A stretch of 64,000 nt of DNA from Chara braunii. Its lineage: Eukaryota; Plantae; Charophyceae. How positions within the stretch are numbered: the first letter of the stretch is position 1; the number at the start of each line of letters is the position of its first letter. A program made the position numbers and the translations under genes. The DNA is taken from assembly GCA_003427395.1 (NCBI GenBank), contig BFEA01000043.1:929168-993167 (forward strand), given 5' to 3'. Below the pieces are notes generated by a model, which saw nothing but the letters and a program-made list of their open reading frames with translations, made no database searches and was not told the origin of the DNA. Shown here piece after piece: positions 1-64,000 of this stretch.

Positions 1-1978
1 ATCCTCATCATGATCATCTTCAGGATGCTGTTCATCGTCATCAACAAAATTCAAAAAAAAAAAAACCTCATCTGCCTTTTCGCCATCATAATTTTCAGGA
101 ATTTCCGATTCTTCCACTCATATCTTAGGAATCCTATTTCCTAGTAAATTCCTTGTTTTTTTTTTTCTTTTTCTTTTCTCCACTATTATTTTCTGATTCC
201 CCTTTGGACGACTCATGAACTATTTGTGCGCGGGTGGGGGGTTGGGGCTTTAAGGAGGATAGCTTTACTCTACAGGGGCTTCACAAGGTGGGGGGTGAAA
301 TGCCCTGGAGGGAGTGGGGGCAGATTGTTGGGGGATGCCCTATTCCGGGGCTGGGAGAGATGTATGGGTTGGCATCATATCCTGGCGGAGGCAGATAGGG
401 GTGAGGGGTTACTTTGGGTGGAATTGGATGCCTTAGTGGAAGTTGGGGGAGGAAGCAGGTATGTCCCAAGCTGGGGCCGATAAGGAGAGCTTGTGATCAG
501 GGCAGTCCTTTTCGGTGGAGGCAGCGGAGGGACAGGGGGAGAGGGAGGGGAAGGGGGGGAAATAATCCACAAAAACGTCCGGAATTCTGATTCTCCTCTT
601 AAGCGCAAACAAATTATTTCGGGTGGGGTGGTGGGTTGGTTCTGAAGGGGAGAGCTCTACTCTGCAAGAGCTTCACAAGGAGGGAGGTGATAGCCCTGAA
701 GGGAGACGGGGAAGATTTTGGGGGTTGCTCTATTCTAGGGCTGGGGGAGATGTATGGGTCGGCATCATATCCCAGCGGTGGCAGATAAGGGCAAAGGGTC
801 GGCAAAGGCATACTTTGGGTGGGAACTGGATGCCTTTGTGGGAGTAGGGAGGGGGGGGAACGGGTTTGTCCCAAGATGGGGCTGATGAGGAGTGTCCATG
901 ATCAGGGGCGGTCCTTTTTGGTGGAGGCAGCAGTGGGCCAGGGAGACGAGGGGGACAGGGGGGAATTTCTATATCCTTTGTTGGGACTTTCCCTGATTCT
1001 TTCTGGAGTCTTCAAAACAAGCACCCTTGTTATTCGTAGTAGTTTGAAGATTCTCTCGGGACTCTAAGGGTCTGCTGGTGGTTTGTACAAAGCTGCACTA
1101 GAATTAGACTGTTATATTCAGGACCCGAGGTTGTTCAATGCCAAAACGACGCTGGCCGGAGTCGGGGGGATGCCCTGTACCTTGCTGAAGGTGAGGGCAT
1201 GAGGTCTTGTAGAGATATATGGGGATGCTATGGGGGGGCATCCGACAACTGGGGGTTGCTGACAGAGGACGACACTGGCCGGAGCTGGAGTGAGTCGCGT
1301 TGCTCTGTAACCTAGCAGATAGGGGGCGTGAGGCCTGGAAGAGTTTGTCAGAGAATAAGTCAGTTTTAGTGAGCTTCGTTATGATCTGTTGCAAATCCCT
1401 TAGATACTCAAGTGTTCAAAAATTGCGGTGGATTTTAGGTGGTGTTTGCGATCATAAAAAAGGATTCGTAGTCTTCTCCTCAGAAACAAAAAAGGTTCTG
1501 GTGTTCTGTAATTCTTGGCAGCATCTGACCTTCTTCCTCATTCCGGATATAGGATTTCAAAGACAGTCGAATCTGGACTGATATCTGCAGAGTTGCTTTG
1601 TTCTGTGGCCCTGGTTTGCCGATGTCAGAACGACGCTGGTCGGAGTTGGGGTGTTGCCCTGTATCCTGCAAATGGCAGGAGTGTGAGGCCTTGTAGAGAG
1701 ATCTGGGGTTTTGCTGAGGGAGGAAGACAATCCAGTGGCGAACCAGGGGGCGCTACCTTGACAACCTATGGGTCCGGGGATAGTCTAGGGGGCGAGAACA
1801 GGTCACTTATGGTAGACGTTGGTTAGGATGGCATTGTCTCTGAGATGTAATGTCCCGGTACAGGGAGGGCTAGGAGTTGTTTTAGGATTAGGAGGCCATA
1901 ATTGCTGATATAACATAGTCTTCTATATTTTTTATCATCATCATTAGTATGATCACAGTTTACATAGAATCAGTAGAA

Positions 1979-2011
<33 letters not shown>

Positions 2012-2163
2012 GATATGAGGGACGCTGAGCCCGATTCTCACCGAATTCGTTTCGGTCACTCCGGGTAGACTGTGAGGACCCCGGCCACAATTAGTCTTAT
2101 TGGTAATATCATCCTTGGGCACTGGGCCGCTTTAAAAATATTTAAAAAAAAAAAAAAAAAAAA
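1..2163 (+). mobile_element. Long non-coding poly(A)-tailed retroposon (5' part outside window), mosaic 3' end
   Basis: 1-1480 is an inverted homolog of ~28430-29930, and 1500-2140 an inverted homolog of ~13345-14050. Carries three Alu-domain-like motifs (1154-1214, 1277-1342, 1638-1700) and a 3' hairpin/pseudoknot (2019-2084). Ends in poly(A). No credible ORF. Confidence 0.7.
230..970 (+). repeat. Two diverged G-rich direct repeats (~340 bp; 230-560 and 620-970)
   Basis: Shared blocks such as gcttcacaagg, gggctgggrgagatgtatgggtyggcatcatatcc and gtcccaag. The same pair occurs inverted at ~28970-29710. Confidence 0.8.
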
Positions 2164-2169
2164 CTTGCC

Positions 2170-2466
2170 CTGTTATTAATATCTTTGCGTTATTTGTATC
2201 TCCGCTACTCCTCACTTTGCAGAAGATTGCATTGGATAATTGAGGAGTTGAGTAGGGCAGAGTTTGATTTAGCACCCAGCGGGGTTAATCCTTCGTTACT
2301 GGGGAACCAATCAATGCCCCGAGATTTTACTATATTCGTGTTATGCAGGGAAGCTGTCTCCAGGGGAGCAGTGGCTGAGGCTCTTCCAGCCCTAATGGGA
2401 AGAGGAGTGTGGTTAAGTGTTGTAATCAAACTCATAATTGGAGCCTTGTGAAAAAAAAAAAAAAAA
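2170..2466 (+). mobile_element. Short poly(A)-tailed retroposon 3' end (family F)
   Basis: Near-identical inverted copy at 11445-11720 (gaagctgtctccaggggagcagtggctgaggctcttccagcc). Poly(A) tail. Confidence 0.75.
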
Positions 2467-2666
2467 GGACTGGTGCAGTGCTGTCTCCTGGTCAGAAGGG
2501 TTAGAGGAGCCACATTGGCGAGTGCGAAGGGAAGGAAGAAGGAGATGAATGGAGGGTTGCAAGGGTGAGGTAATTGTAGGGGATTCCTTGGACCGGGTTG
2601 TGCATATCTTTTTGCCTTATGAGGCCTTTTATTTGTTTGTTTGTTTTGTCAAAAGGCCTCCATTTT

Positions 2667-2669
<3 letters not shown>

Positions 2670-2697
<28 letters not shown>

Positions 2698-3285
2698 TTT
2701 AAGTCCAGGGTGTTGTAGAGGCCAATTACTAGGCACACCTTGGCGGAAGCGGTCAGCCGTTGTCGCTCGGAGGAGGCGAGTCCACCACCCATCCCATCCT
2801 CGTGTCAATACTCCTAGCGCATCCCCTAGCCCTACTATCCTACCTCAGTGTGACCAGCACTTAGGACCATCACCCTACCAGTATCAAGGGGAACTTGGAC
2901 CGAACAGTAGTGACAGGCACCAGGGCTAGCGACCCAGCCCTGGTTGAACCATAGTCGAGCGAGCCTCGTCGTAGGGGTGCTTTGGACGCCAGGCTCAAGC
3001 AATCACCTTTTTGCCCTTAAATTGACCAACTAGTAACTCACGCACTCTACTCTCCCACCACAGACCTAGCTGTATATTTAATGCGGGGTACTTATCATCG
3101 AGACGCCTATCGTCATCACCAGTTGGAGCCGACCAAGCCAACCAGTGACTCACACCCTCTACTCTCCCACCACAGATTCTAACTCTATATTTAAGGCGGG
3201 GTACTTATCATTGAGACGCCTATCATCATTAGCAGTTGATCGTGACCTCCACCCAGCCCTTGTGTATATGTGTGTGTGTGTATGT

Positions 3286-3343
<58 letters not shown>

Positions 3344-3965
3344 CCTCTATGTTGACCAGCCAGTAACTCACGCCCTCTACTCTCCCACCACAGACCTAGT
3401 TGTATATTTAATGTGGGGTAGTTATCATTGAGACGCCTATCATCATCACCAGTTAGAACCCACCAGACCAACCAGTGACTCAGGCCCTCTACTCTCCCAC
3501 CACAGACCCTAGCTGTATTTTTAAGGCGGGGTACTTATCATCGAGACGCTTATCATCATTATCAATTGATCGTAACCTCCTCCCAGCCCTATGGTTGTGT
3601 ATGTGTGTATGTACTCTGTATCATAGATGTATGCCCGTGGGCTATATCATGTATGGTTGTATGCTGTTCCCCACCATGGAGCATCGGCGAAGTGAGAACT
3701 GAGTACGAGTGAGAGGTTCTCCTATCACCTCCACTTGTACATGCATGTGTGTGTACCTTGAGCTATATATGTATATATAGTATGTGTGTATGGTATGTGA
3801 TAGACTATGTATCGCGATTGTGCTATCTGGGGTAGTATCTCATGTGTGTGTGTGTATGTGGTAGAGACAGGTCTATTTGGACAGGACCCCTCAAAGTCCT
3901 GAGCCGGACTCGAACCTGTGACCTACAGTATGAAACTGGAGGGTTCTACCACTTATACTATCGTG
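2670..3965 (-). mobile_element. Long tRNA-related retroposon (family D), minus copy with internal satellite
   Basis: The 3' end aagtccagggtgttgtagaggc is the reverse complement of the end at ~5414-5434. 2790-3000 is homologous to 5130-5350. Internal tRNA-like segment at 3885-3965. Confidence 0.6.
3033..3590. repeat. ~112-bp tandem repeat (4 units, interrupted by (TG)n); inverted copies at 4070-4365
   Basis: The unit gtractcacrccctctactctcccaccacagacctag...gagacgcctatcatcat is visible four times, with reverse-complement units at 4070-4365. Confidence 0.9.
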
Positions 3966-4202
3966 GGAAGTGGATATAATGTGTGTAATGTCTGGACTGG
4001 GGAAGATCATCAGAGCAGTCAAAACCAACAACAACCAGCAACCAATGTGAAGAGACCAACATGGCCTGAGTCACTGGTTGGTCTTGTGGGTTCTAACTGG
4101 TGATGATGATAGGCGTCTCGATGATAACTACCTCGCATTAAATATACAGCTAGGTTTGTGGTGGGAGGGTAGAGGGCGTGAGTTATTGGTTGGTCAACAT
4201 AG

Positions 4203-4245
<43 letters not shown>

Positions 4246-4371
4246 AAGGGTTGGGTGGAGGTCACGATCAACTGATAATGATGATAGGCGTCTCAATGAT
4301 AAGTACCCTGCCTTAAATATACAGCTAGGGTCTGTGGTGGGAGAGTAGAGGGCGTGAGTCACTCGTTGGCT

Positions 4372-5453
4372 TGGTGCGCATGGAGAATGGTGCACGGCTG
4401 GACATACACTATCCTCTGACCACTACATGGTTATAATTACAAACCCTACCTGTATTGGTCAGGGGAGCAAGTCCCGGGTGTTGTATGCGGGTTCTGGGTT
4501 CCGCAGGGCTTGCTCGGGGAGTTGGTCTTGGTCGTTCGATTCTCCTCCCCGGTCTGATATACCACACACATGTGCTATTTTCGATTGTTGCTCATACGAT
4601 TGAGTCTTCCTGTTACATCTCACAGGTCACGGGTTCGAGCTTGGTCACAGACTTTGGGGGGGTCTGTCCAGTCTGGCCCGTTATACATGGTATTCTCAAC
4701 ACACATATAGTGTTGATATATGGTCTTCGAGCCCATATATGATTCATACTGCCTTCGAGTATACAACTGGCTTCTGGATATATAGACATACATCGTAAAT
4801 AGCCTACATCCATGGCTTTCTGAGCACATACATATGGCCTAAGGGCTTACATGCATCTACAGTTGACTGGGGGAGGGGTAGAATAGACTTAGACTCTAGG
4901 GTATAGAATACGGTAGTTACCCCAGCAGGTTTGAGTTCCACCTAGCCAAGATAGGGGCAAGCTAGGGAAGGATGGTAGGACTGTCAGTCTGAATTCCGCC
5001 TGGCCTTGGGTAAGCTAGGGGAAGGACAGTAGGTTGTTTGTCTGGGGTACTGACTGCTAGTTAGTTGTCCCCGAAAATAAAACCCAGGGGTCTATGATCT
5101 CTACAATAAGGATACGAGGTTGGTAGAATATAGTGGTGCCTAGCGTCCGAAGTTCCCGTACAGCGAGGCCTGTCTGATTTCGCTTCCACTGGGGCTGGGG
5201 TAATAGCTAGCCTTGGTGCCTATCACTACTGTCTGGTCCAAGTCATCCACCTAGCGGTTGGGTGATGGTCCCGAGTGGGTTACACTGAGGTAAGATAGTT
5301 GGGTTAGGGGGTACGCTGGGAGTATTGATGAGTGGTAGGGTGGGAGGTGACCTCGTATCTTAGGACTGTGAAGGCTCATCGCTCCCGGTGATCCCTGTGT
5401 GCCTGATAATTAGCCTCTACAACATCCTGGACTTGAAAAAAAAAAAAAAAAAA
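4372..5453 (+). mobile_element. Long tRNA-related retroposon (family D), plus copy
   Basis: Homologous to 41530-41900 and 42880-43350. Internal B-box-like ggttcgagc at ~4632. Ends cctctacaacatcctggacttg followed by poly(A). Confidence 0.7.
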
Positions 5454-5454
5454 G

Positions 5455-5700
5455 CATGGACTGACCCCCTGGGTGGCGCGCAGGCAGTGTCCATACAACA
5501 CCCATGGACTGACCCCCTGGGTGGTGCACAGGCAATGTCTATAATAGTACCATGCGTCAGCCCAGGGGAGTGTGTGTCCAGCCGTGCATCATTCTAACGC
5601 CCTGCCGGTGTCCATGCCCAAGGCTGCGGAGTTTTGAACCCACAACCTCATACCACAATGCGCATTTCCAACCGGTGCTCTAACCAATGAGAGATAACTC
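5455..5700 (-). mobile_element. tRNA-derived SINE head (family S1/D)
   Basis: Reverse complement of the 41420-41580 head. A-box-like ctcattggttagagc and B-box ggttcaaaactcc. Confidence 0.75.
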
Positions 5701-6074
5701 AAAAACCAACAATGTAGCAGAGATTTAATATGAAGCGTAACCACATTGCTGCAGAATGATAGCATCATGCTTCAGACTTTCTTCTCTACGCAACTCAGTC
5801 TGAATAACCGGGCATCAGCCGGCCAATAAATACTACTTCCGATGTCCAAAAAGTCACTCATAGTCCCCCGGGCCCAGCAGAACTGGTCCCTGGACCTGAA
5901 AAAACGTTAAACACTCTGAAACCCACGTACCAATGCGCCTGGTAGGTGAGTACGAAGTGCAGATTCAAAAAACTCAAATAAATAAATTTAGAAATTAAAA
6001 ATAAAGATGAGAAATAATAATTATTGTCCACGTCCCTAGGACGCTCACTCATGTTTGATTGCGACAATCTGTGC

Positions 6075-6530
6075 AGCCGCAGGTAATCGCCTCATGGTCC
6101 AGTGAAATGCCCAGCTGGACTCGCATAGATCGCCAAGTACCGAGTGACAAATAGATGCCCGCCGATACTTGCTTTCGTCGTACCCGGTGGTAGTTACGAT
6201 TTGCCAAGAAGCAAAGAATTGCATCAGTAGATCGCCCAGCAGGTTTTTTTTCGCCAAGTCCCTGGTGGCACAGTCTCCGCCACAGAGACCTGCCCCTGGT
6301 CGATTCGCAGGCCGTTATCGCCTCATGGTCCAGTGACCAGCTGGACTCGCGTAGACAGCCAAGTACCGAGTNACAAATAGATGCCCGCCGATACTTGATT
6401 TCGTCGTACCCAGTGGTGTGTAGATCGCCCAGCAGGTCTTACCGCCAAGTCCCTGGTGGTACAGCCCATCTGAATCCCTCACAGAGACCTTCTGCATCTG
6501 GCGTGCCCCTGGTCGATTCGCAGGCCGTTA
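6075..6530. repeat. Imperfect ~230-bp direct repeat at PLE 3' end
   Basis: atcgcctcatggtccagtga...aaatagatgcccgccgatacttg...tagatcgcccagcagg...gcccctggtcgattcgcaggccgtta occurs twice. Confidence 0.85.
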
Positions 6531-6546
6531 AGAAGGGTCTACAACA

Positions 6547-7908
6547 CTACCTTTGCCAATCGCGGTAGCATTCACGTAGCCGATAGACCATCTCAGTTAA
6601 AACCCTCCCTCCCATCCTTTCGGAATTTTTTTTGAACAAAGTGAGAACCTGTTCAGATGGAAAACCCACTCCTTTAAGTTCTCGGTGTAGAGTCATCAAT
6701 GCAAGTGGAAGTAGTGCCTCTTTATTTGTATTGCTTAAGATTCGATGCAATGTTCCAGTTATACTTGCAAACTTGCGTTCTTTCGGACCGAAAGAGTCGT
6801 ACCATTTTGTGATCATGAATTTCGGTTCACTTGGGTCCGTCCAAACACTATCCAAGTTCTTAAATTTGTGTGTTGTGACGACCTCAGCGGGTTTCTCTAG
6901 CATAATAATGCGCATCTTCAGAAAGTCAGCCACATTTTAGTTCCCATCGGTTCGTTCTAGTCTTAATTCATTATGGTAGCAGTTTGTGATTCTATCCATT
7001 ACCCTGATGGTTCGAATTTTGTCTTCTTCATTTCCAACCTTTCGACAACCCAAGTAGTAACAGGTCGTCAACGTACCTTTGCCCAAACAGTCGTTTCCTA
7101 TCTGTTACTAAGGATTCGAGAAACCTGTTTTCGGGATACATACATACGAGTGACGCAAGGGGTGGGCTAGCTTGCCCACCCATCGGAATACCTCTGTTTT
7201 GCTTCAGAATGTCAACCAACGGACTTAAAATAGAAGTTGTCCAGCAAAAATGAGGTAAGCTTTTCTAAGTCGCCCAGTCTTATGGACTTCCATCCTTTTT
7301 CCCCAGCCGATTTACCGACCAGAGCTCCCTTTCCCTGCGTTTTAACTCGAGCCCAGTGCTTCCCCCGATTCCTGCACTTCCATGGATTGATGCCCTTCCT
7401 TCATCGTGCGAAATTTTTGAGAACATTTCTTTCACATCATATGTTCGTGCCTGGATATCCAACTTTTCTTTTTCGACTTTGCATTTACCACTTGCAATTT
7501 TTGTTTTAAGTCACGTCCTGAAGCCAAATTAAAATGGTCGTGCTTTTCTTTCCTAATCATGCAATTGAGCACCTTCACCAGGTTGTTGGCTGCAAACCTG
7601 GTAGGATTCAGAAAGGATGGACAAATAGGCCGCTTTTTGTCCAGATCCTTTTTTTTACTCATGGTAAATGCATTTTGGATTCTCCCTTTGTTATCCCATC
7701 TCCCGACACGATCCAATTTTTTTCCTTTGAAGTCCCTTCTCATTGTGCATAATATTTCATCCTCAGTCTTTGATATCTTCTCAAAATCAGGATTATCGTT
7801 AAAGGTCTTCTTCATCCCAGAAACGTATAGTTTGGGGCATTCAATCAATGTTGCACCTGGATTGCGGTCTAGGGGAGAAAGGGTCAGGCCTTTGAAAGCC
7901 TCCTTCAC
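6547..7908 (-). pseudogene. Penelope-like reverse transcriptase (frameshifted)
   Basis: QNRGIPMGGQASPPLA and RYVDDLLL motifs (7028-7219), PLDRN motif and KRPICP (7432-7908), thumb-like 6547-6933. Split by frameshifts. Confidence 0.85.
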
Positions 7909-8861
7909 TCCTAGTACGTATTAACAGGATACGGTATCGTTTGGGAGACCCGATGGTCCAATCCTTCTCAATTTCAGAGGAGAAATCTTAAAAACATCAG
8001 TGATTCCGGCTTTCCTGAGATTTTTAAGAGTTATACGACAAGCATCATTCACAACATGCAAGTTCATTATCCTCCCTGGATATGGGACATTTCTGGAGTT
8101 GTAGAGAAAGGGCTTAATCCCCTCAAGCTCGTTCAGCCGAACCCGTACATGCCCATCAATTTTGGGTAGTTCAAACAAGTGACATGCACAACTCTGAACA
8201 TCTTCAGACGCAGTCAGTTTGTGGTTATGCAGCAGATCAGCGACAGTCTCAATTTTCGTAAAGACCACACGCAGCTTCTTCTGCATCAAGTCAGCAAACT
8301 CAAGAGGTTTAATCCTATCCCCCAACCATTCACACTCTTCAGTACGCACACAGCTCTTGTCAATTGTTGGGCAAAAGGACATTTTTACAACAATCCTTTG
8401 CCTGGGGTTGAATCCTATCTTCTTCTTCAATTCAGTCGAGATCAATGATCGAATAATTTGTCTACCTCGTTTAGTATTTACTGATTTAATCCTTTAAGGA
8501 GCCTAAGCAGACCGGCGGTGTCCTTTTTTAGAATGTCCCGCCATTTCCACGGGGTCCTCAAGAGTGAAATCAGTTCAGGCTTCCGACGGTCAGTCTCCGA
8601 TTCCGTTCGCACCAAACATGTAATTTCCCACTCCCCACCATTTTCGAGAGCACATTTTAGGTCCTTAAGTACTGCCCGTCCTTGATCGTTTACTAATTTC
8701 GTGTCCCCATATACGAGCCTTACGAGTCTCCATGGCGTAATCCATTTATTGCCACCGTGGCTAGTAATGTGAACAGGCCGGTTTGTACCTTTAGAGGCCT
8801 TCAATACCTTCAGGAGGTTCGTACATCGAGGGTGAGAGTTAGATGAAAACAATATAGGCTT

Positions 8862-9263
8862 TCACGCATCAATTTCCGTGGGAGTTACTGTTCTTCCATT
8901 CTTTCGTACTTTCCTTGCTTTCCTTCTCCGTTTACATCTGCGAGTGTTCAAGCCTGGGTTGGTCTCACAAATAATCTGGTTTTCCATGCATGGTAGGTTA
9001 TCTTTCAATCCCAACCACAATGGAATAGTGCAATATGTTTCCGGTCTCATCTTATGCATCAATTTATGTACCTTATATATAGGCCTATCTAGAGAGGAAC
9101 GAACATGCTCTCGCCATCTCTCAGAAAGGCAACGCCCAGTCTGTCCGACATATGTCGGTTTGCAAAACGGAGAAATCAGTACATAAACGCAAGAAGAAAC
9201 CCTCCCGGACACAAGTAAATCGACATCTAGTCCCCCCCCGTACTTAGTGAAGTTAAACCCCAT
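8862..9263 (-). pseudogene. GIY-YIG endonuclease domain of PLE
   Basis: CVYVLISPFCKPTYVGQTGRCLSERWREH ... E ... PGLN matches the GIY-YIG signature (VY...YVGQT...R..EH...E...N). Confidence 0.85.
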
Positions 9264-9810
9264 CGGTTATATCCCAGAAAACACGAAAGCAGTGTCCCAA
9301 TTCGAAAAACAGACTCAAGTGAAGCCCTGTCAGCTCCATCGTACTCAGGAATGGCGGTGCAAATACGCCGTAGAGTGTGAAGCAAACTTCTTTTTGTCGG
9401 GACTGCTTTCCCAACACATCATCATCGGATCGCGCATCATTCTCCTCTGGCTCTTCATGAGTAGACTCGATCTCAGTATCGGCATCGCAGGCATCACCGT
9501 CTTCATCCCCGTTTATCAGCCGGGTGAATTCCTCAGTCTCTTGTTTGGCCAGTTCCCAAGCTCCCTTGTCTTTCCTTGCCCACTTGATATCTCGTTTCTG
9601 ACACAGACTCTTCACATTTTTTCCATTCATGTTGTAGCGGACCTTGGGTTGGCCTGTGAGACCAGCCCCTTGGCCTGTTCTCACAGGCCTGTGTTATATT
9701 CGGGGTAGGCCAGTCCAGGCCGGTACCTCTGTCGGTACCAGCCAGTCCAGTCCAGTCCCGTCAGTCCGCTGGGGTATACCCCAGCCATTGTCTGTTTTCA
9801 GGCTCATTCC

Positions 9811-11172
9811 TCACTTNCACATTTTGGAGTACGTGCGTTNGAGTCTTGCGTGNGGAGCTGCGTTGTGCCATCTTGCTCCCCCTTCTTCCTCCATCTCCAT
9901 CTCTGTCACTAGCGGAGCACCACACCTGGTGGGTCCGCTACANNNGTNNNNGNNNNGGNNNNGNNNNNNCNNCNNNNNNNCANNNNNCNCAGNNNNNNNN
10001 NNCNNNNNNNCNNNNNNGNNGNNTNNNNNNNNNTNNNNNNNNNNNNNNNNNNCNNNNNNNNNNNNNNNANNNNNNNNNNNNNTNNNANNNNNTNCNNNNN
10101 CNGNNNNNNNNNNCNNNNCNNNGNNNGNNNNACNNGNGNNNGNGNCNNNTGNNCNNNCNGCNNNNNNCNNNNNNNCNNCNNNNNNNNTANNANCNANNTC
10201 CNGNANNNNNNTNNNNNNNNNNNNNNNTNNNNNNNNANNCNNNNNNANNNNNGNGNNTNCNTNNNNNGCNNNNTNNNNNNNNCNNNNNANTNNNNCNNTN
10301 NNNNNNNNNCNNNNNNNANNNNNGTNGNANNNNNNNNNNNNNNNNNNTTNNCNNNNCTNNNNCCCNNCANNNNNCNNNNNNNANCNNNNNNNNNNNNNTT
10401 NNNCNNNCNNNNNATTCAATCCTACGATCCTTTTACGCTTCTCGCTACTCCCTTCAGCCTTGCTATTGGGCTCGAGCTCCGCCATCATCTGTATCATCCG
10501 CTCCCTCTCCATGTCTGCAACCTTCGCTTTGCGATCAACGGAATCTAGTTTATCCGAGATCTTCTTCAGTTCAGCGCCAAAATTCTTCGTAAGCCACGTC
10601 TTCATACCTTGTTCTCCATCTTCAGTATTCTTGCTTCCTTTCTTCTTGGCGGCTGCAACAGCGGCGTTCTTACTGCTTTCTCCCGAATCAGTTACGGAAA
10701 CAGGTTCTTTCTTGGTCTCTTCGGCATCGCGAGACTTCCAGCGTTCGATGAGCTCGAGATGCTCACGAGTGAACCAAGCACGATTCCCCGGTCCGGGGAA
10801 CGCATTCGCTGCAGGGTCTCGACGCTGTGGAGGACCATAGCTCTGAGGGTAGTTCCAGTTCGGCGGAGGCTGTTGAACTGGATACGGAAAACCCAATGGT
10901 GGAGCAGTAGCTGGTACCGCCGGAGGCGGAGCCGGTTGCACTGCCGTGCTGGCGACGGCAGGTGGAAGCGCAGGAGCCGGTGGAATCCATCCATACGGAT
11001 ATGGATATCCCAATGGTGGAGCGGTAGCTGGGACAGTCGGTGATGGAGTCGGTTGTACTGCAGCGCTGGCAGGTGGCGTGGCTTGGAAATCCATCCAATA
11101 CCTGTTGCAACCTGACCACCTTCCTCTACCGCGTCCTCGCCCACTACCTCGACTAGGTCCCCTCGCGTGCAT
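9811..11172 (-). CDS. Upstream ORF1/gag-like region of the PLE (Pro-rich, coiled-coil), partly in N-gap
   Basis: Open frame with duplicated Pro-rich units and charged helical segments, on the same strand and directly upstream of GIY-YIG. About 470 bp of it is mostly N. Confidence 0.45.
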   Translation of the reverse strand: MHARGPSRGSGRGRGRGRWSGCNRYWMDFQATPPASAAVQPTPSPTVPATAPPLGYPYPYGWIPPAPALPPAVASTAVQPAPPPAVPATAPPLGFPYPVQQPPPNWNYPQSYGPPQRRDPAANAFPGPGNRAWFTREHLELIERWKSRDAEETKKEPVSVTDSGESSKNAAVAAAKKKGSKNTEDGEQGMKTWLTKNFGAELKKISDKLDSVDRKAKVADMERERMIQMMAELEPNSKAEGSSEKRKRIVGLNXXXXXXXXXXXXXXXXGXXXXXXXXXXXXXXXXXXXXXXXXXXXXXXXXXXXXXXXXXXXXXXXXXXXXXXXXXXXXXXXXXXXXXXXXXXXXXXXXXXXXXXXXXXXXXXXXXXXXXXXXXXXXXXXXXXXXXXXXXXXXXXXXXXXXXXXXXXXXCSGPTRCGAPLVTEMEMEEEGGARWHNAAXHARLXRTYSKMXK

Positions 11173-11444
11173 CCAAGCACTGCAGAGTCACTTCACCACG
11201 CTCGATGATGTCGTGCGGTCAACAGCGACTATCGCAATCGAAACCCAGTGCGAGTATCGACGAGCAGGACGGGTGACCTTGGCTATGGTAGCCTAGATTC
11301 ACCAAAGAAGTATGAATAAGAATAAGAGCAATAGTAAAAAATCCAGAAACGAAAAAATAACACATGCTCCACCTTAGTACACCGATTCAAAGAATCGAGA
11401 GTGCATACTAGGAGGTCATCGGAGCACGGACAAGGGGCCTCCAT

Positions 11445-11720
11445 TTTTTTTTATTTTTTATTTTTTTTTGAAAAGGGGCCCAGTGCCCAAGGCTCCAGTT
11501 ATGAAATTGATTACAACATTTATACACACGCCTCTTCCCATCAGGGCTGGAAGAGCCTCAGCCACTGCTCCCCTGGAGACAGCTTCCCTGTATAACACGA
11601 GTATAACATGAGCCCAGGGTATTGATTGCGTCCCCAGTGAGGAAGAATCAATTGTTGACAAGGCATGGTATGGCCACTAAGGAGGACGAGGTTCGAGTGA
11701 CGATCAGAGCTGGAGGACGC
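11445..11720 (-). mobile_element. Family F retroposon 3' end
   Basis: Inverted homolog of 2230-2450, with the T-run on the left. Confidence 0.75.
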
Positions 11721-12039
11721 AGGGGCCTCCCGACAGTCCCACCCTCTGGTACCCCCCAGACATAGGACGGTAACGAGCGAGTGGAGGCCCTGACGGTGCG
11801 GAAGACCTACACGAACTGCAAAAGGTGTCCAGCAGGGGAAGGATTGAGCAGACAAATGTCGAGCGCAGCAGGAGAGGAAGAGGGAGGAAGGGAAGGGGAA
11901 ACTAGGAGTATCAGAAGTTTTCTGGCGCCTCACACCAGGCGAAGAGGTTCTCCCCTTTCAAACGCCCCGTGCCTCTGGAAGAACCTAGAGCAACCAATGC
12001 TGACAGAAGGCACCTTTCCCCTGTGTAGCTGTCTGAATA

Positions 12040-12240
12040 CTAATCTGATGACAGAGCTTGTTTATTCGCAAAGATGTATCAAAGATGTATCATTGGGAAG
12101 CTGGACCCGGTTTCCAGCAGGTGCTGCTCCCCACCAATAGATGGAGCCTCCTGGATGGTGCTAGTGCTGCCTGCTCCTATCAGCACCGCTAGCAGCAGCC
12201 CGGGTTGTTTTTGTAAAAAAAAAAAAAAGAAAAAAAAAGA
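12040..12240 (+). mobile_element. 5'-truncated LINE/SINE 3' tail with pseudoknot module
   Basis: gggaagctggacccggtttccagcaggtgctgctccccaccaatagatggagcc (12095-12148), terminal hairpin and poly(A). Degenerate second copy at 12548-12650. Confidence 0.75.
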
Positions 12241-12704
12241 TTAACCCCGTTGTGTGCAGAATCAAGCTCTGCCCTACACTCCTCAATTATCCCTACTTCA
12301 ATCATCTGCACGGTGAGGAGGGGGGGAGATACCATTTTTAGGGCAAAGAGACTGAAGGGGCCTCCATTCTTTACAGGTGTGCCTTGCTTGCCTGGCCTTT
12401 TGGGGCAAAATATCTTGGATGGGCCTATTTGTGGAGGTGATAGGAGCAACCCCTACGAATAGGACCGGGTTGAAAATCAGATTTTTTGTAGCAGTCAGAC
12501 TTCTCCATATTCTCAGAATCTGTCAGCAAATGTGTCAGTTCTGTAAAGGGTTGCTGGACCCGGTTTCCAGCAGGTGTCCCCACCAATCAATGGAGGCATG
12601 AACCAAGCTGCTAGGGGAGAATGCTTTCACCATCACTCCTAGCAAAGTAAGTTTTTTTTTTTGTTTTTTTTTGGGGGGGGGGGGGGGGGGGGGGGGGTGT
12701 TAAT

Positions 12705-12996
12705 TAGGGCGCCGTCACAATTTCAGTTTTAAATCCACTTCAGGCATCCCTCGAATACAAACACATCCTCACCTGAGCCTAAAGCTAGGTTGAATGGATT
12801 CACCATAATTTTTCCTCGCTTTGGCACGACATTCGTGAAAAAGTGACTGAAACGAGATGGAGCAGCCCGACGGTTCTCTTACCACCCCCAGGATAGAGGG
12901 CTATCGCAAGGGCTATTCTCGCACCCAAAAAAAAAAAAAAAAAAAAAAAAGAGTGACTGAAACACATTTTCAGCCTGAAACTGTGACTGCGCTCTA
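12705..12996. mobile_element. MITE with ~22-bp TIRs, interrupted by a retro-insertion
   Basis: TIRs tagggcgccgtcacaatttcag / ctgaaactgtgactgcgctcta. Uninterrupted homolog at 35484-35649. Confidence 0.75.
12854..12951 (+). mobile_element. 98-bp 5'-truncated retro-insertion with 12-bp TSD
   Basis: TSD agtgactgaaac at 12842-12853 and 12952-12963. The insert is the end of the pseudoknot module, a terminal stem and poly(A). Confidence 0.9.
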
Positions 12997-13343
12997 GTTA
13001 AGGAAATATGGCTGGCAGTGTCTGAGAGAAAAGTGGAAGGCTTCAATGCTGTATATAACTGAAGAGATGTCTGGTTGAAAAAAAAACAAAAAAGAACAGA
13101 TGTATGGTGCCGACTTCTGTCACAACATGGTATTGCTGACGAGGCAGCCATGCGTCACATCCTTCATTGCCTTCGTCATCATTTGTGCCCGAAAGTGCGT
13201 TGACTTATGTACTCTTAGCACCGGGTCCAGCACCACTAGCACTGGAGGGGTCGTTTTTGTTTACGAAAAACCCTATCAGTCGCAGGCTAGACAGTTCAAC
13301 CATTTTGCACCTTTTTTGGTGTGTGTGACTTAGATTTGAACAC

Positions 13344-14060
13344 TTTTTTTTTTTTTTTTTTTTTAACAACGGGCCCAATGCCCAAGGCTGATATTACCAA
13401 TATGAAGATTGAAGCCGGGGTCCTCATAGTCTACCCGGAGTGACCAAACCGAACTTGCTGAGAACCGGGCTCAGCGTCCCTGATTTTTTGATAATGATGA
13501 TGATGATGATGATGACGATGATGATGATGATGAATTTTTGCTGATTCTATGTAAAATGTGAGATAATCATACTAATGATGATGATGCCAATGATGATGAT
13601 GCCCAGTATGTAAAATATGTAGAAGATTATGCTGTATCAGCAATTCTGGCCTCCTAATCCTAGAACAACTCCTAGCCCTCCCTGTACCAGGACATTACAT
13701 CTCAGAGACAATGCCATCCTAACCAACATCAACCATAGCTGACCTGTTCTCGCCTCCTAGACTATGCCCGGACCCATAGGTTGTCAAGGCAGCCCCCCCC
13801 AGTTCGCCACTGGATTGCCTTCCTCCCTCAGCAAAACCCCATATCTCTCTACAAGGCCTCCCACTCCTGCCATTCGCAGGTTACAGGGCAACGCCCCAGC
13901 TCCGGCCAGCGTCGTTCTGGCATCGGCAAACCAAGGGCACAGAACAAAGTAACTCTGCAGATATCAGTCCAGATTCGACCATCTCTGAAACCCTATATCC
14001 CGAATGAGGAAGAAGGCCAGATGCTGCCAAGAACTACAGAACACGAGCAAGGTTGATATA
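13344..14060 (-). mobile_element. Non-coding retroposon, inverted homolog of 1500-2140
   Basis: Continuous similarity to the reverse complement of 1500-2140. Poly(T) at left, pseudoknot module at 13415-13480, Alu-like motif at 13845-13907. Confidence 0.85.
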
Positions 14061-14587
14061 AGATGATTGAAAACTATGGAATTTTTTTATTTTTATTTTT
14101 TTCAATCAGCAAAACCTGGCCTCACACTCTATGCTCAACTTCTGGCTTCTCCCCTCTACCAAATGCAACACTCCAAGACAGTATCATCCCCTCCAATGCC
14201 CACCATAGCTGGCATGTTCTCATTGCTTAGATGAAACCCGACCCCTTAGGTTGCCACAGCAGGGGCTATACCCCAGCACCGGCCAGCGTCGTTCTGGCGT
14301 CGGCAAACCGAGAGCACAAAACACCAACGCTTGGTAAGACATCAGATACTACATTGTATATGAGAAGAAAACCAGATGTCACCTCGGAATGTAAGTCGGC
14401 CAGATAAGCATGACATAACCCCTTTTTTGATGATGATGACGATGATGATAATGATGATAATGATGATGATTCATGATGTGTTACTCTTGTCCTGGATCTT
14501 TAAAGACAACTGTCTGTCTCCCAGTCACAATCGTAGCGTTGTTACTCAGAAGATTGGAAAAGAGGCTCTCCTCCCTCTTACACTTCC

Positions 14588-14614
<27 letters not shown>

Positions 14615-14618
<4 letters not shown>

Positions 14619-14795
14619 AAGCCCAGGTTGTTGTAGAGGCTAGGTTCCAGCACCCTATTGGGTTGAAGAGGCACAACTCATCTCAACTTTATGATTCAGG
14701 CATACCATTCCTTTGTATCATTCATGTACTTATGGGACGCTGGACCCGGTTTCCAGCAGGTGTTGCTCCCCACCAATAGATGGAGCCTTTACGAT

Positions 14796-14841
<46 letters not shown>

Positions 14842-15890
14842 TACACAGCGGTCGCTGCATCAGCCAGCCATTGGTTGTCCTGACAGTTGTTCCATTTGTA
14901 AGATGGCCTCCAAACCGATCCTCTCATCAATTCTCCCAGCGCACCCCCAATTCCTACTATCCTACCTCAGTGTTAATCACCTCGGAATATCACCTCATTA
15001 TCTCAGAAGCATGGCTTGGACCAAATAGCAGTTACAGGCACCAGGGCTAGGTATGCTCAACAGGACAAGCCCGGACCGACCCAGATTACCCAAGGCTTAG
15101 CCGGAACACGGACAAGCCTGGAGCGGCTATTAGCCTCCTCTTCCCAGCCCTAGTTGAAGCACAGACGAGCAAGCCTTGTCACCTGGGAACTTCGGATGCC
15201 AGGCACAAGCAGTATGATCCTATCAGCCCCACAATTACTACCCAGATTCCTACCGAGGCACCAGAGTTAGGCAGACTCAACGGACAAGCCCTGACTGACC
15301 CAGCTTGCCCAAGGCTAGGCCGATCATGGACAAGCCCAGAGTGGCTATTAACCTCCTCTTCCCAGCCCTAGTTGAAGCACAGACGAGCGAGCCTTGTCAC
15401 CCGGGAACTTCGGAGGCCAGGCACAAGCAGTATGATCCTATCAGCCCCACAATTACTACCCAGATTCCTACTGAGGCACCGGAGTTAGGCAGACTCAACG
15501 GACAAGCCACAACTGACCCAGCTTGTCCAAGGCTAGGCGGATCACGGACAAGCCCAGAGCGGGTGTTAACCCCCTACCCAACAGTAGTTGCTGACCCCTA
15601 TCTGAAAGCCCCCCAAGCCCAGATTGAGTCTATGACACCCCTAGTAAGGACTGGATACTCCCCCCTGACACTGTATGTATGCCCATAGGCTGTATTCGTA
15701 GACTTTATATGTTGTGCATTGTTGTCTATAGAAATTATCCTGTTCTGTGTAATATTTGAACCCACGTTCATCATTGTATAACAGTCATCCTCAACCACAT
15801 ATACTGTAGTTCCTCCCCGCCCCCCCCCAAATGGTACCAATGTACGATATGCCAGACTGGGGGGATCATCAGAACAATCTATGGCCAACA
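14615..15890 (-). mobile_element. Family D minus copy with nested plus-strand tail (14720-14839) and internal tandem duplication
   Basis: Family D end gcccaggttgttgtagaggc at ~14620. 14900-15050 is homologous to 2790-2930. Nested pseudoknot module (14734-14787) plus poly(A). Confidence 0.6.
15063..15560. repeat. ~219-bp tandem duplication (~2.3 units)
   Basis: cctcctcttcccagccctagttgaagcacagacgag...gttaggcagactcaacggacaagcc is repeated with a period of ~219 bp. Confidence 0.9.
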
Positions 15891-16149
15891 TCCTTTTTTT
15901 TTTCTTTTTTTTTTTCCCCAACTAAGACCCCAAGAGTATGGGGTTTTGGGGTTTAAGCTAAAACCCTAAAACCCCAGCATACCAAAGTACCAGGTGGATT
16001 CATGGCAGACCAGGCGCTCAGAGGATGAGTGTAAAGGTATAGAAGGTTCAACTGCAGACTGATAAGTCCCGGCCCCATGATTGAAGGGAGATAGTAGCAA
16101 TAGGACTAGGGTTTACTACCACCTAACCAAGGTTGTCATGTAGGGAACC

Positions 16150-17547
16150 TTTTTTCTTTTTCTTTTTTTTTAAGCAACCCCCGCCAGTGCTAGTGCTGCT
16201 GATACAAGCAGTCACCACTAGCACCTAGAGGGAGGCTCCATCTATTGGTGGGGAGCGTCACCAGCTGGAAAATGGGTCCAGCGTCCCTTAAACAGAAAAG
16301 TATACAGAAGAGTTTGGGAACCGTGATTATGAGGCCTGCCAGCATTGATTACCCTGTATCACAGGGGATTGACTGAGCAGGTATATCTGTTGTGTTTAGT
16401 TGTCCTCCGTATCTCTTCACCCCTCGGAGGAGGGCGCCAGAAGAAACATTAAGCACTGATACAACCTTCTAAGGCATGAAGTCGTGATTGGCGGAACCCT
16501 TCCCCAGGGGGCACCGGGGAGGGTTCCTCTAACTGCAGTACAAAACAGAACACGTTTAAGATAAGATTTCAGCCAGTGACAGGGCATGGGGCGGGAAGGG
16601 GTCAGGGAAATCTGCAGGAGGGCGTAGCGGGAATGAGGGCTCTATGTTAGTCCAATCGTTAAAAACCAATCTATAGTCTCTCATCTCTTCTAAATCTCGT
16701 GTCCCTTCTCTTTTGTCGCCGCTCCACTCCAGCTTTGCTATCCAACCTTCTCTTTCACCCCCTATCCAGTCTGTACAAAAAATCATGATCCGTCTCCTAA
16801 TGTCTCCCATTTGCTTAAGAAGGTCTGCTTGTGACCTTGTGTCTGACCATCTCTGTGTAAGTTCCAGATGGATCTGTTGTCGAATCTGTTCCTCAATCTC
16901 TGGGCCCTCCACCCTTACCTTTTCCATGGCCAGAGTGCATCTTTGCCACCAAAATGACCATATCACCGCCCTTCTGCCTAGTCTGTACATGTTCTCTACA
17001 AAAGTTGTGGTTGTTGCTGCCAGCTGCCAATGGCCCGCCAGTATAACCTGCCATGTCCAGGGCTAGGGTGTATCTGGTACCATTTTCCGCCAGATGCGGT
17101 CTCACCATTTCCATGTGAACTGAGCAATCGGGCATTGCATAAAAATGTACTCAATGGTCTTTGCCTTTCTGTAAAAGGGGAAAAGGTTCTGACATCGCTG
17201 GCACCATGGGGGCAGTAGTCCCCTTTGTTCGAGGTTTGTGCGATTTGTCAAACCAATCATTTGTTGGCAGGCAGCGGTGAGCTATCTGCCACTGTAGAGA
17301 GGTACATTTCATAGGCTTTGATTTTTGTTCCTTAAACCATTTGATTGGTGAAAGGAGGGTGCGGTCCACGTTCAAGTGTCTAGCCCATCTATCGTTTATC
17401 ACGTCTTTTAAATGCCTTTTGGGTCTGAGCACCCTGTAGGCCGCTTTGACCGATATCTGGTATAGGCTAGTATGGCCTGTTCTAGACACTCCTCTCTTTT
17501 GAGCATGCTGCCAGATCCATTCTGTCGGGTCAAAACACCTCCCATCC
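16150..17547 (-). mobile_element. 5'-truncated LINE (ORF2 C-terminus + 3' UTR)
   Basis: SLQWQIAHRCLPTNDW and ETIEYIF-C-like zf-RVT region. The 3' UTR has the internal-loop motif (16335-16381), the pseudoknot module (16234-16287) and poly(T). Confidence 0.85.
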
Positions 17548-20500
17548 ATGCAAAGAAGGAGAGAAATTCAAGAGTTCCTTCTTCCAATAAACAAAGCTCT
17601 TACTGATCTTCAAAAAGACAATCTAGAAATCCCAATACCTAAAGATGAAATATGGACAGCTTTGATGATGATGGAAGAAGAGAAGACACCAGGCCTAGAT
17701 GGACTGCCCAAGGAATTCTGGGAAGTTATGCGGGATTTTATCCACCAAGATCTTATGGACTTCTACCAAGAGGTATGGTCCTCTGGAAGGATGGGAGAGA
17801 TAGTGGGTCAGGGGGTGCTAACACTACTGTACAAAAAATGAGATGCAACGAATATTCGTAATTATAGACCAATCAACCTCCTCACAGTCATTTACAAGCT
17901 GCTAACAAAAGCTCTATCAAACAGATTACTGAAAGTAATAGCAGATATCATTCATCCCACTCAAACAGGCTTCATATCTGGTAGGAATATTCAAGACAAT
18001 ATCCTGCTGGTTAATGAAATGATCAAAAATTCAAGACAATCGAAACAAAATGCGGCTCTTGTATTCATAGATTTTGAAAAGGCATACGACCATGTCGATT
18101 GGGTCTTTTTAGACATGTGTTTGGAAAATTTTAATTTTGGGTCTTCTTTCAAAAGATGGATACAAATCCTACACTCAGAGGCAACAACAAAAGTTATGAT
18201 AAATGGTAATTTAGCTCCTCCAATTCCGTTAGAACGATCAGTACGACAAGGTGATCCGATAGCACCCTTCCTCTTCGTCATTATGATGGAAGCACTTGCG
18301 GCAAATCTAAGACATAACAAGGATATCAAACGTATTAAGGTTGCATCTATCCCGGAAGAGGTCATCCCTGTGTGCTCACTATTTGCGGATGATCTCTCAC
18401 TATTAACAGATGTCTCAGAGGACAACATGAGGGCTATTAAGAGAATGATGGATAAGTTTTGTTCTCTCTCAGATATGAAAATTAACTGGGGTTCCAAAAC
18501 CCAAGGATGGTGGATTCATCACCAAGGGGTGAGACCACCAAAGGAACCTAGAGTTCATTGGATTCCATCTTCCTCACCAATCAGAGTCCTAGGGATTACC
18601 TTATCAGCAGAAGGAAAACCTGAAATAAACAATGAGTAGATCTCTAAACCAGCCCTAGCGAAAATGGAAATATGGAAAGATAAACACACATTATTAATTG
18701 GAAGGACGCTAGTGATTAACAATGTAATTCTAGTGTCCCTATGGTACAAATCAGTTTTATGGCCCTTAGATAAGTTGAATCTCCAATCACTACAAAGACA
18801 GATTACAGCATACTTATGGAGAGGGAATCATGAATGCAAAAATGTAATCAGCAGAGTAGTCTGGCAAACACGGATCCAACCCAAAACAAAAGGGGGACTA
18901 GGTATCCTGGATCCTCACACGCAGGCTCAGGCCTTATCCATCCAATGGATCAAGAGACTGCTCTTCAATCCACAAGTTCCTTGACAGGCTCTAGCATGGG
19001 AACAAATAGCGAGGCTGGCACCAGAAGAACCAGCAGACACTGACCCAATGATGTGGTTAGAGANCCGGTANTGGTCGATCCCAANAGGTGTCTCTCAGAC
19101 AANAAATCAGGAAGTAGAATCANACAGACAAGCAGNAANGGCAGATATAAAAAANGATCCATTCTGGCCTGACCTCCTTAGGACGTGGCGCAGACTACCT
19201 CTACCTGACAAATGCCCCCCGAAGAGGTGGGAAGAGGTCTGTCAACAATCACTTTTCAATAATAGACTAATTACAGATTCACAAGGATGTATGTTACATT
19301 GCATGGACTCTCCCTGGAGGGGATGGGTAAAAAAAGGGGTTTAAATGATATAGGATATATGGAATAAAGAAACAAAAGATTGGTACACTTTACCCCAAAT
19401 ATATCCCAAACTTCATTATTGCAGACACTCAGAGCAAGCATTGAATACCATCATTGATCTAATTCCTTTAGATTGGGTAAGAATTCTAAGAAAATGACCA
19501 AACCTCAAAGAAGGAGATTGGGTGGGCTTCAGGGATGAAAAACAACACATTGGGAATGTGGTTATGCTGGGAGAAGATGCAACAGTTCTAGTCTCCATGG
19601 TTTTTATGGACAGTCAAAATATCATCTACACAGGGAAGACCCAAGAAACCAAATGGTACCAGATGGATCAGGTGTTCAAAATAAGAGTTTTGAAAAATAA
19701 AAGTAATTGGTTGGCCTTTAGGCCAACTCAGTCAATCGACAACTTGGCCTTGGATCCAACGCAATGGAAATGGACCTCAAAAGGAGGAAAATGTACCTGG
19801 ACACGTGCAATCCACACCCTAACAGTCAAATCCACATATAGAATGTTGAGACCGTCCCTAAATATAAAAGATAAAGTGGAAGCTAGATGGATGAGACAGC
19901 TGAATATCAGCAAAGACTCTGTACGCTCTATCAAATGGTTTAAGACCATTAGAATCAAACTTGCTAAGGTAGTCTCCCTACAATGGCAGATATATCACCA
20001 CTGTCTCCCTACTAATGATTGGATTATAGAGAGAACTACTCTTGAACAAAGGGGGATAGCACTACCATGGTGCAAATTTTGCACATCAACTTTCCCATCA
20101 AGAACAATCCCAGAAACCATAGAACACATTTTCCTTCAATGTCCAAGTGCAGTATGGCTATGGAGGTGGTGGGACAGAATCTGGAGCCAACTCACAACTT
20201 CAAACCCTTGGCCATGGGATTGGAAAGCCCTTCTATGTGAAACATGGGACCCACCTCTTCATGACGAATTCTCCCAAAATCTATTTAAGGTAGGAAGGAG
20301 AGTCATTTTGTGGGCCCTGTGGCACAGACGTTGCACCAATGAAATGGAAGGTGAGGCTTGAGGGCCCTGAATTCACGGACTCGATAAAAAATCACATCCA
20401 AACTGAGATTTCGGCCCTATGGGATAAACTTAAAGAAAAAATCCAACATTTATCGATTCAATCAGAAATTGACAGTCGCATTCAAAAATTCAGCACAGAC

Positions 20501-20700
20501 TGGCTGGGAGACACTGAGGAAGGAAAAGTGGGAGTGATCAAGGGGGAGGGAGAGAAAAAAGTTAACAGAAAGGGGGGGCAGCCATAATTCAAAAAGATCT
20601 ATCAACTATCTTTTCATGATTGGACTAATGTGGATCCTTCCATCCCTCTGCGTCCGCTTGTTGACTTCCCTGACCCGTTCCCATTATCATCCTTGTGCTT
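17548..20700 (+). pseudogene. LINE ORF2 (reverse transcriptase) pseudogene
   Basis: Mostly in-frame fragments 17548-17841, 18019-18639, 18664-18984, 19048-19344 and 19522-20361, broken by nonsense codons and a late frameshift. Confidence 0.9.
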
Positions 20701-21039
20701 GGTACCTTTGAGTTGGTATGGTTTAGAGTAAGCAAGGGATTATGATCTTAGGAATGGTTAATGGTGCTTGGGGAGATGAAAAATATATGGCGCCCGTCAA
20801 CAGGAGGGTGAAGAGGTACCAACTATTGACTAGGGTCTAGTACATGGGATGTGGGACCTGGTTTTCAACATCCACCTTGAGCTGAGCAGTCATATCTTTC
20901 ATCACATTCAATAGTTCAAATGTTAAGGGACGCTGGACCCGTTTTCCAGCAGGTGCTGCTCCCCACCAATAGATGGAGCCTCCCCAACCCTGCTAGTGGT
21001 GTCTGCTCCTACTAGCACCTCTAGCATTCACTTGGGCCG

Positions 21040-21040
<1 letters not shown>
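17548..21040 (+). mobile_element. 5'-truncated L1/Tx1-type LINE, RT + zf-RVT + 3' UTR
   Basis: KTPGLDGLPKEF, NYRPI, IDFEKAYDHVDW, SVRQGDPIAP, LFADD, GGLGI, C..C...ETIEHIF..C. Several premature stops. 3' module at 20927-20980. Confidence 0.92.
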
Positions 21041-21041
<1 letters not shown>

Positions 21042-21080
<39 letters not shown>

Positions 21081-23190
21081 AATTGGACGTGCTCCAATCT
21101 ATTCGTGGGGAGCAACACGTGCTGGGAACCGGGCCCAACGTCCCATTCAAAAGCATATTGAGAGAGTTTTTGCAGAAAACTTTGAAATACCGGGGCCGAC
21201 TAAAGATGATCGCTATGCAGCCTACCCATCCATCTATGAGCACGATAAAATTTAAAAACAGAGGAAGGATCCTGAATATCAATCACTCATGCACTAACCT
21301 ACCAAAGAGGTCCTACGAATAGGTGAAACCTACTCAATCCACCTACAACCACCACCAGTCATGGCTAGAATCCGCGCGAACGGAAGCTCTTCCGGGCCTC
21401 ACCGCTCCCATCAAGTTAGGTTACAGAGATGCACCACTTGCTCCAGCACTGGCCAGCATCGCTCCCGTTACGACCCCCGATGACCACTGGGGCTGCCCCC
21501 GCAAACAGCCCCCCAGTTCTCTACCAGGCCTCACGCCCCCACTAGGCTAGGTCATAGAGTTGCGCCACCTGGCTCCGGCTCCGGCCAGCGTTGCTCCAGC
21601 ATCGGTCTCCGAGGGGCACTGACTTTTCAACCACCCCTCGCAGGATCATGGGTGGATTTGCCGGGTCTCACCTATTCCTACCACCTCCTCGAAAGGCAAG
21701 CAAATGAAAAACTATGGTGAGTTGGATGATAGATTTGTTCGAGAGAGATCGCCCCTCCCTCCCCTACCCCTCCCCCTTCAACCCTACACTGCCTCCGCCG
21801 AGGAGAGTAACCCACCCTCCCTCGGCCCCAATATAGGACCAATCCTCTCCCCCCTCACCCCAGGAGCACGCAGTTCCCACCTAAAGCATGCCCCCCCACC
21901 CCTTGCCCTTTCCGCCTCCGCAGGGACTGATGTTGGCCCTCACACAGTCCTTGCCCCGGAATAAAGCAACCCCCTACTCCGCCCCTACCCTCTTTGAGAC
22001 ATTCACCCCCCTCCTTGCGATGCCTCTGAAGGATCGAGCTCCCCCCATCCCCTTCCCACCATTCAGCCCTCCAGGAACGATCCAATCCAGCCGATTAATG
22101 ACACACTTACCAAATATCATTTGCTTGGAATTTTATCGAATTTTGTCGATGACGATAACAACGCCCTAAAAACGATGGCATTGAGAACTGATGCTGATGA
22201 TGATGAAGATGATATGATGGCGATGGTGAAGGTAATATCGACTATGATGATGATGATAATGAGCTGATGATTATATTGATAATATTCATGACGTACTGTT
22301 GGTAATGATCACACTAACAAGGCTCTTGATGGTGATGTAAGTAACGATGGTGATGATGATGATGATGATGATGAAAATGATTGATGATGGTGTGCTAACG
22401 AGCACCTTGGATAGCAACCTAAGACTAATGATGATGAAAATGATGATGATGATGATGATGAAAATGCTGACGCACAGCGTCCCATGAAAACTACAAAATG
22501 ATGATGATGAAAATGATGATAATATCGTCGAACTTCATAGCCCTTGATGGTGATGACAAAATGTACCCTGATACTGATGATGATGATGACGAGCAGCGTC
22601 CTGATGAGGATGACGATCGTCCGGTTAATGATGATGGTGACGATCTCGCCCGGTTGATGATGATGGTGACGAACGCGCGAGTGTCGCAGATGACAAAGAT
22701 ACATACAAATCAAAAACAACGCACTCGATGTCGCCTCCCATCCTCCTCCCACTCCACGTGAGCACGCGCTCCTCCCTTCCGTCCGAGTCATACCAACCAC
22801 CCGCCACAGCGCTACGCAGACCAAGGAGCAAAAGCCATAGAACGCTAAACTTCTCAAGGAGACCCACCTCCTCTCGTAGGCAGGCTCCCCCTCACCCAAC
22901 ATGTCATCCTATAACACCACTGGATAAGGCGCGGAGCTGGAGATGGCACCGAAGTGCTTTTAAAAGGTAGGCAGCACCGAGTCGCGCTTCATCTCCCCAC
23001 CCGACCGCCGTCCTCCTCATCTCGCCATCACCAAGGCGCCATCGCGTCGAAACCACACGCGTCATACCCAACTGCCGCTTCGCGCGCGCAAGTTTCCAAG
23101 CTGCAGGGCGCCCCCGAACTGCCCGTGTGAGAAAGCCAACCTGGCAAGGCGCAGCGCACCCGGAAGCGCTGCGCCCCCCCTCTCTACGGC
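21042..23190 (-). mobile_element. Long non-coding modular retroposon
   Basis: On the minus strand: GC-rich head (22700-23190), (CAT)n-rich tract, G-rich segment, two Alu-like motifs (21392-21454, 21521-21586), pseudoknot module (21090-21145) and poly(A). Same module order as 28286-30985. Confidence 0.6.
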
Positions 23191-23192
23191 GC

Positions 23193-23224
<32 letters not shown>

Positions 23225-23229
<5 letters not shown>

Positions 23230-24925
23230 TGAATTGATCTTTTTGGTTGGAACACCACCCTTTGTCCCTTTTCTTTTAGAACCCTTACTCTCTGTAGTGT
23301 TGTTTTTTCTCTCCATTCGAAAGGTGCCCTGCTCCCTTGGAGGATGCCTAATTTAGCAATGGCATAGTCTTCGACCAATACTAATTGAGGTGAGACCATG
23401 TGCATTAGGCCTATACTCAGCGGGGTCCCTGTGCTTGCTACCCAATCTCCCTCCTTCAGAGTGGGGCCTCGTTTAAGGATTCGGTACCATTCTAGCGGAA
23501 TGATTTCAATGATGTTTTCCAATGACTCCTCTGCATGGTGACAGTACCTTAGGATGCCTCACAACAGGTCCCCTGTTTTCCAATTTTATCTGTTATTGTT
23601 CCATAGGTCCCCTACTCTGAGTATTTCATTCTTTACGCAGTTTTTCCAGGGCAGGGATGAGTTTTTCATGACGCAGCCCCTCGCATATGTCACCCATCTG
23701 TTCCCAAATAGGGATTGGCGATAGATTTCTTTCCGTCGGTCGGGGTAGGCCTTGTCTGGGAGCGGTAGTTTTCTCCACGTTTGCAGCAGGGATGGCCAAA
23801 AACTATCCAACTTTTGTCCTCCCCCTTCTGCGCCTTCCTTTCCTCTTGGGAGTTTGCGTGGGATTGCCTAGAAGCGGTCCTCCAGCCAAGTTAGCGGGTG
23901 GACCGTCTAGGGGGTTGCTGGGGCTAGTCGAGCCAAATGTTCCAGCGCTAAGACACCACCGGTTTCGAGGGGCAAAAATAAGCTTTTTAATTCATTTTAC
24001 TCGCAATGCATGTACCTGCATAGTAGGGTCAATTATCCCCAAGCCACCCACTGATTTTGGTTGTATGATTGAATTTCAAGCTAACCGACTAATTGCGTCA
24101 ACCAGATCTCCATCCCCTCTCCATAAGAAGGTCGCTGCCTTTCCTTTACGGCTTCTCAGGGCCGGTTTGCTCAAGGGTCACAACAGGGATTTATACCATA
24201 GTGTTGCAAAGATTACATTATTTAACACCAAGGCTCGTCCAAAAATGGATGTGTGTTTATTTTTCCAATTGTTTAGTTTGTGTTGGGGTGGGGTGCTTAT
24301 CCAATCGTCGTTTATTGGAGGCCGTCTTTCTGTAGTCATAGATACTCATAAAATTCTCATCGGAGCATCTAATGGCTTTCATGCAATACGCGGTAATTCC
24401 GGCGGGCGCCCCCCCTAGTAATGAATCCACCATCCCTGTGTCTTAGACCCCCAAGTCACTCTCATGTCAGATACCCTCACAAATCTTTCCATCATCTGGT
24501 GGATTTCCTCCATGTTACTGTGTGTAGCCTCCACCATTACTGTAAGATCATCCGCAAACAGGGAGCACACAGGGATTGCATCCTCCGGGATGTGTATGAC
24601 TATAATTTTAGAGATATTTTTATTCTTCCGAAGGTTCGCAGCGAGCGCATCCATAATGATTAGGAGGAAGGGGGCGATTGGGTCCCCTTGTGGGACCGAA
24701 CGTTGTAAGTGTATGGGCGGTGCAAAACCCTCGTTAACCTGGACACAGGTGGTGGCATTTTGATGCAGTATTTGTATCCAACATCTGAAGTCTGGACCGA
24801 AGTTCATTTTTTCTAAGCACTTGTCTAGGAACGACCAATCTATATGATCATAAGCTTTTTCAAAATCGATAAAGAGAAGAACCGCGTTCTGGCGTGAGTG
24901 CCTCGTAAGCTGGAGGACCTCATGG
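23225..24925 (-). pseudogene. LINE ORF2 internal fragment
   Basis: IDFEKAYDHIDW, SVPQGDPIAP, LFADD and WRKLPLPD fragments. Frameshifted. Confidence 0.9.
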
Positions 24926-24944
24926 ATTAGCTCCCNCCCGCATA

Positions 24945-24949
<5 letters not shown>

Positions 24950-24975
<26 letters not shown>

Positions 24976-25375
24976 AATCTATTCGTAGGGAGCAGCACGT
25001 GCTGGGAACTGAGCCCAGCATCCCAAATGGAAATTTACATAGAATTTTGAAAATTTGAGATACTGGGGTCATTACCCGGCTTTGGCTAAGAAAATTTCGA
25101 GCTAATTAGATAATTACTACGACAAACTTCAAAAAAAAGGTCTGTCCATAACAAACACACCACCACAGAGGTCCTACAAATGCTCAAAACCCTGTGGATC
25201 CCTAGCAACCCTTCTAAAGCTCTCCAGCACTGTCTTACTCCCTACCGAGTTCTTCCAGGCCTCACACCCCCACCCTGCTGGGTTACAGGGCAACACGACT
25301 CGCCCCAGCTCCGACCAGCGTCGTCCCAGCAGCAACCCTTGGTTGTCTCTTAGAATGCCCACCCCAAAGCATCCC
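24950..25375 (-). mobile_element. Truncated non-coding retroposon with Alu-like motif
   Basis: Poly(T), CGTG-variant pseudoknot module (24977-25024), hairpin E (~25062-25080), Alu-like motif (25252-25316). Confidence 0.7.
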
Positions 25376-25379
25376 CATA

Positions 25380-25620
25380 TTTTATTTATTTATTTATTTT
25401 TAAACCCCGTTGGTGTTAGTGGTGCTGATAAGAGCAAACACCACTAGCGCCTGGGGAGAGGCTCCATCTATTGGTGGGGAGCAGCACCTGCTGGAAAACG
25501 GGTTCAGCGTCCCATTATACAAGTTGAGTTTTGGAATGTATCAAAACAGTGTTGTGTGAGATTCCCGCCAGCATTGATTGCCCCTGGATCCGCATGATTA
25601 ACTGAGCAAGCAATTGGGAA
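25380..25620 (-). mobile_element. LINE-type 3' tail
   Basis: (TTTA)n tail, terminal hairpin, pseudoknot module (25460-25513), internal-loop motif (25567-25608). Confidence 0.75.
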
Positions 25621-25899
25621 GGAGGGGAACCTCTTCGCCCTGAACTCGACGCCAAGTCTCTGCTGCAACACCCTAGTTCCTTCCTCACCCTATTAATGAG
25701 TACTTTGGAGACCTGAGTAATAACTGAGCAAGACATCATTAGGATCGTAGGGGGCATATTGGTGTGGGTAATCCTACATAAGGCAGTGTAATAGTGCAAT
25801 CAAACTTTGTTCAGTGATTCGCTATAATTGACCTTCTACCTTCTTGTTCTAAAAACCTCTCCTCCTCACGGTGCTGTAAAAGTTCTTTAGTAGATGATG

Positions 25900-26218
25900 A
25901 GGGTTTCAGATTAGGGATATGCCTTTCGATTGTGCTGGGCAGTTAATCCCCTCGGTCGAGGGCAATCAATGATGCTCATCAGACTAATCGGTGTGCCTAC
26001 GTGTCGGTTCCGTTCACCGTTCATGTTTGTAAGTAGGATGGACACGTGGCATGTTTACATGAACCCTGTTTGTTTACAGACCACCTACTTCTAAATGTCA
26101 AGGGACGTTGGACCCGGATTCCAGCAGGTGTTGCTCCCCACCAATAGATGGAGCCTTCCCGAGCATGTTAGTGGTATCTGCTCTTATCAGCACCTTTAAC
26201 ATTCACCCGGGTTGTTTC

Positions 26219-26297
<79 letters not shown>
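25900..26297 (+). mobile_element. LINE-type 3' tail with long poly(A)
   Basis: Internal-loop motif (25937-25977), pseudoknot module (26102-26156), terminal hairpin and ~75-nt poly(A). Confidence 0.8.
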
Positions 26298-26462
26298 CAG
26301 GTGGGCGATACCGGCCAGAGGTCAGCTGGCAGCATCAGGACCGAGCTTCTTCTCTTTCAAAAAAAGAAATAAAAACCTTCTCTTTCACGAAAAAAAAATA
26401 AAATTTAAAACCTTCAGTTAATATGCGAAAGGAAATAAAAACCTTATTTTTCTATCAAGGCG

Positions 26463-26493
<31 letters not shown>

Positions 26494-26503
26494 CAAGACC
26501 TAT

Positions 26504-26839
26504 GTAGCACCGTGTTCACGTTCAGAGGTGAACACGAACCCGAACGCGAACAAGTGTCAAAAACCCTCCGAACGCGAACATAAAAAATAATAATAAAAAA
26601 CAAAAAACGTTCTCAGAAAAATCTGAAACAAATATATGTTATGTAAAATAACAATACAAGCAACTTTTGCCTTGGAGTCATGTTCAAATTCGTAGCCAAT
26701 CATGATTTAAAAATCAAAAACCAATTTATTTATTTATTTATTTTTAACGGAAAATAAATTATGTTCGCGAGCTGTTTGTGCGAACGCGCGAACACGTTCG
26801 CGCGAACGTGAAGGGGCGCGAACACCTTCGCTGTGCTAC
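26504..26839. mobile_element. Probable MITE with short TIR (gtagcac/gtgctac) and GCGAAC/GTTCGC subterminal repeats
   Basis: The internal segment tatgttatg...caacttttgcct.gg.gtca is shared with MITE 51585-51875. No clear TSD. Confidence 0.5.
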
Positions 26840-26859
26840 GCTGAGCAACACATCAAACC

Positions 26860-28285
26860 TTTTTTTGAAAAGCAGAGGATTAAAAAGATATCTAAAAAAG
26901 GACATGCCAGCATTGATTGCTCTGAACTGTAGAGGATTTACTGAGCAGGTTGCTGAATTCCCAGTATAGAGACTCAAATCATATATAACTGCTTACTAGG
27001 AATTCACCTGACTCTGAGTTACACCATTGGTAGCCTCTTAACCAGTTTAGGAGGTTCGGCCAGGTGGAAAGAGGGATGAGGGGGGCAGGGTCTGCGTCTA
27101 GGGGGCGACTGGAAAAGACAACTTGATCCTCCTATTTCCGTTCTCCGTCCTGACTGAGCCCACTAAGATTGTGTTGGACAGGTTCTACAGTGTCTCGGCC
27201 ATACCAGCTGAACTCAACTAAGGTGTTATTTGGTGGTGGGAACAGATCGGGGAAATCTGAGGCGGGGCGGAGGGGTATGTCACTGGAGATCTCAGTCCAT
27301 TTATGAAAAACAAACGATAGTCCTTTTGTGATGATTCCAGACGATCATTTTCGTCTAGATGCCAACCATCCCATTATATCCATGCAATCCATCCTCCTCG
27401 TTCCCCACCCAACCAGTCCATGCAGAATTATTGTAGTTTATGAATAATATATGATCTTCTTGTGAGAATTTTCATCCCTTGTACCGTCTTTTTTCACTGG
27501 GTTTTGATTGCAGTTTCAATCATTTCCTCAATTATTTCCGTTATTTCACCACTACCAATGCAGGCACCTTCAAGTGCTAGAGTGCATATGCGACGCCATA
27601 TAGCCCATAACACTTCTGCCCTCCCAATCCTAAATAAATTGGTTGTGAAGGTCGACGTTTGGGCCGACCAGTGACCAGTTAGTAAGGCTCTTCGTTCCCA
27701 TGGCCAGTCTTTGTCCGACTGTAGTTGGTTCCAAATCCAGACCCATCCACACCACGTAACGATAGAAGTTGGGCACTGTAGGAAAAAGGTGCTCTATTAT
27801 CTTGTTGGTCTTTCGAGAGGGGAAGCCCCCCACACACGCTAGACACCAAGGGAGAGCCAACCTTTTCTGTTCCAGGTGCGTATGGTCTACGAGCCATGCG
27901 TTCGTCGGTAAGCATCGGTGGGTAATTTGCCATTGAAGCGAGGCGGTCTTGGCCGGTCTGTTCTTCACTTCTTTAAACCATTTGATAGGTCTCAGGACTT
28001 CATTTGGGACTTTTAGGTGTCGAGCCCAGCGATCTACTATCCGGTCCTTCAGATTCAGTTTAGTCCTGAGCATTCGATAGGTCGCTTTAACACCCAATGT
28101 ATGGAGGTACCGATATTTGGGTCCTCCGTTCTTTGTTGGAATCTTTCATCTCAATTTTGCCACATCTATGGGGAGATCCTGGATTGGTACTTCCGGCCTA
28201 AATGCCACCCAGGATTTTTTTTCCTTTAAAACTCTCACCCTGTGAACCATTTTGACATCAATCCAAAACACTTCATCAGGCTCAA
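26860..28285 (-). mobile_element. LINE 3' fragment
   Basis: SLQWQITHRCLPTNAW, LPWCLAC and IEHLF motifs. Internal-loop motif at 26906-26949. Confidence 0.85.
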
Positions 28286-30985
28286 GGAGCAACACGTACT
28301 GGGAACCAGGCCCAGTAGCCCTTTTTTTTTGAAGTACCGGGACCATTACCCGGTTTCGGCTTGAGAGTATCCTCCAAGATCATAAACAAACTGTTGAGAA
28401 TCGGGATAGATGATGAGAAAACTATGAATATAGATGATGAGAAAAACTACGAATCTTTTTTTACGATCGCTAAACACCTCCTGAAATCCACCCGCAATTC
28501 TCCGAACAGTCAAGTATCTAAGGGAATTCCAGCAGATCATAACAAAACTCACCAAAACTGACTTATTCTCTGCCAAACTCATCTAGGCCTCACGCCCCCT
28601 ATCCGCTAGGTTACAAAGCAACACGACTCACTCCATCTCCGACCAGTGTCGTCATGTGTTAGCAACCCCAAACTGTCCATTAGGATGCCCCCGCATAGCA
28701 TCCCCAAATCTCTCTACAAGGCCTCATGCCCTCACCTTCGGCAAGTTACAGGGCATCACCCCGGCTCCGGCCAGCATCGTTCTGGCATGGAACAACCACG
28801 GATCCTGAATAGAACAGTCTAATTCCAGTGCAGCTTCGTATAAACCACCATCAGTCCCTCAAAGTCCTGAGAGATTCTTCAAACTACCAGGAAATAACAA
28901 GGGTGCATGTTTTGAATATTCCAGGAAGAATCAGAAAAGGTCCCAACCAAATTCAAGCAAAGGATATAGAAATTCCCCCCTTTCCCCTCATCCCCCTGCC
29001 CCACCGCTACCTCCACCGAAAAGGACCGCCCCTGATCACGAGCACTCCTCATCGGCCACAACTTGGGACAGACCCATTTCCCCCCCGTACTCCCACAAAG
29101 GCATCCAGTTCCCACCCAAAGTATGCCTCTGCCAACCCCTTGCCCTTATCTGCCTCCATTGGGATATGATGGCGACCCATACATCTCCCCCAGCCCCAGA
29201 ATAGAGCATCCCCCAAAATCTGGCCCGTCTCCCCTCAGGGCAATCACCTCCCTCCTTGTGAAGCCCCTGCAGAGTAGAGCTCGCCCCCAACCCACCCCCT
29301 CACCAGAAGTAATTTGTTTACACTAAAGAGGAGAACCATAATTCCAAACGTTGTTGTAGATTATTTCCCCCCTTCCCCTACATCTCCCCCTATCCCTCCG
29401 CTGCCTCCACCGAAAAGGACTGCCCTGATCACAAGCTCTCCTTATCGGCCCCAACTTGGGATATACCTGCTTCCTCCCCCTACTTCCACTAAGGCATCCA
29501 GTTCCACCCAAAGTATGCCTCAGCCACCCCCTCACCCCTATTTGCCTCCGTTGGGATATGATGTCAGTCCATACATCTCTCCTAGCCCCAGAATAGACCA
29601 ACCCCCAAAATCTTCCCCCACTCTCTCCAGGGCATTTCACCCCCCACCTTGTGAAGCCCCTGTGGAGTAGAGCTCTCCTCCTTAAAACCCCAACCCCCCA
29701 CCCAGACAAAAATAATTCATTAATGCGCCCGAAGAGGAACCAGAAATTAATAGTGGAGAAAAGAAAAAACGAGCCTCAAGAGTTTTAGGAACTCAATTTC
29801 CTAAGATTTGAGTGGAAGAATAGGAAATTTATGAGAATTATGATGAAGAAAGGTAGATAAGAGTTTTCTTTTTTTGGATTTGTTGATGATGATGAACAAC
29901 ATCCTGAAGATGATGATGATGAAGATGATGATGACAACCAACTCACCTGCTGATGTGAAAGGCAAACAAGACCTTGGAAAGCAGCATCTAATGATAACAA
30001 AATGATGATGATGATGGTAATGATGAGAATGAAGACAGAATGATGTTGATGATCATACTGAAGAACAGTACCAACAGCGGCCTATGATTTACAAATTGAT
30101 GATGATGATGATGATGACGCACCGCGCCCTGTGATGACAAAAGGATGATGATGGTGCTAATGACAAGCACCTTGGATGATAGTCTAGTGATGATGATGGT
30201 GAGCAGCTTCGCCAACAACACCTTATGATGGTGAACTATTGATGATGGTAATGATACTGGCATAATGACAATGATGATGATGATAACGAGCAACCCTAGC
30301 GGCGCCCTATGAGGACACAATGATGATGATGATCATCATGATGAGCAGGGTGGATAATGACGCCACCCACGCCTTGATGTTGATGACGAGCGACACCCTG
30401 ATGATGATGATAGTGATGACCCTGATGCTGATGACGAACCATTACCATGATGATGATGTCGAACCACGCCCTGTTGATGATGATGGTGATGATGATGATG
30501 ACGACGAACAGCACCCTGATGATGATGACGAACCCTGACTGTGCTGTTGATGATGGTGCTGGTGATGATCAACGCCCTGTTGTTGATGCCGCGCAGCGCC
30601 CTGATTATGCTGACGCACCCACTTCCTCATGATTGCAGTCGCCACTGCACTCGCACTTCAGTTTACCAAGGGCTGACTCCACTGTACTCCACCGACGTTG
30701 ACATAGCCAACGCCTCCCAGGCCATATGCCACGTGCAAAACCGCAGCAGCAATGAAGTGAAACGTGGAACTCCCAGAAGAAAAAAGCCAACGGGAGTCAG
30801 TCCATCCGCCACATCAGCCTGTGACGTGGTGTGGACAAGCACCTCCGGTCACCTGCGCATGCGCAAAGCGCCTGGTTGAGAGAAGAGATGGCGGCCGTCG
30901 CCACCGCGCGCCTTCACCATGACCCACCTGTGCGCTTTCCCAGCCCAGGGCGGGGCGCGGTGCTCTCGGTAGCGCCTCGCCCCCA
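28286..30985 (-). mobile_element. Long non-coding modular retroposon (homolog of 1-1480)
   Basis: GC-rich head, (CAT)n-rich tract, paired G-rich repeats, two Alu-like motifs (28583-28644, 28712-28772), hairpin E (28336-28353), partial pseudoknot module (28286-28318). Confidence 0.7.
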
Positions 30986-30989
30986 TCTC

Positions 30990-33900
30990 CTGATCTTGTC
31001 TTTTCGAGTAACCCTTATGAAAATAGCCCCTGATTAAGTGTTTTAGTTGTGACCGATCAAAAAGGTTCACCAGCACCTCCCCCGGTCTGACTGCAAGTAT
31101 TTCCCCTACCCGAGTTGCATCCCCACTTAATACCACCCAGTCCCCTTCCTGTACTGTTGGCCCCCGTCGTAGAGTCCGCACCCATGCAAGGGGGAGGGCA
31201 AAGAGGATCTGATCCAACCTCTCCCCTATCCTTTGGCAATGGGGAAACTTCTCTCTCAGTTGCTCTTCTGAGAGTCGATCATTCCTTGCTTGGTCCTATA
31301 AGTGTCTCACCCTTGTGATCCCTTTCTTCACCCATCCATTCCACGGACGATCTGAGTTGAGCAACACCCGCCCCTGCCGGTCCGTTATCCAACGGTTTTC
31401 GAAGAGTGGTTGGCGAGCGACTTTCTCCCACCTTCTGGGGAATGGTCTATCCGGGAGCGGGAGCCGCCGCCAATCTTTAATTAGATTGGCCCGAAATCCG
31501 TTTTTTCGTAGATCCCGGCAGGCTGCGGCGCGATCTGAGTGTGATTGTGGCCGGGTGGGGGGTCTGGGGATTGTCCAGAAGACGTCATCTAGCCAGTCAA
31601 TATGGTGTGTGGTGGGTGTAGCCTCTGGAGCCAACCTCGATAGTTGTTCCCAGGCTAGAGGCTCCCATGTAATGTCGGGGGTGCAAATAAGCCGCTTCAG
31701 CCATTGGAGCGAGAGAGCGACCGTTTGGGTGGCAGGGTCAAGTATGCCCAGACCGCCTTGTACCTTTGGTTGCACCACCACATTCCAGGTCATCCGACTA
31801 ATAGTGTGTTGGGTTTCGTGGTTGCGTCTCCATAGGAAAGTTGTCACTTGTTGCTTCAAGGTCTTTGACGCTTCTCTTTAAAGAGGTCAGATTGATGAGT
31901 TATACGAGATTGATGCCAAGACCGCGTTATTTATCACGAGGGCCCTACCCAAAGTGACGTATGTTTATCTTTCCAGGTTCCCATCTTTTGTAGGGTCGGG
32001 CATATTATCCAATTATCATTACTAGCAGGCTTTTCTTCGGATGAAAGTGGAATTCCTAGGACTCTGATGTGGGTTTCCAAGGGGAGCAACGTTACATGGG
32101 GCTGCTCTGGGGGTCTTCCACCATCATGATGCATCCACCATCCCAATGTCTTGTTGCCCCAGTTAATTGCCATGTCTGAGAGGGCGCAAAACTGGGTCAT
32201 TAGTTTTTCAATTTCCTCCATATTTTGTGTTGAGGCTTCTACCATCAGAGTGAGGTCGTCTGCGAACAATGAGCATATTTGTATTGCCTCTCGTGGGATA
32301 GAGGTCGCCTGAATCCTACTAATATTTTGGTTGGCTCTAAAATTGGTCGCTAGGGCTTCCATCACTACCACAAAAAGATATGGTGCAATCGGGTCCCCTT
32401 GTCGTACCGATCGCTGCAGGGGGAAGTCCGGAGCCAGGTTCCCATTAATATGAACCCGAGTGATAGCATTCTGATGATGATGAAGTATTATCACCCATCT
32501 TCTAAAGGTGCTTCCAAAGTTAATTTTTTCTAGACATTTATCCAAGAAATACTAATCCACATGGTCGTATGCGTTCTCAAAGTCAATAAAGAGGAAGGCG
32601 ACATTACACTTGGACTGTCTAGATATCCTTGACAACTCATTTACAAAGAGGATATTAGCCTGGATGCGTCGCTTTTTAAGGAAGCCCGTTTGTGAGGGAT
32701 GAATGATTTGTTGTGATGTCCGCGCCATCCGGTTTGCTAATGTTTTGGATAACATTTTATAGACCACAGTTAGTAATGTAATCGGCCGGTAGTTACGGAT
32801 GTTCATTTTGTCTCTTTTTTTGTATAGTGGCGTAAGAACCGCCTGATGCACCGCTTCCCCCATCACTCCCTCTTCCAGTACTCTATGGTAAAATATCATC
32901 AAGTCATCTGCCATTAGGGTCCAGGAAGTTTCCCAAAACTCTTTTGGAAAATCATCCACATTCGAGGTCTTCTCTTCCTCCATCTGCATAAGAGTCATCC
33001 ATATCTCTTCCCTGGTGAGTAGACGGTCTAGTGTCACTTACATCTGTTGGGGGAGCGATTTAGTAAGGGGGGTGAAAAAATGGTCTATTTCTATATTTCT
33101 TGTGGCGATATTTTCACCTTGGGTACGAGAGGTGAAGAAATCTTTGTAGAAATCCCTGGCCACCTTCATACACTGTGGCGTGGAGGTGGCTAGCAACCTC
33201 TCTGGTGCAGTGGGATCCATGAAGGCCTCAATGGTCTGTCTCTTTGCCTTGGCCCTTGCCAGGCCAAAGAAGTCAGAGTCCATGACCCCCTCAGTGTTGT
33301 GTCTGGAGAGTTTACCTCTAATCCTTATGTCATGCCATCTATAGGTTGCTTTTTTGGAGTGTCTGAAGGTGAGGGGTGAGGACTTGTTGTTGTAGATTTT
33401 GAATCTGATATTGAATCTCTATTTCCTCTTGATAACGCTTTGCTGCCAATTCTTTGAAGTATTTTTTACACTTGCGGCATAGAAAAAAAAAACCATTGTT
33501 AAACCATGTGACTTCAGAGTCAAAGTGTGTTTTTTTTTTGTGCCAGTAGGCCCATGTGTCTTGGACCAGGTGTGCAAAACCCTGCTTTTGTAGGGGGGAG
33601 GTATTGAGTTTGAAAAAGTCCGCGTCGTGGCTCGGTATCTGGCAGAAAGTGAGGGTGACTCAGCATAGGGCATGATTTAGTCTCATAAAGGGGCTACAGG
33701 GAAGCAGATATGCAAACTGCATTGCACCTGCTAGGTCCTCTGACATAAGTATCAGGCCGATTCTGGACCTAGAACAGGTTTCTGCCCCTGTTGTGCGGAA
33801 GCAGGAGTACCTTCTTTCCGTGGGAAAGACTCTTCTAAAAAAATCGAATAAGTGCAAGGTAGAGTTTAGTTCCTCAATGATCCTTTCATCAGATTCTATG

Positions 33901-34420
33901 TACGAGGGGCAAGGGGTGGGGATCCTCCATCTATCCAGCGTCCGGTCAGGGGCAGCATTAAAGTCACCAGCTAGGATCACCGATACTTCGGCGGGGATCT
34001 GTTGACGCAAGACCTTGAAAAATTATCGTCTGTCCCATTCAGAAATTGGTTCATATACGCAAATAATATAGATCAACTCAAGCTCGAGCATCGCAAGTAC
34101 CGAGACCCACCTACCCTCTTCCTGGTCTGTTACCCAATGGACCAGTGTCACCCTCGAGGTCGGTGGTATTCATATGGCCACCCCCACACTCCCTGGTCTT
34201 GGGGCATGAGCTCAGGCCTGGTGTGGCCATACCATGTGATGCACCCGGCGGTGTTCTGGGGTATCATGTAAGTGGGTCTCTTGTATGCACACCACATCTG
34301 TCCAGTCTTTGCCTGGGACCCCCTTGATCAATTCCCAGATCGCCTGTCTTTTGTCAGGTGTGGCCATTGCTAAGCCATTAACGTTTAACGTGCGAAGGTC
34401 AAGGTCTGCCTCCCGCAGAC
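30990..34420 (-). pseudogene. LINE ORF2 with apurinic-like endonuclease and RT
   Basis: TLNVNGL, VCIQETH, YIICVY, ILAGDFN, SRI.LI (APE); NYRPITLL, IDFENAYDHVD, SVRQGDPIAP, LFADD. Multiple stops and frameshifts. Confidence 0.92.
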
Positions 34421-34432
34421 ATCCCCAAATCT

Positions 34433-34791
34433 CTCTACCAGGCCTCACACTCCTGCATCAGCAGGTTACAGGGCAACACCCCAGCACCGACCAGCATCGT
34501 TCTGGCATTGAACGACCGCAGATCACTGAGTATATCAGCAATGGAACCATCTAATTTGAGTTGCTAGGAGTCCCCTAAATCCTAAATCATTCTTAAGACC
34601 CCCATTGGCAACCATGAACAACCAACAAAACTGTGGATCATAGGAACATTCAGACCGAAAAAACCACCTGCCTTAGTGCTTTCAGCAGCCCAACCCTATC
34701 TGCCTCCCCCCTATGTCCCGATACTCAATCTCTACCAGGCCTCACACCCCCAACTGCTAGGTTACAGAGTGGCATGACCCACCGCCCCGAC
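34433..34791 (-). ncRNA. Two SRP-Alu-domain-like motifs (34433-34492, 34731-34791) upstream of LINE ORF2
   Basis: Sense ggggtgttgccctgtaacctgctgatgcaggagtgtgaggcctgg, and a second copy containing ctctgtaacctagcagttgggggtgtgaggcc. Structural identity is inferred. Confidence 0.45.
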
Positions 34792-34979
34792 ATACAACAA
34801 CCGTGGACTTAAACCACCAGTACATGGGCACCTGGGCCGCGGGTCTGACACCTTAAATTCTGGCGGTGCGAAACGGAAACGGGGCCGCCGATCGAATTTA
34901 TCAACGGCAGACCCAGCGTTTGACGTTTCGGCCTCGTTTTCTTGTGGCGACAAGTTTTGGACTGCAAGGCCGGGGCCGT

Positions 34980-35190
34980 GCACTTGTGCTTTAACCCTTG
35001 GGTGGTGCGCATGCACCGTCTGTAATAGCTTACCTGTGTCAGCCCAAGGGGGTGTGCAAGTGACCGTGCGTTATGTAAACTCCTCCGGTGTTTCTGCGCA
35101 GAGGTGCGGAGTTTTGAACCCGCAACCACTCAGACCATAATGCACATTGACAACCGGTGCCCTACTCACCACTGAGCCATAGGGCCTAGG
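34980..35190 (-). mobile_element. tRNA-derived SINE head (S1/D)
   Basis: Minus-strand tggctcagtggtgag A-box and ggttcaaaactcc B-box. Homologous to 41420-41620. Confidence 0.7.
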
Positions 35191-35483
35191 CCACTTGCAA
35201 CACTGTGACACGTCCTTGCCTTTTCCCAGCCCTGACACTGAACACATCCAGAGTTTTTTGTCTTTTCATTTTGTTCAATCACTTCCCTTTTCTTCCTTCG
35301 AAAAGTGCAACCCCCCCTCCCCCCCGCAAAAAAAAACGAAAAGACAACCCCTAGACGCAGGCAGCGCTAGCGGCATCCCACTATAACCTTCTGTCAAATG
35401 TTTTGCCCTGTTGTTAACCAAAACGAAATGAAGGGGTGGGCCCTTTGATAACAAAGTGATTTAAAAAAAAAGAAAGGGGTAAC

Positions 35484-35649
35484 TAGGGTGCAGTCACGAC
35501 TTCAGTTTAAAATCCAGTTCAGGCATACAACACATCAACACCGGGCCCGAAAGGTAGGTTGTATACATTCACGATTTCCCTCGGTTTGACACAACATTTG
35601 CGAAATCGTGACTGAAGCGCATTTTCACATTAAAACCATGAGCGCCCTA
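35484..35649. mobile_element. MITE, homolog of 12705-12996
   Basis: tagggtgcagtcac ... gagcgcccta termini and shared internal sequence. Confidence 0.7.
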
Positions 35650-35721
35650 TTTCTCCTAAAAAAGAAACTAAGAAGGGGAGCGAAGTATGTGTCTTTTTTT
35701 TTTTCTTTCTTTTTTTTAATC

Positions 35722-36279
35722 CAGCAACCTAGCTCAGTTGGTTAGGCGTGCACGTAGCATTCAGGAGGTTGTGGGTTCAAGCCCCACAACCAGCTGCGGC
35801 GCACCTAGTGCCACCCAGCGGTGATAGTCCGCTTGATACCTCTGATCAGTATGAGCAGGGTCCTTGGTCAACCCGGGTGTGAGTGTGAGTGTGAGCGTGA
35901 GTGGGTTGTGTGTGGTGTGTGGTGTGTCGTTTGCGATGTGTGGGAGAGTGCTGCCTCAGACACTGCTGTTATTCGGTTGGGGGTGGGGGACGATGAAAAG
36001 GGAGGCGCAGCTACTGGCAAAATGCTCAGTCTTTGCGTTAGCCGGACCCCCACCGGTGGCCACACCCCATCCTTGACCTTAATGGTTGGGGCGGGGGGCA
36101 ACATGCATCCCCTCTGATGGCTGGAGGGAGACACCAAAGCTATGTTCGCAGGGGTCCCCTGTATAAGCCTTAGGAGTAGTGGTCGGCAGGTAGTGAAGGT
36201 GAATTGAAAGAATTTGAAAGATGATGAAAGATTTGAGAGAAGAATATAGTGCAGTTTAAAAAAAAAAAAAAAAAAAAAA
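35722..36279 (+). mobile_element. tRNA-derived SINE (family S2), ~560 bp
   Basis: A-box tagctcagttgg, B-box ggttcaagccc, body with ctggcaaaatgctcagtctttgc, poly(A). Confidence 0.85.
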
Positions 36280-36282
36280 GTA

Positions 36283-36760
36283 GGTTTTTTTGGTTTTTTG
36301 TTTTTGTTTTAAACTAAGCTATGTTCTTCTCTCAATTTTACATCTCACTTACCATCCTACCACTACTCCTAAGCCTATACAGGGGACCCCTGCAAGCATA
36401 GCTACCCCTGACAATTAAGGGGATGCCTGTTGCCCCCTTCCTCCTCCTAATCGGTGGTTGTCAGGGAGGAGAGTGGGGCCGCCGGTGGGGGGGGTTGGCT
36501 AATGCAAAGACCGAGCATTTTGCCAGTGGCTGAACCTCCCATCTACTTCCCCCGCCCCCATCCAGTAACAGAAGTGTGAATGGCCAGCACTCTTCCACAC
36601 ACCACACACAACCCACGCACACTCACACGCACACCAGTGATGGCCCTACCAATACCGAACGGGCGGAGCAAACCAAGAGTGCCGCAGGTGGTCAGTGGGG
36701 ATTGCACCCGCGACCTCCTGAATGCCACTTGCATGCCTAACCAACTGAGTTAGGCCACTT
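36283..36760 (-). mobile_element. SINE S2, inverted diverged copy, tail-to-tail with previous
   Basis: Reverse complement taactcagttggttaggcatgca...cattcaggagg. Shares the body and the ggggtcccctgtata 3' block. Confidence 0.85.
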
Positions 36761-36868
36761 CCTTTTTTTTTCCTTTTTGGAAAACCCTTCCTCCAGTGCT
36801 AGTGGTGCTGTTAAGAGCAGACACCACTAACACCCAGGGAGGGGCTCCATCTTTGAAAAAAAAAAAAA
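36761..36868 (-). mobile_element. 108-bp tail-only insertion with 14-bp TSD
   Basis: TSD gagttaggccactt at 36747-36760 and 36869-36882. Confidence 0.85.
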
Positions 36869-36899
36869 GAGTTAGGCCACTTGCTCGGAGCGAAGTATC

Positions 36900-37470
36900 T
36901 AGATCACGGGAAGTGGGGAGGGAGTAGTAAGGGACTACCGGCTTCTATTCAATGAGTGGACAAAGATTGACACAGCTATCCCAATGAAACCCGCCCATGA
37001 ATTCCCAGATTTCTTCCCCCCTCCTTCAAACAGCTTAGTAGAATTAGAATGGTATGGGAGAGATGGATGAAAGAAGGGCGACGCATTGCAGATAGGTCCA
37101 ACAGTTAACAGTCAGACATGCTAGGCCCTCTGGTTTCAAGAATCAGACATGCTAGGCCCTCTGGTTGCAAGATGACTGGGTGGGGGACAAGGGGAAGGGA
37201 TCGCTTTGGGGATATGGCAGGGTGGCTTGGCAGGATTAGGAGTGAGCAGAATCAACACTAAATAGAGGATACTAGTATGGCCTGCTCAGTCAATCCCCTG
37301 GGTGGCAGGGCAATCAATGCTGGCAGACTTCTTATTTTCTGTATATGGGACACTGGACCCGTTTTCCAGCAGGTGATGCTCCTCACCAATAGATGGAGCC
37401 TGGCCCTAGGTGTTAGTGGTGTCTGCTGGCACTAGCAGCTCCATGGGATACGGAACCCTGGGATAGATTA
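36900..37470 (+). mobile_element. LINE extreme 3' end and 3' UTR
   Basis: Encodes a DYRLLFNEWTKIDTAIPMKPAHEFPDFFPP-like C-terminus seen in the other LINEs. Internal-loop motif at 37281-37326, pseudoknot module at 37347-37400. Confidence 0.8.
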
Positions 37471-37499
37471 GCAATAGCCGCAGCCAGGAATTGTAAAAC

Positions 37500-37666
37500 T
37501 GTGCTACATGATATGTCAATGGGACGCTGGGCCCGGTTTCCAGCAGGTGCCGCTCCCCACCAATAGATGGAGCAGCCTGACAGGTATGCCCTCAATTCTG
37601 ACGGTTCTCTTACCACCGCCAGGATAGAGGGATATCGCATGGGCTATTTTGTCAAAAAAAAAAAAA
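37500..37666 (+). mobile_element. Retroposon 3' tail (alternative terminal stem)
   Basis: Pseudoknot module (37521-37574) followed by ggttctcttaccaccgccaggatagaggg and poly(A). Same end type at 12854, 52100 and 55285. Confidence 0.75.
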
Positions 37667-38711
37667 CNCTGTTGGGGGNTTTTTTNTTAAAAAAAAAAAA
37701 AAAAAAAAAAAAAACTCCACGGTGGTCACTGGTCAGCAGTTGCGAAGCAGCGAGGTTCAAACTCTTGTATGCATGCATGCAGTGGGCAAGGGAGTTTCAA
37801 AAAAAAAAAAAAAAAGTGGGCATGTGGAACAACCTTACTCCACCTCACCTCCATTCTTCCTCCTAAATCTAATCTGTTCGTCTATTTCATCGCCTCGCTT
37901 CCCTGTCTTTGTCCGGAATCCGCTACCTAGCTGGGATCTTCTCCTCCTCACCTCCATTCTTCCTCCGAGTGTAAACGTGGACGACCACCGGGCCAGCACT
38001 TCATGCTGTGTTCTGTTTTCGCGCATTTTCCCGCTTACCTCCCACCTGCGCTGTTCTGACCTGACCAAGTCTTCACGGGCAGGCTACTGAACTTACCTTT
38101 TCCTTTCTCAAACGTGGCGGTGTGAACGACCGCCTTGAGGTAAGAGGTGAGCTACTACCTGATGGAACTCTATTTAATAAGCATTAGGAAGACGTAGGGC
38201 ATAGAGCAGACCCCTAATGATGGCCATTTTTGGCGAGGTGGCCGAAACATGTCGGGTAGAATCGCCGACCTCGCTGCTTGAGCTTCACATATTTTTTAAT
38301 AAGGGAGGTTTCTTATTGCTCTATTTCGCGTGTCTCTCTTGTCTTCTTTTCCCCTCTGCTATCTCTTTTTCTCGTGCATATGGTTGGTTGTGTCGTTCCT
38401 TTCGCACGCCTTTGTTCGGGATTTCCTTGTTCATAGCGATGCTCCGCCGACTTTCACGTCTTTGGATAGCGTATAAACCACCACGTAAGTCGTGGAATGG
38501 TGGAGGCGCCTGCCACTCGTGACACGGAGGACACTGCGAAGATACTGTGAAGACACGTCTGCTGCGCGCGTTGGTTCCTATCTCAGTTTTACTTGGGTTG
38601 GTGACGCGTCGTGTTTGAAGTCTCTGTTCGTGGAAGTAGTATGTAGGTTGATCTTTTTTTCTTTTCTTTTTTTTTCTTACACAAGAGAGTTGATTGGAAG
38701 GTCGTCCACGT

Positions 38712-38811
38712 GGTCCGGGTCAGCGATGGTTGGTTCGGTCCGGGTCAGCGATGGTTGGTTCGGTCCGGGTCAGCGATGGTTGGTTCGGTCCGGGTCAGCG
38801 ATGGTTGGTTC
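38712..38811. repeat. 25-bp minisatellite x4
   Basis: ggtccgggtcagcgatggttggttc repeated four times at the broken end of a LINE fragment. Confidence 0.95.
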
Positions 38812-39765
38812 AGCAACAACACGGCCGGGTCCCATGGGAGATCAATTCCTGTGAGGCTCTTCCACGCTGCTGCCCACCATCGCCAGACCTGTTTTGCCAT
38901 AGGGCAATCTAGAAGGCAATGTTCCAGGTCTGCAATGTGCTTCTGGGAGGATACTCCACAATAAGAGCACAACGGCGATAATAGACCTCTCCCTTCGAGA
39001 CGGGATCTGGAAACTAGCCAATCTGGTGTTGGCAGGCAGCGGTAAATGATCTGCCATTGTAATGCTCTCTGAGAGGTAGGCATGAGGTGCGCAAAGTGGG
39101 ACTAGTTAAAGGATTTGAGGTCTCCATCTTTCAGGATGGAGTCTCGCTGCCACCGATCCTTTATTATTTGGGTGGTGTTAACCGTCTTATGAGTCTTTCT
39201 GTAGCAGTCTTTAACTGTATACTTCCAGATCAGTAGCGGTTTGTTGCCTCCCCATTGCCATTCAATCGGGTCAAACGGCAGCACGCAGATGGGGGTTGTG
39301 GACTCATATGCCCACCACCCGTCAGTCTCATCCCCTACCACCCTTACTCGCATCAAATCTGACTCCGCTTTCTGTTTGTCCAAGTCCTCATTTCTCGTTA
39401 GTTTGAATAGCCTGGCACCCGGGAGTGTCGGTTCGTAGGCGTGCAGTTGCACGCAGTTTGGAGAGCAGTTCGGGACTCATATAGCAGCATTGGGATGGGG
39501 AGGGAGGCCTGTTCTATAACCCGATCACCTTTTTGAATGGTTGGGTCCTTTCTGAGTGCCGCAGTCCATGCTATTGGGACAGCCTCCTGCAGTTCCTGTA
39601 ACTTGTCCTCTAGGTGTCGCACATACTTCAGTGCTGATTTCATTTGCGCTGCAGATTTCCATTTACCCCTTGGTGCGTCCCACAGATCTCCCACCTTGTA
39701 GATAGCCTGTTTGGCCCAAGCCAGCCAATGCGAGTCTTGTTTTAAAGAGAAGGGTTGGCCTTCTC
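38812..39765 (-). pseudogene. Divergent LINE ORF2 C-terminal fragment
   Basis: LQWQIIYRCLPT, LCSYC...DLEHCLLDCP, VGDLWD. Confidence 0.8.
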
Positions 39766-39816
39766 TTTAAAACAAGTCTTATCACCTCGTTAAATAGGTT
39801 TCCTGTATATGAAGCT

Positions 39817-39849
<33 letters not shown>

Positions 39850-40930
39850 TCAGAGATGTGATTGTGATGACAATCGGCTAACCAGTGACTTAGTAATTGA
39901 ATTTGTGAAATTAAAATCTTTTGTAAAAGAGCGGATGGTTCAAACCACAAGTACCTTTCTCAGCTATCGATGCCGAGCCTAAAATTGCCCTGCACGCCCA
40001 AATAAAAACAAACCGGCACGGGCCTCGTTTTGGCCGGCGCCACCAGCCATTTCTGTCCGGTAGTACCGAACCGCACTTGGCTCCCGATTATATGGGCGCG
40101 TATTTGATTTTCAAGCAGGGAAAGGTACTGGTGGTTGTTTAATCTCTCAGTATTTCTCAGCAATTCTGAGGGACGCCGGACCCGATTTCCAGCAGGTGCC
40201 CCTCCCCACCAATAGACTAGAGCTAGCAGGGGGGCTGCTAGTGGCGGGGGGCTCATATCACCACCACTAGCAGTACCAACTGGTTTCTTTTTTTTGGAGG
40301 GGGGGTGGAGGGTTGGGAGAAGGAGGAGCTCTTTCCACTACACGCCAGTCAACAGTTTCTGTGCTGAGTGGGTGATGCGGCGAAAATATTGGTTTCAGGA
40401 TGTTATTGGCTGCATCATTCCACTAGAGGTGCCTGCTCGTACCAGCTCCTCTAGTAGGCCTGAGGCCTGTTGAAAAATAACAATAATAATAATAATAATT
40501 CCACTCACTCGCTGAACACGCTTGCTCACCTTTTTTTTTTTTTTTTTTTTTCAAAAGACTCTGCAGAATCTAAGAGGGTGGGTGATACGAGCATCCCCTC
40601 CCACTAGGTCTGCTTGGTCACTCCATCTATTGGTGGGGTGCTCGCTCACCTGGCGTCCTTGTAGCTGAATTTGTCCTGTCCGGAGCTGGCATTTGAAACT
40701 CCCTGCCAAAAGGCCTCGTCACATGCCATGCAAAAGGAAAAACGAAACAACTGCATCTTCCCACAGAAAATGAGTGTATTTGCCACCTTTCTTGGGCAGA
40801 TGCACTCGTTTTGTTTTCGTGTTTCCTGTGCCCTGTGGCGAGGACCAAAGTCATTGATTGTGTGGCGAGTTCATAAGGACCTACCTCCCTCCGTAAGAGC
40901 ATTATGATAGGCTGGGAGAGGCGTGGCGAC

Positions 40931-40971
<41 letters not shown>

Positions 40972-41089
40972 GGGTGCGTTGTTGTTTTTTTTTTTGCTGG
41001 GAGAGGCGTGGCGACAGTTTTTTTTTTTTTTTTTTTTTTCTTTTTTCTTTTTTTGGCGACAGGTTTTGATAACACAGATTTTTTATTTT

Positions 41090-41360
41090 ATTTTATTTTG
41101 TCAAAAACTAGGCTATAGTCTTCTCTCAAGAACCAAATATTTCATCATCTTTCAAATCCAGCCGGCAGAGGGGATGCATGTTGCCCCCCACTGCAACCAT
41201 GGTGGTCAAGGATGGGTGGGGCCGCAGGTGGGCGTGTGGCTAACGCAAAGACTGAGCATTTTGCCAGTAGCTGCACCTCCCTTTTCATCGTCCCCCACCC
41301 CCCCACCGAATAACAGCAGTGTCTAAGGCCAACACTCTCCCACACACCACACAGACTCAA
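41090..41360 (-). mobile_element. SINE S2 internal fragment
   Basis: Reverse complement of 35940-36110. Confidence 0.8.
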
Positions 41361-41419
41361 AGATCTGCCGTTGTCTTTTTTTTTGAGATGTATTGAGAGT
41401 AGTGGAGGGAGTCCAGTTG

Positions 41420-43390
41420 ATGTAGCTCAGCGGTTAGAGCACCGGTTGGAAATGTGCATTGTGGTATGAGGTTGCGGGTTCAAATCCGTAGCCTTGCGCA
41501 TGGACACCGGCAGGGGTTCAAATCCGTAGCCTTGCGCATGGACACCGGCAGGGCGTTAGAATGACACACGGCTGGACGGACACCCCCCCCCTTGGAATGA
41601 TGCAGGTTAGCTATTACAGACACTGCCTGTGCACCACAAGGGTTGTTCATGGTGTTGTACGTTGGTTCTGGGTTTCACATGGGTTGCTTGGGGGTGTTGG
41701 TCTTGGGTGTTCTGTTGATCTCCCCAGTCTGGCATATCATACGTTCATGCCATTTCCACTAGTCGTTCACATGGTAGAGTCATTTGATTACACGTTACAA
41801 GGTCACGGGTTTGAGCTTGGTTCGGACCTTGGGGGGGTCCTTGTCCAGCTTACCCCGTTCTCTCTTCTATATACACATATGATGCTGCCTATACATCTCT
41901 ATACATTGATTCACAGAGCACACATAGCCTTCGGGCATATACACAGCTTGCGAATTATACATGGCCTATGGGCTACATACACGAGTTTCCACACATGGTG
42001 CTGTCTGTACATATCTTTTTTTTTTTTTTTTTTTTTTTAAGAAACTGCCCGGGCGAGTGCTAGGGGTACTGATACGAGCAGGCACCACTAGCATTGTCGG
42101 GGGGGCTCCATCTATTGGTGAGGAGCAGCACCTGCTGGAAAGCGGGTCCAGCGTCCCTGTGGAGTACAATGTGAACAATGTACGAACAATGTATGTGAAC
42201 ATGAGATGTCAGTGTCCATGACGGGCCGGGCAGTGAGCAGCCCTGCCTTCTGTTCTTACAAGTTATCAATTATACTGTTCCCGTTGTAACTTTTGACTGT
42301 CTATTACTGTCTATCTATTTGTTGTCTCACGTTGTTGCGTCTGATCTGTTAAACCCTTAAACCCTAGTGGCCTTTCCTACATGACGTCCTATGGTGAATG
42401 ATGGTACGCATCAGTGTTGTGATTACTAAGCAGATATGCATATGCTTTGGCAGGCAGATGTTCACTGCGGACTAAGTTTCTTGCCTACATGTGACGTCCT
42501 ATTGTGAATGATAGTATGCATCAGTGTTGTGATTGCGGCTAGCCTAACAGACATACATTTGTGATAGCTAGACTAAGCAGAGATGCATTTGTAATGACAG
42601 AAAGCCACAGAAAGCTGCCGGGCCCATCTATTGAGAGTGGGCTTTGGCATGTAGAAGTACACAGTGGACTAAGTTTCTTGCCTACATGCACATCTTCATA
42701 CATAGATACACGGAGCATACATAGCCTTCGGGTACACACATAGATTGCGAACTACACAACTATCAGACTGGGGGGGTCTAGTCACTGGGTGGGGTCTAGT
42801 ATCTGCAGTAGGGACAGGTATGGGCCACGAGTTCCTACTGATATTCGAATAGAACTGTCTAGTGACTATATAGATGGCTTAGACCCTGGGGTAAGGGTAG
42901 GGGTATAAGTTGCTCAGGCCATTCTGAGTTCCGCCTGGCCTTGGGTAAGCTAGGGGAAGGACGGTAAGACTGCTATATTGGGTGCTACCGTGTCTGAAAC
43001 CTAGGGCCCAGAGTCTCTTGGGGCCTGTAGTACATTGTCTGGGCCTGGTGTCCGAAGTTCCCGTTCGACAAGGCTCATCCGATTCCGCTTCCACCAGGGC
43101 TGGGCAACCTATCAGCCCTGGTGCCTATCACTGCTGTTCGGTCCAAGTTACCTGGCAGTGCCCATTGGTAGGGTAATGGTCCTGAGTGCTGGTCACACTG
43201 AGGTAGGATAGTGGGATAGGGGGTGCGCTACGAGTATTGACGTGAGGATGGGATGGAGGTGGTCTCATATTCCAGGACACCCACGGCCTACTGCTCCAGG
43301 TGATCACTGTGTACTCAGTGACTGTCCTCTACAACACCATGGACTTGAAAGGAAAAAAAAAAAAACGAAAAAAAGAAAAAAGAAAAAGAG
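41420..43390 (+). mobile_element. Near full-length tRNA-headed long retroposon (S1 head + family D body) with nested insertion
   Basis: tagctcagcggttagagc A-box, ggttcaaatcc B-box (locally duplicated), internal ggtttgagc tRNA-like segment, family D 3' end with A-rich tail. Nested minus-strand tail at ~42015-42540 with module at 42104-42157. Confidence 0.7.
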
Positions 43391-43549
43391 AGAGTAGTGG
43401 AGGGAGGCCCGATGTCGATGGCTTGATGGTATCCAACCCCAGAAAAAGGAAAGCAAACAGAAATTGGTGCTGCTGTTGTCAGCGTCCTCAGTTCGTCCTC
43501 CGATTGCATCAGTATGGTCGCAATCAGCCAGGCGTGTGAATGGGCCTCT

Positions 43550-44660
43550 CTTTTTTTTTTTTTAAGAACAAGGCTCCAATCTATTTGTGGGGAGCAGCAC
43601 GTGCTGGGAACCGGGCCCAGCGTCCCATATGGAAATTTACATAAGATTTGAAAGATTTTTAAGATACCGGGGCCATTACCCGGCTATGGCTAAGGAAAAT
43701 TGGAGCTACTGAGAAATTTGCTACGACAAACTACAGAAATAGGCAAAATTCAGAAAACGGCGCAGGACTGTGTTTGTGGCGATGGTTGGAGATAACGCGC
43801 TCTGCGGCCAAGGGGCTAGCCAGTAGGGCGGACTTAGGGTACAGCAGCAGTGGAGATGGTAGTTCTACCGCAGTAAGTCTTGCCGGAGTAAGGTTGAGAT
43901 GGTTTTTTTGGTTGGATGTCTGCATCCAGTGCTTGAAAATATTCCCAAGATCAATCCTTAGAGAACCTAACTTTCTGTGTAGATTGCATAGCTATCATCT
44001 TGAGTCGAAGCCGGGTAATGGCCCCGGTAACTCAAAGTTTCTTACATAATCTTCTCAATATGTTTTTGAATGGGACGCTGGGCCCGGTTCCCAGCACGTG
44101 TTGCTCCCCACGAATAGATTGAGCATTTCCAATTCAAAAAAATAAATAAAAAATGCAGAAACCCCCCATCAATCCTCTTTACCTCACTCCGGCAAGACTT
44201 ACTGCAGCAGAGCCACCATCTCTGCTGCTGTTGTACTCTATTTCAATCCTACAAGCTAGCCCCCTCACTAACAGGACGCTTGATATCCAACCATCTACTT
44301 ATCCCGCTCACCTCTTTTTTTGAGAAAAAATTAAGAAGACCTCCCTCTGCCAGCATTGATTGCCCCGGAACCCAGGGGATTAACTGAGCAGGGACACCTT
44401 TTGATGATAGGTCAATTTGGAAAATATGGAAAACCTGCAAACATGCTGGGAACCGGGCCCAGTGTCCCATATGAAAATTTAACAGATGGTTGGAAGTATA
44501 GCTGAGAAACAAAAAACATATGCACAATTCCGGAAATGACTCAGACACCCCCAATCAATCCCCTTTACCCCACTCCGGCAAGACTTACTGCAGCAGAGCC
44601 ACCATCTCCGCTGCTGCTGTACCCTATTCCCATCCTACCAGCTAGCTTCACTACTCTGGA
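43550..44660. mobile_element. Cluster of short truncated retroposon tails in both orientations
   Basis: Pseudoknot modules at 43572-43626(-), 44072-44124(+) and 44443-44468(-). Hairpin E at ~43665 and ~44008. Block ctccggcaagacttactgc at 44180 and 44570, inverted at 43870. Confidence 0.7.
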
Positions 44661-46374
44661 CTCTCAAATTTTCGAGAGTAATGCATTGCTAAAAAAAATG
44701 CCTGTAATTATCTGGATTACCAACAAATACCAGGGGTGAGGTCCCATTAGCAGTTGGATAGGAGTGTGGCCGATCCCGTGTGACACTGAGTGGCAGCGGG
44801 CTGACAGGTTCATTACGAATTTCTGGGCTGAAAAAACAGGAGAAAGGCAAAAGGCAAAAAAAGAAACAGAGACCTCCCACCGGAAATCACGGCAGAGTGC
44901 TTCCCAGCCATCAGATCGCAAATGATCTGATGGTGGTGGCTGCAACAACAGTGAACAAAGTAACCGCCCCATTTTCTGGCATAAACTCGACTTCTATCAG
45001 CAGTGATCCTGACACCCTCCATATACTCCGTGATTGAAGGAGGGCTCCACCCAATGAGATAATTGCACAACAGCAAGTAAAATACTGAAAATCTTCCATC
45101 CAGTGGGCCTATGGCCGACCCCACCCTCTTTTGGGGTTGGCCACAACCCCAACCGATTGAAAAAGATTCTGGCGGGAAGCTTTCTTTTCATGGGCATGCC
45201 CAGTGTTAAGGAGAGGAGGAGGGGAACAAAGATCTCCTTACTTTTTCGGGTCATAGATGTAAAATACTGACCGTGGGATCACGACTACTGCACGGCAGGA
45301 TTTGGGTCACTCAACTGCCCCACAAACTCGTTTCTATCCTATCCCACTGCTAGTGGGACCTCGCCCCAGCGAGAGATCCAAAACCCCACCAATAGCTCAG
45401 ATTGCTAGGACTTGGATAATCTACCTTACTCTAGACTCGTACCCACGACGACACACTTCCGGAAGGGAGCTGTCAGAAAGCACTCTCGAAGGGCACTATC
45501 AACGAGTCTGGAGTTCACAGCCTGCAACGTGATGGTTTTCTAGTGTGCTCCCTCCTCCCCCCACTGCGGCCACTTTTCTTTTCACAAGTGCGCCTCAAGT
45601 CCCGGCCGTCAGAACAGACTGGCGCTGTCTTGCAGTGCTCTTGAAGCGCTCACGGAAGTTTTAGAGTTCGTGAGTCTAGAGAAAGTGGAGCGAGGCATCT
45701 TTTTTCGAAAGTTTTGAACCTCTGACAGCTCTAGAAGCACTCACGGAATTTTTTGCGAGTCTAGAGTAGTGGAGCGGCCCCAATCTTGACCTCATAGGGC
45801 CTCGCTCCATGACTTGCCAAATGTGCAACACGAGAACGAAATTTCCGCTAGAACATGGGCAGATACACCACCCTATTTTTTGTCTTTCGTGCATGTCGTG
45901 AGTGGTGGAGCGAGGCCCATGCGCACACTCCCAAGTACTGATGGTGTGAAAAAAGGCAGAAACGGACAAACAATACGTCGATGATGATTTTCTGCAGTTA
46001 TTCATCATCCTCTCAAAACAATGTTTCTTTTGTCTCCAATGTCGGCTTCTCAACCCGGGGCCTCCCGACAACCCAAATGGATGAACAATTCGTCTTTTTT
46101 TTTTTTTTTTTTTTTTAACAAGGCTCCGTTCTATTGGTGGGGAGCAACACCTGCTGGAAACCGGGTCCAACGTCCCATTATAGAGCAGCAGATTAGGATC
46201 ATAGTAATGAACAATACGTCGATAATGATCTTATGCAGTTAGTCAAGGTCCGGAAAGAACGTTTCTTTTATCTCCAATGGCGGCTCCGCTTCCCGGGGCC
46301 TCCAGAAACCCCTGCAAAGTGGAAAGAGAGGAAACACAAATGACAAAAGGAAGGAAGTCAGAGATCGGTCTTCT

Positions 46375-46387
46375 TTTTTTTTTTTGA

Positions 46388-46423
<36 letters not shown>

Positions 46424-49400
46424 GAAAACGGGTCCAGCGTCCCATATACAGATTGTAATCAGAGAACATCGGAGAAACAATATAGGGTAATCCTGCCAGC
46501 ATTGATTACCCTGGATTCCAGGGGATTGACTGAGCAGGACATTGAAAAAAGACTGGAAAAATAACTGGAAAACCCCTGCCAGCATTGACTGCTCTGGATT
46601 CCAGAGACTTAACTGAGCTGGTTGTGGAAGGCTCTCTGACAGAATCCACCAAAAACTGTTGACCTTATCCTGCAGACGCCATATGCAAGAGGATACCTAA
46701 GATACATAGGTGAGTAACAGGATGATGTGACTGGAAGGCACCTGCCAGCAATGATTTCTCTGGAGTCCAGCTGATCCCCTTCTCCTTCTTCAACCCTTTG
46801 TCTGGTCAGGGGTCCGGGAGGAGCCACTGGGGGGCACCATTGGGGCCTCCTTCCATCGCCCTGCCCTTCCTCGAACAGTCCCCTTGCTACCATACTGTCC
46901 TCTGCCAGGTATACCCAGCTGCCACCCATCCCTACTGTGTCAGAATGCTAGTCACACGCAGGAAAAACAAAATAAACAGCAGATCGGGTTTTGAAAGACT
47001 GTGTCATAGACGTATTTCCAGGGACCATGGGGGGGGGGGATGGGTCCGGAAACTCCTCTGCGGGCCTCATGGGGATACTTGAATCTATCAGCAGCCACTC
47101 CTTGAATCTCAGACGGTAGTCCCTTGGGACTTCCTCTCTTTGGCTGCCCTCCCTTCCTTCCTGTCCTTCCCAATCCCCTGACCAGCACACTTCTGCTACC
47201 CATCCCTCCCGGTCTCCGCCCAACCATTCCCTAGAGAACTGTAATAACCGTTCCCTAACGTCTTTGGAGCTATGGAAATTGTCGAGCGATTGCATAGTTG
47301 ACTTCCACCTATGTGAGAGCTCCAGTTGGAAGTGCATTTTGAATTGTTCAACCCTCTCTTCCCCTTCTACCCATACCTGGTCCAAAGATAGGGCACAGCG
47401 TTGCCACCACAACACCCACAGGATTGTTCTTCGGGACAGATAAAACATGTTTGATACGAAGGTGCTGTCCTGGAAGGGTGGGTAGTGCCCATTAGGATGG
47501 CCCGGCAGTCCCATGGCCATGGATACCCCCGAACCATTTGTCGCCATACCCTATCCCGCCACCTCCAGGTGAAAATTGCTGTTGGGCATTGCAGAAAAAT
47601 GTGTTCACTTGTCTCTGCTCTCTTTCTAGTCGGGAAGCCCAACAGGCAGCGGGAGCACCAAGGGAGCGCACGGCCTTGTTGTTCCAAACGTGAGTGATCA
47701 ATTAGCCAGTCATCCGTAGGCAGGCATCGATGCAAGGTCTGCCACTGCAATGAGGTAATTTTCGCAGGTCTGCACTTGGTGTCGCAGAACCATCGTATCG
47801 GTGTGAGAAGGTGCCTCTCCACATTGAGGTGCTTCTGCCATCTGTCCATCACCGTGTCCTTTAGGCATCGCTTGGCTCTGAGCATTCTGTACGTCGCTTT
47901 CACTGAGAGCCCCGACAATGTTTTAGGTTTAGGTTGTCGTGGGTTTTGCCATGAGACTGGGTTCCAAACCCACTCCAAGGGGTCTATTGGGAGATCTTCT
48001 ATGACTATCTCAGGGAGAAAGGTCCACCGGCTGTCTCCTTCCCAAATACCTGGTTCTGTGTAGTTCCTCTTTCGAAGTCCATTGGAAGGGGTCCTGACAC
48101 CCTTCCAGTCCTTCGCTTCCTTTTGTGATGTACCACTCAATCAACACCTCATTAGGCCGAACTAGATGAACCAGGCCTACCTTATCTATCCTCCCTTTCG
48201 TGGACACCCAGTCTCCCTCCTTCAGCACCGGCCCTCTGCGAAGGATGGACCACCACCCTACCGGGAGGGCCTCCATTATTTCTTCAAATGTTGACTCGAC
48301 ATTGTGGCAGTATCTCAATTTTCATTCAACTTCTCTCGATCCTTCCAGTCCTTCCTCTCCCTGTCCCAAAGGTCTCCCACTCAAATCACCCCATTCTTCA
48401 CCCATCCTTTCCATGGGGCATCAGAACTGCAAAAGCTATGACCCCGTTCGTTAGCAATCCAGCGGTTTCCGAAGAAGGGTTGTCTTGCCACCTCCTCCCA
48501 CCTGTCTGGGGGTGGGCGATTCGGGGAGGGGAGCCTCCTCCAGATTTTTAACTGGAGGGACCAGAAATCATATCTCCGTCCCTCCGTGACACTCTCCAGT
48601 AGCGATCTTCTAACCATTGGAGGGGGTGAATGGATTGAGGGGCTGCGGGGGCCAGACGGGCATTGTAAACTAAGGGCTTGGGATGGAGTGGGGGGGTCTA
48701 GAATACCAAGGCCTCCTTTTGCCTTGGGTTGGATAACTGATTCCCAAGCCACCCGACTAATTACATGGGGAATTCACTATCCCCTCTCCATAGGTACGCC
48801 GCCACCTTCCTTTTCAAGATTTTTAGGGCCCCTGGGCTCAGTGGCCAAAGCACCGATTTGTACCAAAGGGTGGCTAAGACCACATTGTTGATCATCAGAG
48901 CTCGACCGAAAAGTGACGTGTGTTGATGATTCCATTGAGAGAGTTTAGCGAACGCCGGGGCTGGCAACCATCCATCATTCTCGAGAGATTGACGTAGCAT
49001 TGTCATCTTGACCCCCAAAATCCAGATTGGGGATTCAGGAGCCACTCAGGTGATGTGGTGTCCTTCCGGAGGACGACCCCCTTGATGGTGGAGCCACCAC
49101 CCTATCGGTTTTTTTACCCCAGTTAACGGCCATATCCGAGAGGTTGCGGAAAAGTTCCATTAGCTTGTATATCACCTCCATGTTTTGCTGCGTGGCATCG
49201 GCCATGATTGTGAGATCATCTACGAATAGCGAACAAACCGGAACAGCTTCCTTAGGGATGCCGACTATCTGAATTCTCTTTAAATCTTTACTCTGTCGGA
49301 GGTTAGCTGCTAACGCTTCAATTATAATAATGAATAAAAAGGGGGTTATGGGGTCCCCCTGTCTAACAGAACGTTGCAGTTTTATCTCTGGGGCCATAGA

Positions 49401-49525
49401 CCCGTTTACCTGAATGCTCGTGGTTGCGTTGTGGTGCAGAATGCGCACCCACCTCCAAAAGTTGTTACCAAAATTCAGTTTTTCCAGGCACTTATCTAGG
49501 AATGTCCAGTCTACATGGTCAGAGA
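46375..49525 (-). mobile_element. 5'-truncated LINE with RT, zf-RVT and 3' UTR
   Basis: DHVDW, SVRQGDPITP, LFVDD, GGLGILDP, LQWQTLHRCLPT, ETSEHIFLQCP. Duplicated internal-loop motif (46492-46538, 46575-46620). Poly(T). Confidence 0.9.
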
Positions 49526-49896
49526 TCGGTCTGCAGAATAACAAGGCACAAAGTTGAGGAGGTAGTAGACATATACACAGTATCATTTAGTTGTGCATGT
49601 TTGTTTGTGTGTTGCAATGATGTTGACTATACACAACTCCACACAAAAAGGTAGGATTCTGCCACACAATTTCATTGGACTTTCACTGACTCATCGGGAG
49701 GGTGTGTCTTGTGCATTCGCTAAGCACAACTCCACCAAAGAAGGGTGCCTGTTTCTGCCTGTTTTATCAGCCCTTTCACTGCCTTATAAGTTGTAAGTAG
49801 GTCGAATATCAAAAGTCTTCCCAAGACGCATTTGACGGACAAATGAGGACTCACCAGGTCACATAACGTTAGTTAGCGGTACACTTGAACAAACTG

Positions 49897-49904
<8 letters not shown>

Positions 49905-49975
<71 letters not shown>
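49905..49975. repeat. (TG)n microsatellite
   Basis: Direct. Others at 3270-3340, 50655-50695 and 58962-59028. Confidence 0.95.
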
Positions 49976-49980
<5 letters not shown>

Positions 49981-50649
49981 GTTGTTTAAAAGACCCCAGA
50001 TTCTCTCTCTCATTCCCTTCACAAATCATCACAAGCCATCCATAACGAAAAAGTATAGATAGGCAATATAATAGGAAATGCAAGGTTGGCCACGTTTGTG
50101 TGGTTCAGCGCCAAGTGCACACACACCTGTCTGCCGCCAAAGCGGCACACTTGCACATATACATAATATATATTTCAAACCATAAGGGAATGGAGGGCAG
50201 AAGGCAACTTACAGAAGACTACTCCAGCAAGAAGGCACCGACCCAACCCCCTCAAAGGTCCGAAAAAACTTGGAAAGCCTTCCGCATCAGCCCACAAAAC
50301 CAAAAACTCGTTTCCAAAAACAAACAAATATAATAGAATTGGCATTCCTGACATTCATCTCAAACTACACACTCACGTCACTGCCAAAGTCTTAGAGCAG
50401 GAAGAAGATAAACTTACCTAAGACAGAATACTCCTCCCGCAATAACGCACCGACCCCCCCGCTAAGGGTCCGAAAAAACTGGGAAAGCCTTCCACGCCGG
50501 TCCACAAAACATACATTCCCCCCAAAGTGAACTCGTGGCCACCCGTAAACACCCAAACAGCCCATGCTCTAAAGCAGGGCAAAGAATTGGCCGTGTATAA
50601 TCAACAAAACCAACAAGACATATCCAACCACAAAAAGAAAGAATAGCTC

Positions 50650-50699
<50 letters not shown>

Positions 50700-50701
<2 letters not shown>

Positions 50702-50872
50702 CAGCCACCCCCCCCATCGGCGGCCCCACCCTACTCCCTGACCACGACCGATTAGGCCGGGAGGGTGAGAGGTAGCTATGCTACAGGCGTCCCCCTGTAT
50801 AGGCTTCGGAGTAGTGGTAGATAGGTAGTGAAAGGTGAAATTGCGAGAAGAATTAAAAAAAAAAAAAAAAAA
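50700..50872 (+). mobile_element. SINE S2 3' fragment
   Basis: gctatg...cccctgtataggcttcggagtagtggtag matches 36140-36185. Poly(A). Confidence 0.7.
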
Positions 50873-51469
50873 GGATAAGGGGCATCCAGCTCATGTGCTG
50901 GAAAAGCCTAGAATGGTACACAATACTACACATATGTAGACTGTTGATGAACAGATCATGAGTTTGAATCCTGCCCGCTTGATTAAGATAGAATCATAGA
51001 ATGCAATGGTGTTAGAGGGCATTCAAGCCCCCAACCGCCCCTTCCCCCCCCCCTCCTCCAAAAACAACCAAGGGAGAGAAAGGAGAGCATAAAAAAAGGA
51101 GAGCATAAGAAATAGCCAAGGTAAATCAGTAATTTATTCTACCTGCTGAAGTGCACCAATGCACCCTTATCCGCTGGATCGTTGTAATTGTCGAAGTGGC
51201 CTGGTTCACTCATTCTTGCGGCCTGCATGTACCTGTCAGAAGTGAGAGAATTCAACACCAAGCTTGGGGTGGTCAGATTGTGACATCAACAGCAAAGACT
51301 GAGACTGCAAAATGGACCCAAGTTTTTTTTTTTTTTTTGACTTTTTGACTTTTTGCAGCAAAGGCAAAGCAGCCCAACCCAATTCAATCTTCGTGTTTAA
51401 AAGAAAGAAAAAAACATAATCTTCTGTAGAATGACTCGAATCTGACAGGTTTTTTTTTTTTTTTTTAAG

Positions 51470-52792
51470 AGAAAGCCGATCATTCCGTTATTTGCCAGAA
51501 AACAGATCCGGCGTCCCTTACAAGGCTGGTGGATTCATCATCAAGGGGCAAGGCCCCCAAAACAACCAAATATTAATTGGTTACCTAGGCTACCAGGCGG
51601 GCCACCCGGGTCACCCTACTTTCCCGGGCGGCCCGGCCGTGCAAGGACTAGGGAAGGTCCTAGCCAAAAAAAAAAAAAAAAAAAAAAAAAAATCCGGAAA
51701 AAAAACTATGTTATGCAGAAAAATAAACTGAACAACTTTTGCCTCGGGGTCAAATCGAAATTCTTTACCAAATTTGAAATAAAAATTTAAAATACAAATA
51801 ATCTTTATTTATTTATTTATTTATTTATTTTTGGCCCGGCCGGGCAAGTGGACCCGGGCCACTCTGGTAGCCTAGTTGGCTACCATCCTCAACCCCAATC
51901 AGAGTTCTAGGAATTTCTCTAACTGCATTATTGTAGAAACACAGCAGAAGCGCAAGTTACAATCATCGAAGCCATCCCTCTTGATTGGATTAAGATCCTC
52001 ATAAAGGGTCCCCACCTTAAAGAAAGTGATTGGGTTGGGATTCATGGGGAGCAAACGCAGATTTATTTATTTATTTATTTATTTATTTATATTTTTATTT
52101 TTAAAGCAAGGCCCTTATACAAGGCCTCTATCCTGGTGGTGGTAAGAGAACCACCGGGATTGAGGCTTTGCCTGGCGGGCCGCTCCGTCTATTGGTGGGG
52201 AGCCTCACCTGCTTGGAACCGGGCCCAGCGTCATAGGTAATGTAGCCATGGTAAATGAAGAAGGTCATACACTTATTTGAAATTATTTCCTTATGGTCCC
52301 TAGATCAGAACTCCTGGGCAGTGGAAAGTCAAACGCGAGAGGCCAAATGGATCAAATCGGACCAGCTGTATAGAACCATAGTGCTCAAATGTAAAGACCA
52401 ATGGCTGGCCTACAAACCTCAATGCTCAACAAATAAACTGCCACTTGATCCGATCTCTTGAACATGGACGGTGCAAATTGGGAGAAGAGGAAAATATATC
52501 CGATCTATCCACACACTAACAGTAAAATCAGCATACCGTTTGCTAAGACCAAGTTGGAACCTAAAAGATAGAGTGGAAGCCAGATGGATGAAACAACTGA
52601 ATGTAGGGAAAGAGAAAACCAGACGCATCAAATGGTTCAAAACCATAAAGATCAAAGTTAACCATCAAAAGTCGCCTCATTACAACGGCAGATTGATCAT
52701 CGATGCCTCCCCACAAATGATTGGATCATAGACAGGAGTCACAGGACCAATCTGGAGCAAAGAGGTATTGCCCTGCTCTGGTGTAAGCTATG

Positions 52793-52826
<34 letters not shown>

Positions 52827-53680
52827 ACACCCCCACCAGTGTTAGTGCTGCAGGTAAGAGCAGACACCACTAACACCTGGGGAGAGGCTCCATCTATTAG
52901 TGGGGAGCGTCACCTGCTGGAAAACGGGTCCGGCGTCCCTTGAATGAAAAATATCTTGAGAAGGTGAGAACAGTGACTTGTGAGATCTGCCAGCATTGAT
53001 TACCCTGCAAAACAGGGGATTGACTGAGCATATGCTCATCCGCTTTCCCTTCGAAGACCAATTCGGAAACGATAGAACACATTTTTCTTCAATGTCCGGG
53101 AGCAATCTGGATATGGAGATGGTGGGACAAAATATCGCCCTCCCTCAACCCATCACATAACTGGCCTTGGGATTGGAGAGCCCTTCTATGTGAGGCCTGG
53201 TCCCCAGACAAATTAAATGACTTCACTCAAACTTATTCAAAACTGGAAGAATAGCAATTATATGGGCCCTCTGGCGTCGCCGATGCACCTTTGGAGGGGG
53301 CAGGCTAGATGGTCCGGAATTTACAGAATCAATCCCACAACAAATACAAACAGTGATCACAACTCAATGGAATAAAGTAGAACAGAGAATCCAATTCCTG
53401 TCATCCAAAAAAAAAATCATCAGCACATCCAACAATTCAGCGGCGCTTGGCTAGGGGATTCTCAAGGGGGTAAGATTGGAAAGATCAAATGGAATGGGGG
53501 CAAGGGAGACAACAAGGGTGAACAGCACGAGGAACTACGGTGTGACTATCGACTGGTCTTTCATGAATGGACAAAAGTGGATCCGACTGTCCCCCTCCGC
53601 CCACAATCAGAATTCCCTGACCCTTTTCGGATCTCTCTTGCCCTCTTGTTTGGTCCCATCTTCCTGGTATGGTAACGAAT
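51470..53680 (+). pseudogene. Heavily interrupted LINE ORF2 3' part
   Basis: GWWIHHQG, PIRVLGI, IHTLTVKSAYRLLRP and ETIEHIFLQCP segments similar to 18500-20700. Interrupted by a MITE and two minus-strand tails (52062-52232, 52795-53030). Confidence 0.85.
51585..51875. mobile_element. hAT-like MITE (291 bp)
   Basis: Perfect 12-bp TIR ctaggctaccag/ctggtagcctag. 8-bp TSD ttggttac (51577-51584) / ttggctac (51876-51883). Confidence 0.85.
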
Positions 53681-53689
53681 AGACAGATT

Positions 53690-54234
53690 TTCTCCTCACG
53701 TCTCGCATTCTCCTTGTCGACATACTCCGTCATCGCTGTGATAGTCGTGGTGAGGTCTTCAAGCTGGCGTCTAACTGCTGCGTCTTCAGGTGTGGATCTC
53801 CTGTCCGGATGGTGGGAGACGTGTCCTGGTGACATCGACCGGCCTCGTTGAGGATATTGGCGTGAGCTACCATCTCCAACGAGGCGGGGACATTGATTCT
53901 TACAATGTCCCGGCTCGCCACACTCGTAGCAAGCGGGGAACGAAGAGCCTCGGTGGTTCGCTCGGAGGGTAGCGTCTTTCCCTCTTTGGATATCTCTCTC
54001 TTTGTCCATCGCGCCCTCCTTCCTACGAGATTTCTCGGCCTCCATCATAGTACCTATCACGATCTCCTTCACGTTCTTGCTTGCGAAAGCCTCCTCCAGA
54101 AATCTCCGATAGGCATCTATCTTTAGAAGGGCTAATAGCCTAATACCCCTTGCACAAGTTGCACGGTCTTGATTACTTCTGAGGTCAACTCCTCCTCTTG
54201 TCACGTACTTGGTAACCTCTGCATGCTCACACAC
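53690..54234 (-). pseudogene. Gag-like fragment with CCHC zinc knuckle
   Basis: CYECGEPGHCKNQC (CX2CX4HX4C) followed by an RS-rich and coiled segment. The last part of the ORF-track frame runs into antisense LINE sequence. Confidence 0.65.
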
Positions 54235-54656
54235 ACTCGGCGAACCTTTCCAAGTGGGTTCACATCGGCGTTCAGCAGGTGGACTGATTGTCGTGTAAAA
54301 TAATCAGATACAGATGCCCCGAATCGACAAGAGTCGATGCAATCGAATGTCGTTGAAAGAATGCACAGTACAAAGAGTACAGAGATTGCACAAGCCGGTG
54401 GGTTATGGCTACCCCGACCCGTTTGACCGCCACCACGCGGTCATCATCAGGGGGATTCCACCCTTCTTCTCCCTGCATCAAACAGCCCGTCGTTCCACAT
54501 TCCCACCTCCACTATCAACCCAAGTCGCATCCCTGGAAATGTCGCTTGGTCTATAGTATCGGACCCAAAGAGGCCATAGGCTTATTAATCATTTGTCTTA
54601 TAGTCCTAGTCTACTTCGCCAGGTACCAGTTCACAACTACAAAACTTTATGAGAAT

Positions 54657-54696
54657 ACCTCTGGACCTCTGGACCTCTGGACCTCTGGACCTCTGG
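54657..54696. repeat. 8-bp tandem repeat (acctctgg)x5
   Basis: Direct. The adjacent ~45 bp is duplicated at 55079-55125. Confidence 0.9.
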
Positions 54697-55214
54697 TCCT
54701 ATTTATGGGACCACGGGGTCCCGTCAGATCTCTGACAGGCTCTACCAATCGTCGGTACAGATCTACAAACTAATGGAATAAAATAAAAAATCCAGGTCTG
54801 AAAACAACATGTGGTGTTCAGGGAAAAAAACTTAGGCACAAGATTGTGGGCCGAACTTCTGCGGGCCCTACTTAGGCCCACACGTAGACTGTGCACGTTC
54901 CCGGTTCAAATCCCGGTTATGCTATCCAAGTAACAACATCGTATTACTTAAGCACCTCGAGGTGTCCATGCACGTCTACGGTTCAAATCCCGGTTATGCT
55001 ATCCAAGCAACATGATACCCTGCCAGCTCATCATCCGAGGTCAGACTACCTTTGCTATCCAAGCAACATGATAGCCTGACCTCTGGTCTATTTATGGGAC
55101 CACGGGGTCTCGTCAGATCTCTGACGATATTTATGTGCACCTCAGCAAATGACAGCAAACAGACAAAACTCCAGAGTAGAACACAACAGTGACCACAGCC
55201 TCAACATTGACCTG

Positions 55215-55377
55215 TATTGATGTATCAAAGGGACGCTGGACCCAGTTTCCAGCAGGTGTTGCTCCCCACCAATAGATGGAGCAGACCAGCGGCCAAGACC
55301 TCAATTCCGGTGGTTCTCTTACACTGCCGGGATAGTGGCCTTACAAAAAGGGCTTTTGCAAAAAAAAAAAAAAAAAA
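55215..55377 (+). mobile_element. Retroposon 3' tail
   Basis: Pseudoknot module (55229-55282), ggttctctta terminal stem, poly(A). Confidence 0.8.
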
Positions 55378-55739
55378 CAATATCTGAGGACAGAACCCTG
55401 TCCCAACTTGGGTCAGCCTGGGCTCTGGGGGGCTATTAGAACCCACACTCACAAAACCTGGACTGACCTCAGAGAATCACTGCAGAAGGAGAACGAACAA
55501 ATTATAGTATAGTTATGGAAGGCAGGACATCACTCATTTCTCTGGCAGAGACCAGAGGATTGACTGCCTGCTTTTGAGCAAAAGAAAAAAAAAAAGAAAG
55601 AACAAAAAAAAAAAACAGAACAGCAAGCCAGAATAAATGCGGTCTGTACCACTAGAAAAGCTTGGGTCTTAGCCACTCTGTTTCATGGCTCAAGACGTCC
55701 CGCGTTTTTGGCGTTGAGTGTCAAGCGACATTTTTTTAA

Positions 55740-56000
55740 CATTTCTTTTTTCTTTTTTCAGCACATGCTGGGAATCGGGCCCAGCGTCCCATATGAAGAC
55801 ATGTAAAAAGAAGTTATGGACAAATTGAGATACCGCGGCCATTACCCAGCTTCGGCTTGAGAGTATCCTCTATGATCTTGAACAAGCTACTGAACTTTGA
55901 GACTGATGATGGGAAAACTACGAATGCTTTTTTTTTACGATCGCTAAACAGCTCCTGAAATCCACAGCAATTTTTTGAGCACTCAAGTATCTAAGGGTTT
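55740..56000 (-). mobile_element. 3' fragment of long non-coding retroposon
   Basis: Homologous to 28290-28525 (hairpin E, aaaactacgaat...caagtatctaaggg). Confidence 0.8.
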
Positions 56001-56747
56001 TTTCTTTACCTATGGCTGGTGTTTATTGAATTTCATTCGAGCCAACTTGCGCTTTGGGATTGAACTGTTCTTCTATGTCATTTTCTCCCACCTCCTACTT
56101 CGTATTTACCGTGTGAATGGTGTTGTCGCAATGATGTGATTTCATAACTGAACAGGCGACAGCGACATGGCTCCGGAGTTTACTCCGGATGGGTTGAGTG
56201 GCAAGAGCGATGGTGCAGTCTCCGGATGACGATTCGCAAGAGGAGAAGTAGGATTCTCAAGCCCGCTTGTTGCGGTTCTCTTGGGTCAACTATGTTTCAA
56301 CACGCTGATGTTCCTGTACTTGGACTCATTTGTCTGTGTGTACGTGTTTTTTCACATCTAATCACTTCTCTCCCATAACTGGACCCCCAGAAGCAGATCT
56401 GTGAGATTGACCATGCTGGTGACATACAAATGATCCTGACAGAAGTGGATTCTTCCAGCTCAAAAGAATCTATCCCTTCCCCTGGCCATTGCCATCCCCC
56501 TCTCCCCGTCTGCTGCCCCCAATCCGACATGCCTCCCCACCTCCTATACCCTGACCCCTGTCAGAGCCCTAGCCTCTCTAATGGTCTTCACCTCCCTTTC
56601 TCTTTGGCAAACAAGGCAGAAAAACAAGTAGCATGTTCTTGGGAGTGAGACGAGGCAAGGGTAAGATGAGCCTCTTGTGTTTGGAATCCTGAAAATAGCC
56701 AGTCAGCAGACCAGGGCATTTGCAAATCAAGGGGCATCCTGACCGGG

Positions 56748-56750
<3 letters not shown>

Positions 56751-56808
<58 letters not shown>

Positions 56809-56923
56809 NNNNNNNNNNNNNNNNNNNNNNNNNNNNNNNNNNNNNNNNNNNNNNNNNNNNNNNNNNNNNNNNNNNNNNNNNNNNNNNNNNNNNNNNNNNN
56901 NNNNNNNNNNNNNCACACACACA
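56751..56923. repeat. (CT)n/(CA)n microsatellite spanning an N-gap
   Basis: Direct. Similar (CT)n plus gap at 59078-59353. Confidence 0.9.
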
Positions 56924-58959
56924 CAATCAGTGTTTTGCATGCATTCCTTTCTGGTTTCTTTACGTATTTCTTCTCTTTTGGTGTACACCGTTCATGCATT
57001 TTTTTCTAAATACTTTCTGGTTGTCTTATTGAGCACCCTCAGATAGTGCCAAACAGTCGGTCAGTCCCTCTTTGGAGTGCCTACAGCACTATTACGGGGG
57101 CTTCTCTCTTCGTGATGTCTGTGTGTTCCATGGATGATGACGGACATTCGTCGGAGTGACGCCCTGGCTCAGTGGGTGGTGGGAACCAACAGTCTGCGGG
57201 GTTCAATCGTGATGTGAGTAGGTGATGTGCCGCTTTGCTCTGTGTTCGATGTGTAGACTCCGCTATGTCTGCGCTCCACCGCTGCTGTTACATGCCCAGT
57301 CGGGCGATGTACATAAATAACCGAGGATCCGCAATGTGATAAAAAGGACTGAATGGACAATGCAGTGCAAGTGAAATCTCAACAAGCAGTGTACATTCTG
57401 ATACATACAAAAATGGTGCTTTATAGCGCAGGGGAAGACTTAGATACAAGTCCTGACCTGACCGGGACTGACCTCTATCACGTAGTGCAAGACAGCGCAG
57501 CAGAATGCTAGAATACCAATGACTAGCTCAATCAATGTTGCAACGCAGACCAAACATACATCATCCTCATCACAAGGTGTGAAGGGGCCTGCCGCTACAC
57601 ACAGGAAGAATGCGCCAGGTCCAAATCATGCACAGACGAAGAGGAGGGGAACAGATGAAGAAGAGGCGGAGAGATGGGAATGTCGTCAACACCCAAGTCT
57701 TTGTTACAAGTCCCAAATAATCCCTCGTCAAAATGTCTGAAGCCCAATGTCGAGTCTGGATCCAAATGTCACCAAGCCCGCTCTCTCATAGTCTGCTGAT
57801 GCATTGAAGTCAGGTAGCGAGAGGGTGAGAGGGAGATGGTGGACTGAGAAGAGGAAGAAGAAGAACTCGCTCTCTCTCATATGCCAGGTACTAACCTGTG
57901 AAGATGGCGCTGTGCTGCAGGTACCTCGAAGGCGAAGCTGGAGCTATGGCGCTGCAGGTAAGTATCCCTGGCCTCCACCCAATCTCTCTCTCTCTAGTAC
58001 TACTCTAGCTCCTAAGAGCGCCCAGCGCTGAAGACTACTGCTAATGCTACTAGCGCCCAGCGCTGAAGACTACTGCTAGCGCTACTACTACTCCTGTAGC
58101 GCTCCTCCAGAGTGTGCCTTCCGTGTTCCTTGCTTGTGTGCCGTGTAGTATGGATGTTGTGTTGGTGCTGCCTTGTGCTTTGCCACGTGTTGCCCTGCTG
58201 CATGTCCACTTGCTGTGCCGTTCCTTGCAGTCGTTTCTGGCATTGCGCATCCATGTTGCCTCTACTGCGTTGCCTGGTGCACCGCAGGGTTGCTGCCAAC
58301 TGCTATGTTCCACTTGGGGGACAGTCTGCCTTCAACAAGGGTCAAAGGGTTCATGACCCAAACCATCAATACATGGATTCTGCAGATTGTCGAGGGTTCA
58401 GCCTCCTGATGAGCCGGTGCAAGTCTGCCGAAACACTCTGTCATCATCAGTGTTTGTTTACTTTTTCCGCTCTCCGTTTTTCCAACTAGGTATCGGTACT
58501 TTGTGCCTTTTTCACTTGTTGCTTTTGTTGGTTGCCTGCCCATCCTCCTCCCCCATTTCCTCCACGCTATGTGACTTGCAACCTCTTGTTGTCCAGTGCG
58601 TTGTTACCTCACCGTCCTTCGCCTCACTGTGTTTTGCCTTAATGGCCTTTGCATCGCGACATTCCATGGCCATCTTAGCCAGGCGTATGAGGACACCTCA
58701 CCTTCTAATGAGCCTTGACAGGAGCAAGCGCCAAGAAGTGTGTGAAGGGATGTGTCATCCCTCCTCTGTTGGTCACTACACCAACCTTGATCGTTATGCC
58801 ATCGTTGGTCGCCGCTCTTCCGCTCTCCTCCTCCATCTTCTCTTCTATTGACCTTTGCGCTTGTCCGCGGGTATTGATGGTATGTGGAGTGGGACAGACC
58901 GACGAACTGGAACACGGTCCAGCACTCACAAGGTTCCCGTATATCAGGTTGCTTATTAC

Positions 58960-59032
<73 letters not shown>

Positions 59033-59264
59033 TTGGTGTTTTTGTTTGGTTCATTTCGGTTCTGCAGGAATCGGCTCCTCTCTCTCTCTCTCTCTCTCTN
59101 NNNNNNNNNNNNNNNNNNNNNNNNNNNNNNNNNNNNNNNNNNNNNNNNNNNNNNNNNNNNNNNNNNNNNNNNNNNNNNNNNNNNNNNNNNNNNNNNNNNN
59201 NNNNNNNNNNNNNNNNNNNNNNNNNNNNNNNNNNNNNNNNNNNNNNNNNNNNNNNNNNNNNNNN

Positions 59265-59355
<91 letters not shown>

Positions 59356-59897
59356 GCCAGCGCCCAGCCCCCAGCTATAATGGGTGCTACCTGGTGAAGT
59401 CCTGTCCTCACTAGATGGTGCTGCTTTCAAGCGCTCTGTGCGCCACTTCATGGCAGGGCAACAGCCAGAATGTGTGTGCTCCACCTCCGAGCCTCCAGCA
59501 TATCCTGGAGGCTGGAGGGTCGGGAAATTGTGAACCGGTCGAAAGAGGCCAGGGTCTGGAAGGCTCCAGACTGGCCTAGGCCCTACCGATTAGTGGGAGG
59601 GTGCGAGCCTTCCCCAACTTGGCCTGGTGTTGCCCAGCCTTTGTTTCATTGCTGGGCCTTCGTCAGCCCACCACTGGCTCGTTTAGTGCCTACCAGCACT
59701 AAAACACTAAGCAAGACACGCGGCTTGCCACTTTCTAAGAACAGCATGTCGGAAATGACAGCACCTCTCCCTTTGTTTCTCAAATGTTAATGGACCTACA
59801 GTCTTCCCCCAAATAGAATGTATGGTCGTTATCGCTGTATCTCGACAGAAAGTTGCCCCAAAATCTCCCAAATACAGCTCTAATGACAGTGCCTTCT

Positions 59898-60260
59898 GTT
59901 TTTTTCTTTTGTTTTCAAGGCCAGGTTGTCGTAGAGGCTGGATACTAGGCATAATACAGTCCCTTCAGTAGTTGGTCATTTGATTGTCCAGGTGATCTAT
60001 GTAGGGCCCCTATGAGACTCCCTCTCATCCTTCACTCTCATTGTTGTCCCCGCCACACCCCTTCTCCCAAGATCCTACCTCGGTGTTTTACCACCCAGGA
60101 TTATCACCCTCCTATTATCCGACGGGGGTGACCTAACCAGACAGTGGTTGCAGGCATCAGGGCGAAGCAGGTCCTCACCTCCCTGCTCAGCCCTGATTGA
60201 AGCGTAGTCGGACGAGCCCTGTCGTAAGGTACTTCGAGTGCTAGGCATAGGCATTCCACT
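59898..60260 (-). mobile_element. Diverged family D 3' part
   Basis: ggccaggttgtcgtagaggc end, atcctacctcggtgt and gccctgattgaagc blocks shared with 2700-3000. Confidence 0.6.
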
Positions 60261-60509
60261 ACAAGTCCCATAGGTGAACCCATTCCTGTTGAAGGGACCC
60301 TAGCCTCTGTCATTAGTGAGTTTGCGGCCACCATCCGTTTTTTCTCACCTCGGTCATGAGCTAGACCCCTTCAGTTATTGTCTTAAGCAGTCCTAGTCTC
60401 CTCATCAGTACATACTAGGCCACCATCCCTTCCTTACTTCTGTCACGAACTAGGCCTGCTATTATTCTGATCTTTCATTCTTATTGATACGGGTAGCGGA
60501 CAATCCTTA

Positions 60510-60790
60510 CCCCTTGAGACAACCTCCACTGCAGGTTCCCCAACGATATCCTCCACTGGAGCCTTTCCAACCTGTGCTCCTACCTAATGGGACCCCTAAG
60601 ACATTGCCTACTGCAGGTTCCCCACCGACATCCTCCAACAGAGTTTGTCCTACCTACCCTCCCCCCAACCATATCCTCCACTGGAGCCTATCCAACATGC
60701 GATCCTACCTAATGGGACCCCTAAGACATCCCCTACTGCAGGTTCCCCACCGATATCCTCCAACAGAGTTTGTCCTACCTACCGTCCCCC
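60510..60790. repeat. ~122-bp tandem duplication
   Basis: tcctacctaatgggacccctaagaca...ctactgcaggttccccaccga...cctccaacagagtttgtcctacctacc occurs twice. Confidence 0.9.
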
Positions 60791-60968
60791 CAGCGGGACA
60801 CCCCCTTATCCCACCTGCGGCCCTTGTCCCCCCAACGCAGAGCCCTAAGGTAACAAACTCTACGTGATCAGTCACTCCACAGCCCTGTCTGCGTCCCCGT
60901 TGTTTTTTTAACCTTGTTTTTATTCTGAACAGGTATTGAACCCCAAACCTCATTCTTATCGTTAGTCA

Positions 60969-60969
<1 letters not shown>

Positions 60970-61009
<40 letters not shown>

Positions 61010-61660
61010 CCTGCTGGAAATCGGGTCCAGCGTCCCTGTACAATGATGTGAATGTATCTGCTGGAAAGCGGGTCCAGTGCCTCTGTACAATGATGTGAAT
61101 GTATCTGCTGGAAATCGGGTCCAGCATCCGTATGCAGAGATGTGTTGATACCTCCAACTACCTATGTGTGCACGTCAGGCACTATATGTCAGATGATGGG
61201 AAACCATATCCATCTGATCTACAGTATCTCCAAACCAAACTGAGGCTTCGAGCCCAATCTTATGTATCAGACGGAACCCTAACCATGATGTGATGTGTAT
61301 AACACTGATTTGATGTGTGTCAGCTGGAAGACGGGTCCAGCGCTCCTATACAGTGATGTGTAGCTATGACCTACCTTCGGAACGGTCTGTATATGTACCG
61401 CAATCCATATGAATCAACATCCAACCAGTGTGTCTTCACTCATCGATTAATACATGTCCTCTGACGGGAAAACCCTATCCCCTAACCTAGCATAGGACTA
61501 TAGTAAGCGAGGCATCAAGCCCAATTCTATTGATCAATCCAGAAATCGAACCGTGACACAGATATGAAGCGAACCCCAGAGCTGCTGTACTCTATGTGAA
61601 GGAGCAGAGGCATTGATTACTTCCCAACGCAAGGGAAGGATTGACCTCCTGCTCATAAAG
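60970..61660 (-). mobile_element. Retroposon tail with tandemly amplified hairpin module
   Basis: Poly(T), then 3 x ~47-bp ctgctggaaa.cgggtccag...tgtacaatgatgtgaatgtat, a fourth copy at 61321, and the internal-loop motif at 61602-61654. Confidence 0.7.
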
Positions 61661-62194
61661 CATATATGTCCTATACAATGATGTGTATAGATATCATTTT
61701 GCGCATGTATTCACCAACAATAACACTCACAATTCTCATCAATCCTTTCGTGATTAAGAGTTGAGGGTCAGCCAGGTAAGAGGCAATCAACCCTAATCAT
61801 TGCAGGGAGATCATCTATCCTATCCCCACCCGGTGCCAGAAAAGAAGAGACGATTCATCATGAAAAAACACCGAGTAGGAGTGGGGGGGAACAGTACCAA
61901 ATCGTACCTTCAACCTCAAGCCCCACTCCGCCATCCGCAACAAGCTACGAAATTCCCCCCACTGCCCTGATGACGGCATCTGTCACATGATGCTGATAAG
62001 GAGCAAGGATGCAGAAGCACCACTCTCTGCCCCACTACCTCCGTGGTTGTCGCCGCCGCCGTCGTCGTGGCTGTTGTTGTTCTTCTTGTTATTGTTATTG
62101 TTGTTGTTGTTATCGTCGTCGTCGCTGTTGTCCGTGTCATCCTTCTCACCCACCTCACCCTTTTCCCCCAATCCCTGCTCACCGTCGTTTTTAT

Positions 62195-62200
62195 TGTTAC

Positions 62201-62270
<70 letters not shown>
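62195..62270. repeat. (TTG)n microsatellite within low-complexity open frame 61983-63065(-)
   Basis: Direct. Confidence 0.9.
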
Positions 62271-63439
62271 ATCCTCCTTCATGCCTATCCCACCCAGTTC
62301 GCCCATTCGCCGCTCGCCACCGTTGTTGAAGTTACTATTGTTATTGTTGTCGTTGATGGTATTGTCATTGTTGTTGTCGACCATCCCGCCCGTCTCGCCA
62401 ATCCCACCCATTCCTTGCCTCTCGTCTTCCAACCCCTGCTCCACCTCCACTATTGTTGTTGTTGAAGTTGTTGTCGTTACTGTTGCCGTCGCCGCTGCCG
62501 CTGCCGCCATTTCTACCATTACCAATCGCCCCCACTCTCCTTCCCACTCAGCTGCATCATCAGTAGCATATCCCCCCTTTCCATTGCCATCTGCACTCTC
62601 ATCAGCAACCTCCCTCTCACCTGCATCATCAGCGGCATATTCCCTCTCTGCATCACCATCTGCACTCTCATCCTCAGCCTGGTTAGAGAGTGCCATCAGG
62701 TTAGCCCACCTTTCTTCTCCCCCCCCCTCATACTCATCGCACTCGCTCACAGCAACAGCACAACTCGTCTCTCTTTCAGAATCCCAGATCTCACCTATAG
62801 CGCAGATATTTGTATAATAGCGGAGCACATCGCAATCATCATCCTGCTCACCTTCAGAATCTTCTGTAAGCGAGACTTCATCTTCATTATGAAAGAGCTT
62901 ATCCTGTAGTCGAAGTGCTCCACGTTGTAGCTGCGCTTCCATCTCCATCCCTCGCCCGGAATGCTGCACCACGTATTGCAATTCGTCGTTGGTTTTCACT
63001 GCTGGCGCTACCCCTGCCCGTGTGTCGCGGACGTTCACGTCCCTACAGCAGATGCCATGTGGCAATCAAAGAGCCACGTGTTTCTGCCGGGCGCGCGCAC
63101 AGGCCTAGCAGCCTGGGAGCTTACCTCCCCAGGCGCTAGTCGAGCCGGGGGAACTGGGCCTACCGCTCCGCCGGCGTCAGGGCGCTAGCGCTAGCGCAGC
63201 CGACCCAAAACCATCTCAATAGGACGCTGAGCCCAGTTCTCATGTGATCGTCAGTCATCTTAACCTACTGAGCTACAACATCTATTGATCTGTGTGTGTG
63301 CTGCGCTGAAGTCGAGTGAGAGACAAGTGGGCAATCACCAGAACAACCTCATAGACCGAGAACGTCAAGCAAATCTCTCCTAGCCTAGACCCAACATACA
63401 GCAACCATGGATTAAATGCCTTGGGTGATACAGTCAGTG

Positions 63440-63612
63440 TCTGTAATCCTTACCATGGACCAACCCAAGGGAGGGGTGTGTCCAGCCGTGTGTTCATTCT
63501 AACGCGCTGCCGGTGTCCATGCGCAAGGCTGCAATTGAGTTTTGAACCCACAACGTCAAACCACATTTCGCATTTCCAACCGGTGCTCTACCCACTGAGC
63601 TAATCGGCCTAA
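63440..63612 (-). mobile_element. tRNA-derived SINE head (S1/D)
   Basis: Minus-strand tagctcagtgggtagagcaccggttggaaatgcg...ggttcaaaactc. Homologous to 41420-41580. Confidence 0.8.
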
Positions 63613-64000
63613 GACAGTACCTCGTTCGGAAAAAGCACCCCAGTTGCAACCAGAAGGTGACTGAATCAAATTCATCAAGTCCGTTCGGGTATGCCTTAGT
63701 GTATGCCTGGTGCCCGATGGTCTGTCTGAGATAAGCCTTCTGAACCCCCCCCTCTCCCCCCCTCTCCCCCCCTTTCCCGCCAAAGCTTAGCAAACATTAT
63801 TGGCTATGGGTAACGTGTGCAGGGACGAGAGGGAAGACAGGGGAGCCATAGAAACTGGCGAGAATTACGCCGCATTACTACTGTTGATGGCAGTTCTCCC
63901 AGCAGCGACACCCAAACAGTCTCACTGGTGTGCATTTCATGTCACACCGTCATCGTCATCGCCATCGGTTCTGGTTTTTTTTTTTTTTTTTTTTTTTTTT

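Follow-up and report, generated by a model that had tools for sequence, protein, structure and literature searches.

Two families of poly(A)-ended retroposons in Chara braunii (assembly GCA_003427395.1), referred to here as family F and the third family, carry near their 3' ends a module in which an anchored hairpin is followed by a second helix. This plan of hairpin plus second helix is real, while the folding of the second helix with its upstream flank into an H-type pseudoknot is plausible. We see an even chance that these structures are 3' modules, specific to their lineages, of LINE-dependent retroposons, and that they probably serve as handles for the reverse transcriptase (RT). Both families were studied, alongside a main family with the same plan, in a 64-kb stretch of DNA (64,000 nucleotides; hereafter the window, to which all coordinates without a locus prefix refer). 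Poly(A)-ended retroposons abound in the window.

Layout of the modules

Family F and the third family are each present in two copies in the 64-kb window. The features of both, together with the reference copy of the main family, are given below, where the basis of the assignment follows in brackets.

2348..2352, plus strand: GGGAA anchor of family F copy 1 (sequence read)
2353..2372, plus strand: hairpin GCUG-U-CUCC AGG GGAG-CAGU of F copy 1 (MFE fold; same in both copies)
2373..2404, plus strand: candidate H-type pseudoknot of F copy 1, with S1 = 2373-2377 with 2387-2391, S2 = 2381-2386 with 2399-2404, L1 = 2378-2380 and L3 = 2392-2398 (sequence, descriptor search)
2451..2466, plus strand: poly(A) of F copy 1 (sequence)
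11532..11588, minus strand: family F copy 2, 57-nt module (sequence, copy alignment)
2019..2042, plus strand: GGGAC and hairpin GCUGAG CCCGAUU CUCACC of third-family copy 1 (sequence, reads, alignment, covariance model)
2053..2084, plus strand: candidate pseudoknot of third-family copy 1, with S1 = 2053-2057 with 2068-2072 and S2 = 2061-2065 with 2080-2084
2144..2163, plus strand: poly(A) of third-family copy 1 (sequence)
13415..13480, minus strand: third-family copy 2, with a perfect GGGAC hairpin and a candidate pseudoknot with a U-A outer S1 pair
14734..14787, plus strand: reference copy of the main-family module, GGGAC hairpin and candidate pseudoknot (alignment, covariance model)

In family F, the anchor is followed by an 8-bp hairpin with one bulge and a 3-nt loop. 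The letters after it, GGCUG-AGG-CUCUUC-CAGCC-CUAAUGG-GAAGAG, could form a 5-bp stem S1 (GGCUG/CAGCC) and a 6-bp stem S2 (CUCUUC/GAAGAG) with loops L1, L2 and L3 of 3, 0 and 7 nt. The third family runs from GGGAC through the hairpin and a 10-nt spacer into CGGUC-ACU-CCGGG-UA-GACUG-UGAGGAC-CCCGG, where S1 and S2 would have 5 bp each and the loops 3, 2 and 7 nt. According to genome reads, the hairpin of third-family copy 1 departs from the family majority at 2034 and 2041, and with the majority letters (A>G at 2034, which turns the loop into CCCGGUU, and C>G at 2041, which repairs the stem) the third-family hairpin is perfect. The letters and pairings that a sequence-only reading of this DNA had proposed at 2348-2404(+), 11532-11588(-), 2019-2084(+) and 13415-13480(-) were found exactly as it gave them. 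The same holds for its loop lengths (L1 3 nt, L2 0 or 2 nt, L3 7 nt) and for its placement of the modules before the poly(A), the distance from module end to poly(A) run being 46-75 nt in both families.

Upstream of the F module, both copies carry GGGG-AACCAAUCAAUG-CCCC (2303-2330(+) and 11606-11633(-)), with a UYAAUC/YAAUCAAUG motif; no chance ORF crossing the module is on record. A third hairpin, predicted 3' of the F pseudoknot in copy 1 (2405-2438), is not kept in copy 2 and was rejected. F copy 2 belongs to an element at 11450-12332(-) that is interrupted by a main-type retroposon of ~585 nt (insertion 11652-12238(+)). Positions 2196-2293 of F copy 1 match 12332-12236(-) and positions 2285-2448 match 11651-11488(-), the two pieces overlapping by 9 nt of copy 1, and F elements are therefore at least 270 nt long. 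The junctions of this insertion show an imperfect 7-9-bp duplication (TTRATYC); main-type elements therefore insert with target-site duplications. In both third-family copies, a (CAT)n microsatellite lies directly 5' of the GGGAC hairpin (1981-2018(+) and 13481-13540(-)). The third-family elements contain no coding sequence in at least 650 nt upstream, and the match between 1498-1934 and 13611-14047 has 91% identity.

Shared and private parts of the tails

A short terminal box, CCUUGGGCACUGGGCC, ends F copy 2, both third-family copies and an element in further Chara DNA (L004:3321-3333), each time a few bases before the poly(A). Judged by eye, it could fold as a mini-hairpin, GGGC-ACUGG-GCCC. 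Its positions in the window, all read from the sequence, are:

2113..2128, plus strand: terminal box CCTTGGGCACTGGGCC of third-family copy 1
11477..11492, minus strand: terminal box of F copy 2
13372..13387, minus strand: terminal box of third-family copy 2, with one mismatch

F copy 1 (2439-2466, plus strand) is without the box, and its last letters before the poly(A) are ...GGAGCCUUGUG. Genomic F copies mostly run on into the box, as seen in genome reads with a loose end at 2448, and copy 1 reflects either early polyadenylation or later loss. As a part common to F and the third family, the box could be an alternative candidate for the RT handle.

The main-family module is 53-54 nt long, with a hairpin of 6 bp and a 7-nt loop, and across its 19 window copies 91.5% of cells pair. 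The third-family GGGAC hairpin is homologous to that of the main family (z=7.7, global alignment against shuffles) and has the same loop, CCCGGUU. A covariance model built from the 19 main-family copies matched the third family in the hairpin part only (E=1.5e-8 and 7.8e-4). F gave no match to this model at E up to 10. The pseudoknot parts of the three families, in turn, show no mutual similarity (p 0.33-0.93, again by global alignment against shuffles).

These comparisons bear on the view, put forward in the sequence-only reading, that one architecture recurs in sequence-unrelated families with almost no shared primary sequence. The common plan was upheld, and "sequence-unrelated" is true of the pseudoknot parts alone, given that the third family shares its GGGAC hairpin with the main family and the box CCTTGGGCACTGGGCC with F. 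The F hairpin (8 bp, bulge, 3-nt loop) is unlike the main one (6 bp, 7-nt loop). The main module shares with F and the third family the genome, the position, the hairpin-plus-pseudoknot plan and the loop lengths, but not the pseudoknot sequences. From F it differs further in hairpin shape and in a covariance model that misses F. F is a well-conserved analogue of the main module whose sequence relationship to it is undetectable. Because the hairpin and the terminal box recur across families, the tails are mosaics of shared modules (hairpin, terminal box) and private ones. In some elements the GGGAC hairpin is the only module, and a poly(A) or A/U-rich end follows it immediately (46420-46443(-), 61013-61036(-), L001:49593-49623(-) and L001:22848-22888(-)), and the second module is therefore not obligatory. 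At 61010-61151(-), three 47-nt hairpin units stand in tandem before a poly(A).

A nearly intact L1-type LINE with endonuclease (EN), RT and zf-RVT domains is located at L004:8609-15960(+) and has three ORFs (8609-10834; 10821-13364, EN+RT; 13174-15078, zf-RVT). The 3' UTR of this LINE ends in GCGAAG followed by a hairpin and CCGGG-15 nt-CCCGG with the third-family loop motif; S2 and loop of the third family thus recur in this tail (L004:15779-15803). The last ~150 nt of the LINE before the poly(A) are covered by an assembly gap (L004:15805-15952). The GGGAC hairpin of the third family also occurs in main-type LINE tails, and the window LINE at 18019-20361 carries a main-type module in its 3' UTR at 20927. 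Since the RTs of the L004 and window LINEs are only 34% identical and their tails differ, distant LINE lineages carry different second modules. The second helix of the third family has an autonomous LINE partner, and the third family joins a main-type hairpin to the second helix of another LINE lineage. Of the autonomous LINE partners that the sequence-only reading had suggested looking for, one per tail type, the L004 LINE was found for S2 and loop of the third family; no LINE with an F-type module occurred in 336 kb of Chara DNA. Nor were further F copies present in 272 kb of additional Chara DNA, which had been fetched via RT-bearing gene models.

L004 also holds one degraded third-family copy and four elements, designated V-type, which have only CCGGG, a 14-15-nt loop (GA..GUGRGGNC) and CCCGG in common with the third family. 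Their first hairpin is different (loop UAAAGCU, UAAUGCU or UGAUGCU), with no match to the main-family covariance model at default filters, and the upstream S1 partner is absent in all four, the autonomous LINE included. Because these kin keep S2 and the loop and not S1, it is apparently a hairpin together with its loop sequence that is conserved beyond the third family itself, and the third-family S1 may be a lineage-specific addition or chance. All four V-type tails (L004:15746-15770(+), 27990-28030(-), 28200-28230(+) and 36440-36470(-)) have, immediately 5' of the first hairpin, an AGC or GGC that complements the GCU ending its 7-nt loop. This parallels the main-type GGG and its loop CCC, and it is invariant, hence without covariation. 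By eye, the V-type hairpins resemble the main hairpin (GxGAxGCUGG...CCAG).

Conservation, genome reads and transcripts

Conservation of the F module greatly exceeds that of its flanks. Of 163 aligned positions, 24 differ between the two F copies, 1 of them among the 57 module positions and 23 among the 106 flanking ones (binomial P=4.6e-4 for the sparing of the module), and the sole difference within the module is A/G at 2394, in L3.

Genome contigs (two DNA runs) and oligo-dT RNA reads (two RNA runs) were mapped onto 1940-2470. Read depth was highest over the pseudoknot cores. Over F it reached 33,680 in the deepest bin (2372-2389), against 1,481-5,968 in three upstream bins (2300-2353), and over the third family it was 130,271 at 2066-2083 against 2,234 at 2030-2047; within the third-family pseudoknot, the 5' half had about half the depth of the 3' half. 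Among the best-supported variants listed, none fell in 2348-2404 or 2053-2084, while 15 and 9 fell in the flanks. In the two runs, 26 and 25 contigs cease to align exactly before 2348, where the F module begins at its 5' side (loose ends at 2347). Oligo-dT RNA-seq reads lay over both the F and the third-family modules. Over F the RNA was strongly one-sided, with the first mate on the minus strand in ~68-72 reads against 4-9 (run X21, bins 2354-2389), as expected of sense transcripts if the library is of the usual reverse-stranded kind. These data show that the genome contains the modules in abundance and that they occur in poly(A)+ RNA.

Do the second helices form pseudoknots?

The pseudoknots were evaluated with an H-type descriptor (minimum stem length 4 bp, no more than one G-U pair, L1 1-4, L2 0-2 and L3 5-9 nt). 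The comparison with dinucleotide shuffles that the sequence-only reading had suggested went in favour of the complete motif, an equal or better pseudoknot arising in 0-2 (F), 21-24 (third family) and 5 (main family) of 1000 shuffles of each region, and less so for S1 taken by itself. When S2 was fixed and flank and loop were shuffled, an equally good S1 appeared at 0.02-0.04 (F), 0.06-0.07 (third family) and 0.07 (main family), values that give ~0.004 in a Fisher combination across the three families. The evidence is weaker for the third-family pseudoknot than for that of F, and S1, once S2 is granted, is weak evidence in every family.

As background, the descriptor returned ~110 motifs of third-family quality and 13 of F quality per 128 kb, i.e. 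over both strands of the window. In 336 kb of natural Chara DNA, a pseudoknot came next in 18 of the 283 sites with a GGGAN-like anchor and a hairpin (13 main-family, 2 F, 1 third-family and 2 chance-like), the 2 chance-like hits standing among ~255 unrelated anchor-plus-hairpin sites. Retroposon tails in general contained 14 pseudoknot-like motifs, about twice the 6.9 of their own shuffles. MFE z-scores were not significant for any of the module and tail folds, although nested folding cannot score pseudoknots, which makes this weak evidence for or against them. A fourth candidate pseudoknot family, made up of 43248-43281(+) and one L009 copy, reads AUGGGA(C)...GGUG...(G)UCUCAU...CACC and shows a U-G to C-G change between copies, the L009 copy lying ~66 nt upstream of a poly(A) at 18300(-). 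It is lost in a diverged copy at ~5436 and was not counted.

Covariation is absent in F, where the two modules are near-identical. Over the 32-nt pseudoknot, the third-family copies differ solely at 2053 (C/U) and 2072 (G/A), which pair with each other in S1, and this confirms the compensatory change from C-G in copy 1 to U-A in copy 2 to which the sequence-only reading had drawn attention. In the main family, 13 copies have A-U and 5 have G-C at the pair that closes the hairpin; at the outer S1 pair, 14 have G-C and 3 have C-G. These main-family data lend modest support to S1 in the plan ascribed to F and the third family. Selection on structure rather than sequence, as had been argued, agrees with the sparing of the F module (1 of the 24 differences) but not with the sequence within each family, which is nearly invariant, the third-family pair being the sole covariation among F and the third family.

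Two other pairings compete with the third-family pseudoknot. In one, GUGAGGA(C) pairs over 7 bp with the (G)UUCUCAC that belongs to the first hairpin; in the other, UGAGG pairs with a CCUCA that lies a short way downstream. The third-family L3, GUGAGGAC, can pair with 7 nt of the first hairpin loop and 3' strand, GUUCUCAC (2037-2043 with 2072-2079; 13460-13454 with 13427-13421(-)), which is a possible alternative conformer.

The explanation that competes most closely with a pseudoknot is that each module consists of two independent hairpins with sequence-conserved loops, S1 being an incidental 4-5-bp match picked by eye. The conditional chance of S1 (0.02-0.07 per family) leaves room for this, and so do the V-type kin, which, including an autonomous LINE, keep CCGGG-loop-CCCGG (GA..GUGRGGNC) without the S1 partner, as well as the lower depth over the 5' half of the third-family pseudoknot and the invariance, within each family, of the sequence itself and not of the pairing alone. 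It is harder to reconcile with three unrelated sequences that each place a complementary 4-5-mer 2-3 nt upstream of S2 (the Fisher value of ~0.004), with the compensatory S1 changes in the third and main families, and with loop lengths that obey the steric rules of H-type pseudoknots. On balance, we hold two independent hairpins to be rather unlikely as the full account. We lean slightly towards S1 really forming in F, and are inclined to doubt that it does so in the third family.

Candidate readers of the modules

We propose to regard F and the third family as non-coding retroposons with a poly(A) end, either LINE-dependent or remnants of long 3' UTRs, whose 3' regions would be assembled from exchangeable RNA modules. 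The plan would comprise a 5' anchor with hairpin, a GC-rich second helix, a short terminal box and the poly(A), and the loop of the second helix could pair with the 4-5 nt just upstream to yield a classical H-type pseudoknot (L1 3, L2 0-2, L3 7). L1-type LINE lineages differ in their version of the second module. Most likely, each module would serve the RNA that carries it, in cis, as a handle specific to the lineage, by which the ORF2 reverse transcriptase would pick or position its template for target-primed reverse transcription, that is, by "stringent" 3'-end recognition as in other LINE/SINE pairs. We infer the reverse transcriptase to be the reader of the module, and lineage-specific second modules fit co-evolution with an element-encoded reader. 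Several observations speak against a pseudoknotted handle. Between module and poly(A) there are anywhere from 6 to 80 nt, alternative pairings compete in the third family, no fold reaches a significant MFE z-score, and some elements do without the second module. The terminal box, which F copy 1 lacks, could be the true RT handle, and 336 kb of Chara DNA yielded no autonomous partner for F.

Comparable signals have been described before in the tails of other LINEs and SINEs. Structured stringent 3' stem-loops have been published for plant and green-algal L1 (Ohshima 2012, PMC3472496), where a monocot L1 lineage and an L1/SINE pair of Chlamydomonas are those for which stringent recognition was inferred, and recognition of the tail by ORF2 was shown for zebrafish LINEs (Hayashi et al. 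2014, PMC4176376). Like the stringent tails of eel UnaL2, zebrafish ZfL2 and plant and green-algal L1, the Chara modules are structured 3' UTR modules near a 3' repeat, conserved far above the rest of the element, variable between lineages and, as regards S2, loop and GGGAC hairpin of the third family, common to autonomous and non-coding elements; for F, no LINE was found in 336 kb. Stringent tails are, however, single stem-loops with conserved loops, whereas those of Chara have a hairpin, a second helix and a possible H-type pseudoknot. The Chara elements furthermore end in poly(A), like relaxed L1s. The 5' RNA pseudoknot bound by the R2 protein (bioRxiv 10.1101/2023.04.07.536001) is likewise a pseudoknotted non-LTR RNA, but it belongs to the 5' RNA of a site-specific element and not to a 3' tail, and it has no sequence or size similarity to the Chara modules.

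No published account of Chara LINE tails was found in the literature searched, and a tail made of a hairpin plus a possible pseudoknot appears to be undescribed in print. Rfam gave no matches in the window at the gathering score and, over 1950-2480, sub-threshold matches only, mostly in or beside the CAT repeat. ARAGORN detected no tRNA-like head in 1-15000, and both pseudoknot cores had 0 exact-pattern matches in JGI metagenome contigs.

The modules might instead be read by the host, in 3'-end formation or polyadenylation, in export, or in protecting poly(A) RNA from decay. The variable distance to the poly(A) (6-80 nt) and the abundance of the modules in oligo-dT RNA would suit such a role. 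A precedent is the ENE triple helix, which like the Chara modules is a structured RNA near the poly(A) of a mobile element and which, by clamping the poly(A), raises plant retrotransposon mobilisation (PMC12501189). An ENE requires a U-rich internal loop that clamps the poly(A) (PMC12501189), and reading of 2019-2143 and 2348-2450 revealed no such loop in either tail, so that an ENE was rejected. The versions of the module also vary by LINE lineage, which is a better fit to an element-encoded reader than to one host factor, and F copy 1 is polyadenylated elsewhere with the same module. Taken together, we regard a host reader as improbable. Highly improbable is a lack of any function, with conservation left by recent bursts from a few master copies and pairings due to chance: neutral decay of inserted copies, only two alignable copies per family and a structured background that eases chance finds (the 14 against 6.9 motifs of tails and shuffles) would allow it, but not the 23/106 flank against 1/57 module differences of the F copies, the contig alignments that break at the module edge, or the recurrence of the third-family second helix in a LINE that shares just 34% RT identity with the main-type LINE.

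Implications

Carried further, the reading of the modules as RT handles leads to a broader proposal. Distant L1-type lineages of Chara would each have evolved their own hairpin-plus-pseudoknot handle on a common plan, resulting in orthogonal RT-RNA partnerships. Modules would be swapped by recombination, for example in the third family, and in the streptophyte lineage a stringent L1 system with poly(A) ends would use pseudoknots as its units of recognition. We consider this proposal unlikely as it stands. If the hairpins alone are real, the modules are an ordinary addition to the known tail signals of LINEs and SINEs. If the pseudoknots are real and read by the RT, Chara would offer a natural series of handle variants on one plan. 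Such a series would bear on template choice by a poly(A)-ended L1-type enzyme and on how LINE lineages and their parasites stay apart or swap partners, and it would touch Ohshima's proposal of a stringent-type ancestral L1 in green plants.

What the first reader, a model, noticed from the sequence alone, without database searches (positions are those of the whole stretch)
21392..21586. SRP-Alu-domain-like RNA fold with covarying kissing loops, repeated ~11 times in LINE-dependent elements
Seen: a ~60-nt motif occurs at 1154-1214(+), 1277-1342(+), 1638-1700(+), 13845-13907(-), 21392-21454(-), 21521-21586(-), 25252-25316(-), 28583-28644(-), 28712-28772(-), 34433-34492(-) and 34731-34791(-), always on the element's sense strand. 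It reads GCU-[GGRG..loop..CYCU]-GUAA-[CCUR..loop..YRGG]-GRGYGUGAGGCCUGG. The stems covary (GGGGC/GCCCU vs GGAGU/GCUCU; CCUA/UAGG, CCCA/UGGG, CCUGC/GCAGG, CCUU/AAGG). In the long-loop copies the two loops stay complementary despite different sequence: CAAGU/ACUUG (21392 copy), AGGU/GCCU (21521 copy), UCGU/GCGG (28583 copy). Established: the SRP RNA Alu domain has this layout (GCC-helix3-UGUNR U-turn-helix4-GGCUGAGGC, with a helix3/helix4 loop-loop pseudoknot). It binds SRP9/14, which primate Alu SINEs use to dock on ribosomes and capture L1 ORF2p. 7SL-derived SINEs are known to me only from animals. Inference: these elements carry an SRP-derived or convergent Alu-domain mimic, often in tandem pairs like dimeric Alu, to hijack LINE machinery in a green-lineage genome.
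Basis: partly seen in the sequence, partly recalled or inferred. Interest (0 to 1): 0.9.

Follow-up and report, generated by a model that had tools for sequence, protein, structure and literature searches.

The report
Alu-like RNA modules in stonewort retroposons
Non-coding jumping elements of a stonewort alga (Chara) carry, a few hundred bases before their poly(A) tail, repeated copies of the small signal-recognition-particle RNA fold that human Alu elements use to borrow a LINE's reverse transcriptase, a device I found reported in mobile elements of vertebrates only.

Summary
The motif is real. All 11 copies are present, plus a degenerate twelfth. They form the three-way junction of the SRP RNA Alu 5' domain: 120 of 121 stem pairs are kept, with compensatory changes. 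G4·U23 is in every copy; G24 is in 10 of 11 and in 99% of family contigs at the eleventh. Both copies in the finding best-hit Rfam Metazoa_SRP, weakly. The host is Chara. The elements are kb-long, ORF-less and poly(A)-tailed; four of six end in the 3' tail of a Chara L1. The modules are internal, with no B box and no helix-5 partner, so they are not SINE1. They match the 46-nt Alu domain shown sufficient for L1-driven retrotransposition, and embedded Alu also helps Pol II RNA. Best reading: 7SL-derived SRP9/14 docking modules. Binding and 7SL descent are untested. The scan noted this motif before on other DNA of this genome.

The parts
21535..21579 (-). Alu 5'-domain module, long-loop class (upstream module of element E4); loop 3 GUGGCG, loop 4 GCCUAG; private G24A change in this copy
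21404..21447 (-). Alu 5'-domain module, long-loop class (downstream module of E4); ungapped over Rfam Metazoa_SRP positions 1-44
21042..23193 (-). Element E4: about 2.15 kb, GC-rich 5' end, (CAT)n-rich part, G-rich part, two modules, L1-type tail, poly(A); inserted antisense at a TT/AAAA site between the tail and the poly(A) of an L1
21080..21149 (-). 3' tail of E4, homologous to the 3' end of a Chara braunii L1 (L004 15213-15317, 74% with poly(A))
21042..21079 (-). poly(A) of E4
17536..21041 (+). 5'-truncated, broken L1 (RT and C-terminal pieces, 3' tail) that E4 inserted into; its poly(A) is at 23196-23225
1161..1198 (+). module, short-loop class (element E1, 1-1482, 85% identical to E5)
1284..1327 (+). 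module, long-loop class (E1)
1645..1682 (+). module, short-loop class (element E2, 1498-2163, other tail, poly(A) ending at 2163)
13863..13900 (-). module, short-loop class (element E3, 84% identical to E2)
28728..28765 (-). module, short-loop class (element E5, about 28255-31000)
28594..28637 (-). module, long-loop class (E5)
34746..34791 (-). module, long-loop class (5' half of split element E6)
34449..34485 (-). module, short-loop class (5' half of E6)
25266..25309 (-). module, long-loop class (3' half of E6; tail and poly(A) follow to 24950)
25378..34419 (-). nested 5'-truncated L1 (endonuclease start near 34397) with further insertions; it splits E6, with an 8-nt target-site duplication at 34420-34427 and 25370-25377

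Best explanation
The motif is the 5' part of the SRP RNA Alu domain (helices 2-4 around the UGU U-turn, about nt 1-46), most likely captured from the alga's own 7SL RNA and then duplicated and shuffled among several families of kb-long, non-coding, L1-dependent retroposons. Shown here: the fold, its conserved G4-U23-G24 triad, its sense-strand position 270-500 nt before the element's 3' end, the L1-type tail, and the presence of family RNA in poly(A)+ libraries. Inferred: after transcription (probably Pol II) each module binds SRP9/14 and parks the RNA on ribosomes, including those translating L1 ORF2. The nearby L1-like tail and poly(A) then win ORF2p from the L1 mRNA, and the RNA is copied by target-primed reverse transcription. 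Long-loop modules probably close the loop 3-loop 4 pseudoknot; short-loop modules keep only the junction and U-turn. A 4-bp helix between the bases just before and just after the module may stand in for helix 5a, as in circularly permuted Alu constructs; this last step is weak.
For: Rfam Metazoa_SRP is the best family for both copies in the finding (E 0.033 and 0.037 over 4227 families) and for the long copy in L001 (E 0.0014). Stems: 120/121 pairs, two-sided changes, RNAalifold agreement. G4-U23 in 15/15 copies, G24 in 14/15; the one exception is private (99% of contig depth reads G at 21555). This is the triad named critical for SRP9/14 binding in PMC12265939. Loop 3 reads GU-N-G-Y-G in five of the six long window copies (GUCAUG in the sixth), as in the Rfam consensus. 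Loop-loop pairing in the BC200 register beats permuted loop pairs (p 0.006 with 8 loop pairs, 0.033 window only, 0.05 with one per lineage); the family-majority letter at 21545 gives GGC-GCU, the BC200 pairing quoted in PMC12265939, and that at 21414 gives a G13-C pair. Modules are more conserved than flanks in the more diverged pairs: 100 vs 74%, 88 vs 67%, 64 vs 55%; summed contig depth is 5,000-34,000 over the modules and 46-133 in the spacer below them. The same module sits in families with unrelated bodies and two kinds of tail. Tail shared with a C. braunii L1; insertion at TT/AAAA. PMC11760393: the 46-nt 5' domain alone binds SRP9/14 and gives about 86% of Alu retrotransposition from a Pol II promoter, the 3' domain is not needed, and an Alu embedded in a Pol II RNA raises its retrotransposition.
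Against: No binding, probing or transposition data. The host 7SL gene was not found, so descent is not shown. Rfam scores are far below the gathering threshold (14-22 bits against 70) and came from small, chosen regions; the whole-window scan gave no SRP hit at E<10. Only 15 related copies; the third loop-loop pair was allowed two positions after looking at the data; the longest-helix test in any register is not significant (p 0.21). Five of 11 copies cannot form the pseudoknot that PMC8137916 calls necessary for the human fold. Single copies are not unusually stable, and 21392 and 21521 have other minimum-energy folds. In the two young pairs the modules are not clearly more conserved than flanks (90 vs 84%, 89 vs 92%). 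These elements have an L1-like structured tail, which could recruit ORF2p without SRP; about 25 such tails lie in the window and most have no module next to them. Chara SRP9 and SRP14 were not looked up.
Confidence: 0.62

Rival explanations
1. The modules are 7SL-derived and bind SRP9/14, but the benefit is RNA stability, export or shielding from translation and decay, not ORF2p capture at the ribosome; the L1-like tail alone recruits ORF2p.
For: The structured tail is homologous to the L1 3' end; most tails in the window have no module beside them. SRP9/14 affects Alu-RNA levels, and a U-turn mutation lowers BC200 expression (PMC12265939). No helix 5, which contacts SRP9 in the closed fold (PMC4238359).
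Against: In the human assay RNA levels did not explain the 80-90% drop without the 5' domain. The modules cluster near the 3' end and are multiplied. Many module-less tails may be 5'-truncated copies or L1s.
Confidence: 0.15
2. A convergent mimic: the fold arose in the element by selection for SRP9/14 binding and does not descend from 7SL. It works as in the best explanation.
For: No S domain, no 3' helix-5 strand and no B box. The fold is small, and its conserved letters are the structurally needed ones. Host 7SL not available.
Against: Ungapped fit to Rfam positions 1-44 with 23 of 44 consensus letters, including loop letters. The bases after helix 2 read GUGAGGCCUGG, close to the start of helix 5 of human 7SL (human sequence from my own knowledge), outside the minimal fold.
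Confidence: 0.12
3. An inert relic: a 7SL fragment was once captured and has been carried along by tandem duplication and recombination, with no present function.
For: Truncated and degenerate copies exist (14209-14299; L001 1304-1364; L007 69031-69112). Gene conversion could raise identity among copies. G-rich strands pair easily through G-U.
Against: Two-sided compensatory changes in helices 3 and 4, slid registers pair at only 56-64%, an invariant G4-U23 wobble, remodelled short-loop copies that keep every stem, and higher conservation than flanks in old pairs.
Confidence: 0.07
4. An unrelated structured signal read by L1 proteins or another host factor; the SRP likeness is chance.
For: These elements hold many other hairpins and pseudoknot-like tails. 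Rfam scores are weak.
Against: The C. braunii L1s seen here carry no such module, neither before ORF2 nor in the 3' UTR. Three separate regions each returned an SRP family as best hit among 4227. Helix order, spacing, triad and loop letters all match.
Confidence: 0.04

Closest known systems
SRP RNA (7SL) Alu 5' domain; Rfam RF00017 Metazoa_SRP; minimal SA46 RNA
   Same: Helix 2-3-4 three-way junction, G4-U23 wobble, UGUNR U-turn, 44-46 nt span; in long copies the loop 3 hexamer and a 3-pair loop-loop register.
   Different: No S domain, no downstream helix-5 partner, not at an RNA 5' end, multiplied; half the copies have helix 3 cut to a 3-nt loop.
SINE1 families: Alu, B1, Tu (Euarchontoglires), Urop (shrew mole), SINE1-1_EBu (hagfish)
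   Same: Non-autonomous, LINE-mobilised, Alu-domain fold on the sense strand, often more than one unit. Hagfish SINE1 also joins the Alu domain to a LINE-derived tail.
   Different: SINE1 has the 7SL part as a 5' head with A and B boxes, keeps both 5' and 3' ends of 7SL, is about 150-300 nt and is known from vertebrates only. Here bare 5' domains lie inside 1-3 kb elements of an alga.
SVA (SINE-VNTR-Alu), especially SVA_F1 with a 3'-transduced sense Alu
   Same: kb-long composite, non-coding, L1-mobilised, Pol II-type RNA with repeats; an embedded Alu is reported to promote its retrotransposition (PMC11760393).
   Different: Hominoid only. The core SVA Alu-like part is antisense (own knowledge), and SVA has no L1-derived structured tail.
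Plasmodium falciparum and other reduced SRP Alu domains
   Same: Precedent for an Alu domain that keeps the UGU junction and binds SRP9/14 and ribosomes without the loop-loop pseudoknot (PMC8137916), like the short-loop class.
   Different: Those are true SRP RNAs with long helices 3 and 4 (P. falciparum), not mobile elements.

Membership tests
SRP Alu 5'-domain fold | Three-way junction of helices 2, 3, 4 | tested here: met
   120/121 pairs; two-sided changes; RNAalifold
SRP Alu 5'-domain fold | G4-U23 wobble and UGUNR U-turn with G24 | tested here: met
   G4-U23 15/15; G24 14/15, family majority G at the exception
SRP Alu 5'-domain fold | Loop 3-loop 4 pseudoknot | tested here: inconclusive
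   Possible in 6 of 11 copies; permutation p 0.006-0.05 on few related loops; impossible in the 5 short copies
SRP Alu 5'-domain fold | Binds SRP9/14 | not testable with these tools
   Needs a gel shift or pull-down
SRP RNA gene (7SL) | Full helix 5 and S domain; Rfam gathering score | tested here: not met
   14-22 bits against 70, S domain absent, no downstream partner above shuffles
SINE1 (7SL-derived SINE) | 7SL-derived part forms the 5' head | tested here: not met
   In E4 the modules begin about 1.6 kb after the 5' end
SINE1 (7SL-derived SINE) | Internal Pol III promoter (B box) and short length without T runs | tested here: not met
   No B box within 90 nt of any module; elements 1-3 kb, most with T5 runs
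SINE1 (7SL-derived SINE) | Keeps 5' and 3' ends of 7SL (helix 5 closed) | tested here: not met
   No downstream complement above shuffles; only a 4-bp helix with upstream bases
SINE1 (7SL-derived SINE) | Descent from the host 7SL gene | not testable with these tools
   Host 7SL not in the window or in 276 kb of C. braunii loci; no whole-genome search available
L1-dependent non-autonomous retroposon | No RT or endonuclease ORF; poly(A) end | tested here: met
   Longest ATG ORFs 32-197 aa, the longest lying in the (CAT)n stretch; poly(A) at E2, E3, E4, E6
L1-dependent non-autonomous retroposon | 3' tail shared with a partner LINE | tested here: met
   E4, E5, E6 and L001 tails align with the 3' end of the L004 L1; E2 and E3 share only the first hairpin
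L1-dependent non-autonomous retroposon | Target-site duplication at an L1 endonuclease site | tested here: inconclusive
   E4 sits at TT/AAAA, with any duplication merged into A runs; none of 9 nt or more found for E2, E3, E4, E6

The most novel reading that the evidence does not exclude
A streptophyte alga independently evolved the Alu strategy in a new form: the bare 46-nt SRP9/14-binding domain became a portable, multipliable ribosome-docking module inside long Pol II-type non-coding retroposons, closed by an upstream strand (natural circular permutation), with a second class that dropped the kissing loops. One C. braunii copy behind a tRNA-like head suggests that it also entered tRNA SINEs.
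Probability: 0.5. Interest if true: 0.88.

Novelty: new variant of a known kind. Interest (0 to 1): 0.76.

Why it matters
Reviews up to 2024 list 7SL-derived mobile elements from three vertebrate lineages only. A case in a charophyte alga would show that docking on ribosomes through SRP9/14 is a general, repeatedly found way to take over LINE proteins. Its form matches what a 2024-25 human cell study engineered and predicted might exist: a 46-nt 5' domain, sufficient on its own, working from Pol II RNA. Hundreds to thousands of natural variants, in two structural classes, would give a comparative data set on which parts of the Alu fold matter for retrotransposition (pseudoknot, helix 5, copy number, distance to poly(A)). 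The modules can be dropped straight into the existing Alu reporter assay.

Tried and rejected
1) 'An L1 carries the modules just before ORF2': copy 34433 lies about 50 nt upstream of an L1 endonuclease start. Rejected: it is a nested 5'-truncated L1 with an 8-nt duplication; the two halves of the host element rejoin and match L001 at 75% over 787 nt, and six C. braunii L1 endonuclease starts have coding-like sequence upstream and no module. 3) A downstream helix-5 partner: none above shuffles. 4) Whole-window Rfam scan: no SRP hit; ARAGORN: no tRNA. 5) Pattern scans: viral contigs 0, bacterial and archaeal genomes 0; metagenomes 1 contig, L001. 6) Homologue search with the L1 C-terminal piece: blank, which says nothing of longer kin. 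7) Host 7SL: not found in loci or in the scan's notes. 8) Two primary papers on tertiary pairs and protist SRP RNAs were not held. 9) One search was a mis-sized promoter scan and carries no information.

Full report
Observation. Each parses as helix 2 (3 bp), helix 3 (4 core bp), a UGUNN turn, helix 4 (4-5 bp) and the helix 2 partner, followed by a strand near GUGAGGCCUGG. The two in the finding span 21535-21579 and 21404-21447 on the minus strand. In the 11 window copies 120 of 121 stem pairs are standard. On an alignment of 15 copies (11 window, 3 from contig L001, 1 from C. braunii L007) 94.5% of cells pair, against 56-64% when partners are slid; four pairs show two-sided changes (G-C/A-U in helix 3; C-G/U-A and A-U/G-C in helix 4), and the third pair of helix 2 varies among C-G, U-G and U-A. 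The copies are related, so the shuffle control there is not a probability. RNAalifold finds the same junction unprompted and adds a 4-bp helix between the bases before and after the module, with wobble changes only. A sequence-blind descriptor hits 9 of the 11 copies and 4 other sites, against 1.3 sites per shuffled window. A covariance model finds one more, degenerate copy at 14209-14299. Single copies are not more stable than shuffles, so the case rests on comparison between copies.

Two classes. Six window copies have a 12-15 nt top to helix 3 with a GU-N-G-Y-G loop (GUCAUG at 34746); five have a 3-nt loop and a longer helix 4. Only the first class can kiss. The register that fits all long copies is the one used by BC200, quoted as GGC-GCU in PMC12265939: nt 15 and 14 with the first two bases of loop 4, nt 13 with the third or fourth. 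Own-loop pairs beat permuted pairs: p 0.006 with 8 distinct pairs, 0.033 for the window alone, 0.05 with one per lineage and without L007; a register-free duplex energy gives 0.006-0.04; the longest-helix test gives 0.21. The latitude at nt 13 was chosen after seeing the data, and L007 was picked from weak hits, so this is suggestive. Contigs of a DNA run add independent family letters: the majority at 21545 makes the 21521-type pairing GGC-GCU, the majority at 21414 gives a G13-C pair in the 21392 type, and 99% of depth at 21555 restores G24, so the UAUGA of that copy is private.

Match to SRP RNA. Scanned on 500 nt, both copies of the finding return Rfam Metazoa_SRP as best family (16.7 and 16.5 bits; E 0.033 and 0.037; gathering score 70); the 21392 copy aligns without gaps to positions 1-44 with 23 consensus letters. 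The long copy in L001 scores 21.6 bits, E 0.0014. The whole-window scan shows no SRP hit, as expected for a 44-nt piece of a 299-nt model. [quoted passage not shown] There is no S domain, no downstream partner for the strand after helix 2 and no B box. The host 7SL gene was not found, so descent versus convergence is open; the ungapped fit, the loop letters and the strand after helix 2 favour descent.

Host and elements. The window's RT pieces are L1-type and closest to Chara braunii proteins (61-66%). Earlier notes of the scan named Chara first; the protein match confirms it. The 11 copies lie in six insertions: E1 and E5 (85% alike), E2 and E3 (84%), E4, and E6. E6 is split: copies 34731 and 34433 and copy 25252 rejoin across a 9-kb nested L1 with an 8-nt duplication, and the joined element matches contig L001 at 75% over 787 nt. 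L001 (BFBZ01010938.1; by my memory an assembly from the C. braunii project) holds five modules or remnants in one element. E4 is complete: 23193 to 21042 on the minus strand, with a GC-rich start, (CAT)n and G-rich parts, two modules, a tail and 38 A, inserted at TT/AAAA between the tail and the poly(A) of an L1. The tails of E4, E5, E6 and L001 align with the 3' end of a C. braunii L1 in L004 that has ORF1-like and APE-RT frames; E2 and E3 share only its first hairpin. Modules end 270-500 nt before the element's 3' end. Length and T runs argue for Pol II-type transcription (inference). Clear duplications were not found for E2, E3, E4 or E6. C. braunii L1s carry no module. In 276 kb of C. braunii loci only one partial and one divergent copy occur, so this window is enriched.

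Abundance and RNA. On 21085-22180, summed contig depth in DNA run X1 is 5,000-34,000 over the module bins, 130,000-206,000 over the tail and 46-133 in the spacer between them. This is not a copy number, but it shows that the modules are the widely shared part of the body. In the three more diverged element pairs the modules are more alike than their flanks (100 vs 74%, 88 vs 67%, 64 vs 55%); in the two young pairs there is no clear difference. Oligo-dT RNA reads cover tail and modules. They come from other copies (almost none 99% alike); the strand bias at the tail is about 4:1 in the direction expected for element-sense RNA if the library is dUTP-type, and it is weaker and mixed over the modules. 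Read-through from host genes is not excluded.

Mechanism. In human cells the 46-nt 5' Alu domain alone binds SRP9/14 and gives about 86% of Alu retrotransposition from a Pol II promoter, the 3' domain is dispensable, and an Alu embedded in a Pol II RNA raises its retrotransposition (PMC11760393). The Chara module spans the same nucleotides. I therefore infer that the modules bind SRP9/14, bring the RNA to ribosomes making L1 ORF2p, and let the L1-like tail and poly(A) capture the protein (confidence 0.62). Short-loop modules would keep the junction and U-turn without the pseudoknot, for which P. falciparum SRP is a precedent (PMC8137916). Rivals: SRP9/14 binding for RNA stability or export (0.15), a convergent mimic working the same way (0.12), an inert relic (0.07), an unrelated signal (0.04). 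None of the binding, docking or transposition steps was tested.

Comparison and novelty. It works like Alu or hagfish SINE1 but fails SINE1 membership: not a 5' head, no B box, no closed helix 5, kb length. In build it is nearer to SVA. Published 7SL-derived SINEs are limited to Euarchontoglires, shrew moles and hagfish (PMC7245038; bioRxiv 10.1101/2024.08.25.609555). My paper searches found no plant or algal case, but the library lacks most subscription journals and I could not check Repbase. The scan had noted this motif before on other pieces of the same genome; those notes are not independent support. Verdict: a real feature, a new variant of a known kind, interest 0.76.

Noticed in passing
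L007:33561-33605 (-), C. braunii: A divergent Alu 5'-domain-like fold (Rfam Metazoa_SRP 1-44, E 0.19; loops AGC/GCU) sits directly behind a tRNA-like head; sibling heads at L007 38870-38950 and 60486-60557 carry other bodies. Possible tRNA-7SL chimeric SINE; single case, picked from weak hits.
   Followed up: partly
window 58384-58439 (+): Type III hammerhead-like sequence with intact CUGAUGA and GAAA cores but weak stems II and III (30.6 bits, gathering 48.5).
   Followed up: no
window, about 25 sites (e.g. 20920-21040 +, 25385-25530 -, 26100-26245 +): L1-type 3' tails beginning with a GGGAYG hairpin, often inserted antisense into one another's ends, giving deep nesting.
   Followed up: partly
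window 34995-35180 (-), with relatives at 5492-5691, 41426-41859, 63395-63611: Repeat family with a tRNA-like stretch (relaxed ARAGORN call, tRNA-Cys-like), about 200 nt upstream of the 5' half of E6; link to E6 not established.
   Followed up: partly
window 232-965 (+) and 28973-29717 (-); single unit at 21822-22051 (-): G-rich internal unit of about 350-390 nt, repeated in E1 and E5 and present once in E4, upstream of the modules.
   Followed up: no
window, hairpins flanking the modules (e.g. 21480-21520 -, just 3' of 28712 and 34433): A small hairpin precedes most modules and a G-rich hairpin with varying stem sequence follows the upstream module of each pair; part of the repeated unit, not analysed.
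   Followed up: no
L002:53994-54092 (+), C. braunii: U6 snRNA-like copy above the Rfam gathering score, probably a retrocopy.
   Followed up: no
L001:1-95 and 1552-1646: The contig's ends overlap exactly, so it is a collapsed, circularly permuted repeat unit.
   Followed up: yes
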